The notes under the pieces are model-generated. The model ran no database searches, was not told the DNA's origin, and worked only from the letters and a program-made list of their open reading frames with translations. Positions 1 to 64,000 of a stretch of 64,000 bases of DNA are shown one piece after another. Source of the stretch: an uncultured Actinomycetes bacterium (GTDB taxonomy: Bacteria > Actinomycetota > Acidimicrobiia > Acidimicrobiales > CAVRDY01). The translations under genes and the position numbers were made by a program. The stretch spans positions 165,577 through 229,576 of the forward strand of contig CAVRDY010000016.1 of assembly GCA_963719935.1 (NCBI GenBank), read 5' to 3'. The stretch's first letter is position 1; the number at the start of each line of letters is the position of its first letter.

Positions 1-8
1 TGATCGAT

Positions 9-1475
9 GTGACCGCTCCCAGCAGTGCACGGGTGCCCTCGCTGGCCAGCATCCAGGCCGCGGGGCGGGCCGCGGGCCTGGAGGCGGTTGGGTTCACGAG
101 CGCCGAGCCCCTTCTCCAGGCGCGCGCTGCGCTGGGGGATCGCCGCAGTCGGGGCCTACCCGAGGGCCTGGCCTTCACCTTCGCCAAACCCGAGCGCTCC
201 ACCGATCCGAGGGCCACCCTGCCGACGGCGCGTTCCATGGTCGTGGCCGCCCTGCGGTACGCGCCCGCCGGGCACAGCGATGACCCGCCACCGCGGGGAC
301 CCCACGGGCGGGTGGCCCGGGTCGGCCGGGTGGACCACTACACGCGACTCCGCGAGGCTCTGGCCGCCACCGGTGCACCCCTACGGGCCGAGGGGTGGCG
401 CACGGTGGTGCTGGCCGACGGCAACCACCTGGTCGACCGCGCCGCCGCGCACCGTGCCGGCCTGGGTTGGTTCGGGCGTTCGGCCAACCTGCTGCTTCCC
501 GGCGAGGGCAGCTGGTTCGTCCTGGGGGCGGTGCTCACTGACGCCCCTCTGGGGGCGGTGCTCACTGACGCCCCTCTGGGGGCGGTGCTCACTGACGCCC
601 CTCTGGGGGCGGTGCTCACTGACGCCCCTCTGGGGGCGGTGCTCACTGACGCCCCTCTGGGGGCGGTGCTCACTGACGCCCCTCTGGGGGCGGTGCTCAC
701 TGACGCCCCTCTGGGGGCGGTGCTCACTGACGCCCCTCTGGGGGCGGTGCTCACTGACGCCCCTCTGGGGGCGGTGCTCACTGACGCCCCTCTGGGGGCG
801 GTGCTCACTGACGCCCCTCTGGGGGCGGTGCTCTCGGCGACCAGCGATGGCCATCTCGGTCCTGGCGCACCCTTTGCCGGCATCGCGGTGCCCGAGGGCT
901 GTGGACCATGCCGCCTCTGCTCCCGGGCCTGCCCTTCGGGGGCCATCGTGGGTCCTGGGGTCGTGGATGCGGAACGCTGCCTGTCCTGGCTGGCCCAGTC
1001 CCCGGCCCCGTTCCCTCGCGAGCTGCGCAGGGTCCTGGGTGACCGGCTCTACGGGTGCGACGACTGCCAGGAGGTGTGTCCACCCAACCGTGTGCCCGGC
1101 GGGGGGACCAGCCGCTGCGAACCAACAAGCCCCGACGCCGAAGCGGCGGCCCACGTCGACATCCTCCAGTTGCTCCTCGCCGACGACGCTGACCTGTTGG
1201 ACCGCTTCGGTCACTGGTACCTGCCCGGACGCACCACCAGAGCGCTGCGTCGCACCGCCCTGGTGGTGCTGGGCAACACCGGTGACGCCCGTGACGGGCG
1301 CGTACGTTCGGTGCTGGCCCGCTACCTGGGCCACCCCGACGCCTTCCTGCGGGCCCACGCCGTGTGGGCGGCCGGCGCTCTGGGCTGTCTGGATCTCGCC
1401 GGTGAGGCCGCCACCGACCTCGATGAGGCCGTACGCGACGAGTGGACGTGGTGGCAGGAACAGGACCTCCCATGA
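9..1475 (+). CDS. queG: epoxyqueuosine reductase QueG, carrying an internal 9-aa x 11.5 tandem repeat
   Basis: GTG at 9 opens ORF 9..1475. QueG-like core HRAGLGWFGRSANLL..GSWFVLG. Two ferredoxin-type Cys clusters (CGPCRLCSRACP, CDDCQEVCP) and a C-terminal HEAT-like tail. The GAVLTDAPL unit is repeated immediately after the GSWFVLG motif. Confidence 0.8.
   Translation: MTAPSSARVPSLASIQAAGRAAGLEAVGFTSAEPLLQARAALGDRRSRGLPEGLAFTFAKPERSTDPRATLPTARSMVVAALRYAPAGHSDDPPPRGPHGRVARVGRVDHYTRLREALAATGAPLRAEGWRTVVLADGNHLVDRAAAHRAGLGWFGRSANLLLPGEGSWFVLGAVLTDAPLGAVLTDAPLGAVLTDAPLGAVLTDAPLGAVLTDAPLGAVLTDAPLGAVLTDAPLGAVLTDAPLGAVLTDAPLGAVLTDAPLGAVLTDAPLGAVLSATSDGHLGPGAPFAGIAVPEGCGPCRLCSRACPSGAIVGPGVVDAERCLSWLAQSPAPFPRELRRVLGDRLYGCDDCQEVCPPNRVPGGGTSRCEPTSPDAEAAAHVDILQLLLADDADLLDRFGHWYLPGRTTRALRRTALVVLGNTGDARDGRVRSVLARYLGHPDAFLRAHAVWAAGALGCLDLAGEAATDLDEAVRDEWTWWQEQDLP
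524..833. repeat. 27-bp perfect tandem repeat (gggggcggtgctcactgacgcccctct), 11 full copies plus a 13-nt partial copy, in frame within queG
   Basis: Copies start at 524, 551, 578 and so on up to 794, and all are identical by eye. A partial copy runs 821-833. 27 bp equals 9 codons (GAVLTDAPL). Confidence 0.95.
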
Positions 1476-2599
1476 CCCACCTCCTGGTCACCAACGACTT
1501 CCCACCCAAGGTGGGCGGAATCCAGTCCTACCTGTGGGAGCTGTGGCGGAGGCTCCCCCCGGGCGAGGCCGTGGTGCTGACCACCCCTCATCCCGGAGAC
1601 GCCGCCTGGGATTCCGACCAACCCTTCCGGGTCGTGCGTACCCCCGACAAGGTGCTGTGGCCCACACCTTCACTGGCCCGACGGATCGACTCGCTGGCGA
1701 CCGAGGTGGGCGCAGACCTGGTGCTCCTGGATCCTGCCCTCCCGGTGGGTCTGCTGGGACCGAAGCTCTCGAGGCCCTACGGGATCGTGGTCCACGGCGC
1801 GGAGGTGACCGTCCCGGGGAGATTGCCCGTGAGCCGGCACCTCTTGTCCCGCGTACTCCGGGGTGCCTCGGTGGTCGTGGCCGCCGGCGGCTACCCCCGG
1901 ACCGAAGCCGAGAGGGCGGCGCGCAGGCCACTGCCCACGGTGCTGGTCCCACCGGGCGTCGACCCCGACCGCTTCCGTCCCCTGCCTCCCGGTGAGCGCC
2001 GAGACACCCGGGTGCGCCTCGGTCTGCCCACCGACGGTCCCTTGGTGGTCAGTGCCAGCCGCCTGGTTCCGAGAAAGGGGATCGACGTGCTGATCAAAGC
2101 GTGTGACCGGGTGGCCGCCTCGGCACCCCTCCTGTCGTTGGCCATCGCAGGGTCGGGACGGGATCGTCCTCGCCTGGAGCGTCTGGCCCGGCGATCCCGG
2201 GTGCCGGTGTCCTTCCTCGGTCGCGTCCCCGACGACGACCTGGCTGCGCTGGTGGCCAGCGCCGACGTGTTCGCCATGCTGTGCCGCAACCGCTGGTTCG
2301 GGCTCGAGCAGGAGGGGTTCGGCATCGTCTTCCTGGAAGCCGCGGCGGCCGGAGTCCCCCAGCTGGCAGGGCGTAGCGGCGGAGCGCACGAGGCCGTGGT
2401 CCACGGGGGGACCGGGCTGGTCGTCGAAGAGCCCAGATCGGTTGCCGCAGTGGCCACGGCGCTGTCGTCGCTCGTCGGTGACCCCGACCGCGCCGCGCAG
2501 ATGGGCGCCGCCGCCCGTGCCCGTGCGGAGGAGGACTTCGCCTACCCGATCCTGGCCCGCCGCCTCGCCGAAGGCCTCGCCGAGATGGAACGCGGATGA
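1472..2599 (+). CDS. GT4-family glycosyltransferase (PimB-like mannosyltransferase type)
   Basis: ATG 1472 overlaps the queG stop (ATGA). N-terminus MTHLLVTNDFPPKVGGIQSY. C-terminal GT-B region EGFGIVFLEAAAAGVP. Confidence 0.8.
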   Translation: MTHLLVTNDFPPKVGGIQSYLWELWRRLPPGEAVVLTTPHPGDAAWDSDQPFRVVRTPDKVLWPTPSLARRIDSLATEVGADLVLLDPALPVGLLGPKLSRPYGIVVHGAEVTVPGRLPVSRHLLSRVLRGASVVVAAGGYPRTEAERAARRPLPTVLVPPGVDPDRFRPLPPGERRDTRVRLGLPTDGPLVVSASRLVPRKGIDVLIKACDRVAASAPLLSLAIAGSGRDRPRLERLARRSRVPVSFLGRVPDDDLAALVASADVFAMLCRNRWFGLEQEGFGIVFLEAAAAGVPQLAGRSGGAHEAVVHGGTGLVVEEPRSVAAVATALSSLVGDPDRAAQMGAAARARAEEDFAYPILARRLAEGLAEMERG

Positions 2600-2618
2600 T
2601 CCGGCGGAAGGCGAAGCG

Positions 2619-3101
2619 GTGAGCGGTCCTTTGGGGCCGCTGCGCGACGAGATGGCTCACGCGCCGGGACGTCACCTCCTGCGGGCGTCGCTGGCCGGTA
2701 CCGCAGTGCAGGTAGGCCTGGCCGTACCGGCCATCGTGTGGGTGGACAGCCTGGGTTCCGCCTACGCGCTGGTCTCTCTGGTGCTCTTCGCCGGGGGGAC
2801 AGTGGCCTGTTTGTGGGCCTTCTGGCTCGCGGTGCAACGCAGCCGCTACGAGACCATCGGAGTGGGTGGCCTGTACTTCCTGGCAGGTTGTGCCCCGGGG
2901 TCGGTGCAGCGGGTCATGGTCGGGTCGTTGTCGGCCCAGGTGGTCGTCGGTCTGGCCGCTGCCGGCGTGCGTCCCTACACATCGTTGGCCTTCGGGATCC
3001 TGGTGCCTATGTGGGGGCTGGGCCTGGCGGGCGTCTGGGGGGCCCGCCACGGAACCTTCCCTTCGCGGGGCACCACCTCTGAGCGGGGCACCGGTTCCTA
3101 A
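2619..3101 (+). CDS. small integral membrane protein, unknown function
   Basis: Last 160 codons of ORF 2103..3101. About four hydrophobic segments. Candidate starts are GTG 2619 or ATG 2652. No family recognised. Confidence 0.5.
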   Translation: MSGPLGPLRDEMAHAPGRHLLRASLAGTAVQVGLAVPAIVWVDSLGSAYALVSLVLFAGGTVACLWAFWLAVQRSRYETIGVGGLYFLAGCAPGSVQRVMVGSLSAQVVVGLAAAGVRPYTSLAFGILVPMWGLGLAGVWGARHGTFPSRGTTSERGTGS

Positions 3102-3188
3102 CGCGATCCCGAACCTGGTCGGGACGCCGACCCGCGGTAGCCACGCCGGACCTGACGGCACCGGCCGGGGTCACTACGCTCGCTACCG

Positions 3189-3650
3189 ATGACCGATCAC
3201 GCCACCGAGCACATCCGCATCAACGCCCCGGTGTCGCGGTGCTTCGCGGTGCTCACCGACTTCGAGGCCTACCCGGTGTGGGCTGCGGACATCAAGGAGA
3301 CCGAGGTTCACGAACGTGACCCCGAGGGGCGGGGAGTCGAGGTCACCTGGCGGGCCGCAGCCATGGGGCGCAGCACGACGGTGCGCCTGCGCTACGACTA
3401 TGCCGATGCCCCGGCGCTCATGCGCTGGAAGCTCATCGATGGCGATCTGTTGCGCCGCTACGACGGCCACTACCTCCTCGAGCCTGCCCCTGACGATCCC
3501 GGCGCCACCGACCTCGAGTACCAGCTCACGGTCGACCTGGTGGTTCCCCTCCCCGGCTTCGTCAAGAGACGTGCCGAGACCCGGATCATCAAGGCGGCCC
3601 TGCCCGACCTCAAGGCCCACATCGAGGCCGAGCGGTCCCACTCCGACTGA
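3189..3650 (+). CDS. SRPBCC (START/cyclase-dehydrase fold) protein
   Basis: 153-aa ORF. The IRINAPVSRCFAVLTDFEAYPVW pattern is typical of polyketide_cyc2/SRPBCC proteins. TACGCT lies 8 nt upstream of the ATG, suggesting a leaderless start. Confidence 0.8.
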   Translation: MTDHATEHIRINAPVSRCFAVLTDFEAYPVWAADIKETEVHERDPEGRGVEVTWRAAAMGRSTTVRLRYDYADAPALMRWKLIDGDLLRRYDGHYLLEPAPDDPGATDLEYQLTVDLVVPLPGFVKRRAETRIIKAALPDLKAHIEAERSHSD

Positions 3651-3655
3651 CGCCG

Positions 3656-4853
3656 GTGGCCGATCCTGCGGGTCGCGGTTCACGGGTCCTGCTCTTCACC
3701 GGCAAGGGAGGCGTGGGTAAGACCACCGTGGCCGCCGCTACCGCGCTGGCCTGCGCGACCCGGGGCCAACGTACCGTGGTGGTCTCCACCGACCCGGCCC
3801 ATTCCCTGGCCGACGCGCTGGCCGTCCCGGTGGGGGGGGAACCGATCTGGGTGGCCGAGCACCTCTGGGCGGCACAACTCGACGCACGGGCCCGGCTCAC
3901 CTCCCCTGTGGAAGAGCTGCGATCGTGGTTGGGCGAGGTTCTCGCCTGGGCCGGCGTGGATCCCGTGGCCGCCGAGGAGCTCGCCTCCCTTCCCGGCCTG
4001 GACGAACTGGTTGCGCTGACCGACATAGCGGCTCTGGCTGCCGAAGGTCGCTGGGACACCGTGGTGGTGGATTGCGCGCCAACCGCCGACACCCTGCGTC
4101 TCCTGGCACTCCCCGACGTCCTGGCCTGGTGGATGGCACGGGCCTTCCCCCTCGGGCGGCGGATCACCCGATTGCTCGCCCCCGCCCTGCCGCGCCGTGG
4201 CCGGAGTTCCCCTGGCCAGCGAAGCAGCGCTCGGCGCAACCGAACAGCTCTACGCCCGGCTGGGCGAGGTCAAGAGGCTGATGGCCGACCGGCAGGTCAC
4301 CCGCATCCGCCTGGTGGTGACCCCCGAACACATGGTGGTGGCCGAGGCCCGGCGCACCGCCACGGCTCTCGCCCTGTTCGATTACGCCGTGGATGCGGTC
4401 GTGGCCAACCGCATTCTGCCCGAAGAGGTGGTGGATCCCTGGTTCAGCTCCTGGCGGGAGACCCAGACACGTGCCCTCGCCGCCATCGAGGAAGGCTTCT
4501 CGCCGGCACCGGTGCTGCGGGCGGAGCTGGCTCCCGCCGAGGTCGTGGGCATCCCTGCGCTCGAAGCCATGGGCGCATCCCTCTACGGTCGGTCCGATCC
4601 CGCCGAGTCCCGTTGCGAGCGCCAGGCGCTGTCGGTGCGCCGGGTAGAAGGCGGCTACGACCTGGTGTTGGAGATGCCCTTCGTGGCCCCCGGCGACCTC
4701 GATCTGGGTCGTCGCGGTGGTGAGCTGGTGCTGGAGGTGGGGGGGCGCCGCCGCGCCCTGCTGCTGCCCGACAGCCTGGCGCGGCGGTCGGTTTCCGGAG
4801 CGACTCTGCGTGACGGACTCCTGGTCGTCCGCTTCGCCGACCCCCATCGTTGA
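3656..4853 (+). pseudogene. ArsA/Get3-like ATPase with C-terminal HSP20-like domain, broken by one +1 frameshift near 4190
   Basis: The N-terminal part is in the frame of ORF 3656 (deviant Walker A LLFTGKGGVGKTT, then STDPAHSL). The C-terminal part is in the frame of ORF 4197 (RLVVTPEHMVVAEARR..ANRILPEE). Removing one base near 4190 (ctg-c-cgc) joins ..LAPAL to RAVAGVPLASEAAL. Confidence 0.8.
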
Positions 4854-4879
4854 CCCCATCGTTGACCCCATCGTTGACC
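4842..4879. repeat. 12-bp unit ccccatcgttga x 3, each copy containing the in-frame TGA of the ArsA-like gene
   Basis: Copies at 4842-4853, 4854-4865 and 4866-4877, followed by a 2-nt partial copy. Confidence 0.9.
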
Positions 4880-4933
4880 GTCTTGCCAGATCGGGTCGCA
4901 CCCGAGCCGGGATCGGGCCATCATGGAGGGGCT

Positions 4934-5194
4934 GTGCACGAATCCCACACCTCTGAGGCCGCCGAACACCTCCAGGCTGCCGCCCGTTCGATGATCGGTG
5001 CGGCTCGGTCATTCCTGGACGCGCTGGAAGAGCTGGTCGGCGACGCCGACCGCATGTCAGACACCGCTGAGGCCCTGGCCTCGGTGTTGGGGGCCGCCAC
5101 CGGGGCCGCGGGCCCGTCGCAATCGGCCGAGACAGTGGGTCACGCGACGCCAGCTGGTGAACCGGCAACCGTCGAGCGGATTCCGGTCACATGA
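4934..5194 (+). CDS. small helical hypothetical protein
   Basis: The ORF frame is open from 4850 (TTG). GTG 4934 is preceded by GGAGGG. Predicted helical segment AAEHLQAAARSMIGAARSFLDALEELVG. Start uncertain, no family recognised. Confidence 0.35.
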   Translation: MHESHTSEAAEHLQAAARSMIGAARSFLDALEELVGDADRMSDTAEALASVLGAATGAAGPSQSAETVGHATPAGEPATVERIPVT

Positions 5195-5273
5195 GCCGCC
5201 CGACGGCCCTGACCTCGCCAGCGGTCGCGGTTCACGACGACCAAGATGGATCCATCGGCCAGAGGGGGACGAC

Positions 5274-7463
5274 ATGAGGTTGCTCGAGTTGCGCACTGAA
5301 GGGGCCTCCGAGCCGGGGTTGGAGTTCCACCCGAACCTCACCGTGGTGTCGGGGCTGGATGACGAAGCGCGCCAGGCTGTCCGGGCCGCGGTTGCGGCGT
5401 TGCCCGCCGGCGACACACCTGGGCTGGCAGGTCTGGTGGAGGCCCACGGGATCCTGTTCGACCTGACCGTCGACACCTTGGCCGTGCTCGGTCTGGACCA
5501 ACCCCTGGCAGTTGTAGTGGAATCCGCTGACCTCGCCGAGGCCACCTCCGGCCCCAGCCCAGAGGCCACCTCTCCCAGCTCTGCCCGAGCGGTGACAGAC
5601 CCGGTCCCCGACGCGTCAGCGATTGCCGAGCTGGAACGCGTGGAGCTGGCGGTGGCCGACGCCCAAGAGGCCTTCTCGGTGACCGACGAGGCGTTGGAAA
5701 GGGCCCGCATCGAGCGCGCCGCGGCCGTCGAGGCCACCGGGCGGATCCAGGCAGCTCTGGACAAGGCCCGTGTGGCCCGTGACCAGGCCCGGTCTCAGCG
5801 CGACGGCAAGGTGGATACAGCCTTGGCCTCGGGTACCGGTGAAGAGAGGGCACGCCAGCACGTCGACGACCTCTCCCGGACCGTCGCGGATCTGGAGGAG
5901 GCGATCGCCGAACTCGAAGAGCGCGACCCGCGGCCGGTTCAGGTGCTGGTCGATGCCCTGCGCCAGCCCGTGTCCGACCGGTTGGTGCCGTCCCAGGAGG
6001 CCATCGCCGTGGCCGACGAGTTCGCCGAGTTGCAGGTGCAGCTCGACGAGGCCGAACGCCGGCTCCAGGCCGACGGCATGAGCATGGACCAGCTCTCCCA
6101 GCGACTCGAGGACTGCCGCACCGAGTTGCGCCAGGCCGAGAAGGGCGTCAAGAAGCCCGAGCTGACCCCCGAGGACGTCACAGAGCTGGAGGCGGCCCAC
6201 GATGAAGTGCTCGACGCTGAGCGCCGCGCCTCGGGTCGGATGGGGCGCAAGGCCGCCCTGAAGCAACTCGACGAGGCTCGCGAGCTGGAGCAGGCCATCC
6301 TGGACAGGGTCGGCTTCCCGACCTGGACCTCCTACGTCATGGGTTCCTCGTTGCTCAACATCGACCCGATGGCCGAGGTTCGCCTGGAGACGGCTCGCGC
6401 CGAGTTGGCCGAGGCCGAGGCCGCCTGGGCGGATCTGACCGGCCAGCTCGAGGCCGACCCCGACTACAGCGGCCTGCTCGACCGCCTCGAAGCGGTCTTC
6501 CTGGCGGCTTTCGACATCCTCGGTGGTGAGACCGAAGGAGACCTCGAGGGTCTGCTTCGCAGTCACCTGGTTCCCGACGAAGAGGTCTCTCGCGACGACA
6601 TCCTCGAGGCGCTGGCCTACCAGCTGGGTCTGCGAGGTGTCGAGATCGAAGAAGGAGCCGGCGGCGACACCGTCGCAGGTATCGCGGAGGAGTGGCTGGC
6701 CGCCACCGGTGACCACTGGGAGAAGTACCGGGCACTTCAAGAGGAGCACCAGCGGGTGCGTGCCGATCTCGACGCAGCCGAGGCCGAACTGGAGGTGGTT
6801 CTGGGTCAGGCCGAGGCCGACAACCCCGAGGGCCGTCAGGAGGCATACGAGTTGGCCGAGGCCAAGGTGGCCGAGATCCTGGCCGACCTCGAGCAGGCCA
6901 ACGAGATCGTGGCCGACCTGGAGGGCCAGGTAGATGCCCGTGAGCTCATGCTGATGCCGGCGCGCCTGGCTCTGGATGCGGCTGTGGCCGCCCGTGACGC
7001 CGCCCAGGCAGCCCTGGACGCCCCTGGTTCGCCGGTCGGGCAGGAGAGCCCGGGTGCCGGAGCCCACGCTGCGGCGTACGTGCAGCCGTCCTATGACCGC
7101 AAGCCCGAGGTCTACGACGACCTGCCCTATGCCAGCGACGACGACGATGACGACGAAGAGGTGATGCCCGGCGACTGGGGAGGAAGCGACGACATCGAGT
7201 TCTGGTTGCTCTCCCGCATGGCTGCGCTCCGCCATGTCTCCCACGGTGGATCCGTACCTCTGGTGTTGGACGACGCCCTGTGCGGACTCGACGAGGTCGG
7301 CTTGCTGGCGGTGATGGCCAAGCTGGAGCGTATGGCCGAGGCGGTCCAGGTCATCTACCTGAGCGACGACCCCGCGCTGGTGGACTGGGCCGAACGGGCC
7401 GGTCTCCAGCGGGCGGCAGCAGTGTCGTGCTCGGGTGATCTGCGCTCCTCACTGGTCGCCTAA
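5274..7463 (+). CDS. SMC/RecN/ABC-like coiled-coil protein that lacks a Walker A motif but keeps signature-like and Walker B-like motifs
   Basis: ATG 5274 with AGAGGGGGA upstream. The N-terminus MRLLELRTEG..GLEFHPNLTVVSGLDDEARQ resembles an SMC head but has no GxxGxGK[ST]. A coiled-coil-type E/A/R/L-rich region of about 500 aa follows, then an acidic DDDDDDEE tract. C-terminus HVSHGGSVPLVLDDALCGLD. Confidence 0.7.
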   Translation: MRLLELRTEGASEPGLEFHPNLTVVSGLDDEARQAVRAAVAALPAGDTPGLAGLVEAHGILFDLTVDTLAVLGLDQPLAVVVESADLAEATSGPSPEATSPSSARAVTDPVPDASAIAELERVELAVADAQEAFSVTDEALERARIERAAAVEATGRIQAALDKARVARDQARSQRDGKVDTALASGTGEERARQHVDDLSRTVADLEEAIAELEERDPRPVQVLVDALRQPVSDRLVPSQEAIAVADEFAELQVQLDEAERRLQADGMSMDQLSQRLEDCRTELRQAEKGVKKPELTPEDVTELEAAHDEVLDAERRASGRMGRKAALKQLDEARELEQAILDRVGFPTWTSYVMGSSLLNIDPMAEVRLETARAELAEAEAAWADLTGQLEADPDYSGLLDRLEAVFLAAFDILGGETEGDLEGLLRSHLVPDEEVSRDDILEALAYQLGLRGVEIEEGAGGDTVAGIAEEWLAATGDHWEKYRALQEEHQRVRADLDAAEAELEVVLGQAEADNPEGRQEAYELAEAKVAEILADLEQANEIVADLEGQVDARELMLMPARLALDAAVAARDAAQAALDAPGSPVGQESPGAGAHAAAYVQPSYDRKPEVYDDLPYASDDDDDDEEVMPGDWGGSDDIEFWLLSRMAALRHVSHGGSVPLVLDDALCGLDEVGLLAVMAKLERMAEAVQVIYLSDDPALVDWAERAGLQRAAAVSCSGDLRSSLVA

Positions 7464-7472
7464 CCTCACCGG

Positions 7473-8594
7473 ATGGCTGCCCTGCACGAGACCCAGATCC
7501 GCCGCCTGGCAGCCTTCCGCGGGGAGCGATCCCCGGTCACCAGCTGCTACCTCGATGTCGACGGAAAGCACCATCTGCGCCGCCATGATTACCAGGCTGA
7601 GCTGGCCCGCCTCGTCCGGCGGGCCCGTCGCCGGCTCAATGGCGAGCTCACCTCATCGGTCGAGAACGACCTGGATCGCATCACCAGCTACGTGCGCTCC
7701 GGTGTCGACCGCCACCGCGTGCGGGGGCTCGCCCTCTTCGTGTGCAGCGCCCACGACTTCTTCGAGGTGGTCGAGTTGGCAGTCCCCGTCCGCAGCCAAC
7801 TGGTGGTGAACACGGTTCCCGCGGTGCGCCAACTCGAGGAGCTGGTGCAGGGCCACGAGCGCTTCGGTGTCCTCCTGGTCGACCGCCAGCGCACCCGGAT
7901 GCTGGTCTTCGAGCTGGGCGAACTCGTCGACCACAGTTCCGCCGACGAGGAGCTGCCGCGCCACTACGACAGCCGGGGTCACAGCGAGCGGGGTGGCGTC
8001 GACCACCACATCGAGGCGCTGGTGTCCCAGCACGCTCGCCACGCCGCCGATCTGGCGTTCGAGATCTACCAGAAGGTGGGCTTTGCCCACCTCTCCCTCG
8101 GCGGAACTCCCGAGGTGGTGAGCGCAGTGACCGACTCGCTGCACCCCTACCTGTCCGAACGGCTCGCCCCCCACATCTCGGTGGGCGCAGGAGCCTCGAG
8201 CGAAGAGGTGGCGCGGTCCGCGGCCCAGGTCGAGGCCGAGGTGGAACGCGGGCGCGAGCAGCGCCTCGTCGCCGAGGTACGTGAAGGAGTGGGCCGCGGG
8301 CGTGGCGCGGTTGCCGGAGTCGAGGCGGTCATGGGGGTCCTCGCCGAGCGGCGTCTCGAGCACCTGGCGGTCTCGCAGGGCTACTCGGAGCCCGGTTGGC
8401 ACTGCCGTGGGTGCAACCACCTGGCCCTGGTCGGGCGTAGTTGCCCCCGTTGCTCACAAGACATGGATCACGTGGACGACGTCGTCGAAGAAGTGGTTGA
8501 AGAGGCCCTGGAGCAGGGGTGCGCCGTCCGGGTCTGTGTCGAGAACGCGGACCTGGACTGCATCGGCAGCATCGGCGGGCTTCTCCGCTATTGA
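7473..8594 (+). CDS. eRF1/Pelota-like (bacterial baeRF-type) protein with C-terminal Cys4 zinc ribbon
   Basis: N-terminal PVTSCYLDVDG motif. Central RFGVLLVDRQRTRMLVF followed by the loop DSRGHSERGGVDHH at the GGQ-loop position. eRF1 domain-3-like GVEAVMGVLAERRLEHL. CRGC..CPRC ribbon. Confidence 0.7.
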   Translation: MAALHETQIRRLAAFRGERSPVTSCYLDVDGKHHLRRHDYQAELARLVRRARRRLNGELTSSVENDLDRITSYVRSGVDRHRVRGLALFVCSAHDFFEVVELAVPVRSQLVVNTVPAVRQLEELVQGHERFGVLLVDRQRTRMLVFELGELVDHSSADEELPRHYDSRGHSERGGVDHHIEALVSQHARHAADLAFEIYQKVGFAHLSLGGTPEVVSAVTDSLHPYLSERLAPHISVGAGASSEEVARSAAQVEAEVERGREQRLVAEVREGVGRGRGAVAGVEAVMGVLAERRLEHLAVSQGYSEPGWHCRGCNHLALVGRSCPRCSQDMDHVDDVVEEVVEEALEQGCAVRVCVENADLDCIGSIGGLLRY

Positions 8595-9574
8595 ACGAGA
8601 GGGTCTGCGGCCTGGACGTCGGGGGCACCAAGCTCCTGGCCGTCGCCTTCGACCCCGCTGATCCCCTGGGCCCGGGACGATCCGAACGCCGGCTTCCCAC
8701 CCCTGTGGCCGCAGATGAGCTGGTGGCGGCGGCGGTGCAGGCCATCCCGGCACTTCTTGCCGAATCGGGTGGCGAACGCTTGAGGGCGGTGGGTGCGGGG
8801 GTCGCAGGTCTCGTGGACCGGGATGGACGGCTGCGAATGGGCCCCAACCTGCCCGGCATCGTGGACGCGCCCCTGCGGGACCGCCTGGCTTCGGCGCTCG
8901 GGGTGCCGGTCACCGTCGACAACGACGCCACCGCGGCTGCCTGGGGCGAGGTCAAGGTGGGCTCTGCCCGGGACGTCCGGGACGCCGTGGTGGTGACCCT
9001 GGGTACGGGGATCGGGATGGGGCTGGTGTGTGGTGGCCAACTGGTGATCGGGCACCACGGCTACGCCGGCGAGGCAGGTCACATGGTCGTCGACCCCGAT
9101 GGCCCACCCTGCCCTTGCGGCCGGCGGGGGTGTTGGGAGCGCTATGCGTCCGGCAGCGGCCTGGGGCGGCTGGGTCGGGACGCGGCCGAGGCCGGGCGCC
9201 TGGGCAGGGTGGTGGCATCCCTGGGTGGTGATCCCGACGCAGTTCGGGGTGAGCACGTCACGGCGGCGGCCATCGACGGGGATCCCGAAGCCCTGGCGGT
9301 GGTGGATGCCTTCGCCTGGTGGGTGGCCCTGGGTCTGGCCAATCTCACCAACGTCGTGGATCCCGAACTGTTCGTGATCGCCGGTGGCCTGGTGACCACC
9401 GGTGAGGTGTTGCTGCAGCCGGTTCGCCGGGCCTACGGCGAACTCCTCTACGGGACGGGCCACCGGCCGCCGGCCCGGGTGGTGATGGCCTCGCTGGGCG
9501 AGGCTGCCGGCGCCATCGGTGCCGGACTGCGGGCAGCGGACGCGAGTGCCTTCGGGGCGAGCCCCGAGGGCTAG
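8591..9574 (+). CDS. ROK-family sugar kinase (glucokinase-like)
   Basis: TTG 8591 overlaps the upstream stop (TTGA). N-terminus CGLDVGGTKL. ROK zinc motif GHHGYAGEAGH..CPCGRRGCWE. No N-terminal HTH. Confidence 0.8.
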   Translation: MNERVCGLDVGGTKLLAVAFDPADPLGPGRSERRLPTPVAADELVAAAVQAIPALLAESGGERLRAVGAGVAGLVDRDGRLRMGPNLPGIVDAPLRDRLASALGVPVTVDNDATAAAWGEVKVGSARDVRDAVVVTLGTGIGMGLVCGGQLVIGHHGYAGEAGHMVVDPDGPPCPCGRRGCWERYASGSGLGRLGRDAAEAGRLGRVVASLGGDPDAVRGEHVTAAAIDGDPEALAVVDAFAWWVALGLANLTNVVDPELFVIAGGLVTTGEVLLQPVRRAYGELLYGTGHRPPARVVMASLGEAAGAIGAGLRAADASAFGASPEG

Positions 9575-9672
9575 CCGAGCTGTCCGCCCTGCCCTGCTCG
9601 GGCGAGGACCTCCGGGGTCTGGGGAGTCACTACGCTTTCGCGATTGCATCCAACAGCAGGGGGTAGTGCGCC

Positions 9673-11292
9673 GTGCACGGACTCATCCAGGATCACCCGC
9701 TCTCACTTGACATCATCATGTGGAGGGCGGAGCGGCTGTTCGCCGATCAGGCGATCATCACCCGGCAGGGGCCGACCCGCCGCGTGACCAAGTACGGAGA
9801 GCTCGTCGATCGTGCCGCTCGTGTGGCAGGGGCCCTCGACCAGCTCGGCGTCCCCTCAGAGGGCCGTGTCGGATCGCTGTGCTGGGCATCGGATCGACAC
9901 ATGGAGCTCTTCTACGGGGTGCCTGGTGGCGGACGGATCCTGCACACCCTGAATCCCAGGCTCACCGACGACCAGTTGCGCTACACGATCGACCACGGTG
10001 GAGCGTCGGCCCTGGTGATCGATCGGTCCCTGGCGCGCCGTGTGTGGCACTTGCTGCCCGGCACTCCGCAGGTGCGGCACGTAGTGCTGGTCGACGACGG
10101 CGCAGAGCCGCCCGAGTCCCTGGAGGGGATCTCCCTGCATGACTACGACGAACTGCTGGCGGGCGCCGTCGCCGTTCGTCGACCGGTGACCGACGAGCGC
10201 CAGGCGGCCATCCTCTGCTACACGTCCGGAACCACCGGTGATCCCAAGGGCGTGCTGTACTCCCACCGGGGCCTGGTGCTCCAAGCCATGAACCTGGCGA
10301 CAGCTGACGGGCTCGGCATGCGGGCAACAGACGTGGTCCTGATGGGTGGCCAGATGTTCCATGCCAACGGCATGGGACTGCCGCAGGTGAGCGTCCTCAC
10401 GGGTGCGCGCCTGGTGCTTCCCGGAGCTGACATGTCCGGTCCTGGCCTCGTTGATGCCCTGGAGCAGGAGCAGGTCACGATGGCGGTGATGGTTGCGCCG
10501 ATATGGCGGGTGGTGGCGCCTCACCTTGCAGGCCGGGACCTGCGTTCCCTTCGCTGGAACGGTGCTGGAGGTGCCCCGGTACCCCCCTCGCTCTCCGAGC
10601 AGGTGAAGGCTGTCACGGGCGCGCCGATTGTCCAGGGCTGGGGCATGACCGAGACCAGTCCCCACGCCACCCTGGTCGCCGAGCGCCCGGAGCTGACGGG
10701 AGCCAGCGAACAGGAGCTGATCGCCGTGCGTGCCACGGCCGGCCTGCCCTATGCAGGCATCGAGTTGCGCCTCGTCGATGATGCCGGCGCCGAGGTTGCC
10801 TGGGACGGCGTCACCTCCGGTGAGCTCCAGGTTCGGGGGCTGTGGGTCGCCTCCGGCTACTTCGGCGGCACTCCCGAGGACACCTTCAGCGACGATGGCT
10901 GGTTGCGAACGGGTGACGTGGCGACCATCGACGCCCTCGGCTACCTGCGAATAGTCGATCGCATCAAGGACGTCATCAAGTCGGGGGGGCTGTGGATCGG
11001 GACCATCGAGCTGGAGAACCTGCTCATGGCCCACCCCTCGGTGGCCGAAGCTGCCGTGGTGGGCGTCCCTCACGAACGGTGGGACGAGCGCCCAATAGCT
11101 CTGGTCGTGCCTGCTGAAGGAGAGGTGGTAGATCCCGAGGTCCTGAGGGTGCACCTGAAGGACAAGGTGCCTTCGTTCTGGGTACCCGACGCCTTCGTCC
11201 CCGTGGAAGACATTCCCAAGACCTCGGTGGGGAAGTTCGACAAGAAGGCGTTGCGCGATGTTCACCGTGACTGCTTGACGGGCTCACCCTGA
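9673..11292 (+). CDS. AMP-dependent acyl-CoA synthetase (fatty-acid-CoA ligase)
   Basis: 539-aa ORF. Motifs [24 protein letters not shown] and [16 protein letters not shown] lies upstream of GTG 9673. Confidence 0.85.
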
Positions 11293-11337
11293 GTACCGCA
11301 CCGGCTTGCTGGTCGGAAGCGGCAACCGTGCCGCGCG

Positions 11338-12330
11338 TCAGCTCGCCGACCAGCCGTGGAGCACGTAGGAAGAACGCAGGAACGTCGCCGCGTGCGGCAA
11401 CATCTTGAGCAACTCGGTCACTCGCACCTGGGTCGGATACTCGAGGAACGTGGAGGGAAACGCGCGCAGCAGCGCCGGGTAGGAAGCCGTGGCACCCCCG
11501 GTGCCCCGGGACCGGGAGACGAACCCGAAGGCATCCCCCAGGATCTCAGGTGTCTCGCCGGGTCCGTGACCGTGTTGGTAGCGGAACCCGAGGAATACCA
11601 CAGGCTGGCCGTCCTCGAAGGTCATGAACAGCCAGTCGGCCCACTTGCCGTCGAGGATCTGGCGTACCCAGCGCTGGTAGAAGCTGCGGCAACGCTCGGG
11701 TGAGAGGCGCGGGTCGCCGTGGAAGCGCGAAGTGTTGAAGAGCCCACCTGCCTCGAGGGCCAGTTCCTCACGGGTATCGGGATCGAGGTTGACGGGGTGC
11801 TCGTGATCGTAGATCCGGTGCTCGAGCAGAGGTCCACCGGGTGGCTCCGGAAGCCTGTCCTTGTGGCTCGATACGTAGGTCATGACGTTGTTGTAGACCC
11901 GGTATCGGGCGTCCTGGGCGCCGTCGAGCGCGTGCACGTCACCGGCATCGATCCTCACGGTGGTCATACCAGGGAAGGCGGCCAGCACCGCTCCACACAG
12001 CTCTGAGGCGATCGGCGAGCGTCCCGAGCCGTTGGTGGCGGTGAGCAGGGTGTGAACCACCTGCATGGGCAGTCCGAAGTGCTCGGTGTCATAGACCTGA
12101 GGGGCAGCATGCACGACCCCCACCAGCCGCCCGCCGTCTTCGGCAGCCAGCACCACATCGCCCCGGGGTTCGCTCAGGGACTCGGCGATGGATGCAACGG
12201 CGCGTTGCGCGTCGTGCGGCGCCAGGTCGTAGCCGTAGCTGGCGTACCCGCGGTTCGGCCAGAACGGGTGCTTGGTTGCCAGCCCCTGGACCTCGTCGAG
12301 ATCTCCCTTGGTCAGCTCTCGGATCTCCAT
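11338..12330 (-). CDS. GNAT-like (two-lobed acyltransferase-fold) protein
   Basis: ATG at 12330 is preceded by AGGAGG. N-terminus [14 protein letters not shown]. The two halves look like acetyltransferase-fold domains. The family assignment is tentative. Confidence 0.55.
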
Positions 12331-12448
12331 CGCACCCCTCCTGCTCCCTCTTGCGCCGGGCAGGTTACCTGGTGCGGCACGATCCGAGTCCCGGCGGGGA
12401 CCCGAATGGTTCGCGTCCCCCCAGAGAGCCAGCGATACCCTGACCCCG

Positions 12449-13624
12449 ATGGAGTTCCGCCGCATCACGTCCCTTCCTCCCTACGTCTTCACGATCATCG
12501 ACTCGCTGAAGGTCGAGGCTCGCCGGGCCGGTCAGGACATCATCGACCTGGGCTTCGGCAACCCGGATCTGTCCTCACCGGACGTGGCCGTCGAAAAGCT
12601 CTGCGAGGCGGCGCACAACGTCCGGAACCACCGCTACTCCTCCAGCCGGGGCATCCCCAAGCTGCGGGCCGCGGTGGCCGACCTCTACCAGCGCCGCTTC
12701 GGCGTGCACCTCGATCCCGACACCGAGGTCCTCAACACCATCGGCGCCAAGGAGGGCTTCTCGCACCTCATGTGGGTGCTGTTGCAGCCTGGCGATGCCG
12801 CACTCGTGCCTTCCCCGTCGTACCCCATCCACATCTATGGGCCGCTGTTCGCGGGCGCCGACATCCGAGAGGTGCCCCTGGGCACCGGTCAGGACTTCTT
12901 CGACAACCTCCAGGAGGCCTGGGAGTACTCCTGGCCCAAGCCGAGGGTCATCGTCATGTCGTTCCCCCACAACCCCACCACGACCTGTGTAGACCTCGAC
13001 TTCTTCCAGCGCGTGGTCGACTTCGCCCGGGCCCACGACGTGTTGCTGGTGCACGACAACGCCTACGCCGACCTGGGCTTCGACGGCTACTCGCCTCCGT
13101 CGATCCTCCAGGCCGAAGGTGCCAAAGAGTGCTCTGTCGAGCTCTACTCGATGACGAAGTCGTTCTCGATGGCCGGATGGCGGGTGGCCTTCCTGGTGGG
13201 CAACGCCGAGGTCGTGGCGGCCCTGGCCAAGTTGAAGTCGTATCTCGACTACGGCACCTTCCAGCCCATCCAGATCGCGGCGACGGTCACCCTCAACGAG
13301 GCCTCTGAGCATCCGAAGCTGGCCAACGAGATCTACCAGCGGCGCCGTGACGTGCTCTGCGGCGGCCTGGCCCGCATCGGCTGGGAGCTCGAACCGCCCC
13401 AGGGAACCATGTTCGTGTGGGCCCCCATCCCCGAGGCCTACACCGACATGGGGTCGATCGAGTTCTGCAAGTTGCTGGTGACCGAAGCCCACGTGGCGGC
13501 CTCCCCCGGTGTCGGCTTCGGCCCCGGTGGTGACGGGCACGTGCGCTTCGCTCTCATCGAGAACGAGCATCGCATCGCCCAAGGGGTGCGCAGCCTGCGC
13601 CGGGCACTCACCCGGCTGGGCTGA
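12449..13624 (+). CDS. class I/II PLP-dependent aminotransferase (alanine/aspartate aminotransferase type)
   Basis: N-terminus [20 protein letters not shown] motif. PLP-lysine region [22 protein letters not shown] lies 7 nt upstream of the ATG. Confidence 0.85.
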
Positions 13625-14213
13625 GGTCCCGCACCAGTACCCCCTCCAGGCAGAACGCCACGGCCTCGTCGGCGATCTCGCCGGCATCGCGCTGCTGGTC
13701 GTGGATGAAGACCCGTACCAGGTAGGTCGTGCAACCCAGGATGGCGTGAGCCAGCAGCACCGGGTCGCTGTCGCGGATGTGGCCGTCGGCTATTCCCTGG
13801 CTCACGATGCGGATGATGTCGTTGGCCGCCACCTCGCCGCCCTTGCGCAGCGCGGGAGCGAAGCGCTCCTCGGTGGTGGCGAACTGGAACAGCTGGTTGA
13901 TGTCCCGGTGCTCGGCCGACCATTGCATGGAGGCCCGGATTCCGGCCTCGAGCTTGGCCACGGCGTCTGTCTCCGGTTCGACGGCGGCCTGTTGGGTGCG
14001 GCGAAGATCCAGCTGGGCCTCGCGCAGGAGCTCGAGGAAGAGCTGCTCTTTCGAGTCGAAGTACCAGTAGAAGACGCCCTTGCCCACGCCCAGGCCCTCC
14101 ACGATCTCCGCGACCGATGTCGGGTGGTAGCCCTGATGGGCGAAGCGCTGGGTGGCGAAGTCCATGAGCTGGCGGCGCCGTTCCCGGCCGCGCGGGGTGA
14201 GCCGGCGGTTCAT
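13608..14213 (-). CDS. TetR-family transcriptional regulator
   Basis: ATG at 14213. HTH region [29 protein letters not shown]. Converges on and overlaps the aminotransferase 3' end by 17 bp. Confidence 0.85.
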
Positions 14214-14231
14214 CGGCCAGACGGTAGAAAG

Positions 14232-14251
14232 ACTTGACCGTCCGGTCAAGT
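14232..14251. promoter_or_regulatory. perfect 9-2-9 palindrome ACTTGACCG-TC-CGGTCAAGT, candidate TetR operator
   Basis: Lies 19-38 bp upstream of the tetR ATG (14213). On the minus strand it ends 5 nt upstream of the putative -10 hexamer TACCGT. Confidence 0.5.
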
Positions 14252-14292
14252 ACTGCCGCGGTCCTGTCCCGTCCGCAGGTGGGGTTTCGTCT

Positions 14293-15777
14293 TCACGAGC
14301 GGGCCCAACCCCGCGCCCGTTCCACGCCGCGGTGCCAACGGGCGTGGGCCTCGTCGGCCGCCCGGCGGTCACCTTTCGGCTCGAACCGGGCATCGAGCTG
14401 CCAGTTGGTCTCGATGTCGTCCAGCGAGCCCCAGAAGCCTTCGGCAAGGCCGGCCAGGTAGGCCGCGCCCAGTGCGGTGGTCTCGGCCACCTGGGGGCGG
14501 GAGACCACCACGCCGAGTTGGTCGGCCTGGAGGCTCAGCAGCAGGTCCATCACAGCGGCCCCACCGTCGGCACGCAGTGACTGGGGTCGCAGGCCGGCCG
14601 CGGTGGCCATGGCATCGACCACATCCCGTGTTGCGTGGGCCATGGACTCGACCACCGCCCGGGCCAGCTCGGCGCGACCGGTCCCGCGTGTGATCCCCAG
14701 GATGGTTCCCCGCGCGTATGGGTCCCACCAGGGACTGCCCAGGCCGGTGAAGGCGGGAACCACGACCACACCACCGGTGTCGTCCACCGATGCGGCCAGA
14801 GCCTCGGTGTCAGCCGCCGACTCGATGATGCCCAGCCCGTCGCGGAGCCACTGCACAGCGGCCCCTGTGGCGAAGATCGCACCTTCGTAGGCGTAGTCGG
14901 TGCGGGGCCCGCCGGTGGTGGGGATGGTCCAGGCGACGGTCGTGAGGAGCCCCTCCACTGGCGGGGGACACTCGGGGCCCACGTTCATGAGCACGAAGGA
15001 CCCCGTGCCATAGGTGTTCTTGGTGTCGCCCGGGCAGAAGCAAGCCTGACCGAACAAGGCTGCCTGCTGGTCGCCGGCGATCCCCGATATTGGAATGCCC
15101 GCGGGGACCGGCAGGCCCGGCGCGGTGGTGCCGAAGCGGCCGCTGGAGGCGTGGACTTCGGGGAGCACGTGGAGGGGCACTCCGAACAGTTCGCACAGCT
15201 GCGAAGACCAGGCAAGCTCGGTGATGTCGAACAGCAGGGTGCGCGATGCGTTGGACACGTCGGTGGCGTGCACCGCTCCGCCGGTCAGGTTCCACAGCAG
15301 CCAACTGTCGACGGTGCCCACTGCGGTGTCGGGGCCCGAGGGGACCTCTCCCTCGGTGAAGAGCCATTCCAGCTTGGTGGCCGAGAAGTAGGGGTCGAGC
15401 ACCAGGCCGGCCTGTTGCCGAACCAGGGGTAGGTGCCCTTCGGTGGCCAAGTCGTCGCAGCGGGCCGCGGTGCGACGGTCCTGCCAGACGATGGCGCGAT
15501 GAAGGGGGCGGCCGGTCCGGCGGTCCCAGGCGACGACGGTCTCTCGTTGGTCGGTGATGCCCAGTGCCACCACCGGTTCGGTCAGTGACTCCATCACCTG
15601 GGCCAGGGTTGCCTGTTGTGCGGCCCAGATCTCGTCGGGGTCGTGTTCGACCCACCCGGGTCGGGGGAAGTGCTGGGTGAACTCCCGGTAGGCGGAGGCC
15701 ACCGGCCGTCCTGAACGGTCGAAGGCGATGGTGCGGACCCCGGTGGTGCCCGCGTCGAGGGCGATCACGACTCCCAT
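14293..15777 (-). CDS. glpK: glycerol kinase
   Basis: 494-aa ORF. FGGY kinase N-terminus VIALDAGTTGVRT, with full-length GlpK-like sequence throughout. Confidence 0.9.
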   Translation of the reverse strand: MGVVIALDAGTTGVRTIAFDRSGRPVASAYREFTQHFPRPGWVEHDPDEIWAAQQATLAQVMESLTEPVVALGITDQRETVVAWDRRTGRPLHRAIVWQDRRTAARCDDLATEGHLPLVRQQAGLVLDPYFSATKLEWLFTEGEVPSGPDTAVGTVDSWLLWNLTGGAVHATDVSNASRTLLFDITELAWSSQLCELFGVPLHVLPEVHASSGRFGTTAPGLPVPAGIPISGIAGDQQAALFGQACFCPGDTKNTYGTGSFVLMNVGPECPPPVEGLLTTVAWTIPTTGGPRTDYAYEGAIFATGAAVQWLRDGLGIIESAADTEALAASVDDTGGVVVVPAFTGLGSPWWDPYARGTILGITRGTGRAELARAVVESMAHATRDVVDAMATAAGLRPQSLRADGGAAVMDLLLSLQADQLGVVVSRPQVAETTALGAAYLAGLAEGFWGSLDDIETNWQLDARFEPKGDRRAADEAHARWHRGVERARGWARS

Positions 15778-15912
15778 GGGGTCCGCACGCTACTCCCCGC
15801 CGAGGGGGCCCGTCCGAGAGGGTCTCGGAGCCGGCAGCTGTTCGTCCCGCGGACGGGTCCGGGGCCGATAGCCTGCGATCGGCGTACGACTACTGACCGG
15901 GAGAAGGCTGCC

Positions 15913-16944
15913 ATGAAGGTCGGGGTGCTCACCGGGGGAGGCGACTGCCCTGGACTCAATGCCGTGATCCGAGCCTTGGTCCGGAAGGGTGAACGGGTCT
16001 ACGGGGACACGGTCGTCGGCTTCCGCGACGGTTGGCGGGGCGCCATCGAGGGCGACTGGACATCCCTGGATGTCGACAGCATGCGGGGGACGCTGCCTCG
16101 GGGTGGAACGGTGCTGGGGTCGTCCAGGACCAACCCCTACAAGGTCGACGGGGGAGCGGTCTCGGTGCGCGCCACCCTGGCCGACCTGGAGGTCGACGCG
16201 CTGGTGGCCATCGGGGGCGAGGACACCCTCGGTGTGGCCGCCAAGCTGGCCGACGAGGGTGTCCCTGTCGTCGGGGTTCCCAAGACCATCGACAACGACC
16301 TGTCGGCCACAGAGGTCACCTTCGGCTTCCACACCGCCGTGCAGATCGCCACCGAGGCGATAGACCGCCTCCACACCACCGCCGAGTCCCACGACCGGGT
16401 GATGGTGGTCGAGGTGATGGGCCGCCACGCCGGCCACATCGCCACCTGGGCAGGCATCGCCGGGGGTGCCACCTTCATCCTCATCCCCGAGGAGACCTTC
16501 GACATCGGAGCCGTGTGCGAGGCGCTGGTGCGTCGCCACGAACGTGGTCGCTTCGCCTCGATCGTCGTGGTGGCCGAGGGCGCTCAACCCACCGAGGGCA
16601 CGTTGTCGCTGGCCTCGGGCGAGGTGGACGAGTTCGGTCACGTCAGGCTGGGGGGCATCGCCAACGTGATCGCCGAGGAGGTCCGTGCACGAACCGGTTT
16701 CGATGCCAGGGTCACGATCCTGGGGCACGTGCAGCGGGGAGGGACCCCGACCGCCTATGACCGGGTGCTGTCGACCCGCTTCGGGATCGCAGCCATCGAC
16801 GCGGTCCACGATTCCGCCTGGGGGCAGATGGTGGCCTTGCGCTGTGACCGGATCGTCCGTGTTCCCCTGGCTGAGGCCGTGGGTCAGCTGAAGCTGGTCG
16901 ACCCCGACCTCTACCACGGCGTGGCAGCCCAGTTCTTCGCCTGA
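15913..16944 (+). CDS. pfkA: 6-phosphofructokinase (actinobacterial ATP/PPi type)
   Basis: MKVGVLTGGGDCPGLNAVIR, EVMGRHAGHIA and GHVQRGG motifs. GGGAGAAGG RBS upstream. Confidence 0.9.
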   Translation: MKVGVLTGGGDCPGLNAVIRALVRKGERVYGDTVVGFRDGWRGAIEGDWTSLDVDSMRGTLPRGGTVLGSSRTNPYKVDGGAVSVRATLADLEVDALVAIGGEDTLGVAAKLADEGVPVVGVPKTIDNDLSATEVTFGFHTAVQIATEAIDRLHTTAESHDRVMVVEVMGRHAGHIATWAGIAGGATFILIPEETFDIGAVCEALVRRHERGRFASIVVVAEGAQPTEGTLSLASGEVDEFGHVRLGGIANVIAEEVRARTGFDARVTILGHVQRGGTPTAYDRVLSTRFGIAAIDAVHDSAWGQMVALRCDRIVRVPLAEAVGQLKLVDPDLYHGVAAQFFA

Positions 16945-17568
16945 TCAGCTTGACTGGACGGGTGCCAGATCCGTGTAGTCGTCGCGGCTCACCTCGCGTC
17001 GCAGTGTTCCGTCCTGGGTTGGTACCGAGATCACCTCGTCGTCGATGCGGAACTGCACCGTCGTGGCCGTCTCCAACTCGGTGGCCGTGAACACCAGTTG
17101 GGCCACTGCCTGGACCAGCGTGTCGCCCTGGGCCTGGAACCCATCGGTGAGAGCCACGGTGGCCACCTCGTCGTCCTCGGTGTAGCCCAACAGGTCGACC
17201 TCGGGTGGGACGGCGTTGGAAAGGTTCTCGTCGGACAGCTCCAGCGCCAACAGGGTGCCGAGAAGGTCGGCCGGGGTGGGATCGGGGTTGTCGAAGCGCG
17301 TGGGGTAGGCCACCAGCCTGGGGGTACCGTCGAGGTCCTTGCCCATCACGTAGATGGGAAGCTCGGGACCCGCGGGCTGTGAGGGCTGCGCGGTCGTAGC
17401 CGGTTGGACCTGCAACGCATCAGGGATCGCTTCGGGGTTGATGGCCCGCGGCGTCTCCTCGGCGGGCACGCCACACGCGCCGGCCAGCACCAGGGCCAGG
17501 GCGACCAGCGCCATCCCGCAGCGCGCAATCCCGCTGCAGGCAATCCGGGCAGGCCGACCCGGGATCAT
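16945..17568 (-). CDS. GerMN-domain lipoprotein (short LpqB-like)
   Basis: ATG 17568 overlaps the kinase stop (ATGA). Signal/lipobox-like LALVLAGAC. Sits downstream of mtrA-mtrB, as lpqB does. Confidence 0.7.
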   Translation of the reverse strand: MIPGRPARIACSGIARCGMALVALALVLAGACGVPAEETPRAINPEAIPDALQVQPATTAQPSQPAGPELPIYVMGKDLDGTPRLVAYPTRFDNPDPTPADLLGTLLALELSDENLSNAVPPEVDLLGYTEDDEVATVALTDGFQAQGDTLVQAVAQLVFTATELETATTVQFRIDDEVISVPTQDGTLRREVSRDDYTDLAPVQSS

Positions 17569-19100
17569 CGGTCCTCCTCCAGGGAGCCGGCGGGCGCCGG
17601 CCCACCACCGGCGGTGGCCCCGGCGGGTTCGTGCAGTTCTCCGTCCACCTCGGTGGTGGCATCCTCGACGACCCGGTCGAGGTCGAGATCACCGTCGGCT
17701 TCCTCTGGTGTGTCCTCGTCCAGCACCGGAAGCTCGATCACGAAGCGACTACCCGGCTGCCCGTCGGGCCGGTCCTCCACCCACACCTGCCCTCCGTGGA
17801 GGTTGACGTGCTCGCGGATGAGAGCCAGGCCCAGACCCGTGCCGTAGTCGGCGCCGCGTCGCCCCCCCGCGCTCCCACGTGAGAAGCGATCGAAGATCAC
17901 CTGGCGCTCGTCCTCGGGGACACCGGGGCCCTCGTCCTCCACGGCGATCCGGACGCAGCCCGGCGCGGACTCGACCCGTACCAGGCGCGCTCCGTCAGCG
18001 TACTTGGCGGCGTTGTCCAACAGGTTGGCCAGGACCTGGCCCATGCGGCGCTTGTCCACCCGCACCACCGCGTGATCCGCGGGGGCCACGGTCTCCACTG
18101 GCACCTCGGACCCAGCCAGGGCAGTCACGGAACGCTGCACCAACTCTGCGGCGAACACCTCGGAGAGGTCGAGGCGCACCGCCCCGGCGTCGAAGCGGGA
18201 CATCTCGAGGAGGTCCTCCACCAGCTGCTGGAACCGCTCCAGGTCGTGGGAGAGCAGATCGACAGCGGTGGCCGCTCGTTCGGGTAGGTCCGCCCGTGAG
18301 TTCTCGAGGACCTCTATGGATGCGGCCAGGGTCATGAGGGGGGAGCGCAGTTCGTGGCTGACCTCGCTGGCGAAGCGGGCGTCACGTTCGATGCGCTCCT
18401 GGAGAGCCTGGGCCATGGCGTTGAACGACTCGGCGAGTGGTTGCAGATCTGGGTCGCGCTCGGCTTCGAGGCGGGTGTCGAGTCGCCCGCCGGCGATGGC
18501 CTGGGCGGCCTCGCCCACCTCGGCCAGGGGTCGCAGAGTGCGACCGGAGGCGTAGTAGCCCAAGGCGAAGCCTGCGATCGTGACGGCTGCAGCAGTCCCG
18601 ACCAGCACGATGCCCAGGCCCCGTAGGACGTCTTCGACCTCGGTGAGGGCCACCCGCTCGAAGTAGAGGGCATCCTGGGAGGGGAGGGGCACTCCCACGA
18701 CCAGGATGGGGTCGCCTCGCGACTCGTAGCGCATCCGGGAGGCGGTTCCTTGCTCTACTGCTTCCAGCAGGGTCGGATCGAGGTCGGCGGGCTCGAAGAG
18801 GGCCGAGTTGAGGCTGGTCCACTGACCCCGAACGCGGATCATGGGCGTGGAGCCTTCAGGAGTGCTCAGCCCTTCCAAGGTCTGCTGGAGGTCGTCAGCC
18901 GGACCGATCTTGTCGCGCACGGCCACGGCGTTGACCAGCACCCGGGACACACCGACCCTGTCGCGCTGGTTCAGCAGGTCTTCGCGCGTGAGTCCCCAGG
19001 TGACAGCCGCCAGCAGGGCCGACAGAACCAGAGCACCCATGCCGAAGGAGAGGGCGATGCGGGCCCGGAGGCCCATCCGGGTGCGACGGTGCAGGCGCAT
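17565..19100 (-). CDS. mtrB: sensor histidine kinase, MtrB-like
   Basis: Two TM segments plus HAMP. H-box FASEVSHELRSPL. N box LDNAAKYA. G box GTGLGLALIREHV. Confidence 0.8.
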   Translation of the reverse strand: MRLHRRTRMGLRARIALSFGMGALVLSALLAAVTWGLTREDLLNQRDRVGVSRVLVNAVAVRDKIGPADDLQQTLEGLSTPEGSTPMIRVRGQWTSLNSALFEPADLDPTLLEAVEQGTASRMRYESRGDPILVVGVPLPSQDALYFERVALTEVEDVLRGLGIVLVGTAAAVTIAGFALGYYASGRTLRPLAEVGEAAQAIAGGRLDTRLEAERDPDLQPLAESFNAMAQALQERIERDARFASEVSHELRSPLMTLAASIEVLENSRADLPERAATAVDLLSHDLERFQQLVEDLLEMSRFDAGAVRLDLSEVFAAELVQRSVTALAGSEVPVETVAPADHAVVRVDKRRMGQVLANLLDNAAKYADGARLVRVESAPGCVRIAVEDEGPGVPEDERQVIFDRFSRGSAGGRRGADYGTGLGLALIREHVNLHGGQVWVEDRPDGQPGSRFVIELPVLDEDTPEEADGDLDLDRVVEDATTEVDGELHEPAGATAGGGPAPAGSLEEDR

Positions 19101-19124
19101 GGTGGGGGCGGCGGCCCCGTTCTC

Positions 19125-19823
19125 TCAGGCCTGGAGCTTGTAGCCCAGACCCCGGACCGTGACCACGTGGCGGGGGTTGGCGGGATCGGCCTCGATCTTG
19201 GTTCGCAGACGGCGGATGTGCACGTCGACCAGGCGCCCATCGCCGAAGTATCCGTAGCCCCAGACCCGTTCGAGGAGGACCTCGCGGCTGAACACCCTTC
19301 CTGGGCTCGATGCCAGCTCGACCAGGAGGCGGAACTCGGTCTTGGTCAGATGGATCTCTTCGCTGTCCCGCCGGACGACACCCTCTTCGGGAATGATCTC
19401 GAGGTCGCCGAAGCTGAGGTGGCTGACCGCCGGATCAGCGGAACGGGCCCGGCGCAGGAGGGCCCGGATCCGTGCCGAGAGCTCCTTGGGAGCGAAGGGC
19501 TTGGTGAGGTAGTCGTCGGCGCCCGCCTCGAGCCCGGCCACCACGTCGTGGGTGTCGGCCCGGGCTGTGACCATGACTATCGGTACGTCGCTGGCCCTCC
19601 GGATGGATCGGCAGACCTCGAACCCGTCGATGCCGGGCAGCATGATGTCGATCAGCACGACATCGGCAGGGGAGGTGGTGAAGCGTTCGAGCGCATCCTC
19701 GCCACTCTCGGACTCGTCGACCACCCAGCCCTCGTCCTCGAGGGCCATTCGCACGGCTGTACGGATGCGCTCGTCGTCTTCGACGGTCAAGATGCGCGTT
19801 CCCACCCCTGCATCGTGCCTCAT
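19125..19823 (-). CDS. mtrA: OmpR-family response regulator, MtrA-like
   Basis: ATG 19823 is preceded by GAGGG. Receiver domain RILTVEDDE..LIDIMLPGIDG. Winged-helix end VRGLGYKLQA. Confidence 0.8.
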   Translation of the reverse strand: MRHDAGVGTRILTVEDDERIRTAVRMALEDEGWVVDESESGEDALERFTTSPADVVLIDIMLPGIDGFEVCRSIRRASDVPIVMVTARADTHDVVAGLEAGADDYLTKPFAPKELSARIRALLRRARSADPAVSHLSFGDLEIIPEEGVVRRDSEEIHLTKTEFRLLVELASSPGRVFSREVLLERVWGYGYFGDGRLVDVHIRRLRTKIEADPANPRHVVTVRGLGYKLQA

Positions 19824-19977
19824 GGCGCGCCCTCGCGTGCGGCATTCCGGCCAGAAATCCTCCATCGACGCAACATCGGGTAGCGGGGATTGTGACATCG
19901 GCATGGTCACCCGGCCGGTGTAGCCGCCTACGGCCCTCCCGTTCGCGGCGCTCGTCGGGTCCGGTAGGGTCGCCGCC

Positions 19978-20790
19978 GTGGCTGCCGCCGACCCTGACGA
20001 ACTGGCTCTGGTGGCCGAGGCTGTGGCTCGCGAAGCCGCCGATCTTCTGATCGGTGGCGTGGGAACGGAGACGCTGGCCCGAGGCGAAGGAGTGGACCAC
20101 AAGACCAGCCTCACCGATCACGTCACGGCCTGGGACCGGGCTTCTGAACGCCTCGTGGTCGAGCGGCTGGCCGAACTGCGACCCGGTGATGGCGTTCTGG
20201 GCGAGGAGGGTGGCGAGCGGCCCGGCGTCTCGGGAGTGCGCTGGATAGTCGATCCCCTCGACGGAACCACCAACTTCCTCTACGGGCTGCCCCCCTTCGC
20301 CGTGTCCATCGCGGCGGAGCACGACGGCCGGGTCGTGGCCGGGGCGGTAGCCGACGCTCTGAACGGCGAGCTGTACGTCGCGGCGCTCGGGGCCGGAGCC
20401 CGTCGCAACGGCGTACCTCTTCGTCCCTCTGACTGCGACGAGTTGGCCCTGGCCCTGGTGGCAACAGGATTCGGCTACGAGGCACAGCGGCGCCGGCTCC
20501 AGGCCGAGGTGCTGGTCGGGGTGCTGCCGTGCATCCGCGACATCCGCCGGGCGGGTGCGGCCTCGGTGGATCTCTGCTGGGTGGCCTGCGGCAGGGTCGA
20601 CGGCTACTGGGAGGCCGGTCTCGGACTCTGGGACTTCAGTGCAGGGGCGCTGGTGGCCGCCGAATCGGGCGCAGTGGTGACCGATCTGTACGGCGGCGCC
20701 CCGGCAACCGAGTTCGTGCTCGCCGCCACCCCGGCGATCTACGAGGATCTGCGGGAGTTGCTCGAATCGGCAGGAGCTGGCTTGGGTTGA
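19978..20790 (+). CDS. inositol monophosphatase family protein (SuhB/ImpA-like)
   Basis: WIVDPLDGTTNF motif in a 270-aa ORF. TAGGGT lies 7 nt upstream of GTG 19978. Confidence 0.85.
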   Translation: MAAADPDELALVAEAVAREAADLLIGGVGTETLARGEGVDHKTSLTDHVTAWDRASERLVVERLAELRPGDGVLGEEGGERPGVSGVRWIVDPLDGTTNFLYGLPPFAVSIAAEHDGRVVAGAVADALNGELYVAALGAGARRNGVPLRPSDCDELALALVATGFGYEAQRRRLQAEVLVGVLPCIRDIRRAGAASVDLCWVACGRVDGYWEAGLGLWDFSAGALVAAESGAVVTDLYGGAPATEFVLAATPAIYEDLRELLESAGAGLG

Positions 20791-21155
20791 GCCGGCGCGG
20801 CCCGGTGGTGTCGGCCCGGCATCGCCACTCCGTGATCGGTGCCGTGATCGGTGCCGTGATCGGCCTCGGCCTCGGGGACACCTCGATCATCGAGTTGGCG
20901 GATGGTCTGCCATTCACCCATCGCCCGCAGCGTCAGCACCGCCACCACGGCCACTCCCGCCGCCGCCACAACCGCGCCCACCAGCGCGCCAATCGCGGTA
21001 GGGGTGGCGCAGGCTCCCTCGCATTGGAGGTCGGTGAAGGCGAAGCCGATCAACCCCCCGCACAAGCCCGCCACCAGGATGGCCACGAAGGCGAGCACGC
21101 GGGCCCCGACCGGGGGCACTCCAGGATCGACGGGACCACGCACTGGGGGGGGCAC
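20739..21155 (-). CDS. small membrane protein, unknown function
   Basis: 138-aa ORF with two hydrophobic helices. The C-terminal tail contains an HGTDHGTDHG repeat. Overlaps the convergent IMPase 3' end. Weak call. Confidence 0.4.
   Translation of the reverse strand: MPPPVRGPVDPGVPPVGARVLAFVAILVAGLCGGLIGFAFTDLQCEGACATPTAIGALVGAVVAAAGVAVVAVLTLRAMGEWQTIRQLDDRGVPEAEADHGTDHGTDHGVAMPGRHHRAAPAQPKPAPADSSNSRRSS
20830..20863. repeat. 12-bp unit ccgtgatcggtg x about 2.8
   Basis: Copies at 20830, 20842 and 20854 (the last partial), followed by cctcgg x 2. Encodes HGTD repeats on the minus strand. Confidence 0.85.
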
Positions 21156-21225
21156 CCCGACATCGTAACCACGGCACCCACCGGATCATGCGGGACCGGT
21201 GGCGCAGTGCCTAGGCTGCCTCGCC

Positions 21226-21948
21226 GTGCGCACCCTCGTGGTACTGCCCACCTACAACGAAGCCGAGAACATCGAGGACGTTCTGAGCCTCGTCCGCCGG
21301 GCCGTTCCCGAGGCGCACGTCCTGGTCGTCGACGACGGCAGCCCCGACGGGACGGCGGAGATCGCTGAGCGTGTCGGTGCCGAGTTGGGCCAGATAGAGA
21401 TCATGCGTCGAGCAGCCAAGTCGGGGCTGGGTTCGGCCTACCGGGCCGGGTTCCGGCACGGCCTGGCCGAGGGGTTCGAGGCCTTCGTGGAAATGGACTC
21501 AGATCTTTCCCACGACCCGCTTGCGCTTCCGGCGCTGCTGGCCGCCCTCGAAGACGGCGCCGACCTGGTCATCGGCTCCCGCTACGTCCCCGGTGGGTCC
21601 ATCCCAGACTGGTCCTCCCATCGAAAGGCACTGTCGCGCTGGGGCAACCGCTATGCGGGGGCCGTGCTGGGCCTGCGCGTGCGCGACGCCACCGCCGGGT
21701 ACCGCGCCTACCGGGATCGGGCCCTGCGCAGCATCGATCTGGACGCGATCCGGGCTGACGGCTACGGGTTCCAGATCGAGATGGCCTACCAGGTGTCTCG
21801 CTACGGGGGTCGGGTGGTGGAGGTCCCGATCTCGTTCACCGACCGCGTCAGGGGCGAGTCGAAGATGTCGTGGCGGATCGTCGCCGAAGCCCTGGTGCTG
21901 GTCACCTGGTGGGGACTGAGGGACCGGGTGCTGCGCCGGGGAAGCTGA
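21226..21948 (+). CDS. ppm1: polyprenol-phosphate mannose synthase (GT2, Ppm1-type)
   Basis: VVLPTYNEAENI, VVDDGSPDGT and EMDSDLSHDP motifs. I prefer GTG 21226 (TAGGCT lies 8 nt upstream) over ATG 21199. Confidence 0.85.
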   Translation: MRTLVVLPTYNEAENIEDVLSLVRRAVPEAHVLVVDDGSPDGTAEIAERVGAELGQIEIMRRAAKSGLGSAYRAGFRHGLAEGFEAFVEMDSDLSHDPLALPALLAALEDGADLVIGSRYVPGGSIPDWSSHRKALSRWGNRYAGAVLGLRVRDATAGYRAYRDRALRSIDLDAIRADGYGFQIEMAYQVSRYGGRVVEVPISFTDRVRGESKMSWRIVAEALVLVTWWGLRDRVLRRGS

Positions 21949-21965
21949 CCGTCGGGGCTGGTGGC

Positions 21966-22451
21966 GTGCACGACTGGAACGTGGGTGGGGCTGTCATCGA
22001 GGGTCCGGAAGGGATCCTCCTGGTGCGCAACGCCCGTCCCGATGGCAGCGTGGACTGGTCGCCACCCGGTGGGGTGATCGACGAGGGTGAGCACCTGCTG
22101 GAAGGCCTGGCCCGCGAGGTGCTCGAAGAGACCGGCCTGGTCGTGACCGAATGGCAGGGCCCCCTGTACGCGGTGGAAGCCACCGCCCCCGACATGGGAT
22201 GGCGCATGCAGGCCGAGATCCACCTGGGGGTGGCCTACGAGGGGGACCTGGTCGTCGACGATCCGGACGGGATCGTCACCGGGGCGGACTTCTGCCCGGT
22301 CGGTGAGTGCGCGGAGCGTCTGGCCCAAGGCCACCCCTGGGTCCGCGAACCGCTCCTGGCCTGGCTGGCGGACCGGTGGATCCGGCCGCGCCGGTTCGCC
22401 TACGTCCTGGACGGGGCCAGACGAGGCGAGTGGAGGGTGCGCCGCGTGTGA
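21966..22451 (+). CDS. NUDIX hydrolase
   Basis: Nudix box GGVIDEGEHLLEGLAREVLEETGL. GTG 21966 is the first plausible start after the ppm1 stop. Confidence 0.8.
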   Translation: MHDWNVGGAVIEGPEGILLVRNARPDGSVDWSPPGGVIDEGEHLLEGLAREVLEETGLVVTEWQGPLYAVEATAPDMGWRMQAEIHLGVAYEGDLVVDDPDGIVTGADFCPVGECAERLAQGHPWVREPLLAWLADRWIRPRRFAYVLDGARRGEWRVRRV

Positions 22452-22519
22452 CCGGGGAAGGGGACGACAAGTGCCGGGATCGCGTTGTCGTCGGGAACGG
22501 GCTGTGCGAGACTTGAAAC

Positions 22520-22897
22520 GTGCCGCTGTCCGAGGACGAGCAACGCATCCTCTCCGAGATAGAGGAGCAGCTCTACGAGAGCGACCCCGATCTGGTCCGC
22601 GAGGTCGGGTCGACGACGGTCTACTCGCATGCCCTCCGCAGCCTGGGATGGGGTGCCCTGCTGTTCGTGCTGGGCACCGTGGCCATGGTGGCGCTGCTGG
22701 GCACGCATCCGGCCCTGGCCTTCCTGGGCGTGGTTCTCATGTTCCTGGCTGCTTTGTGGATGGTTCAGAGCGGTCGGCGCCTGGGCCGGGCCGGCTGGGA
22801 TCAGGTGACGCGCTCCCTGCGGGGAGGTAACCCCATGAGCGACTTCTTCGGCTCCCAGAGCCAGCGCATGCGTGACCGGTTCCGTCGCGAAGACTGA
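22520..22897 (+). CDS. DUF3040-family membrane protein
   Basis: N-terminus MPLSEDEQRILSEIEEQLYESDP followed by two TM helices. Confidence 0.75.
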   Translation: MPLSEDEQRILSEIEEQLYESDPDLVREVGSTTVYSHALRSLGWGALLFVLGTVAMVALLGTHPALAFLGVVLMFLAALWMVQSGRRLGRAGWDQVTRSLRGGNPMSDFFGSQSQRMRDRFRRED

Positions 22898-22927
22898 CCC
22901 ATCCAGCGTCTCCCCATCCGGCCCCGG

Positions 22928-25204
22928 TCAGCCCTGTAGCACCCTGAAACGTCTCTGGGGTAGGACTGGGCGAGGGTCGAGTGCCACCACCGCCTGTTCC
23001 CACCAGCTGGTCGATGACCGCACCCAGGAGGCCACAGCCCGGTACGCCTCCTCGGCCTCGGCTACCTGGTCGTCGTCAGGGATTCGGCCCGCGAAGGCTG
23101 CCAGCTCTGCGGCTCGGGCCAGTACTTCGATCTCGGTGGGACCGTCGGCGACCAGGACCCGCTTGGTGTACTCGCGGTGAGTCTCGGCGGGAAGGTTGGT
23201 CAACCCGGCACCGGCCAACTGTTCGGCGGCCAGCTCCCAAGCCAGGTGGATCCGTTGGGCGCCTTCGCGGGCCTGGTTCGTCCGGCGCCTCGTGCGGTAC
23301 GCCTTCGCAGCCACGACCAGCACCGCGTAGAGGGCGCCCACGGCTGCTGCGGTCGCAACCACGCGGAGGATCGGGATCCACCAGGCATCACCCTGGTTGG
23401 CGGGTCCGCCAGCCGGAACCGGATCCGTCGTATCGAGCCCGGGTGTCACAGGCGCCGGAGCCACCGGGGGGGCCTCGGGTGTCGTGGTGGTGGGGGCCGT
23501 GCCCTCGGGCAGCGTCTGGGGCGGTCCGCCACCCGGAGGCGAGGCCTGCACGGGAGCCACCCCGGTCACCTCTGTGGCCTGGGGGTTGCCCCGGCTGGGG
23601 GTCGGTTCGAAGGGAACCCAGCCAGCCTCGGGAAGCCAGACCTCGGGCCAGGCGTGGGCGTGGCGACCCGTCACGTGATACACGTCGGGCTCGGCGGCGT
23701 CGGGGTCTCCCCATGTGAAGCCGACGGCCACCCGCGCCGGTAGGCCCAGGGCCCGGGCCAGTGCGGCAAAGGTGCCCGAGAACTGCTCGCAGTAGCCGCG
23801 CCGGACCTCGAGGAACTGGTGGATGCTGTCGATGTCGTGACGGAGCTGGACCTGGTCGTCGTAGACGAACTCGCTGCGAAACCTGTCCTGGAGGGCCCGG
23901 GCCTGGTCGTAGGGGTTGGTGGCCCCTTCTGTCCACTCCTGGGCCAAGGTGGTCAGCGCCGGATCCCAGTCGGTGGGTAGCTGCAGGAAGCGCTCTGCGA
24001 TCGCGGCGGGGACGGTGCCCGTCGCCGTGAGGGTCGTGGGTCCTAGGTTGGGGTCGGCCGAAGAGACGCTGTAGGAGAGGCCGTCGGAGTTCTGCCGTTC
24101 GTTGTCCACGATCAGCGTGCCGGATTCGCGCTCGTAGACCAGGCCCGTGTCCCCGGCGTCCACCGACACAGGTTCGAAGGCGGCCGGCAACCACAGCGCG
24201 GAGAGCGCCTCGATCGTGTACTCCTGGTCGACCACGGTTTCGGCAGGGAAGGCGGGGTTCATCCGGGGCAGGGTCCGTTCGACGTCGTCGAAGCTGCCCG
24301 AGGACTTCCAGATGACCCCGTCGAACTGGTCCAGCGAGGTGAGTCGCCAGTAGGCGGGAGAGTCGGCTCGTACCGTGAACAACTCGACGTCGGGCTGATC
24401 CAGGAGCTTGGAGCGGATCCCCACGATCGGGCTGACCGTCACCCGGGCCGGGGTGTCGTCGCCGATGTCTTCCCAGGGCACCAGGGGCTCGGCCCGGGCG
24501 CCGGGGAGAACAGGGCCCAGCACCAGGGCGCCGGCAAGTGCCAGGGCACCGGCGGCGACGCCCGAGCCGACGAGTGCACGGCCTCCTGGTCCCCCCTGGG
24601 AGTTGACCCAGTGACGGGTCGTCACCTGCTGGTCGACGTGGTGGGCCAACTCGAAGGCCAGCACGGCAGCCAGGAACGCCGCCGTGGTGGCGAGGCCGCC
24701 GTCTTCACCCAGGAGGGCCGAGAACACGAAGAGCGCACTGGCGGGCACGACCGCTTCCACCGGTGAGCGGAGGCGGAAGGCGGCCCAGTCGGCCAGGAAG
24801 GCGGCCAGGGCCAGTCCAGTGGCCAGGGCGATGACGAAGCCGGGCTCCACGGGGGCGGGAGCGGTCACGTCGCCGAAGATCTGCCAAGCAGCCCTGGCGT
24901 CGGTGTCGAGGGCGTCCAGGGTCGCGCTCCCGGGCATGCCCCAGCTGGTGGTCTCGCCGTAGCCCACCAGGACCACGCCTGCGATCAGGGCGGAGCCGGC
25001 CACGAGCGCGCTGCGGCCGAGACCCCATCCGGCCCGGCGGGTCACTGCTGCCAGCACGTGGGTGACGGTGGCCGCCAACGCCACGGGCGCGAAGAAGGAG
25101 GTGTCCGTGAAGAGCGTGTTGAAGGACCAGGCCACGGACAGGCTCACCGCCCCCAGCGCCAGCTCGGTGACCGCCTTGCCAGGTGTTCGCTTCGGCGCGC
25201 TCAC
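22928..25204 (-). CDS. transglutaminase-domain membrane protein (TgpA-like)
   Basis: GTG 25204 overlaps the DUF58 stop (GTGA). Multi-TM N-terminus. Transglutaminase core RRGYCEQFSGTFAALAR..GRHAHAWPEVW. Confidence 0.8.
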   Translation of the reverse strand: MSAPKRTPGKAVTELALGAVSLSVAWSFNTLFTDTSFFAPVALAATVTHVLAAVTRRAGWGLGRSALVAGSALIAGVVLVGYGETTSWGMPGSATLDALDTDARAAWQIFGDVTAPAPVEPGFVIALATGLALAAFLADWAAFRLRSPVEAVVPASALFVFSALLGEDGGLATTAAFLAAVLAFELAHHVDQQVTTRHWVNSQGGPGGRALVGSGVAAGALALAGALVLGPVLPGARAEPLVPWEDIGDDTPARVTVSPIVGIRSKLLDQPDVELFTVRADSPAYWRLTSLDQFDGVIWKSSGSFDDVERTLPRMNPAFPAETVVDQEYTIEALSALWLPAAFEPVSVDAGDTGLVYERESGTLIVDNERQNSDGLSYSVSSADPNLGPTTLTATGTVPAAIAERFLQLPTDWDPALTTLAQEWTEGATNPYDQARALQDRFRSEFVYDDQVQLRHDIDSIHQFLEVRRGYCEQFSGTFAALARALGLPARVAVGFTWGDPDAAEPDVYHVTGRHAHAWPEVWLPEAGWVPFEPTPSRGNPQATEVTGVAPVQASPPGGGPPQTLPEGTAPTTTTPEAPPVAPAPVTPGLDTTDPVPAGGPANQGDAWWIPILRVVATAAAVGALYAVLVVAAKAYRTRRRTNQAREGAQRIHLAWELAAEQLAGAGLTNLPAETHREYTKRVLVADGPTEIEVLARAAELAAFAGRIPDDDQVAEAEEAYRAVASWVRSSTSWWEQAVVALDPRPVLPQRRFRVLQG

Positions 25205-26427
25205 GTCGGGGCCCCTGACCTCTGGGGTGTGGGGGCTCCGATGACTGAACGGCGGCGCCCCCGGGCTGCGGTCCAGGTCGGAGCGAAGGGGCGTTCGCTG
25301 GTGACGACCAGCTCGTGGGGGAGCGACGGTCGTGGCTGGGGTGGGGCGTGCTCGTCCCAGGTGGACCGGTCGAGGCGGATCACGCGGGTCCATCCATACC
25401 GGGTGCGGACCTGGTGGAGGGCCTCGAGTTCGGCGTCCTCCAACTCGGTGGTGACAACCGCAACGAGAGCGCCTCCCACCGAGGTTCGGGTGAGGCGGTC
25501 CAGGCTGGCCCGCAGGGCGCTGTCGTGGCTGGGTTGGGCGGTGGCGAGGTGCTCCATGATGGCGTCGACGGGGCCGTGGCCGGCGGCGAAGCCGCTGTCG
25601 GTTCCGGCCGTGGTGACGAGGCGGATGAGGTCCTCACGCCGCCAGCACGCCATGACCACGCTGGCCGCCACCGACACGGCCACGTCGAGGGCCGGCGCGG
25701 GCATGGTTGGCCGGCGGACGTCGAGCAGCACGGTGCACCGTCCCTGCCATGGCAGTTCGTCCTGGCGGACCATGAGCTCGTCGTGGTGGGCGGTGGCACG
25801 CCAGTGCACCCGTCGCAGGTCGTCACCCACCACATAGCGGCGTAGGGCGTAGAAGTCCTCGCCCGAACGGGTGAGGGCGTTGGGGTGGTCGGCCCCGGCC
25901 AGGGGGTCGTCACCGGCGGTGTGGGGCGGCGGATCGATGCGGTCGACGTGGGGCAACACGGTGAGCTCGGCCACTCCGGCTGCGTCCAGGGTCACCTCGG
26001 CCAGGCCGAAGGGGTCGGTGAGGATCAGCCGGAGGGGTCCGATCGTGACGATCCCCCGGTGCCGGGTGGGGAGCCGGTACGCGGCCCGAGCCGTCGACCC
26101 GGGATCCATGGGGGCAAGGAGCAGCTGGGCTCCGCGCGTGCTACTGACCTCGTCCTCTATCCGCAGCACCGGAGTGCTGCGTCGGTTTCGGTTGCGGACG
26201 ACCAGATCGACCCGGCAGGGGGTGCCGACGTGGACCCGGGCCGGGTGGATCGACCGGCGTACCTCCAGGCGGACCTTGCGGAACCCCACCGTCGCCGCCG
26301 TGCTCACCACGAGTACGAGCCCGAGCGAGGCGGCCACGTAGAGCTCCACCAGCCCGAGCAATCTGCCGCCCACGAGGAGGCCCAGTGACATCGCCATCAG
26401 GGTCCAGCCGCGGCGGGTGAGACGCAC
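25201..26427 (-). CDS. DUF58-domain protein (vWA-like MoxR partner)
   Basis: Two N-terminal TM helices. Motif DFYALRRYVVGDDLRRVHWRATA. Confidence 0.85.
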   Translation of the reverse strand: MRLTRRGWTLMAMSLGLLVGGRLLGLVELYVAASLGLVLVVSTAATVGFRKVRLEVRRSIHPARVHVGTPCRVDLVVRNRNRRSTPVLRIEDEVSSTRGAQLLLAPMDPGSTARAAYRLPTRHRGIVTIGPLRLILTDPFGLAEVTLDAAGVAELTVLPHVDRIDPPPHTAGDDPLAGADHPNALTRSGEDFYALRRYVVGDDLRRVHWRATAHHDELMVRQDELPWQGRCTVLLDVRRPTMPAPALDVAVSVAASVVMACWRREDLIRLVTTAGTDSGFAAGHGPVDAIMEHLATAQPSHDSALRASLDRLTRTSVGGALVAVVTTELEDAELEALHQVRTRYGWTRVIRLDRSTWDEHAPPQPRPSLPHELVVTSERPFAPTWTAARGRRRSVIGAPTPQRSGAPT

Positions 26428-26433
26428 GGATGC

Positions 26434-27405
26434 TCAGATCTCGGCCGTGGGCACCGGGACCGTCTCGAGGATCTCGTGCACCACTTCGATGGTCTGCACG
26501 CCCTGAAGCTGGGCCTCGGGGGAGAGGATGAGCCGGTGGGCCAGGACCGGTCCCGCCAGCTCCTTGATGTCGTCGGGCACCACGAAGGACCGGTTGTCCG
26601 AGGCGGCGCGGGCGCGTGACACGCGCTGGAGGGCCAGGGTGGCGCGGGGTGACATGCCCAGCAGCAGAGCGGAGTGGCGGCGGGTGGCCTCGGCCAGGTC
26701 CACCAGGTAGGCCTTGAGGGCCGAGGCCACGTGCACCGTGCGCACTGCGGCGGCCATGGCGGTCACGTCGGTCACCGACACCACCGGGCCCAGGTCGGCC
26801 AGGGCGTCGTGGTCGGCGTGGGCGTCGAGGACGTCGATCTCGGAGTGCCGGTCCGGGTAGCCGACGGACACCCTCATCAGGAAGCGGTCGAGCTGGCTCT
26901 CGGGGAGGGGGTAGGTGCCCTCGTGCTCGATGGGGTTCTGGGTGGCGATGACCATGAACGGAGGGCCCAGTGGGTAGCTCGCTCCGTCGACGGTCACCTG
27001 GGATTCGGCCATGGCCTCGAGGAGAGCGGACTGGGTCTTGGGTGAGGCGCGGTTGATCTCGTCTCCCAGCACGATGGAGGCGAAGATCGGACCCGGTCGG
27101 AACTCGAAGCGCGACTCCTCGCGGTTCCAGACGTTGACCCCGACCACGTCGCTGGGCAACAGGTCAGGGGTGAACTGGACGCGCCCGAAGGTGCAGTCCA
27201 CCGATCTGGCCAGGGCCTTGGCCAGGCTGGTCTTGCCGACTCCGGGGACGTCCTCGACCAGCAGGTGGCCCTCGGAGACCAGGCACAGCAGGACGAGGCG
27301 GATGAGATCGTTCTTGCCCTGGATGACGCGTGCCACGTTGTGGGTGATCGCGTCGAACAGCCCGGAGAAGGTCGGAGCCGAGGTCTCGGCGTGCTGGGTT
27401 GCCAC
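26434..27405 (-). CDS. MoxR-family AAA+ ATPase
   Basis: LLVEDVPGVGKTSLAKALA (Walker A) and VIATQNPIEHEGTYPLPE. TAGCCT lies 6 nt upstream of GTG 27405. Confidence 0.9.
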   Translation of the reverse strand: MATQHAETSAPTFSGLFDAITHNVARVIQGKNDLIRLVLLCLVSEGHLLVEDVPGVGKTSLAKALARSVDCTFGRVQFTPDLLPSDVVGVNVWNREESRFEFRPGPIFASIVLGDEINRASPKTQSALLEAMAESQVTVDGASYPLGPPFMVIATQNPIEHEGTYPLPESQLDRFLMRVSVGYPDRHSEIDVLDAHADHDALADLGPVVSVTDVTAMAAAVRTVHVASALKAYLVDLAEATRRHSALLLGMSPRATLALQRVSRARAASDNRSFVVPDDIKELAGPVLAHRLILSPEAQLQGVQTIEVVHEILETVPVPTAEI

Positions 27406-27509
27406 GGAGCCAGGCTAGGCGTTCTGGGACCATCGCGACCGGTCGACCCCGTTGTTCTGACCATGCGTGTGGATGAGGAGCCCCATGGTCCCCGATAGGG
27501 TGCGGCTCG

Positions 27510-28388
27510 ATGGGAGTCGCCCTGGCCGTGGACATCGGGGGAACCAAGGTGGCCGTGGGCCTGGTGGATCGCGACGGGGTACTGGGAGCGCACCGGCACC
27601 TGCCGACGCGGGCCGGCGGTGACGCCCTGGATCTGTGGGGTGATCTCGCGGCACTCGTGTCCGAGGTGTGGACCGGTGCCCCCGAGCCGGTGGAGGTGGT
27701 GGGTGTCGGGTGTGGTGGGCCCATGCGGGACCGGGGGGCCGAGGTGTCCCCGGTCAACATCCCCGCTTGGCGGTCCTTCCCGTTGCGCCCCCGCCTCCAC
27801 GAGCTCACCGGACTGCCCACGATCGTGGACAACGATGCCAAGGCCCTGGCCCTGGGAGAAGCATGGCGGGGGGCGGCGCAGGGCGAGCGCAACTTCCTGG
27901 CCATGGTGGTGAGCACCGGTGTGGGCGGAGGCATCGTGCTGGACGGTCGTCTGCTGGAAGGTGCCGACGGCAACGCCGGTCACATCGGCCATGTGGTTGT
28001 CGAACCCGGGGGGAGGCGCTGCGGTTGTGGGTCACAGGGCTGCCTTGAGGCGGAGGCCTCGGGTACGGCTCTGGCAGCTTCCACGGGACGCCCGCCTGCT
28101 GAGGCACCCCCTGAGGTCCGCCGGCGCACCGGCCGGTTGGTGGGCCGGGCCGTAGCCTCGGTCGCCGCCCTGTTGGATCTGCGGGTGGCGGTGGTGGCGG
28201 GAAGCGTGGCGCTGGGGTTCGGGTCCGAGTTCTTCGACGCCGCCCAGGAGGAGCTGGCGGCAAGGGCCTGCATCGACCACGCGCGCGGGACGGTCATCCG
28301 TCCCGCCGGCCTCGGGGCGTCGGGGCCGCTGGTGGGAGCGGCCGCCGTGGGCTGGAGAGGGATCGGCGTCGACGTGGGGGTTCGATGA
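27510..28388 (+). CDS. ROK-family kinase (second copy)
   Basis: N-terminus ALAVDIGGTKVAVG. ROK zinc motif GNAGHIGH..CGCGSQGCLE. No HTH. TAGGGT lies 8 nt upstream of the ATG. Confidence 0.8.
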   Translation: MGVALAVDIGGTKVAVGLVDRDGVLGAHRHLPTRAGGDALDLWGDLAALVSEVWTGAPEPVEVVGVGCGGPMRDRGAEVSPVNIPAWRSFPLRPRLHELTGLPTIVDNDAKALALGEAWRGAAQGERNFLAMVVSTGVGGGIVLDGRLLEGADGNAGHIGHVVVEPGGRRCGCGSQGCLEAEASGTALAASTGRPPAEAPPEVRRRTGRLVGRAVASVAALLDLRVAVVAGSVALGFGSEFFDAAQEELAARACIDHARGTVIRPAGLGASGPLVGAAAVGWRGIGVDVGVR

Positions 28389-28678
28389 GCGCAACGGCGG
28401 GAACCCGCCCGGAGCTTGGTCGGTCGGCGGTCGCCTCCTGGCGCGCCCTGTTCGCAGCGGTGCCGGTGGTGCTGGTCCATCCCGGCCTGTGGCGGGAGGC
28501 CGTCCGTCAACTGCGCCGCATGACCCCACCGCGTTGGTGGCGGAGCCCGCCGTTCCTGCCCGTGCCGGACCGGGCCTGGGTCGGGTTCCGGATGCTCACC
28601 CAGTACGGCGACGCCCGCGCCGTTCCTCCGCCCGAGCACGTGCTGGCCTTCCTGCGGTGGTGCCGGACCCAGCGGTAG
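28385..28678 (+). CDS. Trp/Arg-rich hypothetical protein
   Basis: 97-aa ORF. Its ATG overlaps the ROK stop (ATGA). No family recognised. Confidence 0.45.
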   Translation: MSATAGTRPELGRSAVASWRALFAAVPVVLVHPGLWREAVRQLRRMTPPRWWRSPPFLPVPDRAWVGFRMLTQYGDARAVPPPEHVLAFLRWCRTQR

Positions 28679-28735
28679 CCGGCAGACGCGGTAGTCGGCA
28701 GTTGCGGTAGCGGGCAGCTGCGGTAGCCGGCCGCG
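28672..28735. repeat. four imperfect direct repeats of a 16-bp unit GCGGTAGCCGGCAGNN
   Basis: gcggtagccggcagac / gcggtagtcggcagtt / gcggtagcgggcagct / gcggtagccggccgcg at 28672, 28688, 28704 and 28720. Located 54-117 bp upstream of the putative -10 of the HNH operon. Confidence 0.9.
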
Positions 28736-28801
28736 CCAGCTGCCCGGGGGGCCGGGCAATCCGGGGTTCGTGCCGGGTCACCCCCGTCTACGCTGCCCGC
28801 C

Positions 28802-29308
28802 ATGTCTCGGGCCCTGGTGCTCAACGCCACCTACGAGCCCCTGTCGGTGGTCACCCGCCGCCGGGCGCTGCTGCTCGTCCTGGCCGGCAAGGCGGACATG
28901 GTGCACGCCAGTGGCCTGACCATCCGCTCGGAGCGATCGGTGTTCGACCTGCCCTCGGTGGTCCGCCTGCGCACCCACGTGCGGGTGCCGTTCCGGCGCC
29001 GCGTGGCCGTTTCGCGCGCCGCGGTGTTCGTGCGGGATCAGGGCCGATGCCAGTACTGCGGTGGCCGGGCCGACAGTCTGGACCACGTGGTGCCCCGCAG
29101 CCGGGGAGGAACGCACAGCTGGGAGAACGTGGTTGCCGCCTGCCGGCGCTGCAACACAGCCAAGCGGGACCGCCTCCTCGAGCACACCGGGATGCGCCTG
29201 GCTCGCCGTCCGGTGGTCCCCCCGGCGACCACCTGGGTGGTGGCCGCCGCAGGCCGGGTCCCCACCGAGTGGCTCGACTATCTGGGCCTGGAGCAGCTCT
29301 CGGCGTGA
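28802..29308 (+). CDS. HNH endonuclease-family protein
   Basis: CQYCGG..DHVVPRSRGGTHSWENVVAACRRCNTAK. TACGCT lies 7 nt upstream of the ATG. Confidence 0.85.
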   Translation: MSRALVLNATYEPLSVVTRRRALLLVLAGKADMVHASGLTIRSERSVFDLPSVVRLRTHVRVPFRRRVAVSRAAVFVRDQGRCQYCGGRADSLDHVVPRSRGGTHSWENVVAACRRCNTAKRDRLLEHTGMRLARRPVVPPATTWVVAAAGRVPTEWLDYLGLEQLSA

Positions 29309-30429
29309 GCCGGTCCAGCCCTGCCGTGGAGGTCCTCGCCGGTGTGGTGGGCGCGGAGGTGCGGCTGGTGGTGCTCGAGCGTCGCCAGCCCCACCACGCC
29401 GCCCACGGCACCGTGTCGGAGCGGCCCACCGTGATCGTGGGTGTGACCCTCGACGACGGCACCCGCGGCTGGGGTGAGTGCCCGGCCCTCCCCCGACCCA
29501 CCTACACCTCCGAGTACGCCGCGGGGGCGTTCGCCCTGCTGCGCGACGAGTTGGTCCCCGCGCTGGTGGCCGGCCGGCCCGTCCCGGAGGTCGTCGGCCA
29601 TCCCATGGCCGTGGCAGCAGTGGCGGACGCCTGCCTGGACGCGGATCTGCGCAGGGAGGGGCGCAGCGCACTCGACCTGCTGGGAGCGACAGGCGGGTCG
29701 CGCCCCTGGCGGGCGGTGGTGGCCACCGCCTCCACCGACGAAGCGGTGGCAGCTGTGGACACGGCCGTGGCCCAGGGTGTCGGGTCGGTGAGCCTGAAGG
29801 TCGATGCCCGCAGCGCTCTGGAACGGGTCGACGCCGTCCGCCGTTCCTTCCCGGCCCTGGGCATCGCCGTGGACGCCAATGGCACCCTGGACGTTCTCGA
29901 CACCGACGACTGGGCGTTGCTCGACCGGGCGGGCCTGGACCTGGTCGAGCAACCCTGTCCGGCCGGGGACTGGGTGGGTTCGGCCCGGGTGGCGGCCCTC
30001 CTGGGGTGCCCGGTCTTGCTCGACGAGTCGATCACCTCCCGCCATGATCTCGACACCGTTGTGGCCCTGGACGCCGCCCGGGCGGTGAGCATCAAGCCTG
30101 CCCGCCTGGGTGGGGTGCAAGCTGGAGCGGCGCTGGCCCGGGATGCCGCTCACCGCGGCCTGCGGGTGCAGGTGGGAGGGATGCTCGAGTCCGCTGTGGG
30201 CCGGGCGGCCGCGCTTGTTGTGGCCGCACTGGAGGTCTGCGACCTGCCCACCCATCTGGGAGCCAGCGACCGTAGCTGGGTGCGCGACTTGGGTCGGATC
30301 GTCGGAGAGGGCGGCAACGTCGATGTGCCTCGGGGGGAAGGCATAACCGGGGGAGCCGCGGTCGAGGAGGAGGTCCTCGACTCCCTCACCCGCGAACGCG
30401 TGGTGTTCGGTGGGACGGCGGGTCGGTGA
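29305..30429 (+). CDS. enolase-superfamily enzyme (o-succinylbenzoate synthase / N-acylamino-acid racemase-like)
   Basis: GTG 29305 overlaps the HNH stop (GTGA). GWGECPALP, LKVD, AVDANG, VEQP and LDES metal-ligand-type spacing, plus SIKPARLGG. Confidence 0.75.
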   Translation: MSRSSPAVEVLAGVVGAEVRLVVLERRQPHHAAHGTVSERPTVIVGVTLDDGTRGWGECPALPRPTYTSEYAAGAFALLRDELVPALVAGRPVPEVVGHPMAVAAVADACLDADLRREGRSALDLLGATGGSRPWRAVVATASTDEAVAAVDTAVAQGVGSVSLKVDARSALERVDAVRRSFPALGIAVDANGTLDVLDTDDWALLDRAGLDLVEQPCPAGDWVGSARVAALLGCPVLLDESITSRHDLDTVVALDAARAVSIKPARLGGVQAGAALARDAAHRGLRVQVGGMLESAVGRAAALVVAALEVCDLPTHLGASDRSWVRDLGRIVGEGGNVDVPRGEGITGGAAVEEEVLDSLTRERVVFGGTAGR

Positions 30430-31094
30430 GCCGTGAGGGGTGGATGGTGGAGTCGACCCGGCAGAGCGCAGCGGAGCTGCTGGCCAGCCTGGACGACCGG
30501 CCACCCCCCCTTCGGTGGGCCCGGCTGGGAACGGTGACCGGGCCCGCACTGGTGCTGGGCAGTGCCCAGGACGAGCGGGTGGTGGTTCCTGGTTCGGTGC
30601 CGGCGGGCGTGGCCGTGGTGCGACGGCGAACGGGAGGCGGCGCCGTGGTCGTGGTGCCCGGTCACCAGGTGTGGATCGACTTCTGGCTCCCGGCCGGCGA
30701 CGAGTTGCACGAGAGGGACCTCGACAGGTCCTTCGCGTGGCTGGGGCAGGTGTTCGCCACCGCGTTGAGTGCGCTGGGGGTGGAGGCGGAGGTGCACACG
30801 GGGCCCCTGCTCCCTCGTCGCTGGGGCCGCCTCGTCTGCTTCGCCGGCCTGGGCCCGGGCGAGGTGAGCGTTGCCGGGCGCAAGGTGGTGGGTCTGGCGC
30901 AGCGTCGTACCCGGCACGGCGCCTGGTTCCAGGCCATGGCCCTGTTGCGGTGGGCCCCTGAGGAGTGGTGTCGGTGGTTGGTGTTCCCGGAGTCGGGCTC
31001 GTGCCTGGCACTCGAGGATCTGGCCGCCGCGGCCTCGGGTCTGGAGTTGGACGGGGGTGAGTTGGGCCGCGCCGTGATCGACGCGCTGCCCTGA
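30426..31094 (+). CDS. biotin/lipoate A/B protein-ligase-family protein (LplA-like catalytic domain only)
   Basis: GTG 30426 overlaps the upstream stop (GTGA). VVRRRTGGGAVVV and GRKVVGLAQRR motifs. Confidence 0.7.
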   Translation: MSREGWMVESTRQSAAELLASLDDRPPPLRWARLGTVTGPALVLGSAQDERVVVPGSVPAGVAVVRRRTGGGAVVVVPGHQVWIDFWLPAGDELHERDLDRSFAWLGQVFATALSALGVEAEVHTGPLLPRRWGRLVCFAGLGPGEVSVAGRKVVGLAQRRTRHGAWFQAMALLRWAPEEWCRWLVFPESGSCLALEDLAAAASGLELDGGELGRAVIDALP

Positions 31095-31189
31095 GCCGGC
31101 ATCGCCCCTGGCTCCCGGGGGTGCTGTCTGCGGTCATCTCACCACGGAGCGTGGGAAGTGATGCCATCCCAGCCAGGGGAAGTTGGGGG

Positions 31190-31222
31190 TTGACCGGTGG
31201 GGAGGGGTGGCATAGTGTGGGG
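31190..31222 (+). promoter_or_regulatory. candidate mraZ/dcw promoter (TTGACC-17 nt-TAGTGT) overlapped by three GTGG(G) motifs in 10-bp phase
   Basis: TTGACC at 31190-31195 and TAGTGT at 31213-31218. GTGGGG at 31197, GTGG at 31207 and GTGGGG at 31217. Confidence 0.45.
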
Positions 31223-31293
31223 CGAAATGGAGGAACAGGGCAGGCCATGGCAGACCATGACAGGCCCTGCCCAGGGAAGGGAGTCGTGAGGGA

Positions 31294-31713
31294 GTGTTCG
31301 TCGGGCAGTTCGAGCACTCTCTCGACGACAAGGGCCGGATCGTCCTGCCCGCCCCTTTCCGCCAGTACCTGGCGGAGCAGGGGTTCCTGACCCAGTACGA
31401 CCAGTGCCTCGGGCTCTGGACACCGGAAGGATTCAAAGAAGTGGCAGACCGACTGACCGAGCGGGTGCGAAACGGAGAGGCCAGCCAGCTGGCGCTCCGG
31501 GCCTTCTCGGCCAACGCCCACCAGGTCCGGACCGACAGCCAAGGTCGCATCGGCATCCCCGAACGACTCCGGAGCTTCGCCGGCCTCGAGCGTGATGCGG
31601 TCGTCATCGGTGCTCTCGACCGCATCGAGATCTGGGATGCCCACCGCTGGGAAGAGCTCGGCGAGGCATCCGATGCCTCCCTGGTCGACGCCGTCACCCG
31701 CCTCGGGATCTGA
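31294..31713 (+). CDS. mraZ: transcriptional regulator MraZ
   Basis: (V)FVGQFEHSLDDKGRIVLP plus the second SpoVT/AbrB-like repeat DSQGRIGIP. GGGAAGGGAG RBS upstream. Confidence 0.9.
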   Translation: MFVGQFEHSLDDKGRIVLPAPFRQYLAEQGFLTQYDQCLGLWTPEGFKEVADRLTERVRNGEASQLALRAFSANAHQVRTDSQGRIGIPERLRSFAGLERDAVVIGALDRIEIWDAHRWEELGEASDASLVDAVTRLGI

Positions 31714-31725
31714 CCCGCTACCGAT

Positions 31726-31753
31726 CCCACCCACCCATCCGCCCACCCACCCA
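31726..31753 (-). repeat. G-quadruplex-type motif (six GGG tracts on the minus strand, C-tracts on the coding strand)
   Basis: Plus strand reads cccacccacccatccgcccacccaccca. Minus strand reads TGGGTGGGTGGGCGGATGGGTGGGTGGG. Lies between mraZ and rsmH. Confidence 0.8.
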
Positions 31754-31949
31754 GGAGATCCACCCAGCCGGAACGATCCACCAGATGCCCATGTGCAGCC
31801 TCTCGGTCGGCGAGATGGAAGGCCCCTAACTCCGCCCGCTTCCCATCTAGCTCGATCGGGAGAGACAACCCGACGTGCGCTTGTCGGCCGGGGGGCTGCA
31901 GATGGACATCCGGGTCGAGCCGGGTGGCCGGGTCGGGAGAGGTCCCGCC

Positions 31950-32936
31950 GTGCACCACTCGACCGAGGTGCCCGCCTTCCACCACCGACCGGTGATGGTG
32001 GATGAGGTGGTCGACCTCTTCGCTCCGGTGCCCGCCGGCCTGTGGGTGGATGCGACGGTCGGAGGCGGGGGCCACGCCCGAGCCGTCCTGGAGTCTCGCT
32101 CCGACCTACGCCTACTCGGCCTCGACCGAGACCGTGACGCCCTCACCGCCGCCGCAACCAACCTGGCCGACCTCGGCGATCGTGTGATCTTGCGCCGCTG
32201 CCGATTCGACGGGCTGCGCTCCGCGCTAGACGAATTGGACGAGGCCGAAGTGGCCGGCGTGCTCTTCGACCTAGGGGTGAGCTCACCCCAGCTCGACCGG
32301 GCCGAGCGCGGGTTCAGCTACCGCGCCGAAGGTCCTCTGGACATGCGCATGGACCAGCGGGACGTGCGCACGGCGGCCGAGGTGGTCAACACCTACGCCG
32401 AAGCTGATCTGGCCCGGGTTCTGCGAACCTTCGGAGACGAACGCTTCGCCCGGCGCATCGCCGCGGCCATCGTGGCCGCACGCCCCGTCGCCACCACCGG
32501 AGAGCTGGCCGAGATCGTGCGTGACGCCATCCCGGCGGCGGCTCGACGGACGGGCGGCCATCCCGCCACGCGCACCTTCCAGGCCATCCGGATCGAGGTG
32601 AACGAAGAGCTCGACGTACTCGCCCCCAGCCTCGAGCAAGCCATCGAGGTCCTGGCCGAAGGTGGCCGCTGCGGGGTGCTCACCTACCACTCGGGTGAGG
32701 ACCGCATCGTCGTCAACGTCTTCCGGCATGCAGCGGGAGAAGACCAAGAGATCCCAGCGGGGTTCCCGGTCGAACCGGCGGCGAGCCGTGTCCGCCACGT
32801 CTCCCGGCGGGCACGGCGGCCGTCGTCGGATGAGGTGCAGGCCAACCCCCGGGCTGCGAGCGCCCGCCTGCGCGCCGTCGAGCATGTGACATCCACCACT
32901 TCGCCTTCCGATGCGGCGAGAGTTGATGTCCGATGA
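31950..32936 (+). CDS. rsmH: 16S rRNA (cytosine1402-N4)-methyltransferase RsmH
   Basis: HRPVMVDEVV, DATVGGGGHA and DLGVSSPQLD motifs. I prefer GTG 31950 (GGGAGAGG 8 nt upstream). The frame is open from 31875. Confidence 0.85.
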   Translation: MHHSTEVPAFHHRPVMVDEVVDLFAPVPAGLWVDATVGGGGHARAVLESRSDLRLLGLDRDRDALTAAATNLADLGDRVILRRCRFDGLRSALDELDEAEVAGVLFDLGVSSPQLDRAERGFSYRAEGPLDMRMDQRDVRTAAEVVNTYAEADLARVLRTFGDERFARRIAAAIVAARPVATTGELAEIVRDAIPAAARRTGGHPATRTFQAIRIEVNEELDVLAPSLEQAIEVLAEGGRCGVLTYHSGEDRIVVNVFRHAAGEDQEIPAGFPVEPAASRVRHVSRRARRPSSDEVQANPRAASARLRAVEHVTSTTSPSDAARVDVR

Positions 32937-33328
32937 GTACGGCACGCGCCACTGAGGCTCCCAGCATCAGGCGCGTGGCTCAGGAGCCCGCCCGCCGCTC
33001 TCGACCCCGCCCGACCCGCCCGTCGCTGCGAGTCGTGCCCCGGCAGCAGCGTCGCGGCCTCGTGGGCACGGTCGTCGCTCTGACGGTGCTAGCGCTGTTC
33101 GCGTCGCTCTTCGGGCTGGCGGTATTCCACACGATGCTCGTCGAGGGCCAGTCAACCATCGACGAGCTCGACGACCGCATGACCGTCGCCGAGGCCGAGA
33201 CCGAACGGCTGCGACTCCAGATCTCCGAGCTCGAATCGCCCGAACGGATCCTGTCGGTTGCGACAGAAGACCTGGGGATGATCCCACCTGACGACGTGAT
33301 CCAGCTCACAGCCGAGTCGGACGGATGA
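32933..33328 (+). CDS. ftsL: cell division protein FtsL-like
   Basis: ATGA overlap with rsmH. Basic N-terminus, single TM helix, coiled coil, in the canonical dcw position. Confidence 0.7.
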   Translation: MSTARATEAPSIRRVAQEPARRSRPRPTRPSLRVVPRQQRRGLVGTVVALTVLALFASLFGLAVFHTMLVEGQSTIDELDDRMTVAEAETERLRLQISELESPERILSVATEDLGMIPPDDVIQLTAESDG

Positions 33329-35440
33329 GCCGGAGCACCACCGGCCCGCGTCCCACCCGACCAACCCGTTCCACCTCGCATACCGGGGCCCAGCGGCGTC
33401 CGCGGAGTCCCGTTCACCACAGCCCCGCGAAGTCGGCGGGCCGGTCGGCCGGCGGGCCGGCAGGCCGACACCCCGGACCTCGCGTGTCCCCCCGGCCCGG
33501 GCGCCGGACAGCGGCTACCGCCCCTGCCGGGCGCCCGCGCCGTCGCCTCGTCGCCCTCGTCGTCATCACCGTCTTGGTGTTCACACTCCTGGCCCTGCGT
33601 GTCGTCCAGCTCCAGGCCCTGGAGCCCGAGCGCTTCGTCGCGCTCAGCGAGGAGCAGACGGTGCGGTCCTTCGCCCTGGCCGCCGACCGGGGGTCGATCC
33701 TGGACCGTCATGGCCATGAGCTGGCGCTATCGATCCCGCAGCGCACCGTCTTCACCGATCCCAAGTTCGTGGAGGAACCATCCACGGCGGCGGCGCAGCT
33801 GGCCCCCATCCTGGGTCGCCCCGCGACTGACATCGAGGCTCAGCTCTCCGCCGAGAACCGCTTCGGCTACCTGGCCCGCCAGGTCAGCGACGACGTAGCG
33901 GAAGCCGTGGAGGCACTGGAGCTGCCGGGTGTCTACACCATCGAGGAACCACACCGCTTCGCTCCCAGCGGTGACCTGGCCACATCGCTGTTGGGCCTGA
34001 CCGACATCGACAACGTCGGTCTGGGAGGTCTGGAGCTCCAGTACGAGGATGTGCTTGCCGGTACACCCGGCCACCTCACCTTCGAGCAGGATCCCGAGGG
34101 TCGAACCATCGCCGGTGGTGAGCACGAGCTGGTGCCTCCCGAGTCGGGTGACAGCGTCATGCTCACAATCGACCGGGCTCTCCAGCACGAGGCCGAGTTG
34201 GTGCTGGCCGAGCACGTCGAGACCAACGGTGCCGAGGCGGGCATGATGGTGGCGACGGACCCACGCACCGGGGAGATCCTGGCCATGGCCAACGTGGGAC
34301 GCTCGGCGGACACGGGGGAGGTGATGGCCAGCACCAACAACCTGGCGCTCACCACCGTCTACGAGCCCGGATCGGTCATGAAGATCGTGGGCATGTCGGG
34401 TGCGTTGGAGGACGGGCTGGTGAGCCCTCAGGGCGCTTGCGTGAACGCCCCCGACTCCCTCGAGGTGGGTGGCGGGACGTTCAGCGAGTACTCGCCCCAC
34501 GGTGGAGGCTGCTGGCCCTTGGAGGACGTGATCGTCAAGTCCTCCAACACCGGAAGCATCAACATCGCCCTGATGCTGGGTCCCGACCGCCTGGCGCACT
34601 ACTTCTCTGCATTCGGGCTGGGGCAGCCGACGGGACTCGGCTTTCCCGAACGAGCTCAGCGGCTACGTCCGGCCGGTGGAGGAGTGGTGGGGGACGTCCA
34701 TCGCCAGCATGCCGATCGGGCAGGGCATCTCGGTCACGCCGCTGCAGATGCTGCTGGCCTACAACACGATCGCCAACGACGGGCTCTTCGTGCCTCCGAG
34801 CCTGGTGCGGGCCACCGTGGACGCCGAAGGCCGCGAACATCTTGGCCCCAGGCCAGAACGGCGAGTTGTTTCGGCCGCGACTGCGGCCCAGGTTCGTGGG
34901 ATGCTCACCGAGGTGGTCACTCGGGGAACGGCCACATCGGCGCAGATGGACGGCCACCTGGTGGCGGGAAAGACGGGAACGGCGCAGATCCCGGCCCCCG
35001 AAGGTGGCTACATGTTCACTGACGGTACGAAGCACTACATGGCGACGTTCTGTGGAATGGTGCCGGCTGACGCCCCACGCTTCTCGGCCTGCGTCGCCAT
35101 CCAGCACCCCACCGCCGGCCCTTACACCGGAGGTGCCGTGGCGGCTCCGGCCTTCGCCGACTTCGCGCGGGTGGCGGTGGCCCGGCTACGCATCCCACCC
35201 AGCACGCTCGGGCTCCCGGCCGAGGATCTGGGCCCGACCTCCCGTGACACCGAAGTGGAGCGGTGGTTCACCGGACTCGGTGCACCGCCGGAGGGGCGGG
35301 TACGGGCCGAACCTGCGGGGAGCGCGCCGATCGATCCCGCCAGCGGACCCCCGACCTCCGGCGCGGCCACGTCGCCGGAATCGGGTAGTGCAGACCCCGC
35401 TGCGCCGTCGACCACGGCATCCCCCAGCAACAGCGGGTGA
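33325..35440 (+). pseudogene. ftsI: penicillin-binding protein FtsI (class B PBP), one +1 frameshift at about 34648
   Basis: N-terminal 440 aa are in the frame of ORF 33325. From EEWWGTSIASMPIGQGISVTPLQ..GKTGTAQ onward the protein is in the frame of ORF 34676. Removing g34648 gives GFPNELSGYVRPVEEWWG. Confidence 0.85.
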
Positions 35441-36948
35441 GCAGCGTGCGTCTCGACGCGCTGGTCAGGTCGATCCCCGGCCCCGATCGCCCGACGGTCA
35501 CCGGCGATGCCGGTGTCGAGGTGACCCGCGTCGACCATGACTCCCGACAGGTGGAACCAGGCAGTCTCTTCGCGTGCCTTCCCGGCCGCCACCACGACGG
35601 CCACGACTTCGCGACCACCGCAGTCGCGCGGGGTGCAGTGGCCCTGCTCTGCGGGCATCCGTTGAACCTGGGCGTGCCCCAGGTCGTCGTGGCCGACCCC
35701 CGTGGCGCACTCGGACCACTGGCGGCTCGGGTCGTGGGTGACCCGTCCCTTCACGGGCTCCGGGTCGTGGGGGTCACGGGAACCAATGCCAAGACGACCG
35801 TGGTGCACCTCACAGCCGCTGTGGCCTCCTCGGTGGGCAGGGGTGCACGGGCCATGGGGACGTTGACCGGACCTCGAACAACCCCCGAGGCCCCCGAGCT
35901 CCAGAGGGCCCTTCGTGATGCTCTCGACCACGGCGATCAGCTCGTGGTCATGGAGGTGTCCTCACACGCCTTGGCCCTGCACCGCGTGGACGGCACCCGC
36001 TTCGCGGTGGCGGCATTCACCAACCTCAGTCCTGAACATCTCGACTTCCACCGGGACATGGAGGACTACTACGCCTCCAAGGCGCGGCTGTTCACCCCCG
36101 AGCTGTCAGAGGTCGGCGTGGTCAACGTCGACGATCCCTGGGGTAGCCGCCTTCGCGAGGAAGCAACCATCCCGACGATCCCGGTGGGCCTCCACCTGCT
36201 GGAGGGTCTGGAGGTGGGCCTGGACCGCCTCTCGTGCACCTGGCGCGGGCACCCAGTCGTCGTGCCCCTCGGTGGACGGTTCAACGCCGAGAACGTGTTG
36301 ATGGCCGCCGAGGTGGCCGTGGCAACCGGGATCGAACCGTCCGAGGTGGCCCGGGCGCTGGGCCAGGTTCAGCCCGTCCCCGGTCGCTTCGAGGTGGTGG
36401 AAGGGGGCCAGCCCTTCGTGGTGGTCGTGGACTATGCCCACACCCCCGCGGGTCTGGAGAGGGTGCTCACCAACGCCCGGGAGCACACCACCGGGCGACT
36501 GGCGGTGGTCTTCGGTTGTGGCGGGGACCGTGATCGGGAGAAGCGACCGGCCATGGGAGCCGTAGCCGAGCGGATCGCCGACCGGGTCGTGGTGACCGAC
36601 GACAACCCTCGAAGCGAGGATCCGCACTCCATCGTTGCGGCCATCCTGGCGGGCATGGCCGAACCGTCCCGGGCCGTCGTGGTCCATGACCGCCGAGCCG
36701 CCATCGCCGACGCGCTGGCGGCTGCACGCGAGCATGACACCGTGGTCATCGCCGGCAAGGGACACGAACAGACCCAGGTCTTCGGCGACCAGAGCCGGCC
36801 CTTCGACGACCGGGTGGTGGCCCGGGACCTGCTGGCCACGACCGGCTACGCGGCAACAGGCGACGCCGGAAGTGACACCGGCGTTGACACCGACGGCAAG
36901 GCGTACGGTCGCTCAGGCGACCAGCCAGGCGAGACTTCCCCCGAATGA
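35437..36948 (+). CDS. murE: UDP-MurNAc-L-Ala-D-Glu:meso-DAP ligase MurE
   Basis: GVTGTNAKTT, DYAHTP and DNPRSEDP motifs. GTGA overlap with ftsI. Intact 503-aa ORF. Confidence 0.9.
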   Translation: MSSVRLDALVRSIPGPDRPTVTGDAGVEVTRVDHDSRQVEPGSLFACLPGRHHDGHDFATTAVARGAVALLCGHPLNLGVPQVVVADPRGALGPLAARVVGDPSLHGLRVVGVTGTNAKTTVVHLTAAVASSVGRGARAMGTLTGPRTTPEAPELQRALRDALDHGDQLVVMEVSSHALALHRVDGTRFAVAAFTNLSPEHLDFHRDMEDYYASKARLFTPELSEVGVVNVDDPWGSRLREEATIPTIPVGLHLLEGLEVGLDRLSCTWRGHPVVVPLGGRFNAENVLMAAEVAVATGIEPSEVARALGQVQPVPGRFEVVEGGQPFVVVVDYAHTPAGLERVLTNAREHTTGRLAVVFGCGGDRDREKRPAMGAVAERIADRVVVTDDNPRSEDPHSIVAAILAGMAEPSRAVVVHDRRAAIADALAAAREHDTVVIAGKGHEQTQVFGDQSRPFDDRVVARDLLATTGYAATGDAGSDTGVDTDGKAYGRSGDQPGETSPE

Positions 36949-37979
36949 TCCGCCTCCTGCTGGCCGCGGCCACCGCTCTTGCCCTGTCGCTCATTGGCAC
37001 CGCCCTGGTGATCCGGCTGCTGTCGCGCGCCGGTATCGGCCAGCCCATCCGCGAGGACGGTCCTTCTGGCCACCAGACCAAGGCCGGCACCCCCACCATG
37101 GGTGGTCTGGCGGTCGTGGGCGCGGCGCTGTTCGGCTACCTGGTCTCCGACATCTACGGGGGCATCTACACCCGCACCGGGATCATCGCCATGCTCACCA
37201 TGGCCACCGCAGGGATGGTGGGTCTGCTCGACGACTGGCTGAAGGTATCCAAGGCCCGCAACCTGGGTCTCAACAAGCGGGCCAAGAGCATCGGGCTGCT
37301 GGTGGTGGCGGGGGGGCATGCCGCCATGATCCTGGCCTTCACCGAACCCAGCACCACCTTGTCCTTCACCCGCTTCGACTCACCCGGCATCGAACTCGGA
37401 ACCTGGGGATGGGCTGCGGTCGCGGTGTTGCTGGTCATCGCAACAACCAACGCCGTGAACCTCACCGACGGGCTGGATGGTCTGGCGGCCGGCTCGGCTG
37501 CGTTGGGGTTCGCCGCCTTCGTCGTCATCGGCTTCTGGTCCTTCTCGAATCCCGAGATCTACCAGGTCGACCATGCCCTGGATCTGGCGGTCGTGGCCGC
37601 CTCGATGCTGGGTGCCACGACAGGGTTCCTCTGGTGGAACGCGGCCCCGGCCCGCATCTTCATGGGGGATACGGGATCTCTGGCCATCGGCGCGGCGCTG
37701 GCCTCTCTGGCCCTCAACCTGGATGTGATCCTGCTGCTACCCATCATCGGTGGGCTGTACGTCATGGAGACCACGAGCGTGATCCTCCAGGTGGGTACGT
37801 TCAGACTGCTCGGCGGCCGTCGTATCTTCCGGATGGCGCCGATACATCACCACTTCGAGCTGTTGGGCTGGCCCGAGACCACCGTGATCATCCGCTTCTG
37901 GATCATCGCGGGCATGTGCGCAGCGGTTGCCCTCGGGCTCTACTACGCCGACTTTGCAGCGCTGGAGCGCCTGCTGTGA
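36945..37979 (+). CDS. mraY: phospho-MurNAc-pentapeptide translocase MraY
   Basis: ATGA overlap with murE. NAVNLTDGLDGLA, FMGDTGSLA and APIHHHFE motifs. Intact. Confidence 0.9.
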   Translation: MIRLLLAAATALALSLIGTALVIRLLSRAGIGQPIREDGPSGHQTKAGTPTMGGLAVVGAALFGYLVSDIYGGIYTRTGIIAMLTMATAGMVGLLDDWLKVSKARNLGLNKRAKSIGLLVVAGGHAAMILAFTEPSTTLSFTRFDSPGIELGTWGWAAVAVLLVIATTNAVNLTDGLDGLAAGSAALGFAAFVVIGFWSFSNPEIYQVDHALDLAVVAASMLGATTGFLWWNAAPARIFMGDTGSLAIGAALASLALNLDVILLLPIIGGLYVMETTSVILQVGTFRLLGGRRIFRMAPIHHHFELLGWPETTVIIRFWIIAGMCAAVALGLYYADFAALERLL

Positions 37980-39332
37980 GCGAGGCCACCACCGCTGTTG
38001 CCCGGGTGCCTCACGGTCCCGCACTGGTCCTCGGGTTGGGTGTCTGTGGGCGGGCCGTTGCCGCCACGCTGGTGCGGTCGGGCAGGCCGGTGGTGGTGGT
38101 CGAGGACCATCCCCGCACCGAGCACCGTGTGACGGCAGACTTGCTCGGTGTGACTCTGGTGGATGCCCCGGATCCCGAGCGCTGGCCCGAGTTGGTGTCG
38201 GGTGCGTCCGTCCTGTTCCCGAGCCCAGGGGTCCCCGATGTCCATCCTGTGTTCGCGGCCGCCCGGGCGGCGGGCGTGCCGGTGCGCAGCGAGCTGGATC
38301 TGGCCGGCGCCCTCGACGACCGACCGGTCGTTGCAGTCACGGGAACCGACGGTAAGACGACGGTGACCGAGATGGTCACCCGCATGGTGGTGGCGGGAGG
38401 CCGGCGGGCGGTGACCGCTGGGCAACACCGAGATCCCACTCGTGGCTGCCATCGACGATCCTGTCCCTGAGGTGTTCGTGGTGGAGGCCTCTTCCTTCAG
38501 CCTGGGTCACACCCATCACTTCGTACCCGCGGTGGGCACGTGGTTGAACTTCGGACCCGACCACCAGGACGTCCACCGCGACCTGGCGGCGTACGAGGCG
38601 GCCAAGGCCCGGATCTGGGCCGACCTCGGAGGCGACCAGGTGGCCGTGGCCAACCGTGACGATCCTGTGGTCATGGGCAACCTGCCTCCCGGGGTTCCAG
38701 TGCGCACTTTCGGTCGCACCGACGGCGACTACCGGATGGAGCGGGGTCACCTCGTCGGCGAGGAGGGTCCGATCCTGGCGGTGGAGGAGCTCTCGCGCGA
38801 CCTGCCCCACGACATCTCGAACGCGCTGGCGGCCACCGCCACGGCCCGTGGAGTGGCGGTGGAGATGAGCGCGGTGGCAAGTGTGCTCCGCAGCTTCGAG
38901 CATCCGGCCCATCGGGTGCAGACCGTGGCCGAAGTGGCCGGAGTGCGCTGGGTGGACGACTCCAAGGCCACCACGCCCCATGCCACCCTCGCGGCGGTTG
39001 CCGGGTTCGGGTCGGTGGTGCTGGTGGCGGGTGGTCGCAACAAGGGTCTCGACCTCGTGGCTCTTCGGGCTGCGGTCCCACCGCGTTGCGGGCGGTGGTC
39101 GCCATCGGCGAAGCTGCCGACGAGCTCGTGCGAGGTTTTCGACGGAGTCGTCCCCGTCGTCACCGCCCAGTCGATGGACGACGCCGTCGACCGGGCCGCC
39201 ACCCTCGCCCGCTCCGGCGACACCGTGCTGCTGTCCCCGGCGTGCGCGTCCTTCGACTGGTACAGCTCCTACGCCGAACGGGGCCGGGACTTCACGGCTG
39301 CGGTGGGCCGACACTCGGGGAGCCTGCGGTGA
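37976..39332 (+). pseudogene. murD: UDP-MurNAc-L-Ala:D-Glu ligase MurD, at least 3 frameshifts as assembled
   Basis: GTGA overlap with mraY. VTGTDGKTT motif. Frame changes at the G-run 38420-38422 (+1), the C-run 39077-39079 (-1) and the T-run 39136-39139 (+1). The pieces lie in ORFs 36635.., 38442.. and 39086... Confidence 0.85.
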
Positions 39333-40512
39333 CCGTCACCCGGGTCGAGACCCGTGATCCCCGCCGACAGGCGCGTGGCGACAGAGGTGGTCGCCGCACC
39401 CGGCGGGTCAGCGGGCGTGGGCGGGCCACTTCGGCCTCGCTGGTCATGCTGGCCGTCATCGTGGTGCTCAACCTGATCGGCCTGGTCATGGTGCTCTCGG
39501 CCTCGTCGGTCACGGCCCTGTACGAGTACGGCTCATCCTGGCACTTCTTCCTGCGCCAAGCGGCCTGGGTGACCGCAGGCCTCCTGGCGCTGGTGGTGGT
39601 CATGCGGGTCGACTACCGCCGGTGGCAGGCCGCTGGCCACCGCCCTTGTCGTTCTGTCCATGTTGCTACTGGTGGCCGTGCTGACCGTCGGTGTCGAGGT
39701 CAACGGCGCCCGTCGCTGGCTGGGTACCGATCCATCTGGCGGTCCAGCCCTCCGAGTTCGCCAAGCTCGCCCTCGTGCTGTTCGTGGCGGACCTCCTGGC
39801 CCGCCGTGCCGACAAGATGGGGCGCGGCGACGCACCCTCCACCCGGTGCTGGTGGTGCTCGGGGATGGTCGCGGCCTGGTCATGCTGCAGCCCAACCTCG
39901 GCACCACGATGTTGCTCGTCGCCATCGCGCTGCACCCTGATGTTCGTGGCAGGAACCCCTCTGCGTAGCCTGGCCGGGCTCCTGGCCCTGGCCGGGGGCT
40001 GCGGTCGCCGCCCTGGCCCTGGCGGCTCCCTACCGCCGGGCCCGGCTGACGGCCTTCCTCGATCCCGTGGGCCGACCCGCAGAACACCGGCTACCAGACC
40101 ATCCAGTCGATGACGGCCATCGCCACCGGAGGGCTGTTCGGGCAGTGGACTGGGTGCGGGCCGGGCCAAGTGGGAGTTCCTCCCCGAGGCCCACACCGAC
40201 TTCATCTTCTCGATCATCGCCGAGGAGCTCGGCCTGGTCGGGGCGCTGCTGGTGCTGGCCCTGTTCGTCGACCTTTGCGCGTGCTTCGGGTCGCGGACCG
40301 CGCTGCGGGCCCCCGATCGCTTCGGCATGCTCGTGGCCGCGGGGATCACCGCCTGGATGTCGTACAGGCGGTGGTGAACCTCGGAGCTGTGCTGGGCGTG
40401 CTGCCCGATCACCGGCGTGCCGCTGCCCTTCGTGTCCTTCGGGGGTCCGCCATGCTCGTGACCATGGCTCGCCACCGGCATGCTGCTGAACATCGCCCGA
40501 CAGTCGGACTGA
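39329..40512 (+). pseudogene. ftsW: SEDS-family lipid II flippase/glycosyltransferase FtsW, multiple frameshifts
   Basis: GTGA overlap with murD. Conserved pieces are spread over three frames (LSASSVTALYEYGSSWHFF, QPSEFAKLALVLFVADLL, QPNLGTTMLL, GVPLPFVSFGGSAML). Stop TGA at 40510-40512. Confidence 0.8.
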
Positions 40513-41634
40513 TGGCACCCACCTGGTGCGTCATCGCCGGCGGCGGGACCGCCGGCCACCTCCTGCCCGGGCCTGGCGGTGGCAGAGGAGTTGGTGCGCC
40601 GGGGCCATGCCCGCAGTGCCATCCACTTCGTCGTGAGCGAACGGCCGATCGATCGCCGCTCGTGGCCGAGGCGTCCGGCTTCGACTTCACCACCCTTCCC
40701 GGGCGGGGCATCCAACGCCGTCTCACGCTCGAGAACCTGGCGGCGGCATGGGGGCTGATGCAGCGCCTTCTCCCAGGCGGTTCGGCTCTTCGCGCCGCGA
40801 GCGCCCCTCGGTGGTCCTGGCCGTGGGTGGCTACGCCAGCATCGCCTGTGCGGTCGGCGGCTCGACTGCTGCGGGATTCCCTTGGTCGTGGCCGAGCAGA
40901 ACGCCCGGGCCGGTTGGGCCAACCGGGTGGCAGGTCGCTTTGCACGGTGCCTGTTCCGTTGCCTTCGAAGGCACCGACCTTCCTCGGGCCATGGTCACCG
41001 GGAATCCCGGTGCGCTCCGAGATCCTCGCCGTCGACCGGGCGCCGACCGCGCGGCAGCCCGCCAGGCATTGGGCCTACCCCCGCGATCGGGTGGTCGTCC
41101 TGGTCTTCGCGGGTTCCCTGGGTGCCCGGCACGATCAACGATCGCCGTCTGCGGAACGGCCTCGCGACGTGGCGGGACCGCTCCGATCGTGGCGATCCGC
41201 CACGTCATCGGGATCGCGACTGGGAGCCTCGCACCCATCGTGGCCGATCTGAGTGACGGTGCCCTCCGTTACCAGGCGGTTCGTACGAAGGACGACATGC
41301 CCATCGCGTTGGCTGCAGCCGACGTGGCGGTGTGCCGAGCGGGGGGGACCACGGTGGCCGAGTTGGCCGTCGTGGGCCTGCCGGCGGTACTGGTTCCGCT
41401 CCCGATCGCCACCCGGGACCATCAGAGCGCCAACGCGGCGCAGCTGGTCGAGGCCGGTGCCGCGAGGCTGGTGCCGGATGCCGCGCTCGACCGCCGATCG
41501 CCTCCGGACCGAGCTCGAAGCGATGACCGACGATTCACCGACCCGCCAGGCGATGGCCGCTGCAGCCAGGAGCTGTGGGCGGCCGAACGCGGGGTCGCGG
41601 GTCGCCGATCTCCTGGAGGTGCCAAGCTCGGTGA
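40513..41634 (+). pseudogene. murG: UDP-GlcNAc:lipid I transferase MurG, multiple frameshifts; 3' boundary approximate
   Basis: ATG 40513 follows directly after the ftsW stop. MAPTWCVIAGGGTAGHLLPG at the N-terminus and RAGGTTVAELAVVGLPAVLVPLPIATRDHQSANA in another frame. Confidence 0.8.
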
Positions 41635-43033
41635 GCGCGGAGACTGTCGACCTCAACGACACCGGGTTCGTTCCACGTCGTCGGTATCGGCGGATCAGGG
41701 ATGAGTGCCATCGCCGAGGTGCTGGTGGCGCATGGGCCACCGGGTGTCGGGGCGCGACCTGAGCGATGTCCGTGACCGCTCGATCGGCTCCGTGCCTGGG
41801 TGTGACCGTGTTCGTCGGGCACTCCGCCGCCAACGTCGGGTGAGGCCGAGGTCGTGACTGCATCGACGGCGATCCAGCCGCACCAACCCCGAGGTCCGGG
41901 CCGGCTGGAGCGCGGTATCCCCGTGTTGGCCCGAGCCGAGATCCTGTCCGCCATCACCGCGCACCCGTCGGACGGTCGCGGTGGCGGGAACCCATGGCAA
42001 GACGACGACCTCGTCGATGCTGGCCCTGGCCTTGCGGGCAGCCGGCTGGTCGCCCGTCGTTCATCATCGGCGGCGACCTGAACGAGGTGGGGTCGGGGGC
42101 GGTGTGGGAGAGGGTGAGTGGTTGGTGGTCGAGGCCGACGAGAGCGATGGCACGTTCCTGACCCTCGACGCCGAGGCCGCGATGCTCACTTCGACGGAGC
42201 CGGACCATCTGGCCCACTACGGCAGCGTGGAGGCCCTTCGGTCCGCCTTCGAGCAGTTCGTGGCCGGGCGGCCAGGACCGGTCGTCGTCTGCGCCGACGA
42301 GCCGACCGGCCCGGGCCATGGCCGATAGCCACGGGCGTGCGTCACCTATGGGACGCGATCCCGATCGACCGGATATCGCATCACCGACGTCGTAGCCGAT
42401 GGGGTCAGCTCGTCCTTCCCGTCGTGTGCGCCGGCGACACCGAGCTGGGCCGGATCGAGCTACCGGTGCCCGGGGTGCACAACGCCCGCAACGCCACCGG
42501 TGCCCTGGCCCTGGCTCACAGCCTCGGTGCTCCTGCCGATGCGGTCGCTGCGAGCGCTGGCCCGCTTCGCCGGTGTCGCTCGTACGGTTCCAGTTCCGAG
42601 GGACGAGCCGGGTGACGTGACCTTCGTCGACGACTACGCGCACCTCCCCCTGGAGGTGGCGGCCGCAGTGGCGGCCGCCCGGGAGGGCCGATGGGCCCGG
42701 GTGGTCTGCGTCTTCCAGCCCCATCGGTACAGCCGTACCGCGTCGCTCTGGCAGGACTTTGCAGACTCGTTCATCGATGCCGACATCTTGGCGATCACGG
42801 ACGTCTATCCGGCGGGGGAGCGACCTCGACCCGGCGTGTCGGGCCGCCTGGTCGTCAACGCCGTGCTCGACGCCCACCCCTGGAGCTCGGTCGCCTATGT
42901 TCCCCGACGAACTGACCAGCAGGCCTATCTGGCGTCGGTGCTCCGCTCGGGCGATCTGTGCCTGACACTCGGCGCGGGTGACCTGACCTCGCTACCCGAT
43001 GACCTGCGCCCGACCCTGGCAGGTGTCCCATGA
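41631..43033 (+). pseudogene. murC: UDP-MurNAc:L-Ala ligase MurC, multiple frameshifts; 5' boundary approximate
   Basis: GIGGSGMSAIAEVL-type N-terminus (read across frames), AGTHGKTTTSSM, and DDYAHLP..FQPHRYSRT in ORF 42500..43033. Confidence 0.8.
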
Positions 43034-43968
43034 GCGTGGTCGAGGAGGCACTGGAGCTTCTGGGTCCCATGGCACGGGCCGATGTCCCGCTCGGCCCGCT
43101 CACCACGTATCGGGTCGGCGGGGCAGCCGCGGTATTGGTGGAGGCCGAGGATGTGGCGGCGCTGGCGCAGACCTCCGTCGCGGCACGGGGCCACCGGCTT
43201 GCCGCTGCTGGTCGTGGGCAACGGCTCGAACCTGCTTGGTGGCCGACGACGGCTTCGCGGGGATCGCCGTACGTCTCGGATCCGAGTTCGGCGAGTGGAC
43301 ATCGCCGGGTCCGACGGTGCGGGCCGGGCGGAGTCGGCGCTGCTTGCCCGTCGTGGCACGGCGCACCGCGGCCGCCGGTCTGCGCGGGTTCGAGTGGGCG
43401 GTGGGCGTTCCCGGATCGATCGGTGGTGCGGTGCGCATGAACGCCGGCGGGCACGGGTCCGACATGGCGAGTGCCTCGGTCGGGTCCGCGTCGTCGACCT
43501 GCGCACCGGCGACGATGACGTGGTGACCGCAGCCGACCTCGACCTGGGCTACCGCCACTCGTCGGTGCGCAGCCGACCAGGTCGTGCTCTGGGCGGAGCT
43601 GGTGCTGGCGCCCGGTGATCGCCGGGGCGGAGGCCGCAGATCGCCGAGATCGTCGCGCTGGCGTCGGAGCACCAGCCCGGTGGAGCGAACGCCGGTTCGG
43701 TGTTCACCAACCCGCCCGGCGACGCCGCTGGCCGCCTGATCGACGCCGCGGGCTGCCGGGGCATGCGGCATCGGTACCGCGGAGGTCTCGACCAAGCACG
43801 CCAACTTCATCCAGGCCGACGAGGGAGGGCGTGCCGAGGACGTGTACGCACACTGATGCTCGCAGGTGACACGGACGGGTTCGCGCGGAGCGCCGGCGTC
43901 GAGCTCGTTCCCGAGACCCGCCTGGTGGGCTTCGACCCCGCTCGGAGTGGGCCGGGGACCCAGGCTGA
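43030..43968 (+). pseudogene. murB: UDP-N-acetylenolpyruvoylglucosamine reductase MurB, multiple frameshifts; 3' end approximate
   Basis: ATGA overlap with mur[42 protein letters not shown] and ELVPETRLVGF lie in different frames. Confidence 0.7.
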
Positions 43969-43969
43969 C

Positions 43970-44836
43970 GTGCGATCGGCCCGCGACGATCGACCCCCGA
44001 GCCAGCGACCACGACGCCACCGTGGGGCCCGGGATCCAGCCGCCGGCCGCGACGGCTCGACGGCATCGCGCGCTGCGGGCCGGCTGGCAGCGATGGCCGT
44101 CGTGGGTTCTGCCGTGGCTCGCTCGCCAGGAGCCGCCCTGCTCGATGTGGATCGAATCGAGGTCACAGGTGCCACGCATACGGGCACCGACGCCGTGCTC
44201 GGCGTACTGGGATCGCGCCGGGGGACCGATGATCGACGTCGAGCCGGGCAGGCCCGCGGTGCCGTGGCAAGGCTGCCCTGGGTCGCGTCGGTCTCGGTGG
44301 ACGCGTTCCTGGCCGTCGCACGGTCGGGTGGTGATCGACGAGCGCGGCGCCCGTGGCCGTCGTCGGTGGCGAGGAGGCAGTGGCACCGCCTGGACGGCCT
44401 GGCCGTGTCCTGGCTACCAGCCGCGGAGTCCCGTCCGGATCTCATCCTGGTTGAGGGGGCTGTCGCCGGTGGCCGTGGGTGAGGTGGTCTCGGGTCCGGA
44501 CCGGCTGGACGATCTCCTCCATGTCGCTGCGGCGATGCCACCCGAGCTACGGGCCGAGGTCGACCGCGTACGGCTTGGTCCCGAGGGCGAGGTGGAGCTG
44601 GGGGTGATTCCCGTGGCGGAGGGTCCGGTTGGGAGACACCACGCCAGCTAGACCAGAAGTTGGCCGCCGGGGAGGTGTTGTTCCACCAGGTCGATGACCG
44701 CTGCATCGTGGTCATGGACCTCCGCGTTCCTGAGGCCCCGACGGTCGCCCGCGACCCGGCCTGTGCAGGGCCCGGACGTGACGATGTGGCAGATCCGAGC
44801 GCCGACGGAGGTCACTGCGTTCCCAGCAGCGGCTGA
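43970..44836 (+). pseudogene. ftsQ: cell division protein FtsQ (POTRA domain), multiple frameshifts; boundaries approximate
   Basis: IDPR motif, LLDVDRIEVTGATHTG (POTRA), LPWVASVSV. The C-terminal piece KLAAGEVLFHQVDDRCIVVMDLRVPEAPTV is read past the apparent stop at 44651 and ends at TGA 44834-44836. Confidence 0.6.
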
Positions 44837-44857
44837 GAGTGTGCTCCAGATTGGCCA

Positions 44858-44888
44858 TTGACTTTCCCCAGGAACCTGTGGTTAAAGT
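44858..44888 (+). promoter_or_regulatory. candidate ftsZ promoter (TTGACT ... TAAAGT) in a locally AT-rich spacer
   Basis: TTGACT at 44858-44863 and TAAAGT at 44883-44888. The 19-nt spacer is slightly long. This is the only AT-rich stretch in the ftsQ-ftsZ gap. Confidence 0.3.
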
Positions 44889-45118
44889 GTCACGCGCAAT
44901 CGGAGGTTGACATAACGTTCAACCAACGGTTGAGGGTATGGGGCACCTCGACTCCAGGTCAGAAGGTCACCGGCAGGCCGGGACTGCATCAGCGTCTCGA
45001 GGGACTCCGGGCGGACGTCTCCGAACCCATGTCCGACATGCCAGACCGAGGAGGTCCGAGGTCGTGCCCGAACTCTTCGATACCAACGAGAGCACCAACC
45101 GGGAGGTGGTGAGCACCC

Positions 45119-46270
45119 ATGTCCGAACCCCCAGAACTACCTGGCGGTCATCAAGGTGGTCGGCGTCGGCGGCGGCGGCGTGAACGCCGTCAACCGCATG
45201 ATCGACGCCGGCCTGAAGGGCGTCGAGTTCATCGCCGTGAACACCGACGCCCAGGCGCTGCTGATGAGCGACGCCGACGTCAAGATCGACATCGGCCGCG
45301 AGCTGACCCGCGGCCTCGGTGCCGGCATCCGATCCCGAGGTCGGCCGTCAGGCGGCCGAGGAGCACCGCGAGGAGATCGAGCAGGTCCTCGCGGGCGCCG
45401 ACATGGTCTTCATCACCGCCGGCGAGGGTGGTGGCACCGGTACCGGTGCCGCCCCGGTGGTCGCCGAGATGGCCAAGACCATGGGTGCGCTCACCATCGG
45501 CGTGGTCACCCGGCCGTTCTGCTTCGAGGGTCGCCGCCGCGCGGTGCAGGCCGAGCAGGGCATCCAGAAGCTCAAGGAGAAGGTCGACACCCAGATCGTC
45601 ATCCCCAACGACCGGCTGCTCACCGTCTCCAACGACAAGACCTCGGTGCTCAACGCCTTCAAGATGGCCGACGAGGTCCTGCTCCAGGGCGTGCAGGGCA
45701 TCACCGACCTGATCACCACCCCGGGTCTCATCAACACCGACTTCGCCGACGTGAAGATGATCATGAGCGACGCCGGGTCGGCCCTCATGGGCATCGGCTA
45801 CGCCTCCGGTGAGGGACGGGCGCTCAACGCGGCGCGCGGCGCCATCTCCAGCCCGCTGCTCGAGGCCTCGATCGAGGGAGCCCGGGGGATCCTGCTCACC
45901 ATCGCCGGCGGCAGCGACCTCGGCCTGTTCGAGGTCAACGAGGCCGCCGAGGTCATCCACGGCGTGGCCCATCCCGACGCCAACATCATCTTCGGCACCG
46001 TCGATCGACGACGAGATGGGCGACGAGGTGCGGGTCACGGTCATCGCCGCCGGCTTCGACCGCTGGGACGAGAGCCGGACAAGCGAAGCGAGGCGCCGGC
46101 CAAGAAGGTGGTCAAGAAGCGACCGGCTCCTGAGCCGACACCGGTACCTGCGGGCGCCGCCGCCGGTGCCGCCCGGACCCGGCATCCCCTGGAGCCGACC
46201 GACGTCACCGGTGGAGGAGACGACCTCGACGACGGATGACGACTTCGACGTGCCGTCGTTCCTGAAGTAG
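45119..46270 (+). pseudogene. ftsZ: cell division GTPase FtsZ, at least 3 (probably 5) frameshifts as assembled
   Basis: ATG 45119 with GGGAGG upstream. The C5 run at 45128-45132 has one extra C; removing it gives [25 protein letters not shown] further indel lies near 45327 (GLGAG/SDPEVG) and another near 46000 ([21 protein letters not shown]). [10 protein letters not shown] and NTDFADV are intact. C-terminal end reads [11 protein letters not shown]. Confidence 0.9.
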
Positions 46271-46301
46271 CGCTGGCACCGAACCCCGCGAGGCGTGGAC
46301 C

Positions 46302-47013
46302 ATGCCCGTGGAGGTGCATCGCTCGCCCTGACGGGTGGTGGCGGCCCGGGTCGTCGTGACCGGACAGGGCCGACGGCGACCTACGGGTTGACGGCCCGCC
46401 GGCGGCAGCTCGGCACGCCGGCGGGCCGTCCGTCGATCGACCCGTGGGTCTGGCTCGACCAGGTCCACGGCGCGGAAGTGGTCGACGGCGACGCTCGTCG
46501 ACGGTGCGGTGCCCGCGCTGACGCCGTCGTGATCACCCGCTCCGCGAGGGTCGCCCTGCTGTACACACCGCGGACTGCGTGCCGGTGGCTCTCGTCGGCG
46601 CCCGACACAGGCGATGTGGCCGCGGTTCATGCCGGCTGGCGAGGCCTGGCATGCCGGGGTCATCGAAGCGGCAGTAGCCGCGGTAGCCGGCGGTCCCGTG
46701 GTCGAAGAGGACGGTGCGACCATGGCGCTCGTCGGTCCCTGCATCTCCGCGCTCTGCTACGACTTCGGTGCCGACGACCTGGACACCGTGGTCGTGCGGT
46801 ACGGCGTCGCGGTGCGGGCTCGGACGCGCGACGGTGGGCCGGCCCTCGATCTGCCGGGCCGGCGTGTGCCGGCCCTGTCAGCGTGCCGGTGTCGGTCGAG
46901 ATCGAGGTCTCCGGTCATTGCACCGGTCCTGTGATCCGGACCTCTCTTCAGCCACCGGCTCGGCGGGGACCGGCAACGCCAGGCACTGCGTGGTGTGGCT
47001 CGAGGAGCAGTGA
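46302..47013 (+). pseudogene. pgeF: PgeF/YfiH-family (laccase-domain) peptidoglycan editing factor, multiple frameshifts
   Basis: LDQVHGAEVV, AAVHAGWRG, VGPCISALCYDFG and a ..VVWLEEQ end lie in three frames. The 5' end is approximate. Confidence 0.7.
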
Positions 47014-47760
47014 GTCCTGTGAGTCGAACCCGTTCCGGGCGAGCCGGCTCCTGTGGGACCCAGCGGCGTCGAGGACGTCGCGCGAACGGCGGTGACTCTT
47101 CGCGACGGCTCGGCGGCTGCGGGCGGCGACGGGGTACGACGTCGTGGCGGTGACCAAGGGACTCGGGGTCGATGCGGTGCGTGGCCGCCCAGGATGTCGG
47201 GCCTGACCGACCTCGGTGAGAACTACGCCCAGGAGCTCGTGGCCAAGGCGACCGGATGCGAGAGGGCGGGGGACCAGATCGCGGGCCCCGATGGCACTTC
47301 ATCGGCCGGCTCCAACGCAACAAGGTCCGCCGTCTGGCGCCCATCGTCACTCTGTGGCAGACGGTCGACCGCCTCGCGGTGGGGCGTGAGATCGCCCGGT
47401 GGGCCGCCGGGGGCAGCCGGTCCTGGTGCAGGTGAACGTGCTCGGGCGAGGCCCAGAAGGGCGGGTGCGACCGGCGACGAGGTCCCCGGTCTGGTGGCCG
47501 CGCTCGTCGGCGGAGGGCCTCGACGTCAGGGGCCTCATGGCGGTGGGCCCGACCGGCCCGCCGGCGGACGCCCGGAGCCGTTCGCACCGCCTCGTGGCGG
47601 TCTCGCCGACGATCTGGGACTGCGCGGTGCGCTCGATGGGGATGAGCAGCGGACCTCGAGGTCGCGGTCGCGGCCGGAGTCGACCATGGTGCGGGTGGGG
47701 AGCGATCTCTTCGGCCCGCGCCCTGCCCGGCTCCGTCGGTCAGACGGCGCGACCCTCGGT
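47010..47760 (+). pseudogene. yggS: YggS-family PLP-binding protein, multiple frameshifts; 3' end undetermined
   Basis: GTGA overlap with pgeF. VVAVTKG, LGENYAQELVAKA, VLVQVNV, LMAVGP and STMVRVGSDLFGPRP motifs are spread over frames. No stop codon in any frame before sepF. Confidence 0.6.
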
Positions 47761-47836
47761 TCGGACCCCGGGCCCGGCAAGATCGCTCCGCGGGGTGCCG
47801 AGCAACTGCGCCCTCTCCTATCGGCAGGAGGACACG

Positions 47837-48372
47837 ATGGCATCGACGTGGCGCCGCGCCATGCTCTATCTGGGGTTGGGCCCGGACGAGGAGTACGAGG
47901 ACTACGAGCCCCCACCCGAGCGCGCTCCGCGGCCCGACCGAGGTCGCCCCGCCGGCGGCGGCCCGGCTCCCCGCCCCGCGCCCGTCCCCCAACGCGGCGA
48001 GGCCGCGAGACAGTCAGCAAGGTGCGGCCGGTGCGGCGCCCGGAGCAGAACCGGCGCAAGCCCCGCCCTGCAGCGGTACGGCCGGTGCCGGTGCCGGCGA
48101 ACGCCAAGCCGTCCGTCGTGGCCCCCAGGTCGTTCAACGACACCCAGGAGGTGGCCGACAAGTTCAAGGCCAACCAGCCGGTGATCGTGAATCTCCAGGG
48201 AGTCGATCGGGATCTTGCCCGGCGTATCATCGACTTCGCCTCGGGCATCTGTTACGGCCTCGGTGGCCAGATGGAGCGGGTGGCCAGCGCGGTGTACCTG
48301 CTCACTCCGACCAACGTCGAAGTGTCCGTCGAAGAGCGCCGACGCCTCCAGGAGCGCGGCTACGACGCCTGA
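47837..48372 (+). pseudogene. sepF: cell division protein SepF, one frameshift near 47990
   Basis: The N-terminus MASTWRRAMLYLGLGPDEEYEDYE (frame of ORF 47399) joins the C-terminus FNDTQEVADKFKANQPVIVNLQGVDRDLARRIIDFASGICYGLGG (frame of ORF 47053). Confidence 0.8.
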
Positions 48373-48417
48373 GCGGTGGACTGAGACCGATTCGGGAGCC
48401 CTGATGGGAGCGGAGCC

Positions 48418-48671
48418 ATGACTGCCGTGGTGTGCTGGGTGCTCACGGCGTACTGGTTCGTACTGATCTTGCGCATCGTGGCCAGTTGGTTCCCTGCTCC
48501 CACCAGTGCGGCCGGTGAGCAGTTCATGGGGTTGCTCTGGTCCCTGACCGAACCGGTCCTCGCTCCCGTGCGCTCGCTGTTCCCCCCGTCCGGGCGGGCG
48601 GGCTGGCCCTGGACCTGTCGCCCATCGCAGTGTTCATCGTCATCGCGATCCTCCGCGGGGCCATCTGCTGA
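48418..48671 (+). pseudogene. YggT-family membrane protein, one frameshift near 48590
   Basis: N-terminus MTAVVCWVLTAYWFVLILRIVASWFP..EPVLAPVRSLFPP. The C-terminus LALDLSPIAVFIVIAILRGAIC-stop (TGA 48669-48671) is in another frame. The track ORF 48418..50226 is an artefactual fusion with divIVA. Confidence 0.7.
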
Positions 48672-48747
48672 AGGCCTCCCAGGGACCGTATCGCGGTGCC
48701 GAAGGCATCCCCCGGGCAGGTGGAGGAGCAGGAGTAGCATCCGCCGC

Positions 48748-50226
48748 ATGGACGCCACCGCCACCCTGACTGACATCAAGTTCAACGAGGCCAAGCGGGG
48801 CTACGACCCGGTCGAGGTGGACAACTTCCTCGAGAAGCTCGGCGATGCGGTCGTCAAGTTGCAGGACAAGGTGCGCGAGGCTGGGAGGCGGGCCGATGAA
48901 GCGGCCACCCGGGCCACGACCGCTGAGCAGCGGGCCACAGAACTCGAACGGCGCGCGCTGGATGCCGAGGCGAAGCTGGCGGCAGGTGGTGGTGAAGCCC
49001 CCGCCGACGAGGCCGAGTTGACCGAGACCCTCAAGAAGACCCTGCTCCTCGCTCAGCGCACCGCGGATGACACGGTCAGGGAGGCCACGGACGAGGCCGA
49101 GCGGCTGCGTACCGAGGGTCGCCAGCAGGCCGCCCGAATGGTCGACGAAGCCAACCGCGACGCTGCTCGACGCCTCGCCGAGGCCGAGGCGGATCTGGCT
49201 GCCAAGACCGAGCAGGAGAGCCAGGAACTGGTTGCCCAGATCACCAAGCTCGAGAGTCTCCGCGACGATCTGCTGGCCGACGTGGAGCTGCTCGACACGC
49301 ACCTGGCGAGCGTGCGCGAGTCCCTGGCTGTCGGCGTGGCCGACCTGACTGAGCTGGTCGAGCACCCCGAGCGGCTCCGTGCCCGGGACCGTCCCACTCT
49401 GCGTCGCCCAGCGGAGGTCTCGGCTGCTACCGACACGCAGATGAAGCCCGCGACGGCCGAGGCAGCCGCAGATCAGGGTGTTGACGGCGGCGGAGAGAAG
49501 CCGAAGCCTGCATCCGCCGACCCCGGCGTTTCGGCCGAGCCTGCTGCTGCAGCGACCGTGACCGAGCCGACGCTTCCGCCGGCGGCCGTGCCGGCCAGAG
49601 CCAAGGAGGGACAGGCCAAGGACGCTCCGGCCAAGGAGGGACAGGCCAAGGAGGGACAGGCCAAGGAGGGACAGGCCAAAGGAGGCCCGATCAGGGCTGC
49701 GCTGGATCCATCCGATGTCGGGCCGTCCGCGAGTAGCACGTCCGCAGGTCGCCAGACCCCAAGCCCGCCCCGGCAGCATGGGTCCGGTGCACGCCCTGGT
49801 GAGGTGCCGACCCCTGGTGGAGCTGGACCCTCCGTGCCGCCCCGCCCCGCTGCATCGCCCGACCAAGCGGAGTCGTCTTCGTCGGAGGCGGGCAAACCGC
49901 GCCCAGCACCTTTCGTCTTCGGCCGCGCTCCCGCAGGCAAGGGCCAGGACGCGGCGGCAGCGGGGAGTGCCGCGTCACCGGTCAAGAGTGCGCCTGGCGA
50001 GGACGGGACCGGTCCCGTGGAGGACGCCGGTCCTCCTACCCAGCCGATCGACCTCACCGAGGGAGCATCGCCTGACGACGGCTTCCTGGACGAGCTGCGG
50101 CGGGCCGTCGACGAGGACAACCCACTCGGACCGGGCGACCCAGATGCCGATGCCGCCATGCAGGCCTTCTTCGAGCAGGATCGCGACGACCTTCCAAAGC
50201 GCGGGCGTTTCGGTCGTCGCCGCTGA
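48748..50226 (+). CDS. divIVA: DivIVA (Wag31-like) with a long low-complexity C-terminal extension
   Basis: ATG 48748. N-terminus MDATATLTDIKFNEAKRGYDPVEVDNFLEKL. A coiled coil is followed by an A/P/G/E/K-rich tail of about 250 aa that includes AKEGQ repeats. Confidence 0.85.
   Translation: MDATATLTDIKFNEAKRGYDPVEVDNFLEKLGDAVVKLQDKVREAGRRADEAATRATTAEQRATELERRALDAEAKLAAGGGEAPADEAELTETLKKTLLLAQRTADDTVREATDEAERLRTEGRQQAARMVDEANRDAARRLAEAEADLAAKTEQESQELVAQITKLESLRDDLLADVELLDTHLASVRESLAVGVADLTELVEHPERLRARDRPTLRRPAEVSAATDTQMKPATAEAAADQGVDGGGEKPKPASADPGVSAEPAAAATVTEPTLPPAAVPARAKEGQAKDAPAKEGQAKEGQAKEGQAKGGPIRAALDPSDVGPSASSTSAGRQTPSPPRQHGSGARPGEVPTPGGAGPSVPPRPAASPDQAESSSSEAGKPRPAPFVFGRAPAGKGQDAAAAGSAASPVKSAPGEDGTGPVEDAGPPTQPIDLTEGASPDDGFLDELRRAVDEDNPLGPGDPDADAAMQAFFEQDRDDLPKRGRFGRRR
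49600..49689. repeat. 15-bp unit gccaaggagggacag x 6 (4 perfect, 2 diverged), in frame in divIVA
   Basis: Units at 49600, 49615 (diverged), 49630, 49645, 49660 and 49675 (diverged). Encodes AKEGQ AKDAP AKEGQ AKEGQ AKEGQ AKGGP. Confidence 0.9.
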
Positions 50227-50235
50227 CGACCACCT

Positions 50236-50259
50236 GGCCCGTCCTTCCGTTGACGGGCC
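50236..50259 (+). terminator. GC-rich hairpin 10 nt after the divIVA stop (possible intrinsic terminator without a U-tract)
   Basis: GGCCCGTC-cttccgtt-GACGGGCC, a perfect 8-bp stem with an 8-nt loop. No T-run follows, so the function is uncertain. Confidence 0.4.
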
Positions 50260-50315
50260 GTGCCCCTGCCCCTACGATGCCTCACCTTTGCGGCAGGAAG
50301 AGGACACCCTCGGCC

Positions 50316-50921
50316 ATGGCATCAACATCCAGCACCAAGAGCAAGACGGTCAAGAAGAAGGCTCCGGCCAAGAAGAAGGCTCCGGCCAAGAAGGCTCCGG
50401 CCAAGAAGAAGGCTCCGGCCAAGAAGAAGGCTCCGGCCAAGAAGAAGGCTCCGGCCAAGAAGGCTCCGGCCAAGAAGGCTCCGGCCAAGAAGGCTCCGGC
50501 CAAGAAGGCTCCGGCCAAGAAGGCTCCGGCCAAGAAGAAGGCGTCTCCTTTCGACAAGAGGTTCCTGACTGAGCAGGAAGGCGCCTTGCGGGCTGAGCGG
50601 TCCACCTACCTGCAGCAGGCCGACGCGCTCCAAGCCGAGGCTGATTCGCTGGTGGCCGAACGTGAACCGGGAGACGTCCAGTTCGACGAAGAGTCCGGCG
50701 AGGGTGACACCATGGCGGTGGAGCGAGCCCGCGATCTGGCGCTGTCGGCCCAGGCCCGTCAGCAGATCACCGAGATCGACCTGGCGCTGGACAAGATCCA
50801 AGACGGCACGTACGGACTCTGCGAAGCGTCGGGCAAGCCCATCCCCAAGGAGCGCCTGCGGGCCATTCCCTGGGCCCGGGTGAGGGTGGAGTACAAGACC
50901 GGGGGCTTCGGTCACCGCTGA
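50316..50921 (+). CDS. bipartite protein: N-terminal Lys/Ala/Pro histone-H1-like tail plus C-terminal DksA/TraR-like domain with a degenerate zinc finger
   Basis: ATG 50316 with AGGAAGAGGA upstream. 11 x (K)KKAPA units. DksA-type coiled coil and [28 protein letters not shown], in which only 1 of the 4 canonical Cys is present. Confidence 0.75.
50352..50540. repeat. 15/18-bp tandem repeat aag(aag)aaggctccggcc, about 11 units, in frame
   Basis: Near-perfect copies encoding [11 protein letters not shown]. Confidence 0.9.
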
Positions 50922-50967
50922 ACCGCCTCGGGCTCCGGGGCTACCTCACCGTCACCTCCCTCTGGCG

Positions 50968-51513
50968 TTGCTCGTCGGGGCAGGTGTGCTGATGGCCGAT
51001 CATCTGTCCAAATGGTGGGCGGTTCGGACCCTGGTAGACGAGCCCCTCGACCTCATCTGGACCCTGCGGCTGCGCCTGGTGTCGAACACGGGTGCCTCCT
51101 TCTCTGTCGGTGAGGGATTCGGGCCAGTCATCGGCGTGATCGCCCTGGCGGTCGTCGGGGCGCTGTTGTGGTCGGGACGCACGGTGGAGACCCGTACAGG
51201 TGCCGTTGGGCTGGGCATGGTTCTCGGCGGAGCACTGGGCAACGTCTTGGACCGCGCCTTCCGTGCCGGCGACGGGCTGATGGCGGGTGCGGTGGTGGAC
51301 TGGATCGACCTCCAGTGGTGGCCGGTGTTCAACCTGGCCGACGCCGGGGTGGTGGTCGGTGCCGTCGTACTGGTCATCTCGGCCGGAAGCCAGGAGCGCG
51401 CCGGCAGCGATGCCGACGAGCTGCTCTCCATCCCACAGGTTCCCGAGACCCGGGTTCCCGACGCGGCCGGTGCCCTTCCCGAGTCGGGGCGCGGGAGTGG
51501 AAACGCGCGGTGA
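50968..51513 (+). CDS. lspA: lipoprotein signal peptidase (signal peptidase II)
   Basis: VSNTGASFS, LGNVLDR, VVDWI and FNLADAG motifs. TTG 50968 is the first canonical start, but the N-terminal TM looks short, so the start is uncertain. Confidence 0.8.
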   Translation: MLVGAGVLMADHLSKWWAVRTLVDEPLDLIWTLRLRLVSNTGASFSVGEGFGPVIGVIALAVVGALLWSGRTVETRTGAVGLGMVLGGALGNVLDRAFRAGDGLMAGAVVDWIDLQWWPVFNLADAGVVVGAVVLVISAGSQERAGSDADELLSIPQVPETRVPDAAGALPESGRGSGNAR

Positions 51514-52445
51514 AGGACTCCCGGGGACTGATCCGGGAAGCCGTTCCCAACGCTCTGGACGCGGAGCGTCTGGATCGGGCCGTGGCGTTGCTGGCGGGCC
51601 TCCCCCGTGCCGAAGCGGCGGCTCTGGTCCGGGCCGGACGGGTGGAGGTAGAGGGTCTGGTCGTAACCCGGGGGGCGCGCCGCCTCGTCCTCGGAGAGGT
51701 GGTGACCATCGACGTCCCCGCCGAGTTGGAGAAGGGACTCGGTCCCGACCCCTCCGTTCCCCTCGTGATCGTCCACGAAGATCCGGACCTGTTGGTGGTC
51801 GACAAGCCGGCAGGGTTGGTCATTCATCCCGGTGCCGGCAACGCCAGCGGGACCCTCGTTCAGGGTCTGCTGGCCCGGTACCCCGAGCTGGCGCTGGTCG
51901 GTGACCCGGCTCGTCCCGGCATCGTGCATCGCCTCGACCGGGGCACGTCCGGGCTGATCGTGGTAGCCCGGACCCCGATTGCCTACGACGCACTGGTTCG
52001 CCAGCTGGCGGCGCGGACGGTGGGGAGGACCTATGACGTGTTGGTACGAGGGTGGGTCGAGGATGACGAGGGGATCGTGGATGCACCGATAGCCCGGTCA
52101 TCCCGTTCCCGGACCCGGATGGCCGTGCGTCGCGACGGCCGTGACGCGCGGACCCGCTTCAGGGTGGTGAGCCGTTGGCCCTCTCCAGAGCTGACCCGCT
52201 TGACCGCTTCTCTGGAGACAGGACGCACGCACCAGATCAGGGTCCACCTGGCCGCCATCGGTCACCCCGTCGTGGGTGATGAACGCTACGGGGGGGCTGG
52301 TCGGGAACCCGACCTGACCAGGCCCTTCCTCCACGCCGGTCGGCTGGCGCTCGACCATCCCGTTTCCGGGGAGCACCTGGAGTGGAGTGCGCCCCTTCCC
52401 GCTGACCTGATTGCCGTGCTCGAGGAACTCGGTCGGCCAGCGTGA
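51510..52445 (+). CDS. rluD: RluA-family pseudouridine synthase (RluD-like)
   Basis: GTGA overlap with lspA. S4-like N-terminus, then VVDKPAGLVIHPG and HRLDRGTSGLIVVA. Confidence 0.85.
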   Translation: MKDSRGLIREAVPNALDAERLDRAVALLAGLPRAEAAALVRAGRVEVEGLVVTRGARRLVLGEVVTIDVPAELEKGLGPDPSVPLVIVHEDPDLLVVDKPAGLVIHPGAGNASGTLVQGLLARYPELALVGDPARPGIVHRLDRGTSGLIVVARTPIAYDALVRQLAARTVGRTYDVLVRGWVEDDEGIVDAPIARSSRSRTRMAVRRDGRDARTRFRVVSRWPSPELTRLTASLETGRTHQIRVHLAAIGHPVVGDERYGGAGREPDLTRPFLHAGRLALDHPVSGEHLEWSAPLPADLIAVLEELGRPA

Positions 52446-52481
52446 GAGCGGGAGGCAGCCCCGATCGTTGTAGACCGGTGC

Positions 52482-52925
52482 TCAGACCTCACCGGGCCAG
52501 GGGGCGTCGCCCCGGCTGACCCGGGCGATGTCCGCAAGGCTCCAGGAGTCGAGCTCCTTGCGCATACGGGTGCCCAACTCGGCCCAGATGGCTAGCAGAA
52601 CGCACTGCCCTTCGTGATCGCAGGCACCGTCGGTGTGGGGTTCGCCGAAGTCGCCGGCCACGATCGGTCCGTCCACTGCACTCACGATGTCTCCCAGCGT
52701 GACCGCACCGGGATCACGGGCGAGGACGTAGCCGCCTCCGACCCCCCGCTTCGAGCGAACAAGGCCGGCACCCTTCAGGGCCAGCAGGATCTGCTCGAGG
52801 TAGGGCTGAGGTAGCCCCGTTCGCTCGGCGATGTCGCGCACCGAGGTGGGCCCACCCTCCTCGGTGTGCAGGGTCAGCGACAGCAGGGCCCGGGCGGCAT
52901 AGTCACCTCGGGTGGAGACCTTCAC
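52482..52925 (-). CDS. Rrf2-family transcriptional regulator
   Basis: (V)KVSTRGDYAARALLSL and the wHTH ERTGLPQPYLEQILLALKGAGLV. I prefer GTG 52925 (TAGGTT 7 nt upstream). The ORF is open to 52934. Confidence 0.85.
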   Translation of the reverse strand: MKVSTRGDYAARALLSLTLHTEEGGPTSVRDIAERTGLPQPYLEQILLALKGAGLVRSKRGVGGGYVLARDPGAVTLGDIVSAVDGPIVAGDFGEPHTDGACDHEGQCVLLAIWAELGTRMRKELDSWSLADIARVSRGDAPWPGEV

Positions 52926-53049
52926 CCCGCTCAACCTAGCAACCGGACCCCGCCGGGGTGGGGGTCACCGAGCGGGCCATACGAACCTCCCGGGGATCGC
53001 AGACGCTACGCATATTGGGTCGAGTGGATCATCGTCACCGGCACCGACC

Positions 53050-54219
53050 GTGGCTAGCGTGGAGGTGCTGGTTTCCCCAGAGCGGTCAGCCATCCCGGTA
53101 GGAGCCATCTTGGCCGAGCATCCAGTCCTCCCCGACTACCGCGGCGCCTGCCTGACCAACGTCGTACCTGCACTGGTGAACCCGGGCGAGGCACCGTCAT
53201 GGTTGCCCGCGTCGGCTGTTGGTGCCACCAGATCGTGCTGCTCGCCATCGACGGGCTGGGTTGGGAGCAGCTCCAGGAGCGCCGTTCGCTGGCTCCCACA
53301 TTGGCGTCGATGGACGGTGGGCCGATCACCACGGTCGCGCCTTCCACCACGTCTACCGCGATGACGTCGTTCACCACCGGCCTGACTCCCGGTGAGCACG
53401 GGATCATCGGCTACCGCATCCATGTGCACCAGCAGATCCTCAACGTTCTGCGGTGGTCAACGGCGGCGGCGGAGACGCCCGCCAGGCGATCCCCCCAGCC
53501 GAGTTCCAGCCGCTCCCCGCGTTCTGCGGCACGCACCCCCCGATAGTGACCCGAGCCGAGTTCGTGGGGTCAGGCTTCAGCGCAGGCCCACCTCGACGGC
53601 GTCCGCTTCCACGGCTACCGCATGGCCTCGACCCTGGCCGTGGAGGTTCGCCAGCTGTTGGGGAGCGGCGAGCCCTTCGTCTACGCCTACTACGACGGGA
53701 TCGACAAGGTTGCCCACGAGTACGGACTGGGCGAGCACTACGACGCCGAGCTGGTCAGCGTGGACTTCCTCGTCTCGTACCTGGTCTCGGTGCTCCCTCC
53801 CGGTGCCGCGCTCGTCGTCACCGCCGACCACGGGCAGGTGGAGGTGGGTGATCGCTCGTCGAGCTCCCGCCCCGGGTTCTCGACCGGGTGAGCCTCCAGT
53901 CGGGCGAGGGTCGGTTCCGCTGGCTGCACGCCCGTCCCGGGCAAGCCGGCCGAGCTGCTGGAGGCGGCGACCGCCTGCTATCGAGGACGTCGCCTGGGTG
54001 CGCAGCGTCCGCGACGTGCTGGACGAACGGCTGGTTCGGCGATCGGGTCTCTCCGGCCGCGGCCTCCCGGCTGGGCGATGTTGCCCTCGTGGCCCGTGAC
54101 CCGATCTCCTTCGTCGACCCCGACGACACGGGCCCGTACCGCTCTGATCGGTCGGCACGGGTCGCTCGACGTCGGCCGAGATGCTCGTCCCGTTGCTGGC
54201 GGCTCGGCGTTCGGCCTGA
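53050..54219 (+). pseudogene. alkaline-phosphatase-superfamily (nucleotide pyrophosphatase/phosphodiesterase-like) protein, multiple frameshifts
   Basis: VLLAIDGLGWEQL..APSTTSTAMTSFTTGLTPGEHGIIGY (ORF 53199), YDGIDKVAHEYG..LVVTADHGQV (ORF 53622) and an EMLVPLLAA-type end at TGA 54217-54219, in different frames. Confidence 0.65.
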
Positions 54220-54263
54220 GCGCCCGCCCGGCCCCCCGCTAGCCTGGGATTCCCATGACGAGC

Positions 54264-54759
54264 ATGTCCCGAACCCGAACCCGAGGTGGTCACCCCTGAC
54301 GGGGTGGCTCCGACCTTCCCTCCGAGGGCGATGACACCGACGGCCGCGAGTCCGTGGCGCAGCCGGCCAAGGTCATGAGGGTCGGGTCGATGATCCGCCA
54401 ACTCCTGGACGAGGCCCACAACACCAGCCTCGACGAGGCCAGCCGCCAGCGGCTGCACGAGATCTACGCCCGTTCCATCGACGAGCTGAGCGACGCTTTG
54501 TCCGAGGATCTGCGGGAAGAGCTGGATCGCCTGGTGTTCCCCTTCCTCGACGCCGGTGACGCCGTCCCCACCGAGGCCGAGCTGCGCATCGCCCAGGCCC
54601 AGCTGATCGGATGGCTCGAGGGGCTGTTCCACGGGATCCAGGCCACTCTCTTCGCCCAGCAGATGGCGGCCCGACAGCAGCTCGAGCAGATGCGTGGCCA
54701 GCTACCACCGGGTGCCGCGGCAGCAACCCGCCGACAGCCGACCGGGCACCTACCTGTAG
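54264..54759 (+). pseudogene. bpa: bacterial proteasome activator Bpa/PafE-like, about 3 frameshifts; core in ORF 54354..
   Basis: AQPAKVMRVGSMIRQLLDE..AELRIAQAQLIGWLEGLFHGIQATLFAQQMAA. The as-assembled frame runs on to 54956, but an adjacent frame ends ..GTYL-TAG at 54757-54759, matching the GQYL-type C-terminal motif. The acidic N-terminus from ATG 54264 needs 2 more indel corrections. Confidence 0.7.
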
Positions 54760-54804
54760 ACGCTCAGCAGAGGTCGGGTCTCCCCGGTCGGAAGGGCCGC
54801 ACGG

Positions 54805-55578
54805 TCACAGGTCCAGGGTGCCGCCCGGCGGAAGGGCACCGCGTGCCAGCGCCTTGGCCTTGGTGCGCATCAGATTGGCCCGTGGGGCACGGCTCACTGC
54901 CTCTGCCATCCTCATGGCCTCCTCCAGGACCGCCCCGGGCGCCACGACCGTGTTGACCAGCCCCCACTGCAACGCCTCGGGCGCGTCGAGAACCCGCCCG
55001 GTGAGGCACAGCTCGCGGGCCCGGGCCCCTCCGACGAGGTCGGCCAGGGGTGTGTACACGACGTCGCCGAAGGTGTACTCGGGATGGCTGAACGTCGCTG
55101 TAGTGCTGGCCACCCTGAGGTCGCACAGGACAGCCAGGTCGAGCCCGCCGGCGATGGCGGGGCCTCCCACGGCAGCGATGGCGGGAACGGGGAACGTGGC
55201 CAGGCGTCGGTGGTACCGGTCGCTGGAGTCCCACAACTCCTGGGCGAAGGCTGAGTCCTCGAGGGCCCGGTCGAACTCGGTGAGGTCGAACCCTGCGCAG
55301 AAGACCTCGCCGGCTCCGGCGAGAACCAGGGCCTTGACGGACTCGTCGTGCGCCAGTTCGTCCAGGATCGAGCTCAGGCCGTCTCGCAGCGCCACCGACA
55401 GAGCGTTGCGCTTCTCGGGGCGGTCCAGGGTCACCACGGCAATGGCCGGAGTCGGGTGCTCGAGGGTCAGGTGAGGGGTCGGTCGGGAGGCATGGCGGGA
55501 TTCTTCCAGCAATGGACAGCACGATGAGCGGGTAGAGGTGCGCGGGCCGCCCGGACGCGCTACAAAGGGAAATGACAC
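54805..55578 (-). CDS. enoyl-CoA hydratase/isomerase (crotonase) family protein
   Basis: VVTLDRPEKRNAL and LAGAGEVFCAGFDL motifs. The start is uncertain; the conserved core begins about 40 codons into the ORF. Confidence 0.8.
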   Translation of the reverse strand: MSFPFVARPGGPRTSTRSSCCPLLEESRHASRPTPHLTLEHPTPAIAVVTLDRPEKRNALSVALRDGLSSILDELAHDESVKALVLAGAGEVFCAGFDLTEFDRALEDSAFAQELWDSSDRYHRRLATFPVPAIAAVGGPAIAGGLDLAVLCDLRVASTTATFSHPEYTFGDVVYTPLADLVGGARARELCLTGRVLDAPEALQWGLVNTVVAPGAVLEEAMRMAEAVSRAPRANLMRTKAKALARGALPPGGTLDL

Positions 55579-55589
55579 GGGTGTGATTC

Positions 55590-55631
55590 GTCCACAGGTG
55601 GTGGATGAAGCCTGTGGACCGTCCTGTGGAC
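55590..55631. promoter_or_regulatory. 9-bp inverted repeat GTCCACAGG/CCTGTGGAC plus a third direct copy, upstream of dnaE
   Basis: GTCCACAGG at 55590-55598, CCTGTGGAC at 55611-55619 and again at 55623-55631. Lies 60-100 bp upstream of the dnaE ATG, in the divergent spacer shared with the crotonase gene. Confidence 0.35.
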
Positions 55632-55690
55632 GGCTTCGCGGGCACGATCACCATGACCTCCAGGCAACCGCAGAACACCGAAGGGCAAGC

Positions 55691-58600
55691 ATGGGAGATT
55701 CGTTCGCCCACCTCCATCTGCACACCGAGTTCTCGATGCTCGACGGTGCCGCCCGTGTCGGTCAGGTGGTGGCCAAGGCGGTCGCCGACGGCCAGCCGGC
55801 GATCGGTATCACCGATCACGGGAACATGTACGGGATCCTCGAGTTCTACCAGGCCTGCCGTGACCAGGGAATCCATCCCGTCCTGGGCTGCGAGCTCTAC
55901 CAGGCGGCGGAACGACGTACCGAACGACCTGCCATGCGGGGGCGCACCGACGACACCGGCGGGTCGACCGACGAGGGCGTCAAGGCGTACTACCACCTGA
56001 CCGCCCTGGCCGAGACCCAGGAGGGCTACCGGAACCTGATCCAGCTCGCCAGCCGCGCCTACCTCGAGGGCTACTACCGCAAGCCCAAGATCGACTGGGA
56101 GCTGCTGGAAGAGCACCACCGCGGACTGATCGTGACCAGCGGCTGCCTCGGCGGCCAGGTGCTCCAGGCCCTGGTGCCCGGGCCGGTGATGGAACCCGAG
56201 CGCTACCAGCGGAACCCTCGCATGCGTGACCCACTCGACGAGGATCAGCGCTTCTCCCGTGCTCTGGAGATAGCCGGTCGCTTCCAGGACATCATGGGTC
56301 GAGACAACTTCTTCATCGAGATCCAGGACCACGGCATCGGGGCCCAGCGCTGGTCCAATCCCAAGCTGATCGAGATCGCCCGCCGCCTTCGCGCACCCCT
56401 GCTGGCCACCAACGACAGCCATTACACCGACCGTCACGACGCCAAGGCCCACGACGCCCTGCTGTGCGTGCAGACGGGATCGGTCATGAGCGATCCCGAT
56501 CGCTTCAAGTTCCACGGCGACGAGCACTACCTGAAGACGGCCTCGGAGATGCGGTCCCTGTTCGCAGAGGTCGAGGTGGCCTGCGACAACACCTTGTGGA
56601 TCGCGGAGCGCTGCGATGTGGAGATCGAGTTCGGCAAGCCCCAGCTCCCCACCTTCCCGCTTCCCGAGGGCTTCGACAGCGATGCGGCCTACCTCGAGCA
56701 CCTGACCTTCGAGGGGGCGCGCAAGCGTTGGGGCGCGCCGCTCGCCGACGACGTGGTGGAACGCCTGGCCTACGAGCTGCGGGTCATCGCCGACATGGGC
56801 TTCTCCTCGTACTTCCTCATCGTGGGAGACCTGATCGGCCACGCCCGTGACAACGGGATCCGCGTGGGGCCGGGTCGCGGCAGCGCCGCTGGGTGTGCGG
56901 TGGCCTACTGCCTTGAGATCACCGACCTGGATCCCATCCGCTACGACCTGCTCTTCGAGCGCTTCCTCAACCCCTCCCGGGTCTCGATGCCCGACATCGA
57001 CATGGACTTCGACTCCCGGTATCGCGACGAGATGATCCGCTACGCCGCTCTGCGCTACGGGCGCGACCATGTCGCCCAGATCGTCACATTCGGTACCATC
57101 AAGGCCCGACAGGCGGTGCGCGACGCCGCGCGGGTGCTGGACCACCCCTACGAGGTCGGCGACCGCATCGCCAAGGCGATGCCCCCCCTGGTGATGGGTC
57201 GCGACACCCCGCTGTGGGCCTGCCTCGAAGAGCACGAGAAGTACGCCGAGGGCTTCAAGATGGCGGCCGAGTTGCGTGAGATGTGCGCCGCCGATCCCGC
57301 TCTTGCCGAGGTGGTCGAGGTGGCCCGGGGCCTGGAAGGCCTCCGGCGCCAGGACGGAATCCACGCGGCAGCGGTGGTCATCACCCGCGATCCGCTCACC
57401 GACTACCTCCCGGTGCAGCGCAAGCCCGAGTCCGGCCAGGATCCCGAGGCGGCGCCCGTCGTCACCCAATACGAGATGCACGGCGTGGAAGCGCTGGGCC
57501 TGCTCAAGATGGACTTCCTGGGACTGCGGAACCTGGACGTCATCTCCGACTGCCTCGAGCTGATAGCGGCCACCCAGGGCCGCGAAGCGGTGCCCGACAT
57601 CGACTCCGTCCCCCTCGACGACCCCGCCACCTACGAGCTGTTGAAGGAAGGCCAGTCCATCGGCGTCTTCCAACTCGAAGGCGGTGCGATGCGGGCCCTC
57701 ATGCGGTCCCTGGCCCCCGACAGCTTCGACGACGTGGCCGCGCTGGTGGCCCTGTACCGCCCGGGCCCGATGGCGGCCAACATGCACAACGACTACGCCG
57801 ACCGCAAGAACGGCCGGAAGCCCGTCGAGTACCTCCATCCCGACGCCGAGGAGGTGCTGGCCGACACCTGGGGCCTGATGGTCTACCAGGAGAGCATGAT
57901 GCGGGTAGCGCAGCGGTTCGCGGGCTACACGCTGGCCGAGGCCGACAACCTTCGCAAGGCATGCGGAAAGAAGGTCCGAGAGCTCATCGCCCGCGAGCGC
58001 GAGAAGTTCATCGACGGGTGCGAGGCCACCGGGTACGGGCGTGACCTGGGCAAGGCGTGGTTCGACATCATCGAACCGTTCGCCGACTATGCCTTCAACA
58101 AGTCCCACGCCTACGGCTACGGCTACGTCGCCTATCAGACCGCCTACCTGAAGGCCAACCACCCCACCCAGTACCTGGCCGCGCTGTTGACCAGCGTCAA
58201 GACCAACCTCGAGAAGGCCGCGGTCTACCTGAACGAGTGCCGGGTGATGGGCATCGAAGTCGTGGTGCCCGACGTCAATCGCTCCGAGAGCGACTTCACG
58301 CCGGTCATCGACGCCGCTGGGAAGCGATCGATCCTCTTCGGCCTGTCGGCCGTCCGCAACGTGGGTGAGGGCCTGGTGGCACTGATCGTCGCCGAGCGCA
58401 CCGAGCACGGCCCATACGGTGACTTCTACGACTTCTGCGATCGCGTCGAGGTGACCGTCCTGAACAAGCGGACCGTGGAGTCACTGATCAAGGCGGGGGC
58501 CTTCGACAGCCTGGGTCATCCCCGCCAGGGCCTGCTGAGCGTCTTCGAGAGCATCATCGACCTGACACTCGAGCGTCGCCGCAAGGAGGCCGAGGGCCAG

Positions 58601-59347
58601 TTCGACCTGTTTGCCAGCCTCGATGCCCCCACCCTGGCCGACGCCAATGCCGACCTGCGCGAGCCCATCGCCGACCTCGAGTTCGACAAGAAGCGCCGCC
58701 TGGCCTTCGAGAAGGAGATGCTGGGGCTCTACGTGAGCGACCACCCCCTCATGGGTCTGGAGACAGCCCTGCGGCGCCGCACCGACTGCACCATCGCGGA
58801 GTACATCGAAGCCGGAGATGCCGAGGTTCGCACGGTAGGTGGGGTGGTGACCGCCCTTGCCCGCAAGTGGACCCGCAAGGGAGACCTCATGGCGGTCTTC
58901 ACCCTGGAGGATCTCCAGACCTCCATCGAGGTGATGGTCTTCCCCAAGACCATGGCCGCCCACGGTCACCTCCTGACCGATGACGCCGTGGTGGGGGTGA
59001 AGGCCCGGCTCGACACCCGCGACGACACCCCCAAGCTCATCGCAATGGGCATCGAGCTCCTGGAGCTGGTGTCCGACGCTGCCCCACCGGTGCGGCTCCA
59101 GATCCCCGCCGCCCGGGTGAGCGAGACTCTCCTCGGTCGCCTCAAGGGCCTCCTCGGAGACCATCCCGGCAGTTCCCAGGTGTTCATCCACCTGAGCGAG
59201 CATCAGGTCGTTCGCCTGCCGGAGAGCTACTGCGTCGATGCCTCCAACGGGCTGCTGGGAGAGCTGCGCGTGCTCCTGGGTCCGGACGCTGTGCTCGGCA
59301 TGATCGCCGCTCCGAGTTGCAGGGGCCGGCTCGCTCCGCTGGACTAG
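55691..59347 (+). CDS. dnaE: DNA polymerase III alpha subunit (DnaE1)
   Basis: ATG 55691 with GAAGGG RBS. PHP domain FAHLHLHTEFSMLDGA. Polymerase core and OB fold are full length. Intact 1218-aa ORF. Confidence 0.95.
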   Translation: MGDSFAHLHLHTEFSMLDGAARVGQVVAKAVADGQPAIGITDHGNMYGILEFYQACRDQGIHPVLGCELYQAAERRTERPAMRGRTDDTGGSTDEGVKAYYHLTALAETQEGYRNLIQLASRAYLEGYYRKPKIDWELLEEHHRGLIVTSGCLGGQVLQALVPGPVMEPERYQRNPRMRDPLDEDQRFSRALEIAGRFQDIMGRDNFFIEIQDHGIGAQRWSNPKLIEIARRLRAPLLATNDSHYTDRHDAKAHDALLCVQTGSVMSDPDRFKFHGDEHYLKTASEMRSLFAEVEVACDNTLWIAERCDVEIEFGKPQLPTFPLPEGFDSDAAYLEHLTFEGARKRWGAPLADDVVERLAYELRVIADMGFSSYFLIVGDLIGHARDNGIRVGPGRGSAAGCAVAYCLEITDLDPIRYDLLFERFLNPSRVSMPDIDMDFDSRYRDEMIRYAALRYGRDHVAQIVTFGTIKARQAVRDAARVLDHPYEVGDRIAKAMPPLVMGRDTPLWACLEEHEKYAEGFKMAAELREMCAADPALAEVVEVARGLEGLRRQDGIHAAAVVITRDPLTDYLPVQRKPESGQDPEAAPVVTQYEMHGVEALGLLKMDFLGLRNLDVISDCLELIAATQGREAVPDIDSVPLDDPATYELLKEGQSIGVFQLEGGAMRALMRSLAPDSFDDVAALVALYRPGPMAANMHNDYADRKNGRKPVEYLHPDAEEVLADTWGLMVYQESMMRVAQRFAGYTLAEADNLRKACGKKVRELIAREREKFIDGCEATGYGRDLGKAWFDIIEPFADYAFNKSHAYGYGYVAYQTAYLKANHPTQYLAALLTSVKTNLEKAAVYLNECRVMGIEVVVPDVNRSESDFTPVIDAAGKRSILFGLSAVRNVGEGLVALIVAERTEHGPYGDFYDFCDRVEVTVLNKRTVESLIKAGAFDSLGHPRQGLLSVFESIIDLTLERRRKEAEGQFDLFASLDAPTLADANADLREPIADLEFDKKRRLAFEKEMLGLYVSDHPLMGLETALRRRTDCTIAEYIEAGDAEVRTVGGVVTALARKWTRKGDLMAVFTLEDLQTSIEVMVFPKTMAAHGHLLTDDAVVGVKARLDTRDDTPKLIAMGIELLELVSDAAPPVRLQIPAARVSETLLGRLKGLLGDHPGSSQVFIHLSEHQVVRLPESYCVDASNGLLGELRVLLGPDAVLGMIAAPSCRGRLAPLD

Positions 59348-59384
59348 AGGGGTTCACACCTGCCGATATCGGGGGATCCCATCC

Positions 59385-60055
59385 ATGGCGATCGACATCG
59401 AGACCAAGGACTGCACCGCTCTGAGTGACGCGGAGTTGGCCGAGATGGCCGACATGTGCACCGACAGCCCGACCCGGTTCGAGGTGGGTCTGCTGTCCAA
59501 GCAGGCCGAAGCCTGGGTGCTGGTGACCCAGGCCCGGGAGAACACGAAGCTGAAGGGTTTCTCGTTCTGCAGCCTGGAACGCATCGGGGGCACACCTTGC
59601 GTGCTCGTGGGCCTGGGGTCGGTCAAGCGCACCTCGCAGGCGCGACTCGGTCCTTCGTGCCATGATGACCGACCAGTTCCGCCGGGCCGTCCTGGCCTTT
59701 CCCGACGAGGACGTCCTGGTCGGTCTGCGGATGGCGGATGCATCGGGACTACGAAGCCCTCAAGGGCCTCCAGGAGATCATCCCCCGCCCCGAACACCGG
59801 GTCACCGGAGAAGAACGTGCCTGGGGGCGCCGGCTGGCCAAGCGGTTCGGTGTCGAGAACGGCGCTTACGACGACCGCACCTTCAGCGTCGTGGGGGAGG
59901 GAGGCGTCCCGCCGCTGTTCGACCATGCCAGCCTCAAGCCCGAGAGGCTCGACGAGGGCGTGGTGGCCTACTTCGACACCTTCGACCCGGGCCGGGGCGA
60001 CACGCTCATCGCCTTCGGGTGGGCACTGGCCGAAGACCTCGCCAAGCTGGCCTGA
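59385..60055 (+). pseudogene. conserved-looking hypothetical protein, 2 frameshifts (near 59640 and 59740)
   Basis: Three coding-like pieces: ORF 59385 (first about 85 aa), ORF 59662 (MMTDQFRRAVLAFPDEDVLVGLRMADA) and ORF 59738 (..YEALKGLQEIIPRPEHRVTGEERAWGRRLAKRFG..). No family recognised. Confidence 0.5.
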
Positions 60056-60073
60056 ACCGGTACCCGCCCAGCG

Positions 60074-60705
60074 GTGGAGCTGTACGCCACCATCCGCGAC
60101 CGCCGGATGGTGCGCGACTTCTCGGAGCGGCCCATCGACTCGGCCCAGCTCGACCGGATGCTCGACGCTGCCCGTCGGGCTCCCACAGCCGGCAACTGCC
60201 AGGGCGTGGAACTGCTGGTCCTCGAGGGGCCATCTGAGACCGAGGGGTTCTGGTCGGCCACCTTCACCCCCGATGCCCGGGCTTCGTTCCGCTGGCAGGG
60301 TCTGTTCCGGGCTCCCGTGCTGGTCCTGCCAGTCGGTTGCCGTGACCGCTACCTGGCCCGCTACGCGGAACCGGACAAGGCGAGCACTTCGCTCGGGGCA
60401 CCCAGGGATCCCCAGTACCGGTCGGAACCGACGTGGTGGCCCGCTGGCCGGTGCCCTACTGGCTGACCGACGCCGCCATGGTGGCCCAGAACCTCCTGCT
60501 GGCTGCCACCGCCGAGGGGCTGGGAGCACTGTTCTTCGGGATCTTCCGAGGTGGGGAGGTGGTGCGCACCTGCTTCGGCCTGCCTGAAGGCGCGGAGCCG
60601 GTGGGGGTATTAGCGCTCGGACATCCCCGCTCGCACCAACCGGGCCGATCGGCGTCCCGGCCCCGCCGTCGATTGGACGACCTGGTGCACCGGGGGCACT
60701 GGTGA
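60074..60705 (+). pseudogene. nitroreductase-family protein, frameshifted near 60400-60440
   Basis: LYATIRDRRMVRDFSERPI..AARRAPTAGNCQG (ORF 60074) and [28 protein letters not shown] (ORF 60433). Confidence 0.7.
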
Positions 60706-60721
60706 CCGGCTGCCCGGCCGT

Positions 60722-62753
<2,032 letters not shown>

Positions 62754-62802
62754 GGGCAGCACCCTAGGAGCACGGGGGCCGCTACCCTCCCGGAGCGTGC
62801 CT

Positions 62803-63592
62803 GTGAACCCGGACATCTCGGCTCGGCCGCACTGCGAGCTCGCCCTGCACTCGGCCTGAGGGACAGGTGGCACTGGTGACCGGGGCCTCGCGGGGCATCG
62901 GCCGGGCCATGGCCGCGGCACTGCGCCGACGCCGGGCGCGACGGTGATGCTCTCGTCGCGCAAGCAGGACGCGCTCGACGAGGCCGCGGCGCGAGCAGAT
63001 CGACGGCGAGGTGGTCGCCGTGCGCGGCCAATGCCGGGAGCCCGAGGAGGCCGAGGCGTGTGTCGGCGCCACCGTCGAGCGGTTCGGGCGCTCGACATCC
63101 TGGTCAACAACGCGGCCACCAACCCGTACATGGGCCCGACCATCGACATCGACCTGTCCCGCTACGACAAGACCTCGCAGGTCAACCTGCCGGGGCCCGC
63201 TGGTGTGGACCCAGGAGGCCTGGAGCAGTCGATGGCCGGCAGCACGGCGGCGTGTCATCAACGTCGCCTCGATCGGTGGCCTGTCCGTCGAGCCGACGAT
63301 CGGCATCTACAACGTCACCAAGGCGGCGCTGATCCACCTCACCAAGACCCTGGCCGCCGAGCTGGCGCCCGGCGGTGCGGGTGAACGCCATGGCCCCCGG
63401 CCTGGTGAAGACCGACATGGCCCGGGCCCTGTGGGAGCCGAACGAGGAGCCGCTCGCCCGCGCGGTTCCCGCTGCGCCGACTGGGTGAGCCCGGCGACAT
63501 CGCCAACGCCGCCCTCGTTCCTGGCCAGCGACCTGTCCTCGTGGATCACCGGTCAGACGCTGGTGGTCGACGGCGGGATGCTCCTGCACTGA
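62803..63592 (+). pseudogene. short-chain dehydrogenase/reductase (FabG-like), multiple frameshifts
   Basis: VALVTGASRGIGRAMAAAL, NNAATNP, INVASIGG..YNVTKAALIHLTKTLAAEL and SSWITGQTLVVDGGMLLH pieces in different frames. The 5' end is approximate. Confidence 0.7.
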
Positions 63593-63627
63593 TTCCGGTG
63601 AGCGGCGGCTCGGGGCCGAGCCGGCGC

Positions 63628-64000
63628 TCAGCTGCAGGTCGGCGCGGCGGACCTTGCCCGAGCGACGTGCGGGGGAGCCTGGTCCAGCGACCGATCTTCG
63701 GGGGCGCGTGGCGCAGGCAGGTAGCTGCTCGGTGACGGTCGCGCGCAGGTCGTCCAGCGACGGTGGTGCGCGCGGGTCGGCGGGCACCACCAGGGCCACG
63801 ACACGTTGGCCCCACTCGCGGATCGGTCCGACCCACCACCGCGACCTCGCCGACGCCGGGGCGGACGTCGAGCACCCGCTCGACGGGTCGCGGGCCAGAC
63901 GTTCTCGCCTCCGGTGATGATGAGGTCGTCCCGGCGGCCGATCGACGATCGAGGCGGCCCTCGGCGTCGATCGACCGACGTCACCGGTGGAGAACCAGCC
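63628..64000 (-). pseudogene. 3' part of an AMP-binding acyl-CoA/o-succinylbenzoate-CoA ligase-like gene, frameshifted, truncated by the window edge
   Basis: GRRDDLIITGGENVWP and ALVVP..LDDLRATVTEQLP..GKVRRADL (the C-terminal AMP-binding-enzyme motif region) lie in different minus-strand frames. Confidence 0.6.

Follow-up and report, generated by a model that had tools for sequence, protein, structure and literature searches.

The window, that is, the whole stretch of DNA analysed, spans 64,000 nucleotides of contig CAVRDY010000016.1 from an uncultured Acidimicrobiales bacterium, and all positions given here refer to it. The gene on which we focus lies on the forward strand, together with the following features:

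3656–4853, + strand: Get3/ArsA-family ATPase with a C-terminal HSP20-like domain (Pfam ArsA_ATPase, 1.8e-46 and 9.7e-25; ArsA_HSP20, 9.1e-19)
4850–5194, + strand: small helical ORF of 114 amino acids, between the ArsA gene and the gene under study (alignment of four orthologues)
5261–5269, + strand: Shine-Dalgarno-like sequence AGAGGGGGA, 5 nt 5' of the ATG (read from the sequence)
5274–7463, + strand: the gene under study, 729 amino acids plus stop codon (translation; full-length conservation in 107 aligned relatives; AF2; Foldseek)
7473–8594, + strand: baeRF family 10 protein, aeRF1-like and Balon-related (Pfam PF18854, 3.6e-21), starting 9 nt past the preceding stop codon

The reading frame at 5274–7463 (+) translates into exactly the 729-residue protein quoted in the first-pass annotation, which had been made from the DNA letters alone. 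The presence of AGAGGGGGA ahead of the ATG favours a start at 5274 over the upstream GTG at 4998, and the MRLL start is common to all orthologues in the family alignment. An initial search retrieved 124 homologues, and the family comprises 488 clusters at 50% identity (E<1e-30). The gene was found in 75 genome loci with conserved synteny, and all genome matches are Acidimicrobiales-type loci. It is a real gene under selection, annotated across Acidimicrobiales only as 'hypothetical protein', and neither Pfam nor NCBIfam holds a model for the family. Comparison of the full-length protein with Pfam, NCBIfam, PADLOC and PDB sequences returned only coiled-coil noise, with no curated RecN or SMC_N model of NCBIfam or Pfam matching above that level. 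Among the papers found, none describes an SMC-like family devoid of Walker A, or this gene neighbourhood.

The AF2 model of the full-length protein has a pLDDT of 88, with values of 92–98 in the head lobes. Together with Foldseek and the alignments, it delineates a bipartite head, whose N-lobe (aa 1–92) and C-lobe (aa 636–729) are separated by an antiparallel coiled coil. The regions and motifs are distributed as follows:

5274–5549, + strand: N-terminal head lobe, aa 1–92 (AF2 pLDDT 90–97; hhalign against RecN and RecF)
5352–5375, + strand: P-loop-equivalent segment G27-L-D-D-E-A-R33-Q34 (column census; alignment to RecN, RecF, SbcC and MukB)
5550–5612, + strand: variable low-confidence linker, aa 93–113 (pLDDT <50 at 95–110; mean top-residue frequency 0.27)
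5613–5963, + strand: outgoing coiled-coil arm, aa 114–230 (AF2; low conservation, 0.49)
5964–6713, + strand: conserved helical middle or apex region, aa 231–480 (conservation; separate AF2 model, pLDDT 86.5)
6297–6368, + strand: apex motif I342-L-D-R-V-G-F-P-T-W-T-S-Y-V-M-G-S-S-L-L-N-I-D-P365, turn from the outgoing to the returning helices
6714–7028, + strand: returning coiled-coil arm, aa 481–585 (AF2)
7029–7178, + strand: disordered acidic linker with DDDDDDEE, aa 586–635 (pLDDT 37–45; top-residue frequency 0.20; net charge −12)
7179–7460, + strand: C-terminal head lobe, aa 636–729 (AF2 pLDDT 93–98; profile against PDB; hhalign)
7257–7292, + strand: Walker B-equivalent P662-L-V-L-D666-D667 and, after it, a weak D-loop A-L-C-G-L-D673 (column census; register alignments)
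7347–7370, + strand: H-loop-equivalent Q692-V-I-Y-L-S-D698-D699 (aligned to Rad50 QVILVSHD and RecN QVMCVTHLP)

In the AF2 model, the N-lobe consists of strands 2–7, 15–17 and 22–26, helix 30–42, and strands 52–57 and 60–63, and the C-lobe of helix 636–652, strand 663–666, helix 674–687, strand 693–696, helix 700–709 and strand 714–718. The returning arm helices (481–514 and 518–582) mirror the outgoing ones (114–177, 186–216 and 220–230) in length, and together they form a coiled-coil arm, with some 95 residues in each strand, that ends in the 250-residue helical apex region. The head halves had been described at first as separated by some 500 residues of heptad-like sequence; this description fits the two long helix pairs (114–230 and 481–585, about 220 residues), but not residues 231–480, which form a highly conserved helical region. 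The DDDDDDEE tract noticed at the same time is indeed present, and lies in a variable linker whose residues 586–634 have a pLDDT below 50. When the model was compared with the PDB using Foldseek, Rad50 was the best match (7zr1, E=1.7e-7), followed by MukB, Smc5/6 and JetC, with LmuB matching weakly (rank 45, E=0.055).

As reference ABC ATPases, we used SbcC, RecN, RecF and MukB from E. coli, the related loci harbouring too few such proteins and the window none. Both lobes align with these four references, in register at Walker A and at Walker B. In hhalign comparisons, the N-lobe profile scored 28.3 with RecN and 18.0 with RecF, and the C-lobe profile 24.0 with RecN and 21.1 with SbcC, whereas eight unrelated control proteins scored at most 15.5; in each of the four lobe tests, none of 120 shuffles attained the observed score. 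The hhalign probabilities for the lobes are 46% at best, and individual sequence matches are weak. Searched against PDB and Pfam, the N-lobe profile yielded only spurious matches to designed armadillo repeats and nothing SMC-like, its likeness surfacing only in the hhalign comparisons with RecN and RecF. With regard to the C-lobe, the top 15 PDB matches of the family profile are mostly ABC-type ATPases (Rad50, UvrA, MacB and amino-acid ABC transporters), with Smc ranking lower; all matches fall in the Walker B/H-loop register, each with an E-value between 0.07 and 0.5. SMC_N is the second commonest weak Pfam match of the C-lobes (4 out of 29, best E 0.027). The full-length Foldseek alignment and the sequence registers suggest that the N- and C-lobes form one ABC-like domain. 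The combination of an SMC/RecN/Rad50-type head with a coiled coil, already proposed in the first-pass annotation, is thus borne out by Foldseek, the lobe alignments and AF2.

A Walker A motif ([AG]xxxxGK[STQ], searched over the whole sequence) was found in none of 259 family proteins. The motif is also missing from L048, L050 and L052, the loci that diverge most, and an outward search from the most divergent member, L048, returned six matches, all of them family members without a Walker A. The loss of this motif, first noticed as GLDDEARQ in its place, is therefore a family trait and not a local sequence problem. The consensus at this position, G-L-x-x-x-G/A-R-[E/A/D], equals GxxxxGK[ST] in length, and in the alignment to RecN, RecF, SbcC and MukB, the Gly faces Gly, the Arg faces Lys, and the Gln faces Ser/Thr. 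Among 107 aligned sequences, Gly27 is present in 98 and Arg33 in 101, with a Lys at position 33 in a single one, while position 34 is occupied by Glu (42), Ala (27) or Asp (22). An Asp at position 29 occurs in 38 of the 107, and the protein itself carries DDE in the loop. In length, the loop still corresponds to a Walker A; with Gly27, a basic residue and often also Gly32 kept, some binding of a nucleotide or of a phosphate ligand may persist.

The LVLDDAL segment, regarded from the outset as Walker B-like, is in register with the Walker B of Rad50, MacB, UvrA, SbcC, RecN, RecF and MukB. Its hhhhD pattern is kept (Asp666 in 104/107), and the position of the catalytic Glu is held by Asp667 in 95 of the 107 sequences and by Glu in six. 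Two further assignments of the first-pass annotation did not survive the alignment. The D-loop-like GLD, described as retained, has its Asp673 in only 37 of the 107 sequences. SHGG (656–659), taken for the signature, in fact precedes the Walker B strand by three residues, and its counterpart in the alignment is the pre-Walker-B loop of MacB ('..NGGQV') and Rad50 ('YLAGEIS'). The ABC signature LSGGx normally stands about 20–29 residues before Walker B, and no conserved S-G-G is present in columns ~634–645, where it would be expected. In the H-loop, Gln692 is found in all 107 sequences, and the His position is Asp698 in 94 of them. Family-wide, the Walker A Lys is thus replaced by Arg33 and its Ser/Thr by Glu, Ala, Asp or Gln, the Walker B Glu by Asp667 and the H-loop His by Asp698, and the signature SGG is absent; loss of ATP binding and hydrolysis is predicted from these substitutions. 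The replacement residues are themselves conserved, and the head is thus selected for a different job.

Residues 231–480 account for 46 of the 87 columns of the whole protein that are at least 90% conserved (46 out of 250 columns in this region). The apex motif, with the family form ILDRVGFPTWxxYVMG..IDP, is placed by AF2 in the loop between helices 325–346 and 365–394; Leu343, Gly347 and Met356 are invariant, and Asp344, Arg345, Thr350, Trp351, Tyr354, Gly357, Asp364 and Pro365 are at least 90% conserved. All Foldseek matches of the middle-region model are segments of antiparallel coiled coil (best E 0.076), with no SMC hinge fold among them. Further, there is no CxxC zinc hook, the only Cys of the protein being at positions 281, 670 and 719. 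A hinge-domain or zinc-hook apex was rejected, given this fold search without significant match and the missing CxxC. The protein has a pI of 4.21 and a net charge of −92 (family median pI 4.44), every region being acidic, both head lobes included (pI 4.1–4.7), with 11 Lys in 729 residues. This extreme negative charge favours basic protein partners over DNA. Membrane anchoring was rejected, as the most hydrophobic 19-mer averages 1.56 (Kyte-Doolittle) and is located within the N-lobe strands.

With either lobe profile, the highest sequence score, above shuffles and controls, was obtained for RecN, a DNA-binding and SOS-induced protein. It shares the order of elements (beta-beta-beta, P-loop position, helix, coiled coil, Walker B and Q..H-loop), and is of the same size class (553 residues) with a relatively short arm. 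However, RecN possesses GETGAGKS, LSGGE, DE and the His, none of which is found in the family, its pI is 5.4 against 4.2, and it has no equivalent of the conserved 250-residue apex region, which is without significant sequence or fold match to solved structures. Rad50/SbcC, which provides the top structural match and the top C-lobe PDB sequence matches, likewise has a long coiled coil of antiparallel helices with a turn, and no globular SMC hinge, at its apex, but differs by its CxxC zinc hook, its ATP motifs, its Mre11/SbcD neighbour and a much longer arm. SMC, MukB, JetC (MksB) and Lamassu LmuB show the same head, coiled-coil, head layout and appear among the Foldseek matches, whereas the present protein is devoid of the hinge domain and ATP motifs, and no nearby gene encodes a kleisin, a KITE or an effector. 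A PADLOC search matched LmuB over the coiled coil only (E 1.9e-4, 17.8 bits). An anti-phage SMC-like system (Lamassu, Wadjet) was discarded on these grounds, the locus showing conserved housekeeping synteny and not that of a defence island. Degenerate ABC sites, such as those of heterodimeric exporters and CFTR NBD1, also keep the ABC fold with substitutions of the Walker B Glu, the H-loop His and the signature. These sites retain Walker A, bind ATP tightly and pair with a competent site, whereas our protein lacks Walker A, signature, catalytic base and His, and is expected to be a homodimer.

We consider it probable (about 0.6) that the protein is an Acidimicrobiales-specific offshoot of the SMC/RecN/Rad50 lineage among ABC ATPases, turned pseudo-ATPase. 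A pseudo-ATPase scaffold was one of the two options raised at first, and with Walker A lost family-wide, the best reading is that of a scaffold that works without ATP and goes back to an SMC/RecN-like ancestor, and not of an obligate ArsA partner. Without the P-loop Lys, the Mg-binding hydroxyl, the catalytic base and the signature, the head would be incapable of the ATP-sandwich engagement cycle, and the protein would serve as an elongated, ATP-independent scaffold or adaptor. It would probably dimerise through the hydrophobic-aromatic apex, in replacement of a hinge or zinc hook, and the fossil head and acidic disordered linker could represent protein-docking surfaces. The ATP-gated head cycle is the defining property of SMC, Rad50 and RecN proteins. 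A family that keeps the architecture without the ATP residues tests which parts serve without the motor, and may reveal a route from an ABC head to a pure interaction domain. Acidimicrobiales abound in soil, in activated sludge (Microthrix) and in marine sediments, and a definition of this family would improve the annotation of hundreds of genomes, its functional pay-off being uncertain pending a partner or phenotype.

Several other explanations can be weighed against an ATP-independent scaffold. That the ORF is spurious, that it is a pseudogene in decay, or that a local sequencing error has altered the Walker A of a canonical SMC-like gene has a negligible probability: signs of sequence or assembly trouble exist nearby (the ArsA frameshift described below and a repeat in QueG), but identical substitutions and full-length conservation across hundreds of diverged genomes, a good ribosome-binding site and a confident predicted fold speak against it, and the family alignment already refutes it. 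An action on DNA, analogous to that of SMC, RecN or Rad50 in chromosome organisation or double-strand-break repair but without ATP, would agree with the nearest sequence and fold relatives (RecN, Rad50/SbcC, MukB and Smc5/6), and is nevertheless very improbable given the acidity of all regions, the scarcity of Lys, the absence of an Mre11/SbcD nuclease or kleisin gene nearby, and the concurrent lack of hinge, zinc hook and ATP motifs. It is improbable, though less so, that head engagement is gated by a ligand of the GLxxxGR loop and the acidic Walker B/H-loop cluster, be it a nucleotide, a metal or an alarmone containing phosphate. In line with such a sensor are the conservation of the loop's length, of Gly27, of Gly/Ala32 and of a basic residue in place of the Lys, the strong constraint on the substitutes Arg33, Asp667, Asp698 and Glu642, and the very high confidence of the head model. 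They are offset by the exchange of the Mg-binding Ser/Thr for Glu, Ala, Asp or Gln, by the often acidic loop, and by the missing signature to close the sandwich; moreover, a Lys-to-Arg change in Walker A normally abolishes the activity of ABC ATPases.

The remaining explanations concern the neighbouring genes. Of 63 evaluable loci, 51 (81%) have the ArsA-HSP20 gene upstream in the same orientation, and the other 12 keep our gene without ArsA or the small ORF adjoining. The small ORF co-occurs with ArsA, with no match in any of the 12 ArsA-less loci. In the window, the ArsA-HSP20 gene is broken by a +1 frameshift near 4195, its halves matching residues 10–179 and 180–397 of an intact orthologue. 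The gap before our gene is 79 nt and that after it 9 nt, and no terminator-like site was found on the + strand of these gaps. The ArsA gene overlaps the small ORF both in the window and in one related locus (L004); in the latter, a gap of 4 nt separates the small ORF from our gene. Downstream, the baeRF gene is present in 55 of 68 loci and absent from 13; the window copy scores 60 bits against the NCBIfam model for the MSMEG_1130 family ribosome hibernation factor, whose cut-off is 480. No Mre11/SbcD nuclease, kleisin, KITE or effector gene was detected near the gene in the window or in the related loci.

The first-pass annotation had suggested that the head offers its signature to a P-loop partner, ArsA being the nearest candidate. 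An obligate partner or regulator of Get3/ArsA-HSP20, whose head or rod would dock on ArsA and depend on its ATP cycle, could account for the frequent co-orientation, the overlapping or 4-nt-spaced genes and the lack of a terminator-like site. It is nonetheless unlikely, as the protein has no signature to offer in trans, 12 of the 63 loci dispense with an adjacent ArsA, the small ORF rather than our gene tracks ArsA, and our gene is intact in the window where ArsA is frameshifted. Furthermore, ArsA/Get3 is a SIMIBI-class ATPase, whose own dimer closes over the nucleotide without an ABC signature in trans. A looser, facultative tie to the co-oriented ArsA-HSP20 gene may exist. A partnership with the Balon-like aeRF1 homologue, in which the acidic rod would tether or organise hibernating ribosomes or basic ribosomal proteins, is as improbable as the sensor described above: the short distance to the baeRF gene, its frequent presence and the fit of a net charge of −92 with basic partners are countered by the 13 loci without it, by the score of the neighbour far below the curated cut-off for Balon-like families, and by intergenic gaps of 78–139 nt in other genomes, which speak against tight coupling. 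Balon-family genes have been reported in stress-response operons, often with Hsp20 (PMC10901736), which also favours this partnership.

Neither neighbour is obligatory for the protein. For the preferred ATP-independent scaffold, co-transcription with the Get3/ArsA-HSP20 chaperone-type ATPase and the Balon-like aeRF1 homologue is probable, which makes a role in a stress/proteostasis module plausible. One could go further and propose, as a speculation slightly more doubtful than the obligate ArsA partner, an order-wide, vertically inherited, core-like rod derived from SMC/RecN, whose ATPase is now a nucleotide-free interaction module, and which acts as an acidic organiser joining the Get3-type ATPase to the Balon-like hibernation factor. 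If true, this would represent a new kind of dormancy/proteostasis scaffold, and the SMC family would have its first natural member that works without ATP. The conserved synteny also covers many housekeeping genes (QueG, GT4, ROK and an aminotransferase), ROK being among the neighbours in the window and in related loci, and it may mirror slow genome rearrangement and not shared function. Of these housekeeping genes, QueG carries in the window, at about 522–833, a perfect 27-bp repeat of 11.6 copies.

The gene at 5274-7463 (+) is genuine and no chance ORF: it has a stop-free translation, the 729-aa protein quoted in the first-pass annotation, in a window with a G+C content of about 70%. The ATG at 5274 is favoured over the GTG at 4998, the alternative start giving the longest ORF, because a Shine-Dalgarno-like AGAGGGGGA lies 5 nt upstream of it and an M-R-L-L start is common to every orthologue. 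The protein has 124 homologues (29-63% identity), mostly full length, in a searched collection of 5.8 billion; none contains a Pfam domain, and every named one is a 'hypothetical protein'. Among 1.84 billion cluster representatives, 488 clusters matched the target profile at E<1e-30, and GTDB genomes, scanned at one per species, contain 75 loci, under the titles Microthrixaceae, Iamiaceae, Rhabdothermincola, Aquihabitans, Acidimicrobiaceae and unclassified Acidimicrobiales/Actinomycetes; two of the 75 are labelled Acidobacteriota, with the same synteny as the rest.

Searched at full length against Pfam, NCBIfam, PADLOC and PDB sequences, the protein yielded coiled-coil noise only. Its AlphaFold2 model (107-sequence alignment; mean pLDDT 88, both terminal domains 92-98) starts with strands 2-7, 15-17 and 22-26, a loop, helix 30-42 and more strands, followed by long outgoing (114-177, 186-216) and returning helices (481-514, 518-582) and a C-terminal domain of alternating helix and strand. 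With this model, Foldseek ranked Rad50 first in the PDB (7zr1, E=1.7e-7), then MukB, Smc5/6 and JetC, and generic coiled coils (dynein stalks, chemoreceptors) were placed at E ~1e-3 to 1e-2. Searching all PDB sequences with a profile of the family's C-terminal 87 residues, the C-lobe of the ABC-type head, gave a ranking headed nearly exclusively by ABC-type ATPases (Rad50, UvrA, MacB, amino-acid and lantibiotic ABC transporters), Smc appearing further down; these matches are individually weak (E 0.07-0.5), yet all share one register, in which PLVIDDAL corresponds to hhhhDEPT (Walker B) and QVIYLSDD to QVILVSHD (Q...H-loop). Lobe profiles built from 213 and 231 family members were also compared by hhalign with E. 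coli SbcC, RecN, RecF and MukB. The N-lobe scored 28.3 against RecN and 18.0 against RecF (best of 120 shuffles, 21.2 and 15.7), the C-lobe 24.0 against RecN and 21.1 against SbcC (16.6 and 18.8); none of the 120 shuffles equalled the observed score in any of these four comparisons, and eight unrelated control proteins reached 15.5 at most. In all four N-lobe alignments, the Walker A residues opposite G27, R33 and Q34 are the first Gly, the Lys and the Ser/Thr, respectively. Three independent lines, namely structure prediction, the C-lobe PDB profile and the lobe alignments, thus indicate that the protein belongs to the SMC/Rad50/RecN branch of ABC ATPases.

The head motifs were examined column by column.

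Motif census over 107 family sequences
Walker A, GxxxxGK[ST]: equal-length loop G27-L28-x-x-x-[G/A]32-R33-[E/A/D/Q]34 (G27 98/107, R33 101/107, Lys 1/107)
Signature, LSGGx: S-G-G not conserved
Walker B, hhhhDE: hhhhD666-D667 (D666 104/107, D667 95/107, Glu 6/107)
D-loop Asp: D673, weakly conserved (37/107)
H-loop His: D698 (94/107) after invariant Q692 (107/107)

The first-pass annotation had described a head devoid of Walker A that retained signature, Walker B and D-loop. Its first point stands, since [AG]xxxxGK[STQ] occurs nowhere in any of 259 family proteins, and no orthologue with an intact copy was found, either in the most divergent loci or among the few proteins related to the most divergent member. 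Walker B keeps its register and first Asp but has lost its Glu, and the D-loop cannot be called retained. The SHGG taken for a signature lies 3 residues ahead of the Walker B strand, in the strongly conserved S656-x-x-G659-S660-V-P662, and its counterpart in MacB and Rad50 is the 'MNGGQV' / 'YLAGEIS' loop. The signature proper would fall within columns 634-645, the exact place varying with the template; only E642 and [FW]643-[YF]644-L645 are conserved there. In the window protein, W-G-G-S at 635-638 stands in ungapped register with LSGGE of SbcC, and its Gly columns carry Gly in 12/107 and 41/107 relatives; it is at most a vestige of the signature. Walker A Lys and Ser/Thr, signature, catalytic Glu and H-loop His are thus lost family-wide and their substitutes are conserved too, which points to a head retained by selection for a non-catalytic role rather than to gene decay.

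Conservation peaks in both head lobes and in residues 231-480, and is lower in the arms.

Conservation by region (mean top-residue frequency; columns at least 90% conserved)
N-lobe, 1-92: 0.62; 19/92
Arm out, 114-230: 0.49; 3/117
Middle, 231-480: 0.65; 46/250
Arm back, 481-585: 0.47; 1/105
C-lobe, 636-722: 0.66; 18/87

Modelled separately, the middle region is all-helical (pLDDT 86.5) and gave no significant Foldseek match, only antiparallel coiled-coil segments (SMC arm 5xg2, E=0.076; colicins, chemoreceptors, Rad50 hook region). The protein lacks an SMC-type hinge, and a zinc hook is ruled out, as there are 3 Cys and no CxxC. The most striking motif, I342-L-D-R-V-G-F-P-T-W-x-x-Y-V-M-G-x-x-L-L-x-I-D-P365, with L343, G347 and M356 invariant, occupies the turn from outgoing to returning helix; this hydrophobic-aromatic apex is a putative site of dimerisation or partner binding. 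Two segments, 95-110 and 586-634, are variable and of low model confidence, the second one including the DDDDDDEE tract. At aa 606-625 (nt ~7089-7148) of this acidic linker, the closest subclade shares PSYDRKPE[VI]YDDLPYA and other subclades carry RPASDPAF[DE]V instead; both may be partner-docking peptides. The protein has a pI of 4.21 and a net charge of -92, all regions including both head lobes lying at pI 4.05-4.65, and the family median is 4.44, compared with 5.2-5.5 for E. coli RecN, SbcC and MukB. No membrane segment is apparent from the sequence.

With regard to known systems, the build is that of RecN, Rad50 and SMC, but each of the catalytic features defining the superfamily (Walker A, signature, catalytic Glu, H-loop His) is lacking, and neither the zinc hook and Mre11/SbcD neighbour of Rad50/SbcC nor the hinge and kleisin of SMC/MukB/JetC has a counterpart. 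The family is therefore filed outside every named one, as a new degenerate derivative of the SMC/RecN/Rad50 kind; its nearest relative by profile score is RecN, a ranking derived from single-sequence templates. No description of such a family was found in the searched literature, and sequences and models together argue for a well-supported, unannotated, lineage-specific pseudo-ATPase.

The gene lies in the following neighbourhood, whose order is kept in distant relatives and across the 75 loci.

9-1475: QueG-like
1442-2599: GT4 glycosyltransferase
3189-3650: SRPBCC
3656-4853: Get3/ArsA ATPase with C-terminal HSP20-like domain (ArsA)
4850-5194: 114-aa helical ORF
5274-7463 (+): the pseudo-ATPase-like protein
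7473-8594: baeRF family 10 (aeRF1/Balon-like)
about 8600-9574: ROK kinase

The flanking gaps of 79 nt and 9 nt are compatible with co-transcription, and no terminator-like sites were found on the + strand at 3000-9800. ArsA is upstream in 51/63 evaluable loci, the 12 others having the gene directly after SRPBCC or other genes, and baeRF is downstream in 55/68 and missing in 13; coupling to either is not obligatory. Since the small ORF was detected in 0/12 of the ArsA-less loci, it goes with ArsA. Among bacterial Get3 proteins, ArsA-type members that carry an alpha-crystallin domain make up a group of unknown function (PMC6593721), and Balon-family genes have been reported in stress operons, often alongside Hsp20 (PMC10901736). 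A role in stress or proteostasis would be a plausible hypothesis, given co-transcription with an ATPase of the chaperone type and a factor of the ribosome-hibernation type; the synteny block, covering many housekeeping genes, may merely reflect vertical inheritance.

We propose a pseudo-ATPase scaffold, a reading that as a whole has a probability of about 0.6. The ATP-sandwich engagement cycle defining the superfamily would be inoperable here, from which we infer that the protein serves as a rod-shaped scaffold or adaptor independent of ATP. Its apex would substitute for hinge or hook as dimerisation element. Docking surfaces for basic protein partners would be provided by the acidic linker and by the fossil head, which R33 may help to stabilise by pairing with the acidic cluster D666/D667/D698. 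The identity part of this proposal is held with high confidence, any specific partner with less than the whole. Between the two options of the first-pass annotation, family-wide loss of the ATP motifs with conserved substitutes supports the pseudo-ATPase scaffold. Its other option, a signature-presenting and obligate partner of ArsA, fits the synteny but is improbable given the missing signature, the 12 ArsA-less loci and the SIMIBI nature of ArsA.

A non-canonical nucleotide or phosphate sensor would account for the preserved Arg and P-loop-equivalent length, but the loop is acidic and the Mg ligand missing, making this quite unlikely. We give similarly little credence to a Balon-linked ribosome tether, which suits the charge and the 9-nt gap to baeRF, but 13 loci are devoid of that gene. 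The extreme acidity argues against direct DNA binding, and a DNA-acting SMC analogue, for which nuclease or kleisin genes are also absent from the neighbourhood, is very unlikely; an artefact, excluded by the family alignment, has a negligible chance.

A very divergent family branch is represented by L048 (5335-7338) and L050, two loci in MAGs labelled Acidobacteriota, in which identity (~36%) is confined to the middle region; their heads read ...VTLIAGLGPVGIDEL... and ...QPVVITVDDGDVHG...VTQVLVLSDTSE, and they are the only such proteins in the 5.8-billion-protein collection. Both show the Acidimicrobiia-type SRPBCC-target order, L050 also QueG and GT4, and the label reflects either mis-binning or rare transfer.

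The ArsA-HSP20 gene is split by a +1 frameshift near 4193-4199, its frames covering orthologue residues 10-179 and 180-397 (orthologues are intact, 393-401 aa); a sequencing error or recent pseudogenisation may explain this, programmed frameshifting being the less likely alternative. The small ORF and the ArsA stop have a 4-nt overlap. Its product combines a conserved helix (HLQAAARxxIxAxRSFLDALEELV) with the C-terminus V-E-x-I-x-V-T, similar to the IxI/V tail of small heat-shock proteins, and its docking site may be the HSP20-like domain of ArsA. Across the ArsA stop and small-ORF start (4842-4879) runs a perfect 12-bp x 3.2 tandem repeat (CCCCATCGTTGA) encoding PSLTPSLT, the N-terminus of the small ORF. 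The baeRF protein is aeRF1-like (Pfam E=3.6e-21) with a zinc-ribbon-like CxxC...CxxC ending, and its similarity to the MSMEG_1130 (Balon-type) ribosome hibernation factor family of NCBIfam is weak, 60 bits where the cut-off is 480, so that it may be a distinct subfamily. Within ORF 9-1475, a perfect in-frame 27-bp tandem repeat (522-833; 11.6 copies, 100% identity) adds GAVLTDAPL ~11 times to the QueG-like protein (epoxyqueuosine reductase-type, Fer4_16/HEAT_2), which has 488 aa compared with 373-431 in loci L001, L003 and L004; the array is either a VNTR that expanded very recently or an artefact of assembly.

Follow-up and report, generated by a model that had tools for sequence, protein, structure and literature searches.

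The dcw cluster and its surroundings

The DNA analysed here, a stretch of 64 kb that we refer to as the window, carries a dcw cluster with the order ftsI-murE-mraY-murD-ftsW-murG-murC-murB-ftsQ-ftsZ-pgeF-yggS-sepF-yggT-divIVA, gene identities being assigned from Pfam and NCBIfam profiles. The cluster is of the canonical actinobacterial kind, and its order agrees with the single dcw cluster of related Acidimicrobiales, including JGI contigs that are syntenic with the window and carry FtsZ at 96–97% identity. No murF lies between murE and mraY, either in the window or in the relative L005, and this absence characterises the lineage and has nothing to do with the frame errors described below. A reading of 35446–36948 as murF was rejected since NCBIfam identifies the product as MurE (NF001124, 488 bits), as an earlier note on this DNA had also called it. 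The 64-kb window holds no second copy of the dcw cluster.

A search of 5.8 billion proteins did not return a near-identical genome, the best FtsZ match having 97% amino-acid identity. At the DNA level the best identity among the species-representative matches listed was approximately 70%, and the relative L081 is also about 70% identical outside ftsZ. Almost all of the relatives found are metagenome-assembled genomes.

Distribution of frame errors

The earlier note had proposed that every gene from murD through yggT is broken by frameshifts, and had named frameshift-aware alignment as one way to check this. Frameshift-aware DP alignment against the open reading frames (ORFs) of 80 related Acidimicrobiales loci confirmed that each of these genes is disrupted, with approximately 78–96 frame errors over 10.2 kb (38,420–48,582, plus strand), or 0.8–0.9% of bases. 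This stretch, block A, begins inside murD and stops inside yggT. Most of its error positions were agreed on by 80–100% of the spanning references (up to 100 proteins from the 80 relatives). The 80 loci themselves read as single-frame ORFs, with none shifted at block A positions. A self-trained 3-periodic HMM could not keep a reading frame in the block; this model and homology were used in place of a GC3 frame plot, which was too noisy with a 120-nt window. Separate nucleotide multiple alignments, with up to 14 relatives per gene, placed indels private to the window, of 1 nt and in a few cases 2 nt, at the same places as the DP calls, whereas control genes had no out-of-frame private indels.

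Some of the errors could be located closely. In murD (37977–39310, plus strand, as are all genes of the block) there are three. The first is a surplus G in the GGG at 38420–38422 (gct-ggG-c-aac, where A-G-N-T-E is expected), borne out as a +1 event by 30/30 spanning references. The second is a −1 event within 39065–39095, called by 28 of 33 references, and the third a +1 event within 39128–39152, called by 29 of 35. For these two the earlier note was right about the event but too precise about the site, as its missing C at 39077–39079 is one admissible placement and its extra T in the T4 run at 39136–39139 is not uniquely supported. The ftsZ gene (45119–46270) has three certain errors, at the C5 run 45128–45132, at 45327/8 and at 46003, which were also placed by nucleotide alignment with 14 relatives. 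A possible further compensating pair in the variable linker would bring its total up to 5–6. The C5 run sits just after the ftsZ ATG at 45119, and removing one C restores the frame over the 13 residues read, upholding the extra C that had been suspected there; a search upstream for a start codon in frame 2 found none.

Damage to most of the other genes is heavier. Approximately 12 errors were counted in ftsW (39292–40506), about 13 in murG (40524–41618), 12–15 in murC (41662–43021), nine in murB (43027–43966), 6–11 in pgeF (YfiH/Cu-oxidase_4 family, 46302–47046) and 11–13 in yggS (PLP-binding, YggS family, 47050–47724). The 7–12 errors of ftsQ (43940–44767) are an uncertain count because this gene is poorly conserved. 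There is a single error in sepF (47774–48369), near 47980, and one in yggT (48418–48671), a −1 event near 48582 through which frame 0 runs on into divIVA as a spurious 602-aa YggT-DivIVA ORF (48418–50226). In total there are approximately 80–95 errors, more than the earlier note had counted by hand, and its 'several each' was too low.

Error density is uneven within block A, which contains clean sub-kilobase patches. Three error-free gaps of 580–680 nt each were found, where approximately 0.5 would be expected.

The sequence flanking block A is undamaged. On the upstream side, 35446–37979 (plus strand) has no frame errors in murE (35446–36948) or mraY (36945–37979), and on the downstream side 48748–52964 is equally clean across divIVA, a gene for a conserved 212-aa protein, lspA and rluD on the plus strand and a Rrf2 regulator gene on the minus strand. 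The zero counts derive from many references for mraY and from L081 for lspA, with reference ORFs in the wrong frame left out. By DP alignment dnaE (55691–59347, plus strand) is also intact, and an identical 1218-aa DnaE is present in a public protein collection. The earlier description of murE, mraY, divIVA and dnaE as intact therefore holds.

The affected region had been given as 38400–48700. That block is real, but the damage is more extensive and patchier, with two further blocks in which errors are equally dense. Block B (53110–54756, plus strand) has nine errors in a phosphodiesterase-family gene and two in a BPA-family gene, all confined to 53.2–54.7 kb. In block C (59384–64000), HMM frame switching and split Pfam domains indicate that nitroreductase, DUF255/thioredoxin-domain and short-chain dehydrogenase (SDR) genes are each split across frames. 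The first 38 kb of the window contains only two isolated errors, a +1 error in ftsI (PBP transpeptidase) near 34.65 kb (34642–34684, plus strand) and one in an ArsA-family ATPase gene near 4.19 kb (4185–4224, plus strand), where positions 2–168 of the ArsA_ATPase profile match in one frame and 182–304 in another. The blocks disregard gene boundaries and gene function, beginning and stopping mid-gene and striking unrelated genes.

Conservation behind the indels and the indel spectrum

When the frame errors were corrected, full-length conserved proteins were recovered. MurD (TIGR01087, 358 bits, positions 3–439 of 441), FtsW (TIGR02614, 396 bits, 3–356 of 357), MurC (TIGR01082, 430 bits, 2–446 of 449), MurB (TIGR00179, 156 bits, 3–288 of 290), FtsZ (TIGR00065, 427 bits) and YggS (TIGR00044, 123 bits, 23–229 of 229) all score above their NCBIfam cutoffs, with alignments that span almost the entire models. 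Corrected MurG slightly misses its cutoff of 250 (TIGR01133, 241 bits, positions 9–353 of 353), and PgeF is clearly below its own (107 bits against 141), with nearly the whole model aligned. The corrected translations contain every hallmark motif that had been picked out beforehand, namely GGGTGTG, NTDFADV, GGGTAGH, GTDGKTT and GTHGKTT. The corrected frames have a GC1/GC2/GC3 of 0.75/0.53/0.85, a pattern shared with the intact genes.

Substitutions tell the same story at conserved residues. Of the positions that are at least 95% conserved among relatives, 8 of 491 deviate in the broken genes of the window, compared with 8 of 216 in its clean ones, so that the broken genes show no surplus of substitutions at such residues. 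The earlier view that in-frame decay is absent stands for motifs and conserved residues, with the reservation that 0–4 stops remain in the corrected frames, all within gapped, poorly alignable stretches adjoining frameshift sites. Those in murC and pgeF persisted under a stronger stop-codon penalty in the DP because they are located in inserted (gap-state) codons, and they probably mark further error pairs.

These observations bear on whether the indels are real mutations through which the cluster, or a second and redundant copy, is genuinely decaying. All genes from murD to yggT are disrupted, and an intact copy might lie outside the 64-kb window, as pseudogenisation of this kind would allow. 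In neutral bacterial DNA, substitutions outnumber indels several-fold. With approximately 85 indels one would thus expect substitutions in the hundreds and stops in the tens, but no substitution excess is seen at conserved residues and the few residual stops, none of them convincing, are all in gapped stretches. GC3 has also been kept, and the corrected proteins reach or approach equivalog cutoffs. In addition, the locus has the conserved gene neighbourhood of the primary dcw cluster, the damage starts mid-gene, and the unrelated genes of blocks B and C are damaged likewise.

The indels themselves differ from those of natural decay. We counted 64 insertions against 31 deletions, a ratio of approximately 2:1, almost all of 1 nt, whereas a natural spectrum has varied sizes with deletions at least as frequent as insertions. 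Among 151 bacterial pseudogenes of a Burkholderia leaf-nodule symbiont there are 396 deletions and 300 insertions (PMC6054270), and these 696 indels, gathered over millions of years, amount to about 4.6 per pseudogene (PMC6054270), far fewer per gene than in block A. Those pseudogenes resemble the genes of block A in being recognisable and carrying multiple frameshifts. They differ in that real pseudogenes combine many indel sizes with substitutions and stops, while block A has about ten one-base indels per gene and an undetectable substitution load. On this evidence pseudogenisation is very improbable. Genuine pseudogenes are also found in other reductive genomes, such as those of Mycobacterium leprae and Sodalis.

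The earlier note had placed several of its indels in homopolymers, but a tendency of this kind was not borne out. The mean longest run within 4 nt on either side was 2.27 at errors and 2.29 at random positions, and 27 of the 36 localised insertions have no identical adjoining base, compared with 54% of background positions. The class of homopolymer-length errors, such as nanopore, 454 or Ion Torrent residuals, was accordingly rejected. A link with a methylation motif was also considered and rejected: GATC, the best 4-mer, lies near 9 of the 36 insertions against a background of 9%. Its P of 0.001 is uncorrected and loses significance once all 256 k-mers are allowed for, and several of the GATC sites are created by the inserted base.

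Recoding offers a second way for the indels to be real, with the frame restored by programmed frameshifting, transcriptional slippage or insertion/deletion RNA editing. Known examples include prfB, dnaX and poly-A slippage in endosymbionts, and the known cases have one site per gene, at a conserved slippery motif or long homopolymer that is conserved across relatives. Block A is like prfB and dnaX in that a conserved protein can be read only with a change of frame, and the encoded information is intact apart from frame, as recoding would need. None of the hallmarks of recoding is present. Approximately 85 sites, with shifts in either direction, occur within 10 kb, and their contexts are heterogeneous, without a common slippery motif or long homopolymer and with no significant association with GATC. 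The inserted bases are mixed (C 13, G 12, T 10, A 1; n=36), mostly without an identical neighbour, and 0/80 relatives are shifted at any of these positions. The blocks also cross gene boundaries, while the same-orientation neighbours murE, mraY and divIVA need no correction. We consider recoding hardly credible. Equally far-fetched would be real indels whose frames are set right in RNA or during translation by an unknown, motif-independent mechanism, or a lineage caught just when a burst of mutagenesis producing only indels had inactivated the whole cluster.

Origin of the errors and consequences for annotation

Taken together, the sequence comparisons indicate that the block is very probably a technical sequence or assembly artefact, and that the dcw cluster of the organism is an ordinary and functional one. 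The earlier note had preferred local sequence or assembly error to pseudogenisation, and every test run here (indel spectrum, conservation, GC and block placement) favours the same choice. The 64:31 bias towards insertions, lacking any link to homopolymers, also counts for an artefact, since real bacterial pseudogenes show the opposite.

We propose that three stretches of the deposited 406-kb contig, at 38.4–48.6, 53.2–54.7 and 59.4–64 kb of the window, were left near raw-read accuracy. They would carry a spurious extra or missing base at approximately 0.8–0.9% of positions, compared with about 0.005% in the rest of the window. The most likely cause would be a noisy long-read or hybrid assembly in which a single read, or very few, covered these stretches, or polishing passed them over, such that read-level indels were kept in the consensus. 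Gene callers would then derive truncated, chimeric and out-of-frame ORFs from the damaged stretches.

There is precedent for such damage. Long-read assembly errors are known to create frameshifts that pseudogenise genes (PMC12007338, PMC9262707, PMC8812927); Kastor (PMC12007338) addresses residual indels that fragment genes, and PMC9262707 and PMC8812927 discuss them for nanopore data. As with the long-read and hybrid residual indels of these papers, the one-base indels seen here fragment conserved genes irrespective of gene function, and their removal restores the proteins. The residual errors that these papers describe are mostly of homopolymer length and spread along the assembly, whereas those of the blocks avoid homopolymers, favour insertions 2:1 and are packed at approximately 0.8% per base into kilobase-scale blocks beside nearly error-free sequence. 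Two points speak against the proposed cause in its simplest form. The non-homopolymer, insertion-biased spectrum is not that of classic polished nanopore, 454 or Ion Torrent residuals, and the three clean gaps of 580–680 nt are not fully explained by a single-read model.

An artefact of another kind, not involving low depth, would arise if co-occurring strains that have diverged were collapsed into one consensus, or if polishing had wrongly drawn on the reads of a related population. The contig may be metagenomic, as the relatives are almost all metagenome-assembled genomes, and the uneven error density with clean sub-kilobase patches in block A would fit such an origin. Mainly substitutions and mosaic haplotypes would be expected from it, but conserved sites show no substitution signal and nearly all of the damage takes the form of 1-nt indels, making this origin unlikely, though less so than real indels. 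The favoured reading is still that of stretches left at read-level accuracy.

The warning that gene calls from the block are unreliable was justified, as a public protein collection drawing on NCBI and ENA already contains its broken fragments. No fewer than three of them represent singleton clusters there, namely an FtsZ fragment of 306 aa, a MurD fragment of 296 aa and a 380-aa out-of-frame ftsW/murG ORF without a Pfam match. The frame errors have no biological significance in themselves, and their value is as a quality flag for gene calls at 38.4–48.6, 53.2–54.7 and 59.4–64 kb, which are unreliable. Fragments of this kind resemble 'novel' or 'orphan' proteins, raise pseudogene counts and depress completeness estimates, and they could suggest a false loss of cell division or peptidoglycan synthesis in an Acidimicrobiales lineage.

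Locus and gene order

The window has a G+C content of ~70% and carries a division and cell wall (dcw) cluster in the order rsmH, ftsL-like, ftsI, murE, mraY, murD, ftsW, murG, murC, murB, ftsQ, ftsZ, pgeF, yggS, sepF, yggT, divIVA, followed downstream by lspA, rluD, an Rrf2 regulator, a phosphodiesterase, BPA, enoyl-CoA hydratase and dnaE. This is the gene order of a normal actinobacterial dcw cluster, and the same order is found in two JGI contigs with FtsZ 96–97% identical. Among the matches listed, Acidimicrobiales and Iamiaceae genomes and MAGs share 91–94% identity with the FtsZ core, and the closest FtsZ among 5.8 billion proteins reaches at most 97% identity. No tRNA or tmRNA was detected anywhere in the 64-kb window, nor did any Rfam family reach its gathering score. 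In most Actinobacteria murF lies between murE and mraY. Here the two genes adjoin directly (35446–37979), as they do in Aquihabitans daechungensis NZ_CP172265 (232–2747), and the missing murF is probably a lineage trait.

Frame errors from murD to yggT

Raw ORFs between 38.4 and 48.7 kb gave only partial domain matches. ORFs from 80 related Acidimicrobiales loci were aligned to the DNA with a protein-to-DNA aligner allowing ±1 frame changes (BLOSUM62, frameshift penalty 14), and errors were counted per gene with the best references. The counts were 3 for murD, 12 for ftsW, 13 for murG, 12–15 for murC, 9 for murB, 7–12 for ftsQ, 3 certain and up to 5–6 for ftsZ, 6–11 for pgeF, 11–13 for yggS, and 1 each for sepF and yggT. 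The total for the block from 38,420 to 48,582 is ~78–96 frame errors, or 0.8–0.9% of bases, and most positions were called by 80–100% of the 20–100 references spanning them. A second, independent method, in which window-private columns were scored in nucleotide multiple alignments of up to 14 relatives (14 for ftsZ, 2–12 for other genes), placed private indels of 1 nt, with a few of 2 nt, at the same positions, and found none out of frame in the control genes murE and rluD. Frameshift-aware alignment likewise required no correction in murE, mraY, divIVA, a 212-aa conserved protein, lspA, rluD or dnaE. Clean gaps of 580–680 nt within the block (38.4–39.1, 42.6–43.2 and 45.3–46.0 kb) make the density uneven, suggesting that parts of it were corrected or had additional coverage locally.

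The earlier note, made from the sequence alone, had stated that every gene from murD to yggT needs at least one frame correction while murE, mraY, divIVA and dnaE are intact; both statements hold, the first being an understatement. Its counts of at least three for murD and one each for sepF and yggT agree with ours, and its minimum of three for ftsZ is certain, the suggested five being only possible. The genes to which it gave several errors each (ftsW, murG, murC, murB, ftsQ, pgeF, yggS) are indeed broken, but "several" understates their errors, which number 6–15 each. Two of its individual sites were confirmed: the extra G in GGG at 38420–38422, and the extra C in the C5 run at 45128–45132, which follows the ftsZ ATG at 45119 and where removal of one C gives a 13-residue reading; the alternative frame there has no start codon. 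For two others, a missing C at 39077–39079 and an extra T at 39136–39139, the events are real (−1 within 39065–39095, +1 within 39128–39152), but the base named is admissible rather than unique. Matching the window MurD apparently also takes two overlapping murD ORFs in different frames (2751–3980 and 3307–4089) in A. daechungensis (murD 2751–4089), and this public complete genome may contain a frameshift too.

Sequence error versus gene decay

Once the indels are removed, the proteins match NCBIfam equivalog models nearly from end to end: MurD scores 358 bits (cutoff 212), FtsW 396 (338), MurC 430 (335), FtsZ 427 (295), MurB 156 (145) and YggS 123 (106), with MurG, at 241, below its cutoff of 250. 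All hallmark motifs quoted in the earlier note are present in the corrected translations, and its view that in-frame decay is not evident also stands. Residual stops number only 0–4, all in gapped, unalignable stretches adjoining shift sites. At residues conserved in at least 95% of relatives (±6 codons masked round each shift; ftsI left out for its poor reference set), the window mismatches at 8/491 in broken genes versus 8/216 in clean genes. Columns that are otherwise invariant carry 0–1 private changes per gene, not above any relative, and GC1/GC2/GC3 of the corrected frames (0.75/0.53/0.85) follows the pattern of intact genes.

In neutral bacterial DNA substitutions exceed indels several-fold, so ~85 real indels should have been accompanied by substitutions in the hundreds and in-frame stops in the tens. 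The indel spectrum is itself unnatural: almost all events are 1 nt, with 64 insertions versus 31 deletions, whereas bacterial pseudogenes show 396 deletions versus 300 insertions and ~4.6 indels per pseudogene (PMC6054270). The absent substitution load and this spectrum are not those of genuine pseudogenes, which makes decay very unlikely. Programmed frameshifting or editing is made very unlikely by the lack of a motif, by ~10 sites per gene and by blocks that cross gene boundaries, and no shift is conserved in the 80 relatives. Moreover, blocks start and stop inside genes and the affected genes are functionally unrelated, a pattern that no selective or gene-specific process would produce.

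Errors also occur outside the dcw cluster. A self-trained 3-periodic Markov HMM followed long single-frame segments ending at stop codons over 1–38 kb, held no frame in 40.4–42.4, 43.2–45.1 and 46.1–48.1 kb, and switched frame repeatedly in 59.4–63.5 kb. By homology, a second block (53.2–54.7 kb) has 9 errors in the phosphodiesterase gene (53110–54207) and 2 in BPA (54268–54756). A third (59384–64000), identified from split Pfam domains and the HMM, starts right after dnaE; its nitroreductase (profile 1–65 and 117–167 in different frames), minus-strand DUF255/thioredoxin-domain gene and short-chain dehydrogenase (adh_short) are all split between frames. Isolated errors lie in an ArsA-family ATPase far from the dense blocks (4185–4224; ArsA_ATPase profile 2–168 and 182–304 in different frames) and, as a +1 event, in ftsI (34642–34684), where the transpeptidase domain of ORF 33325–35022 is cut at profile position 140/299. 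The phenomenon is thus patchy along the contig and not dcw-specific.

The earlier note had placed several of its errors in homopolymers. Some do lie in short runs, such as the C5 and GGG sites, but overall enrichment is absent (mean longest run within ±4 nt 2.27 at errors versus 2.29 at random positions). Nucleotide alignment localised 36 insertions, of which 27 have no identical neighbour base, versus 54% of background positions; the two insertions in the FtsZ core read ggca[T]ccg and cgtc[G]atc. The base inserted was C in 13 cases, G in 12, T in 10 and A in 1. Of these insertions, 9/36 have GATC or CGAT within ±7 nt, versus ~9% of background (sites 38400–54800; uncorrected P ~0.001), which might point to basecalling errors tied to a motif, although the GATC link is not significant after correction for 256 k-mers. 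The errors are single-base, insertion-biased and sequence-independent, with a frequency of ~0.8% per base, and are grouped in kilobase-sized blocks next to almost error-free sequence. As far as sequence can tell, this signature would best fit stretches resting on a single noisy long read or a handful of them, or stretches left out of polishing. That errors in long-read assemblies can pseudogenise genes is well established (PMC12007338, PMC9262707, PMC8812927), and the present case departs from the usual description only in its blockiness and lack of homopolymer drive. We conclude, in line with the earlier note and with high confidence, that the frameshifts are local sequence or assembly error.

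Consequences for gene calls

The warning that gene calls from the block are unreliable is already borne out in a public protein collection, which contains the window's own DnaE (55691–59347, 1218 aa) and MurE (35446–36948, 500 aa). Three block products are singleton cluster representatives there: a 306-aa FtsZ fragment (45319–46236), a 296-aa MurD fragment (38442–39329) and a 380-aa out-of-frame ATG ORF (40110–41249), an ftsW/murG read-through that matches no Pfam family and so resembles an orphan protein. In addition, because the −1 error near 48582 lets frame 0 run on from yggT to divIVA, a spurious 602-aa YggT-DivIVA ORF arises (48418–50226; Pfam YGGT at aa 7–57, DivIVA at aa 198–267). The frameshift block is not a biological feature of this organism, and the value of the finding is as a data-quality flag.
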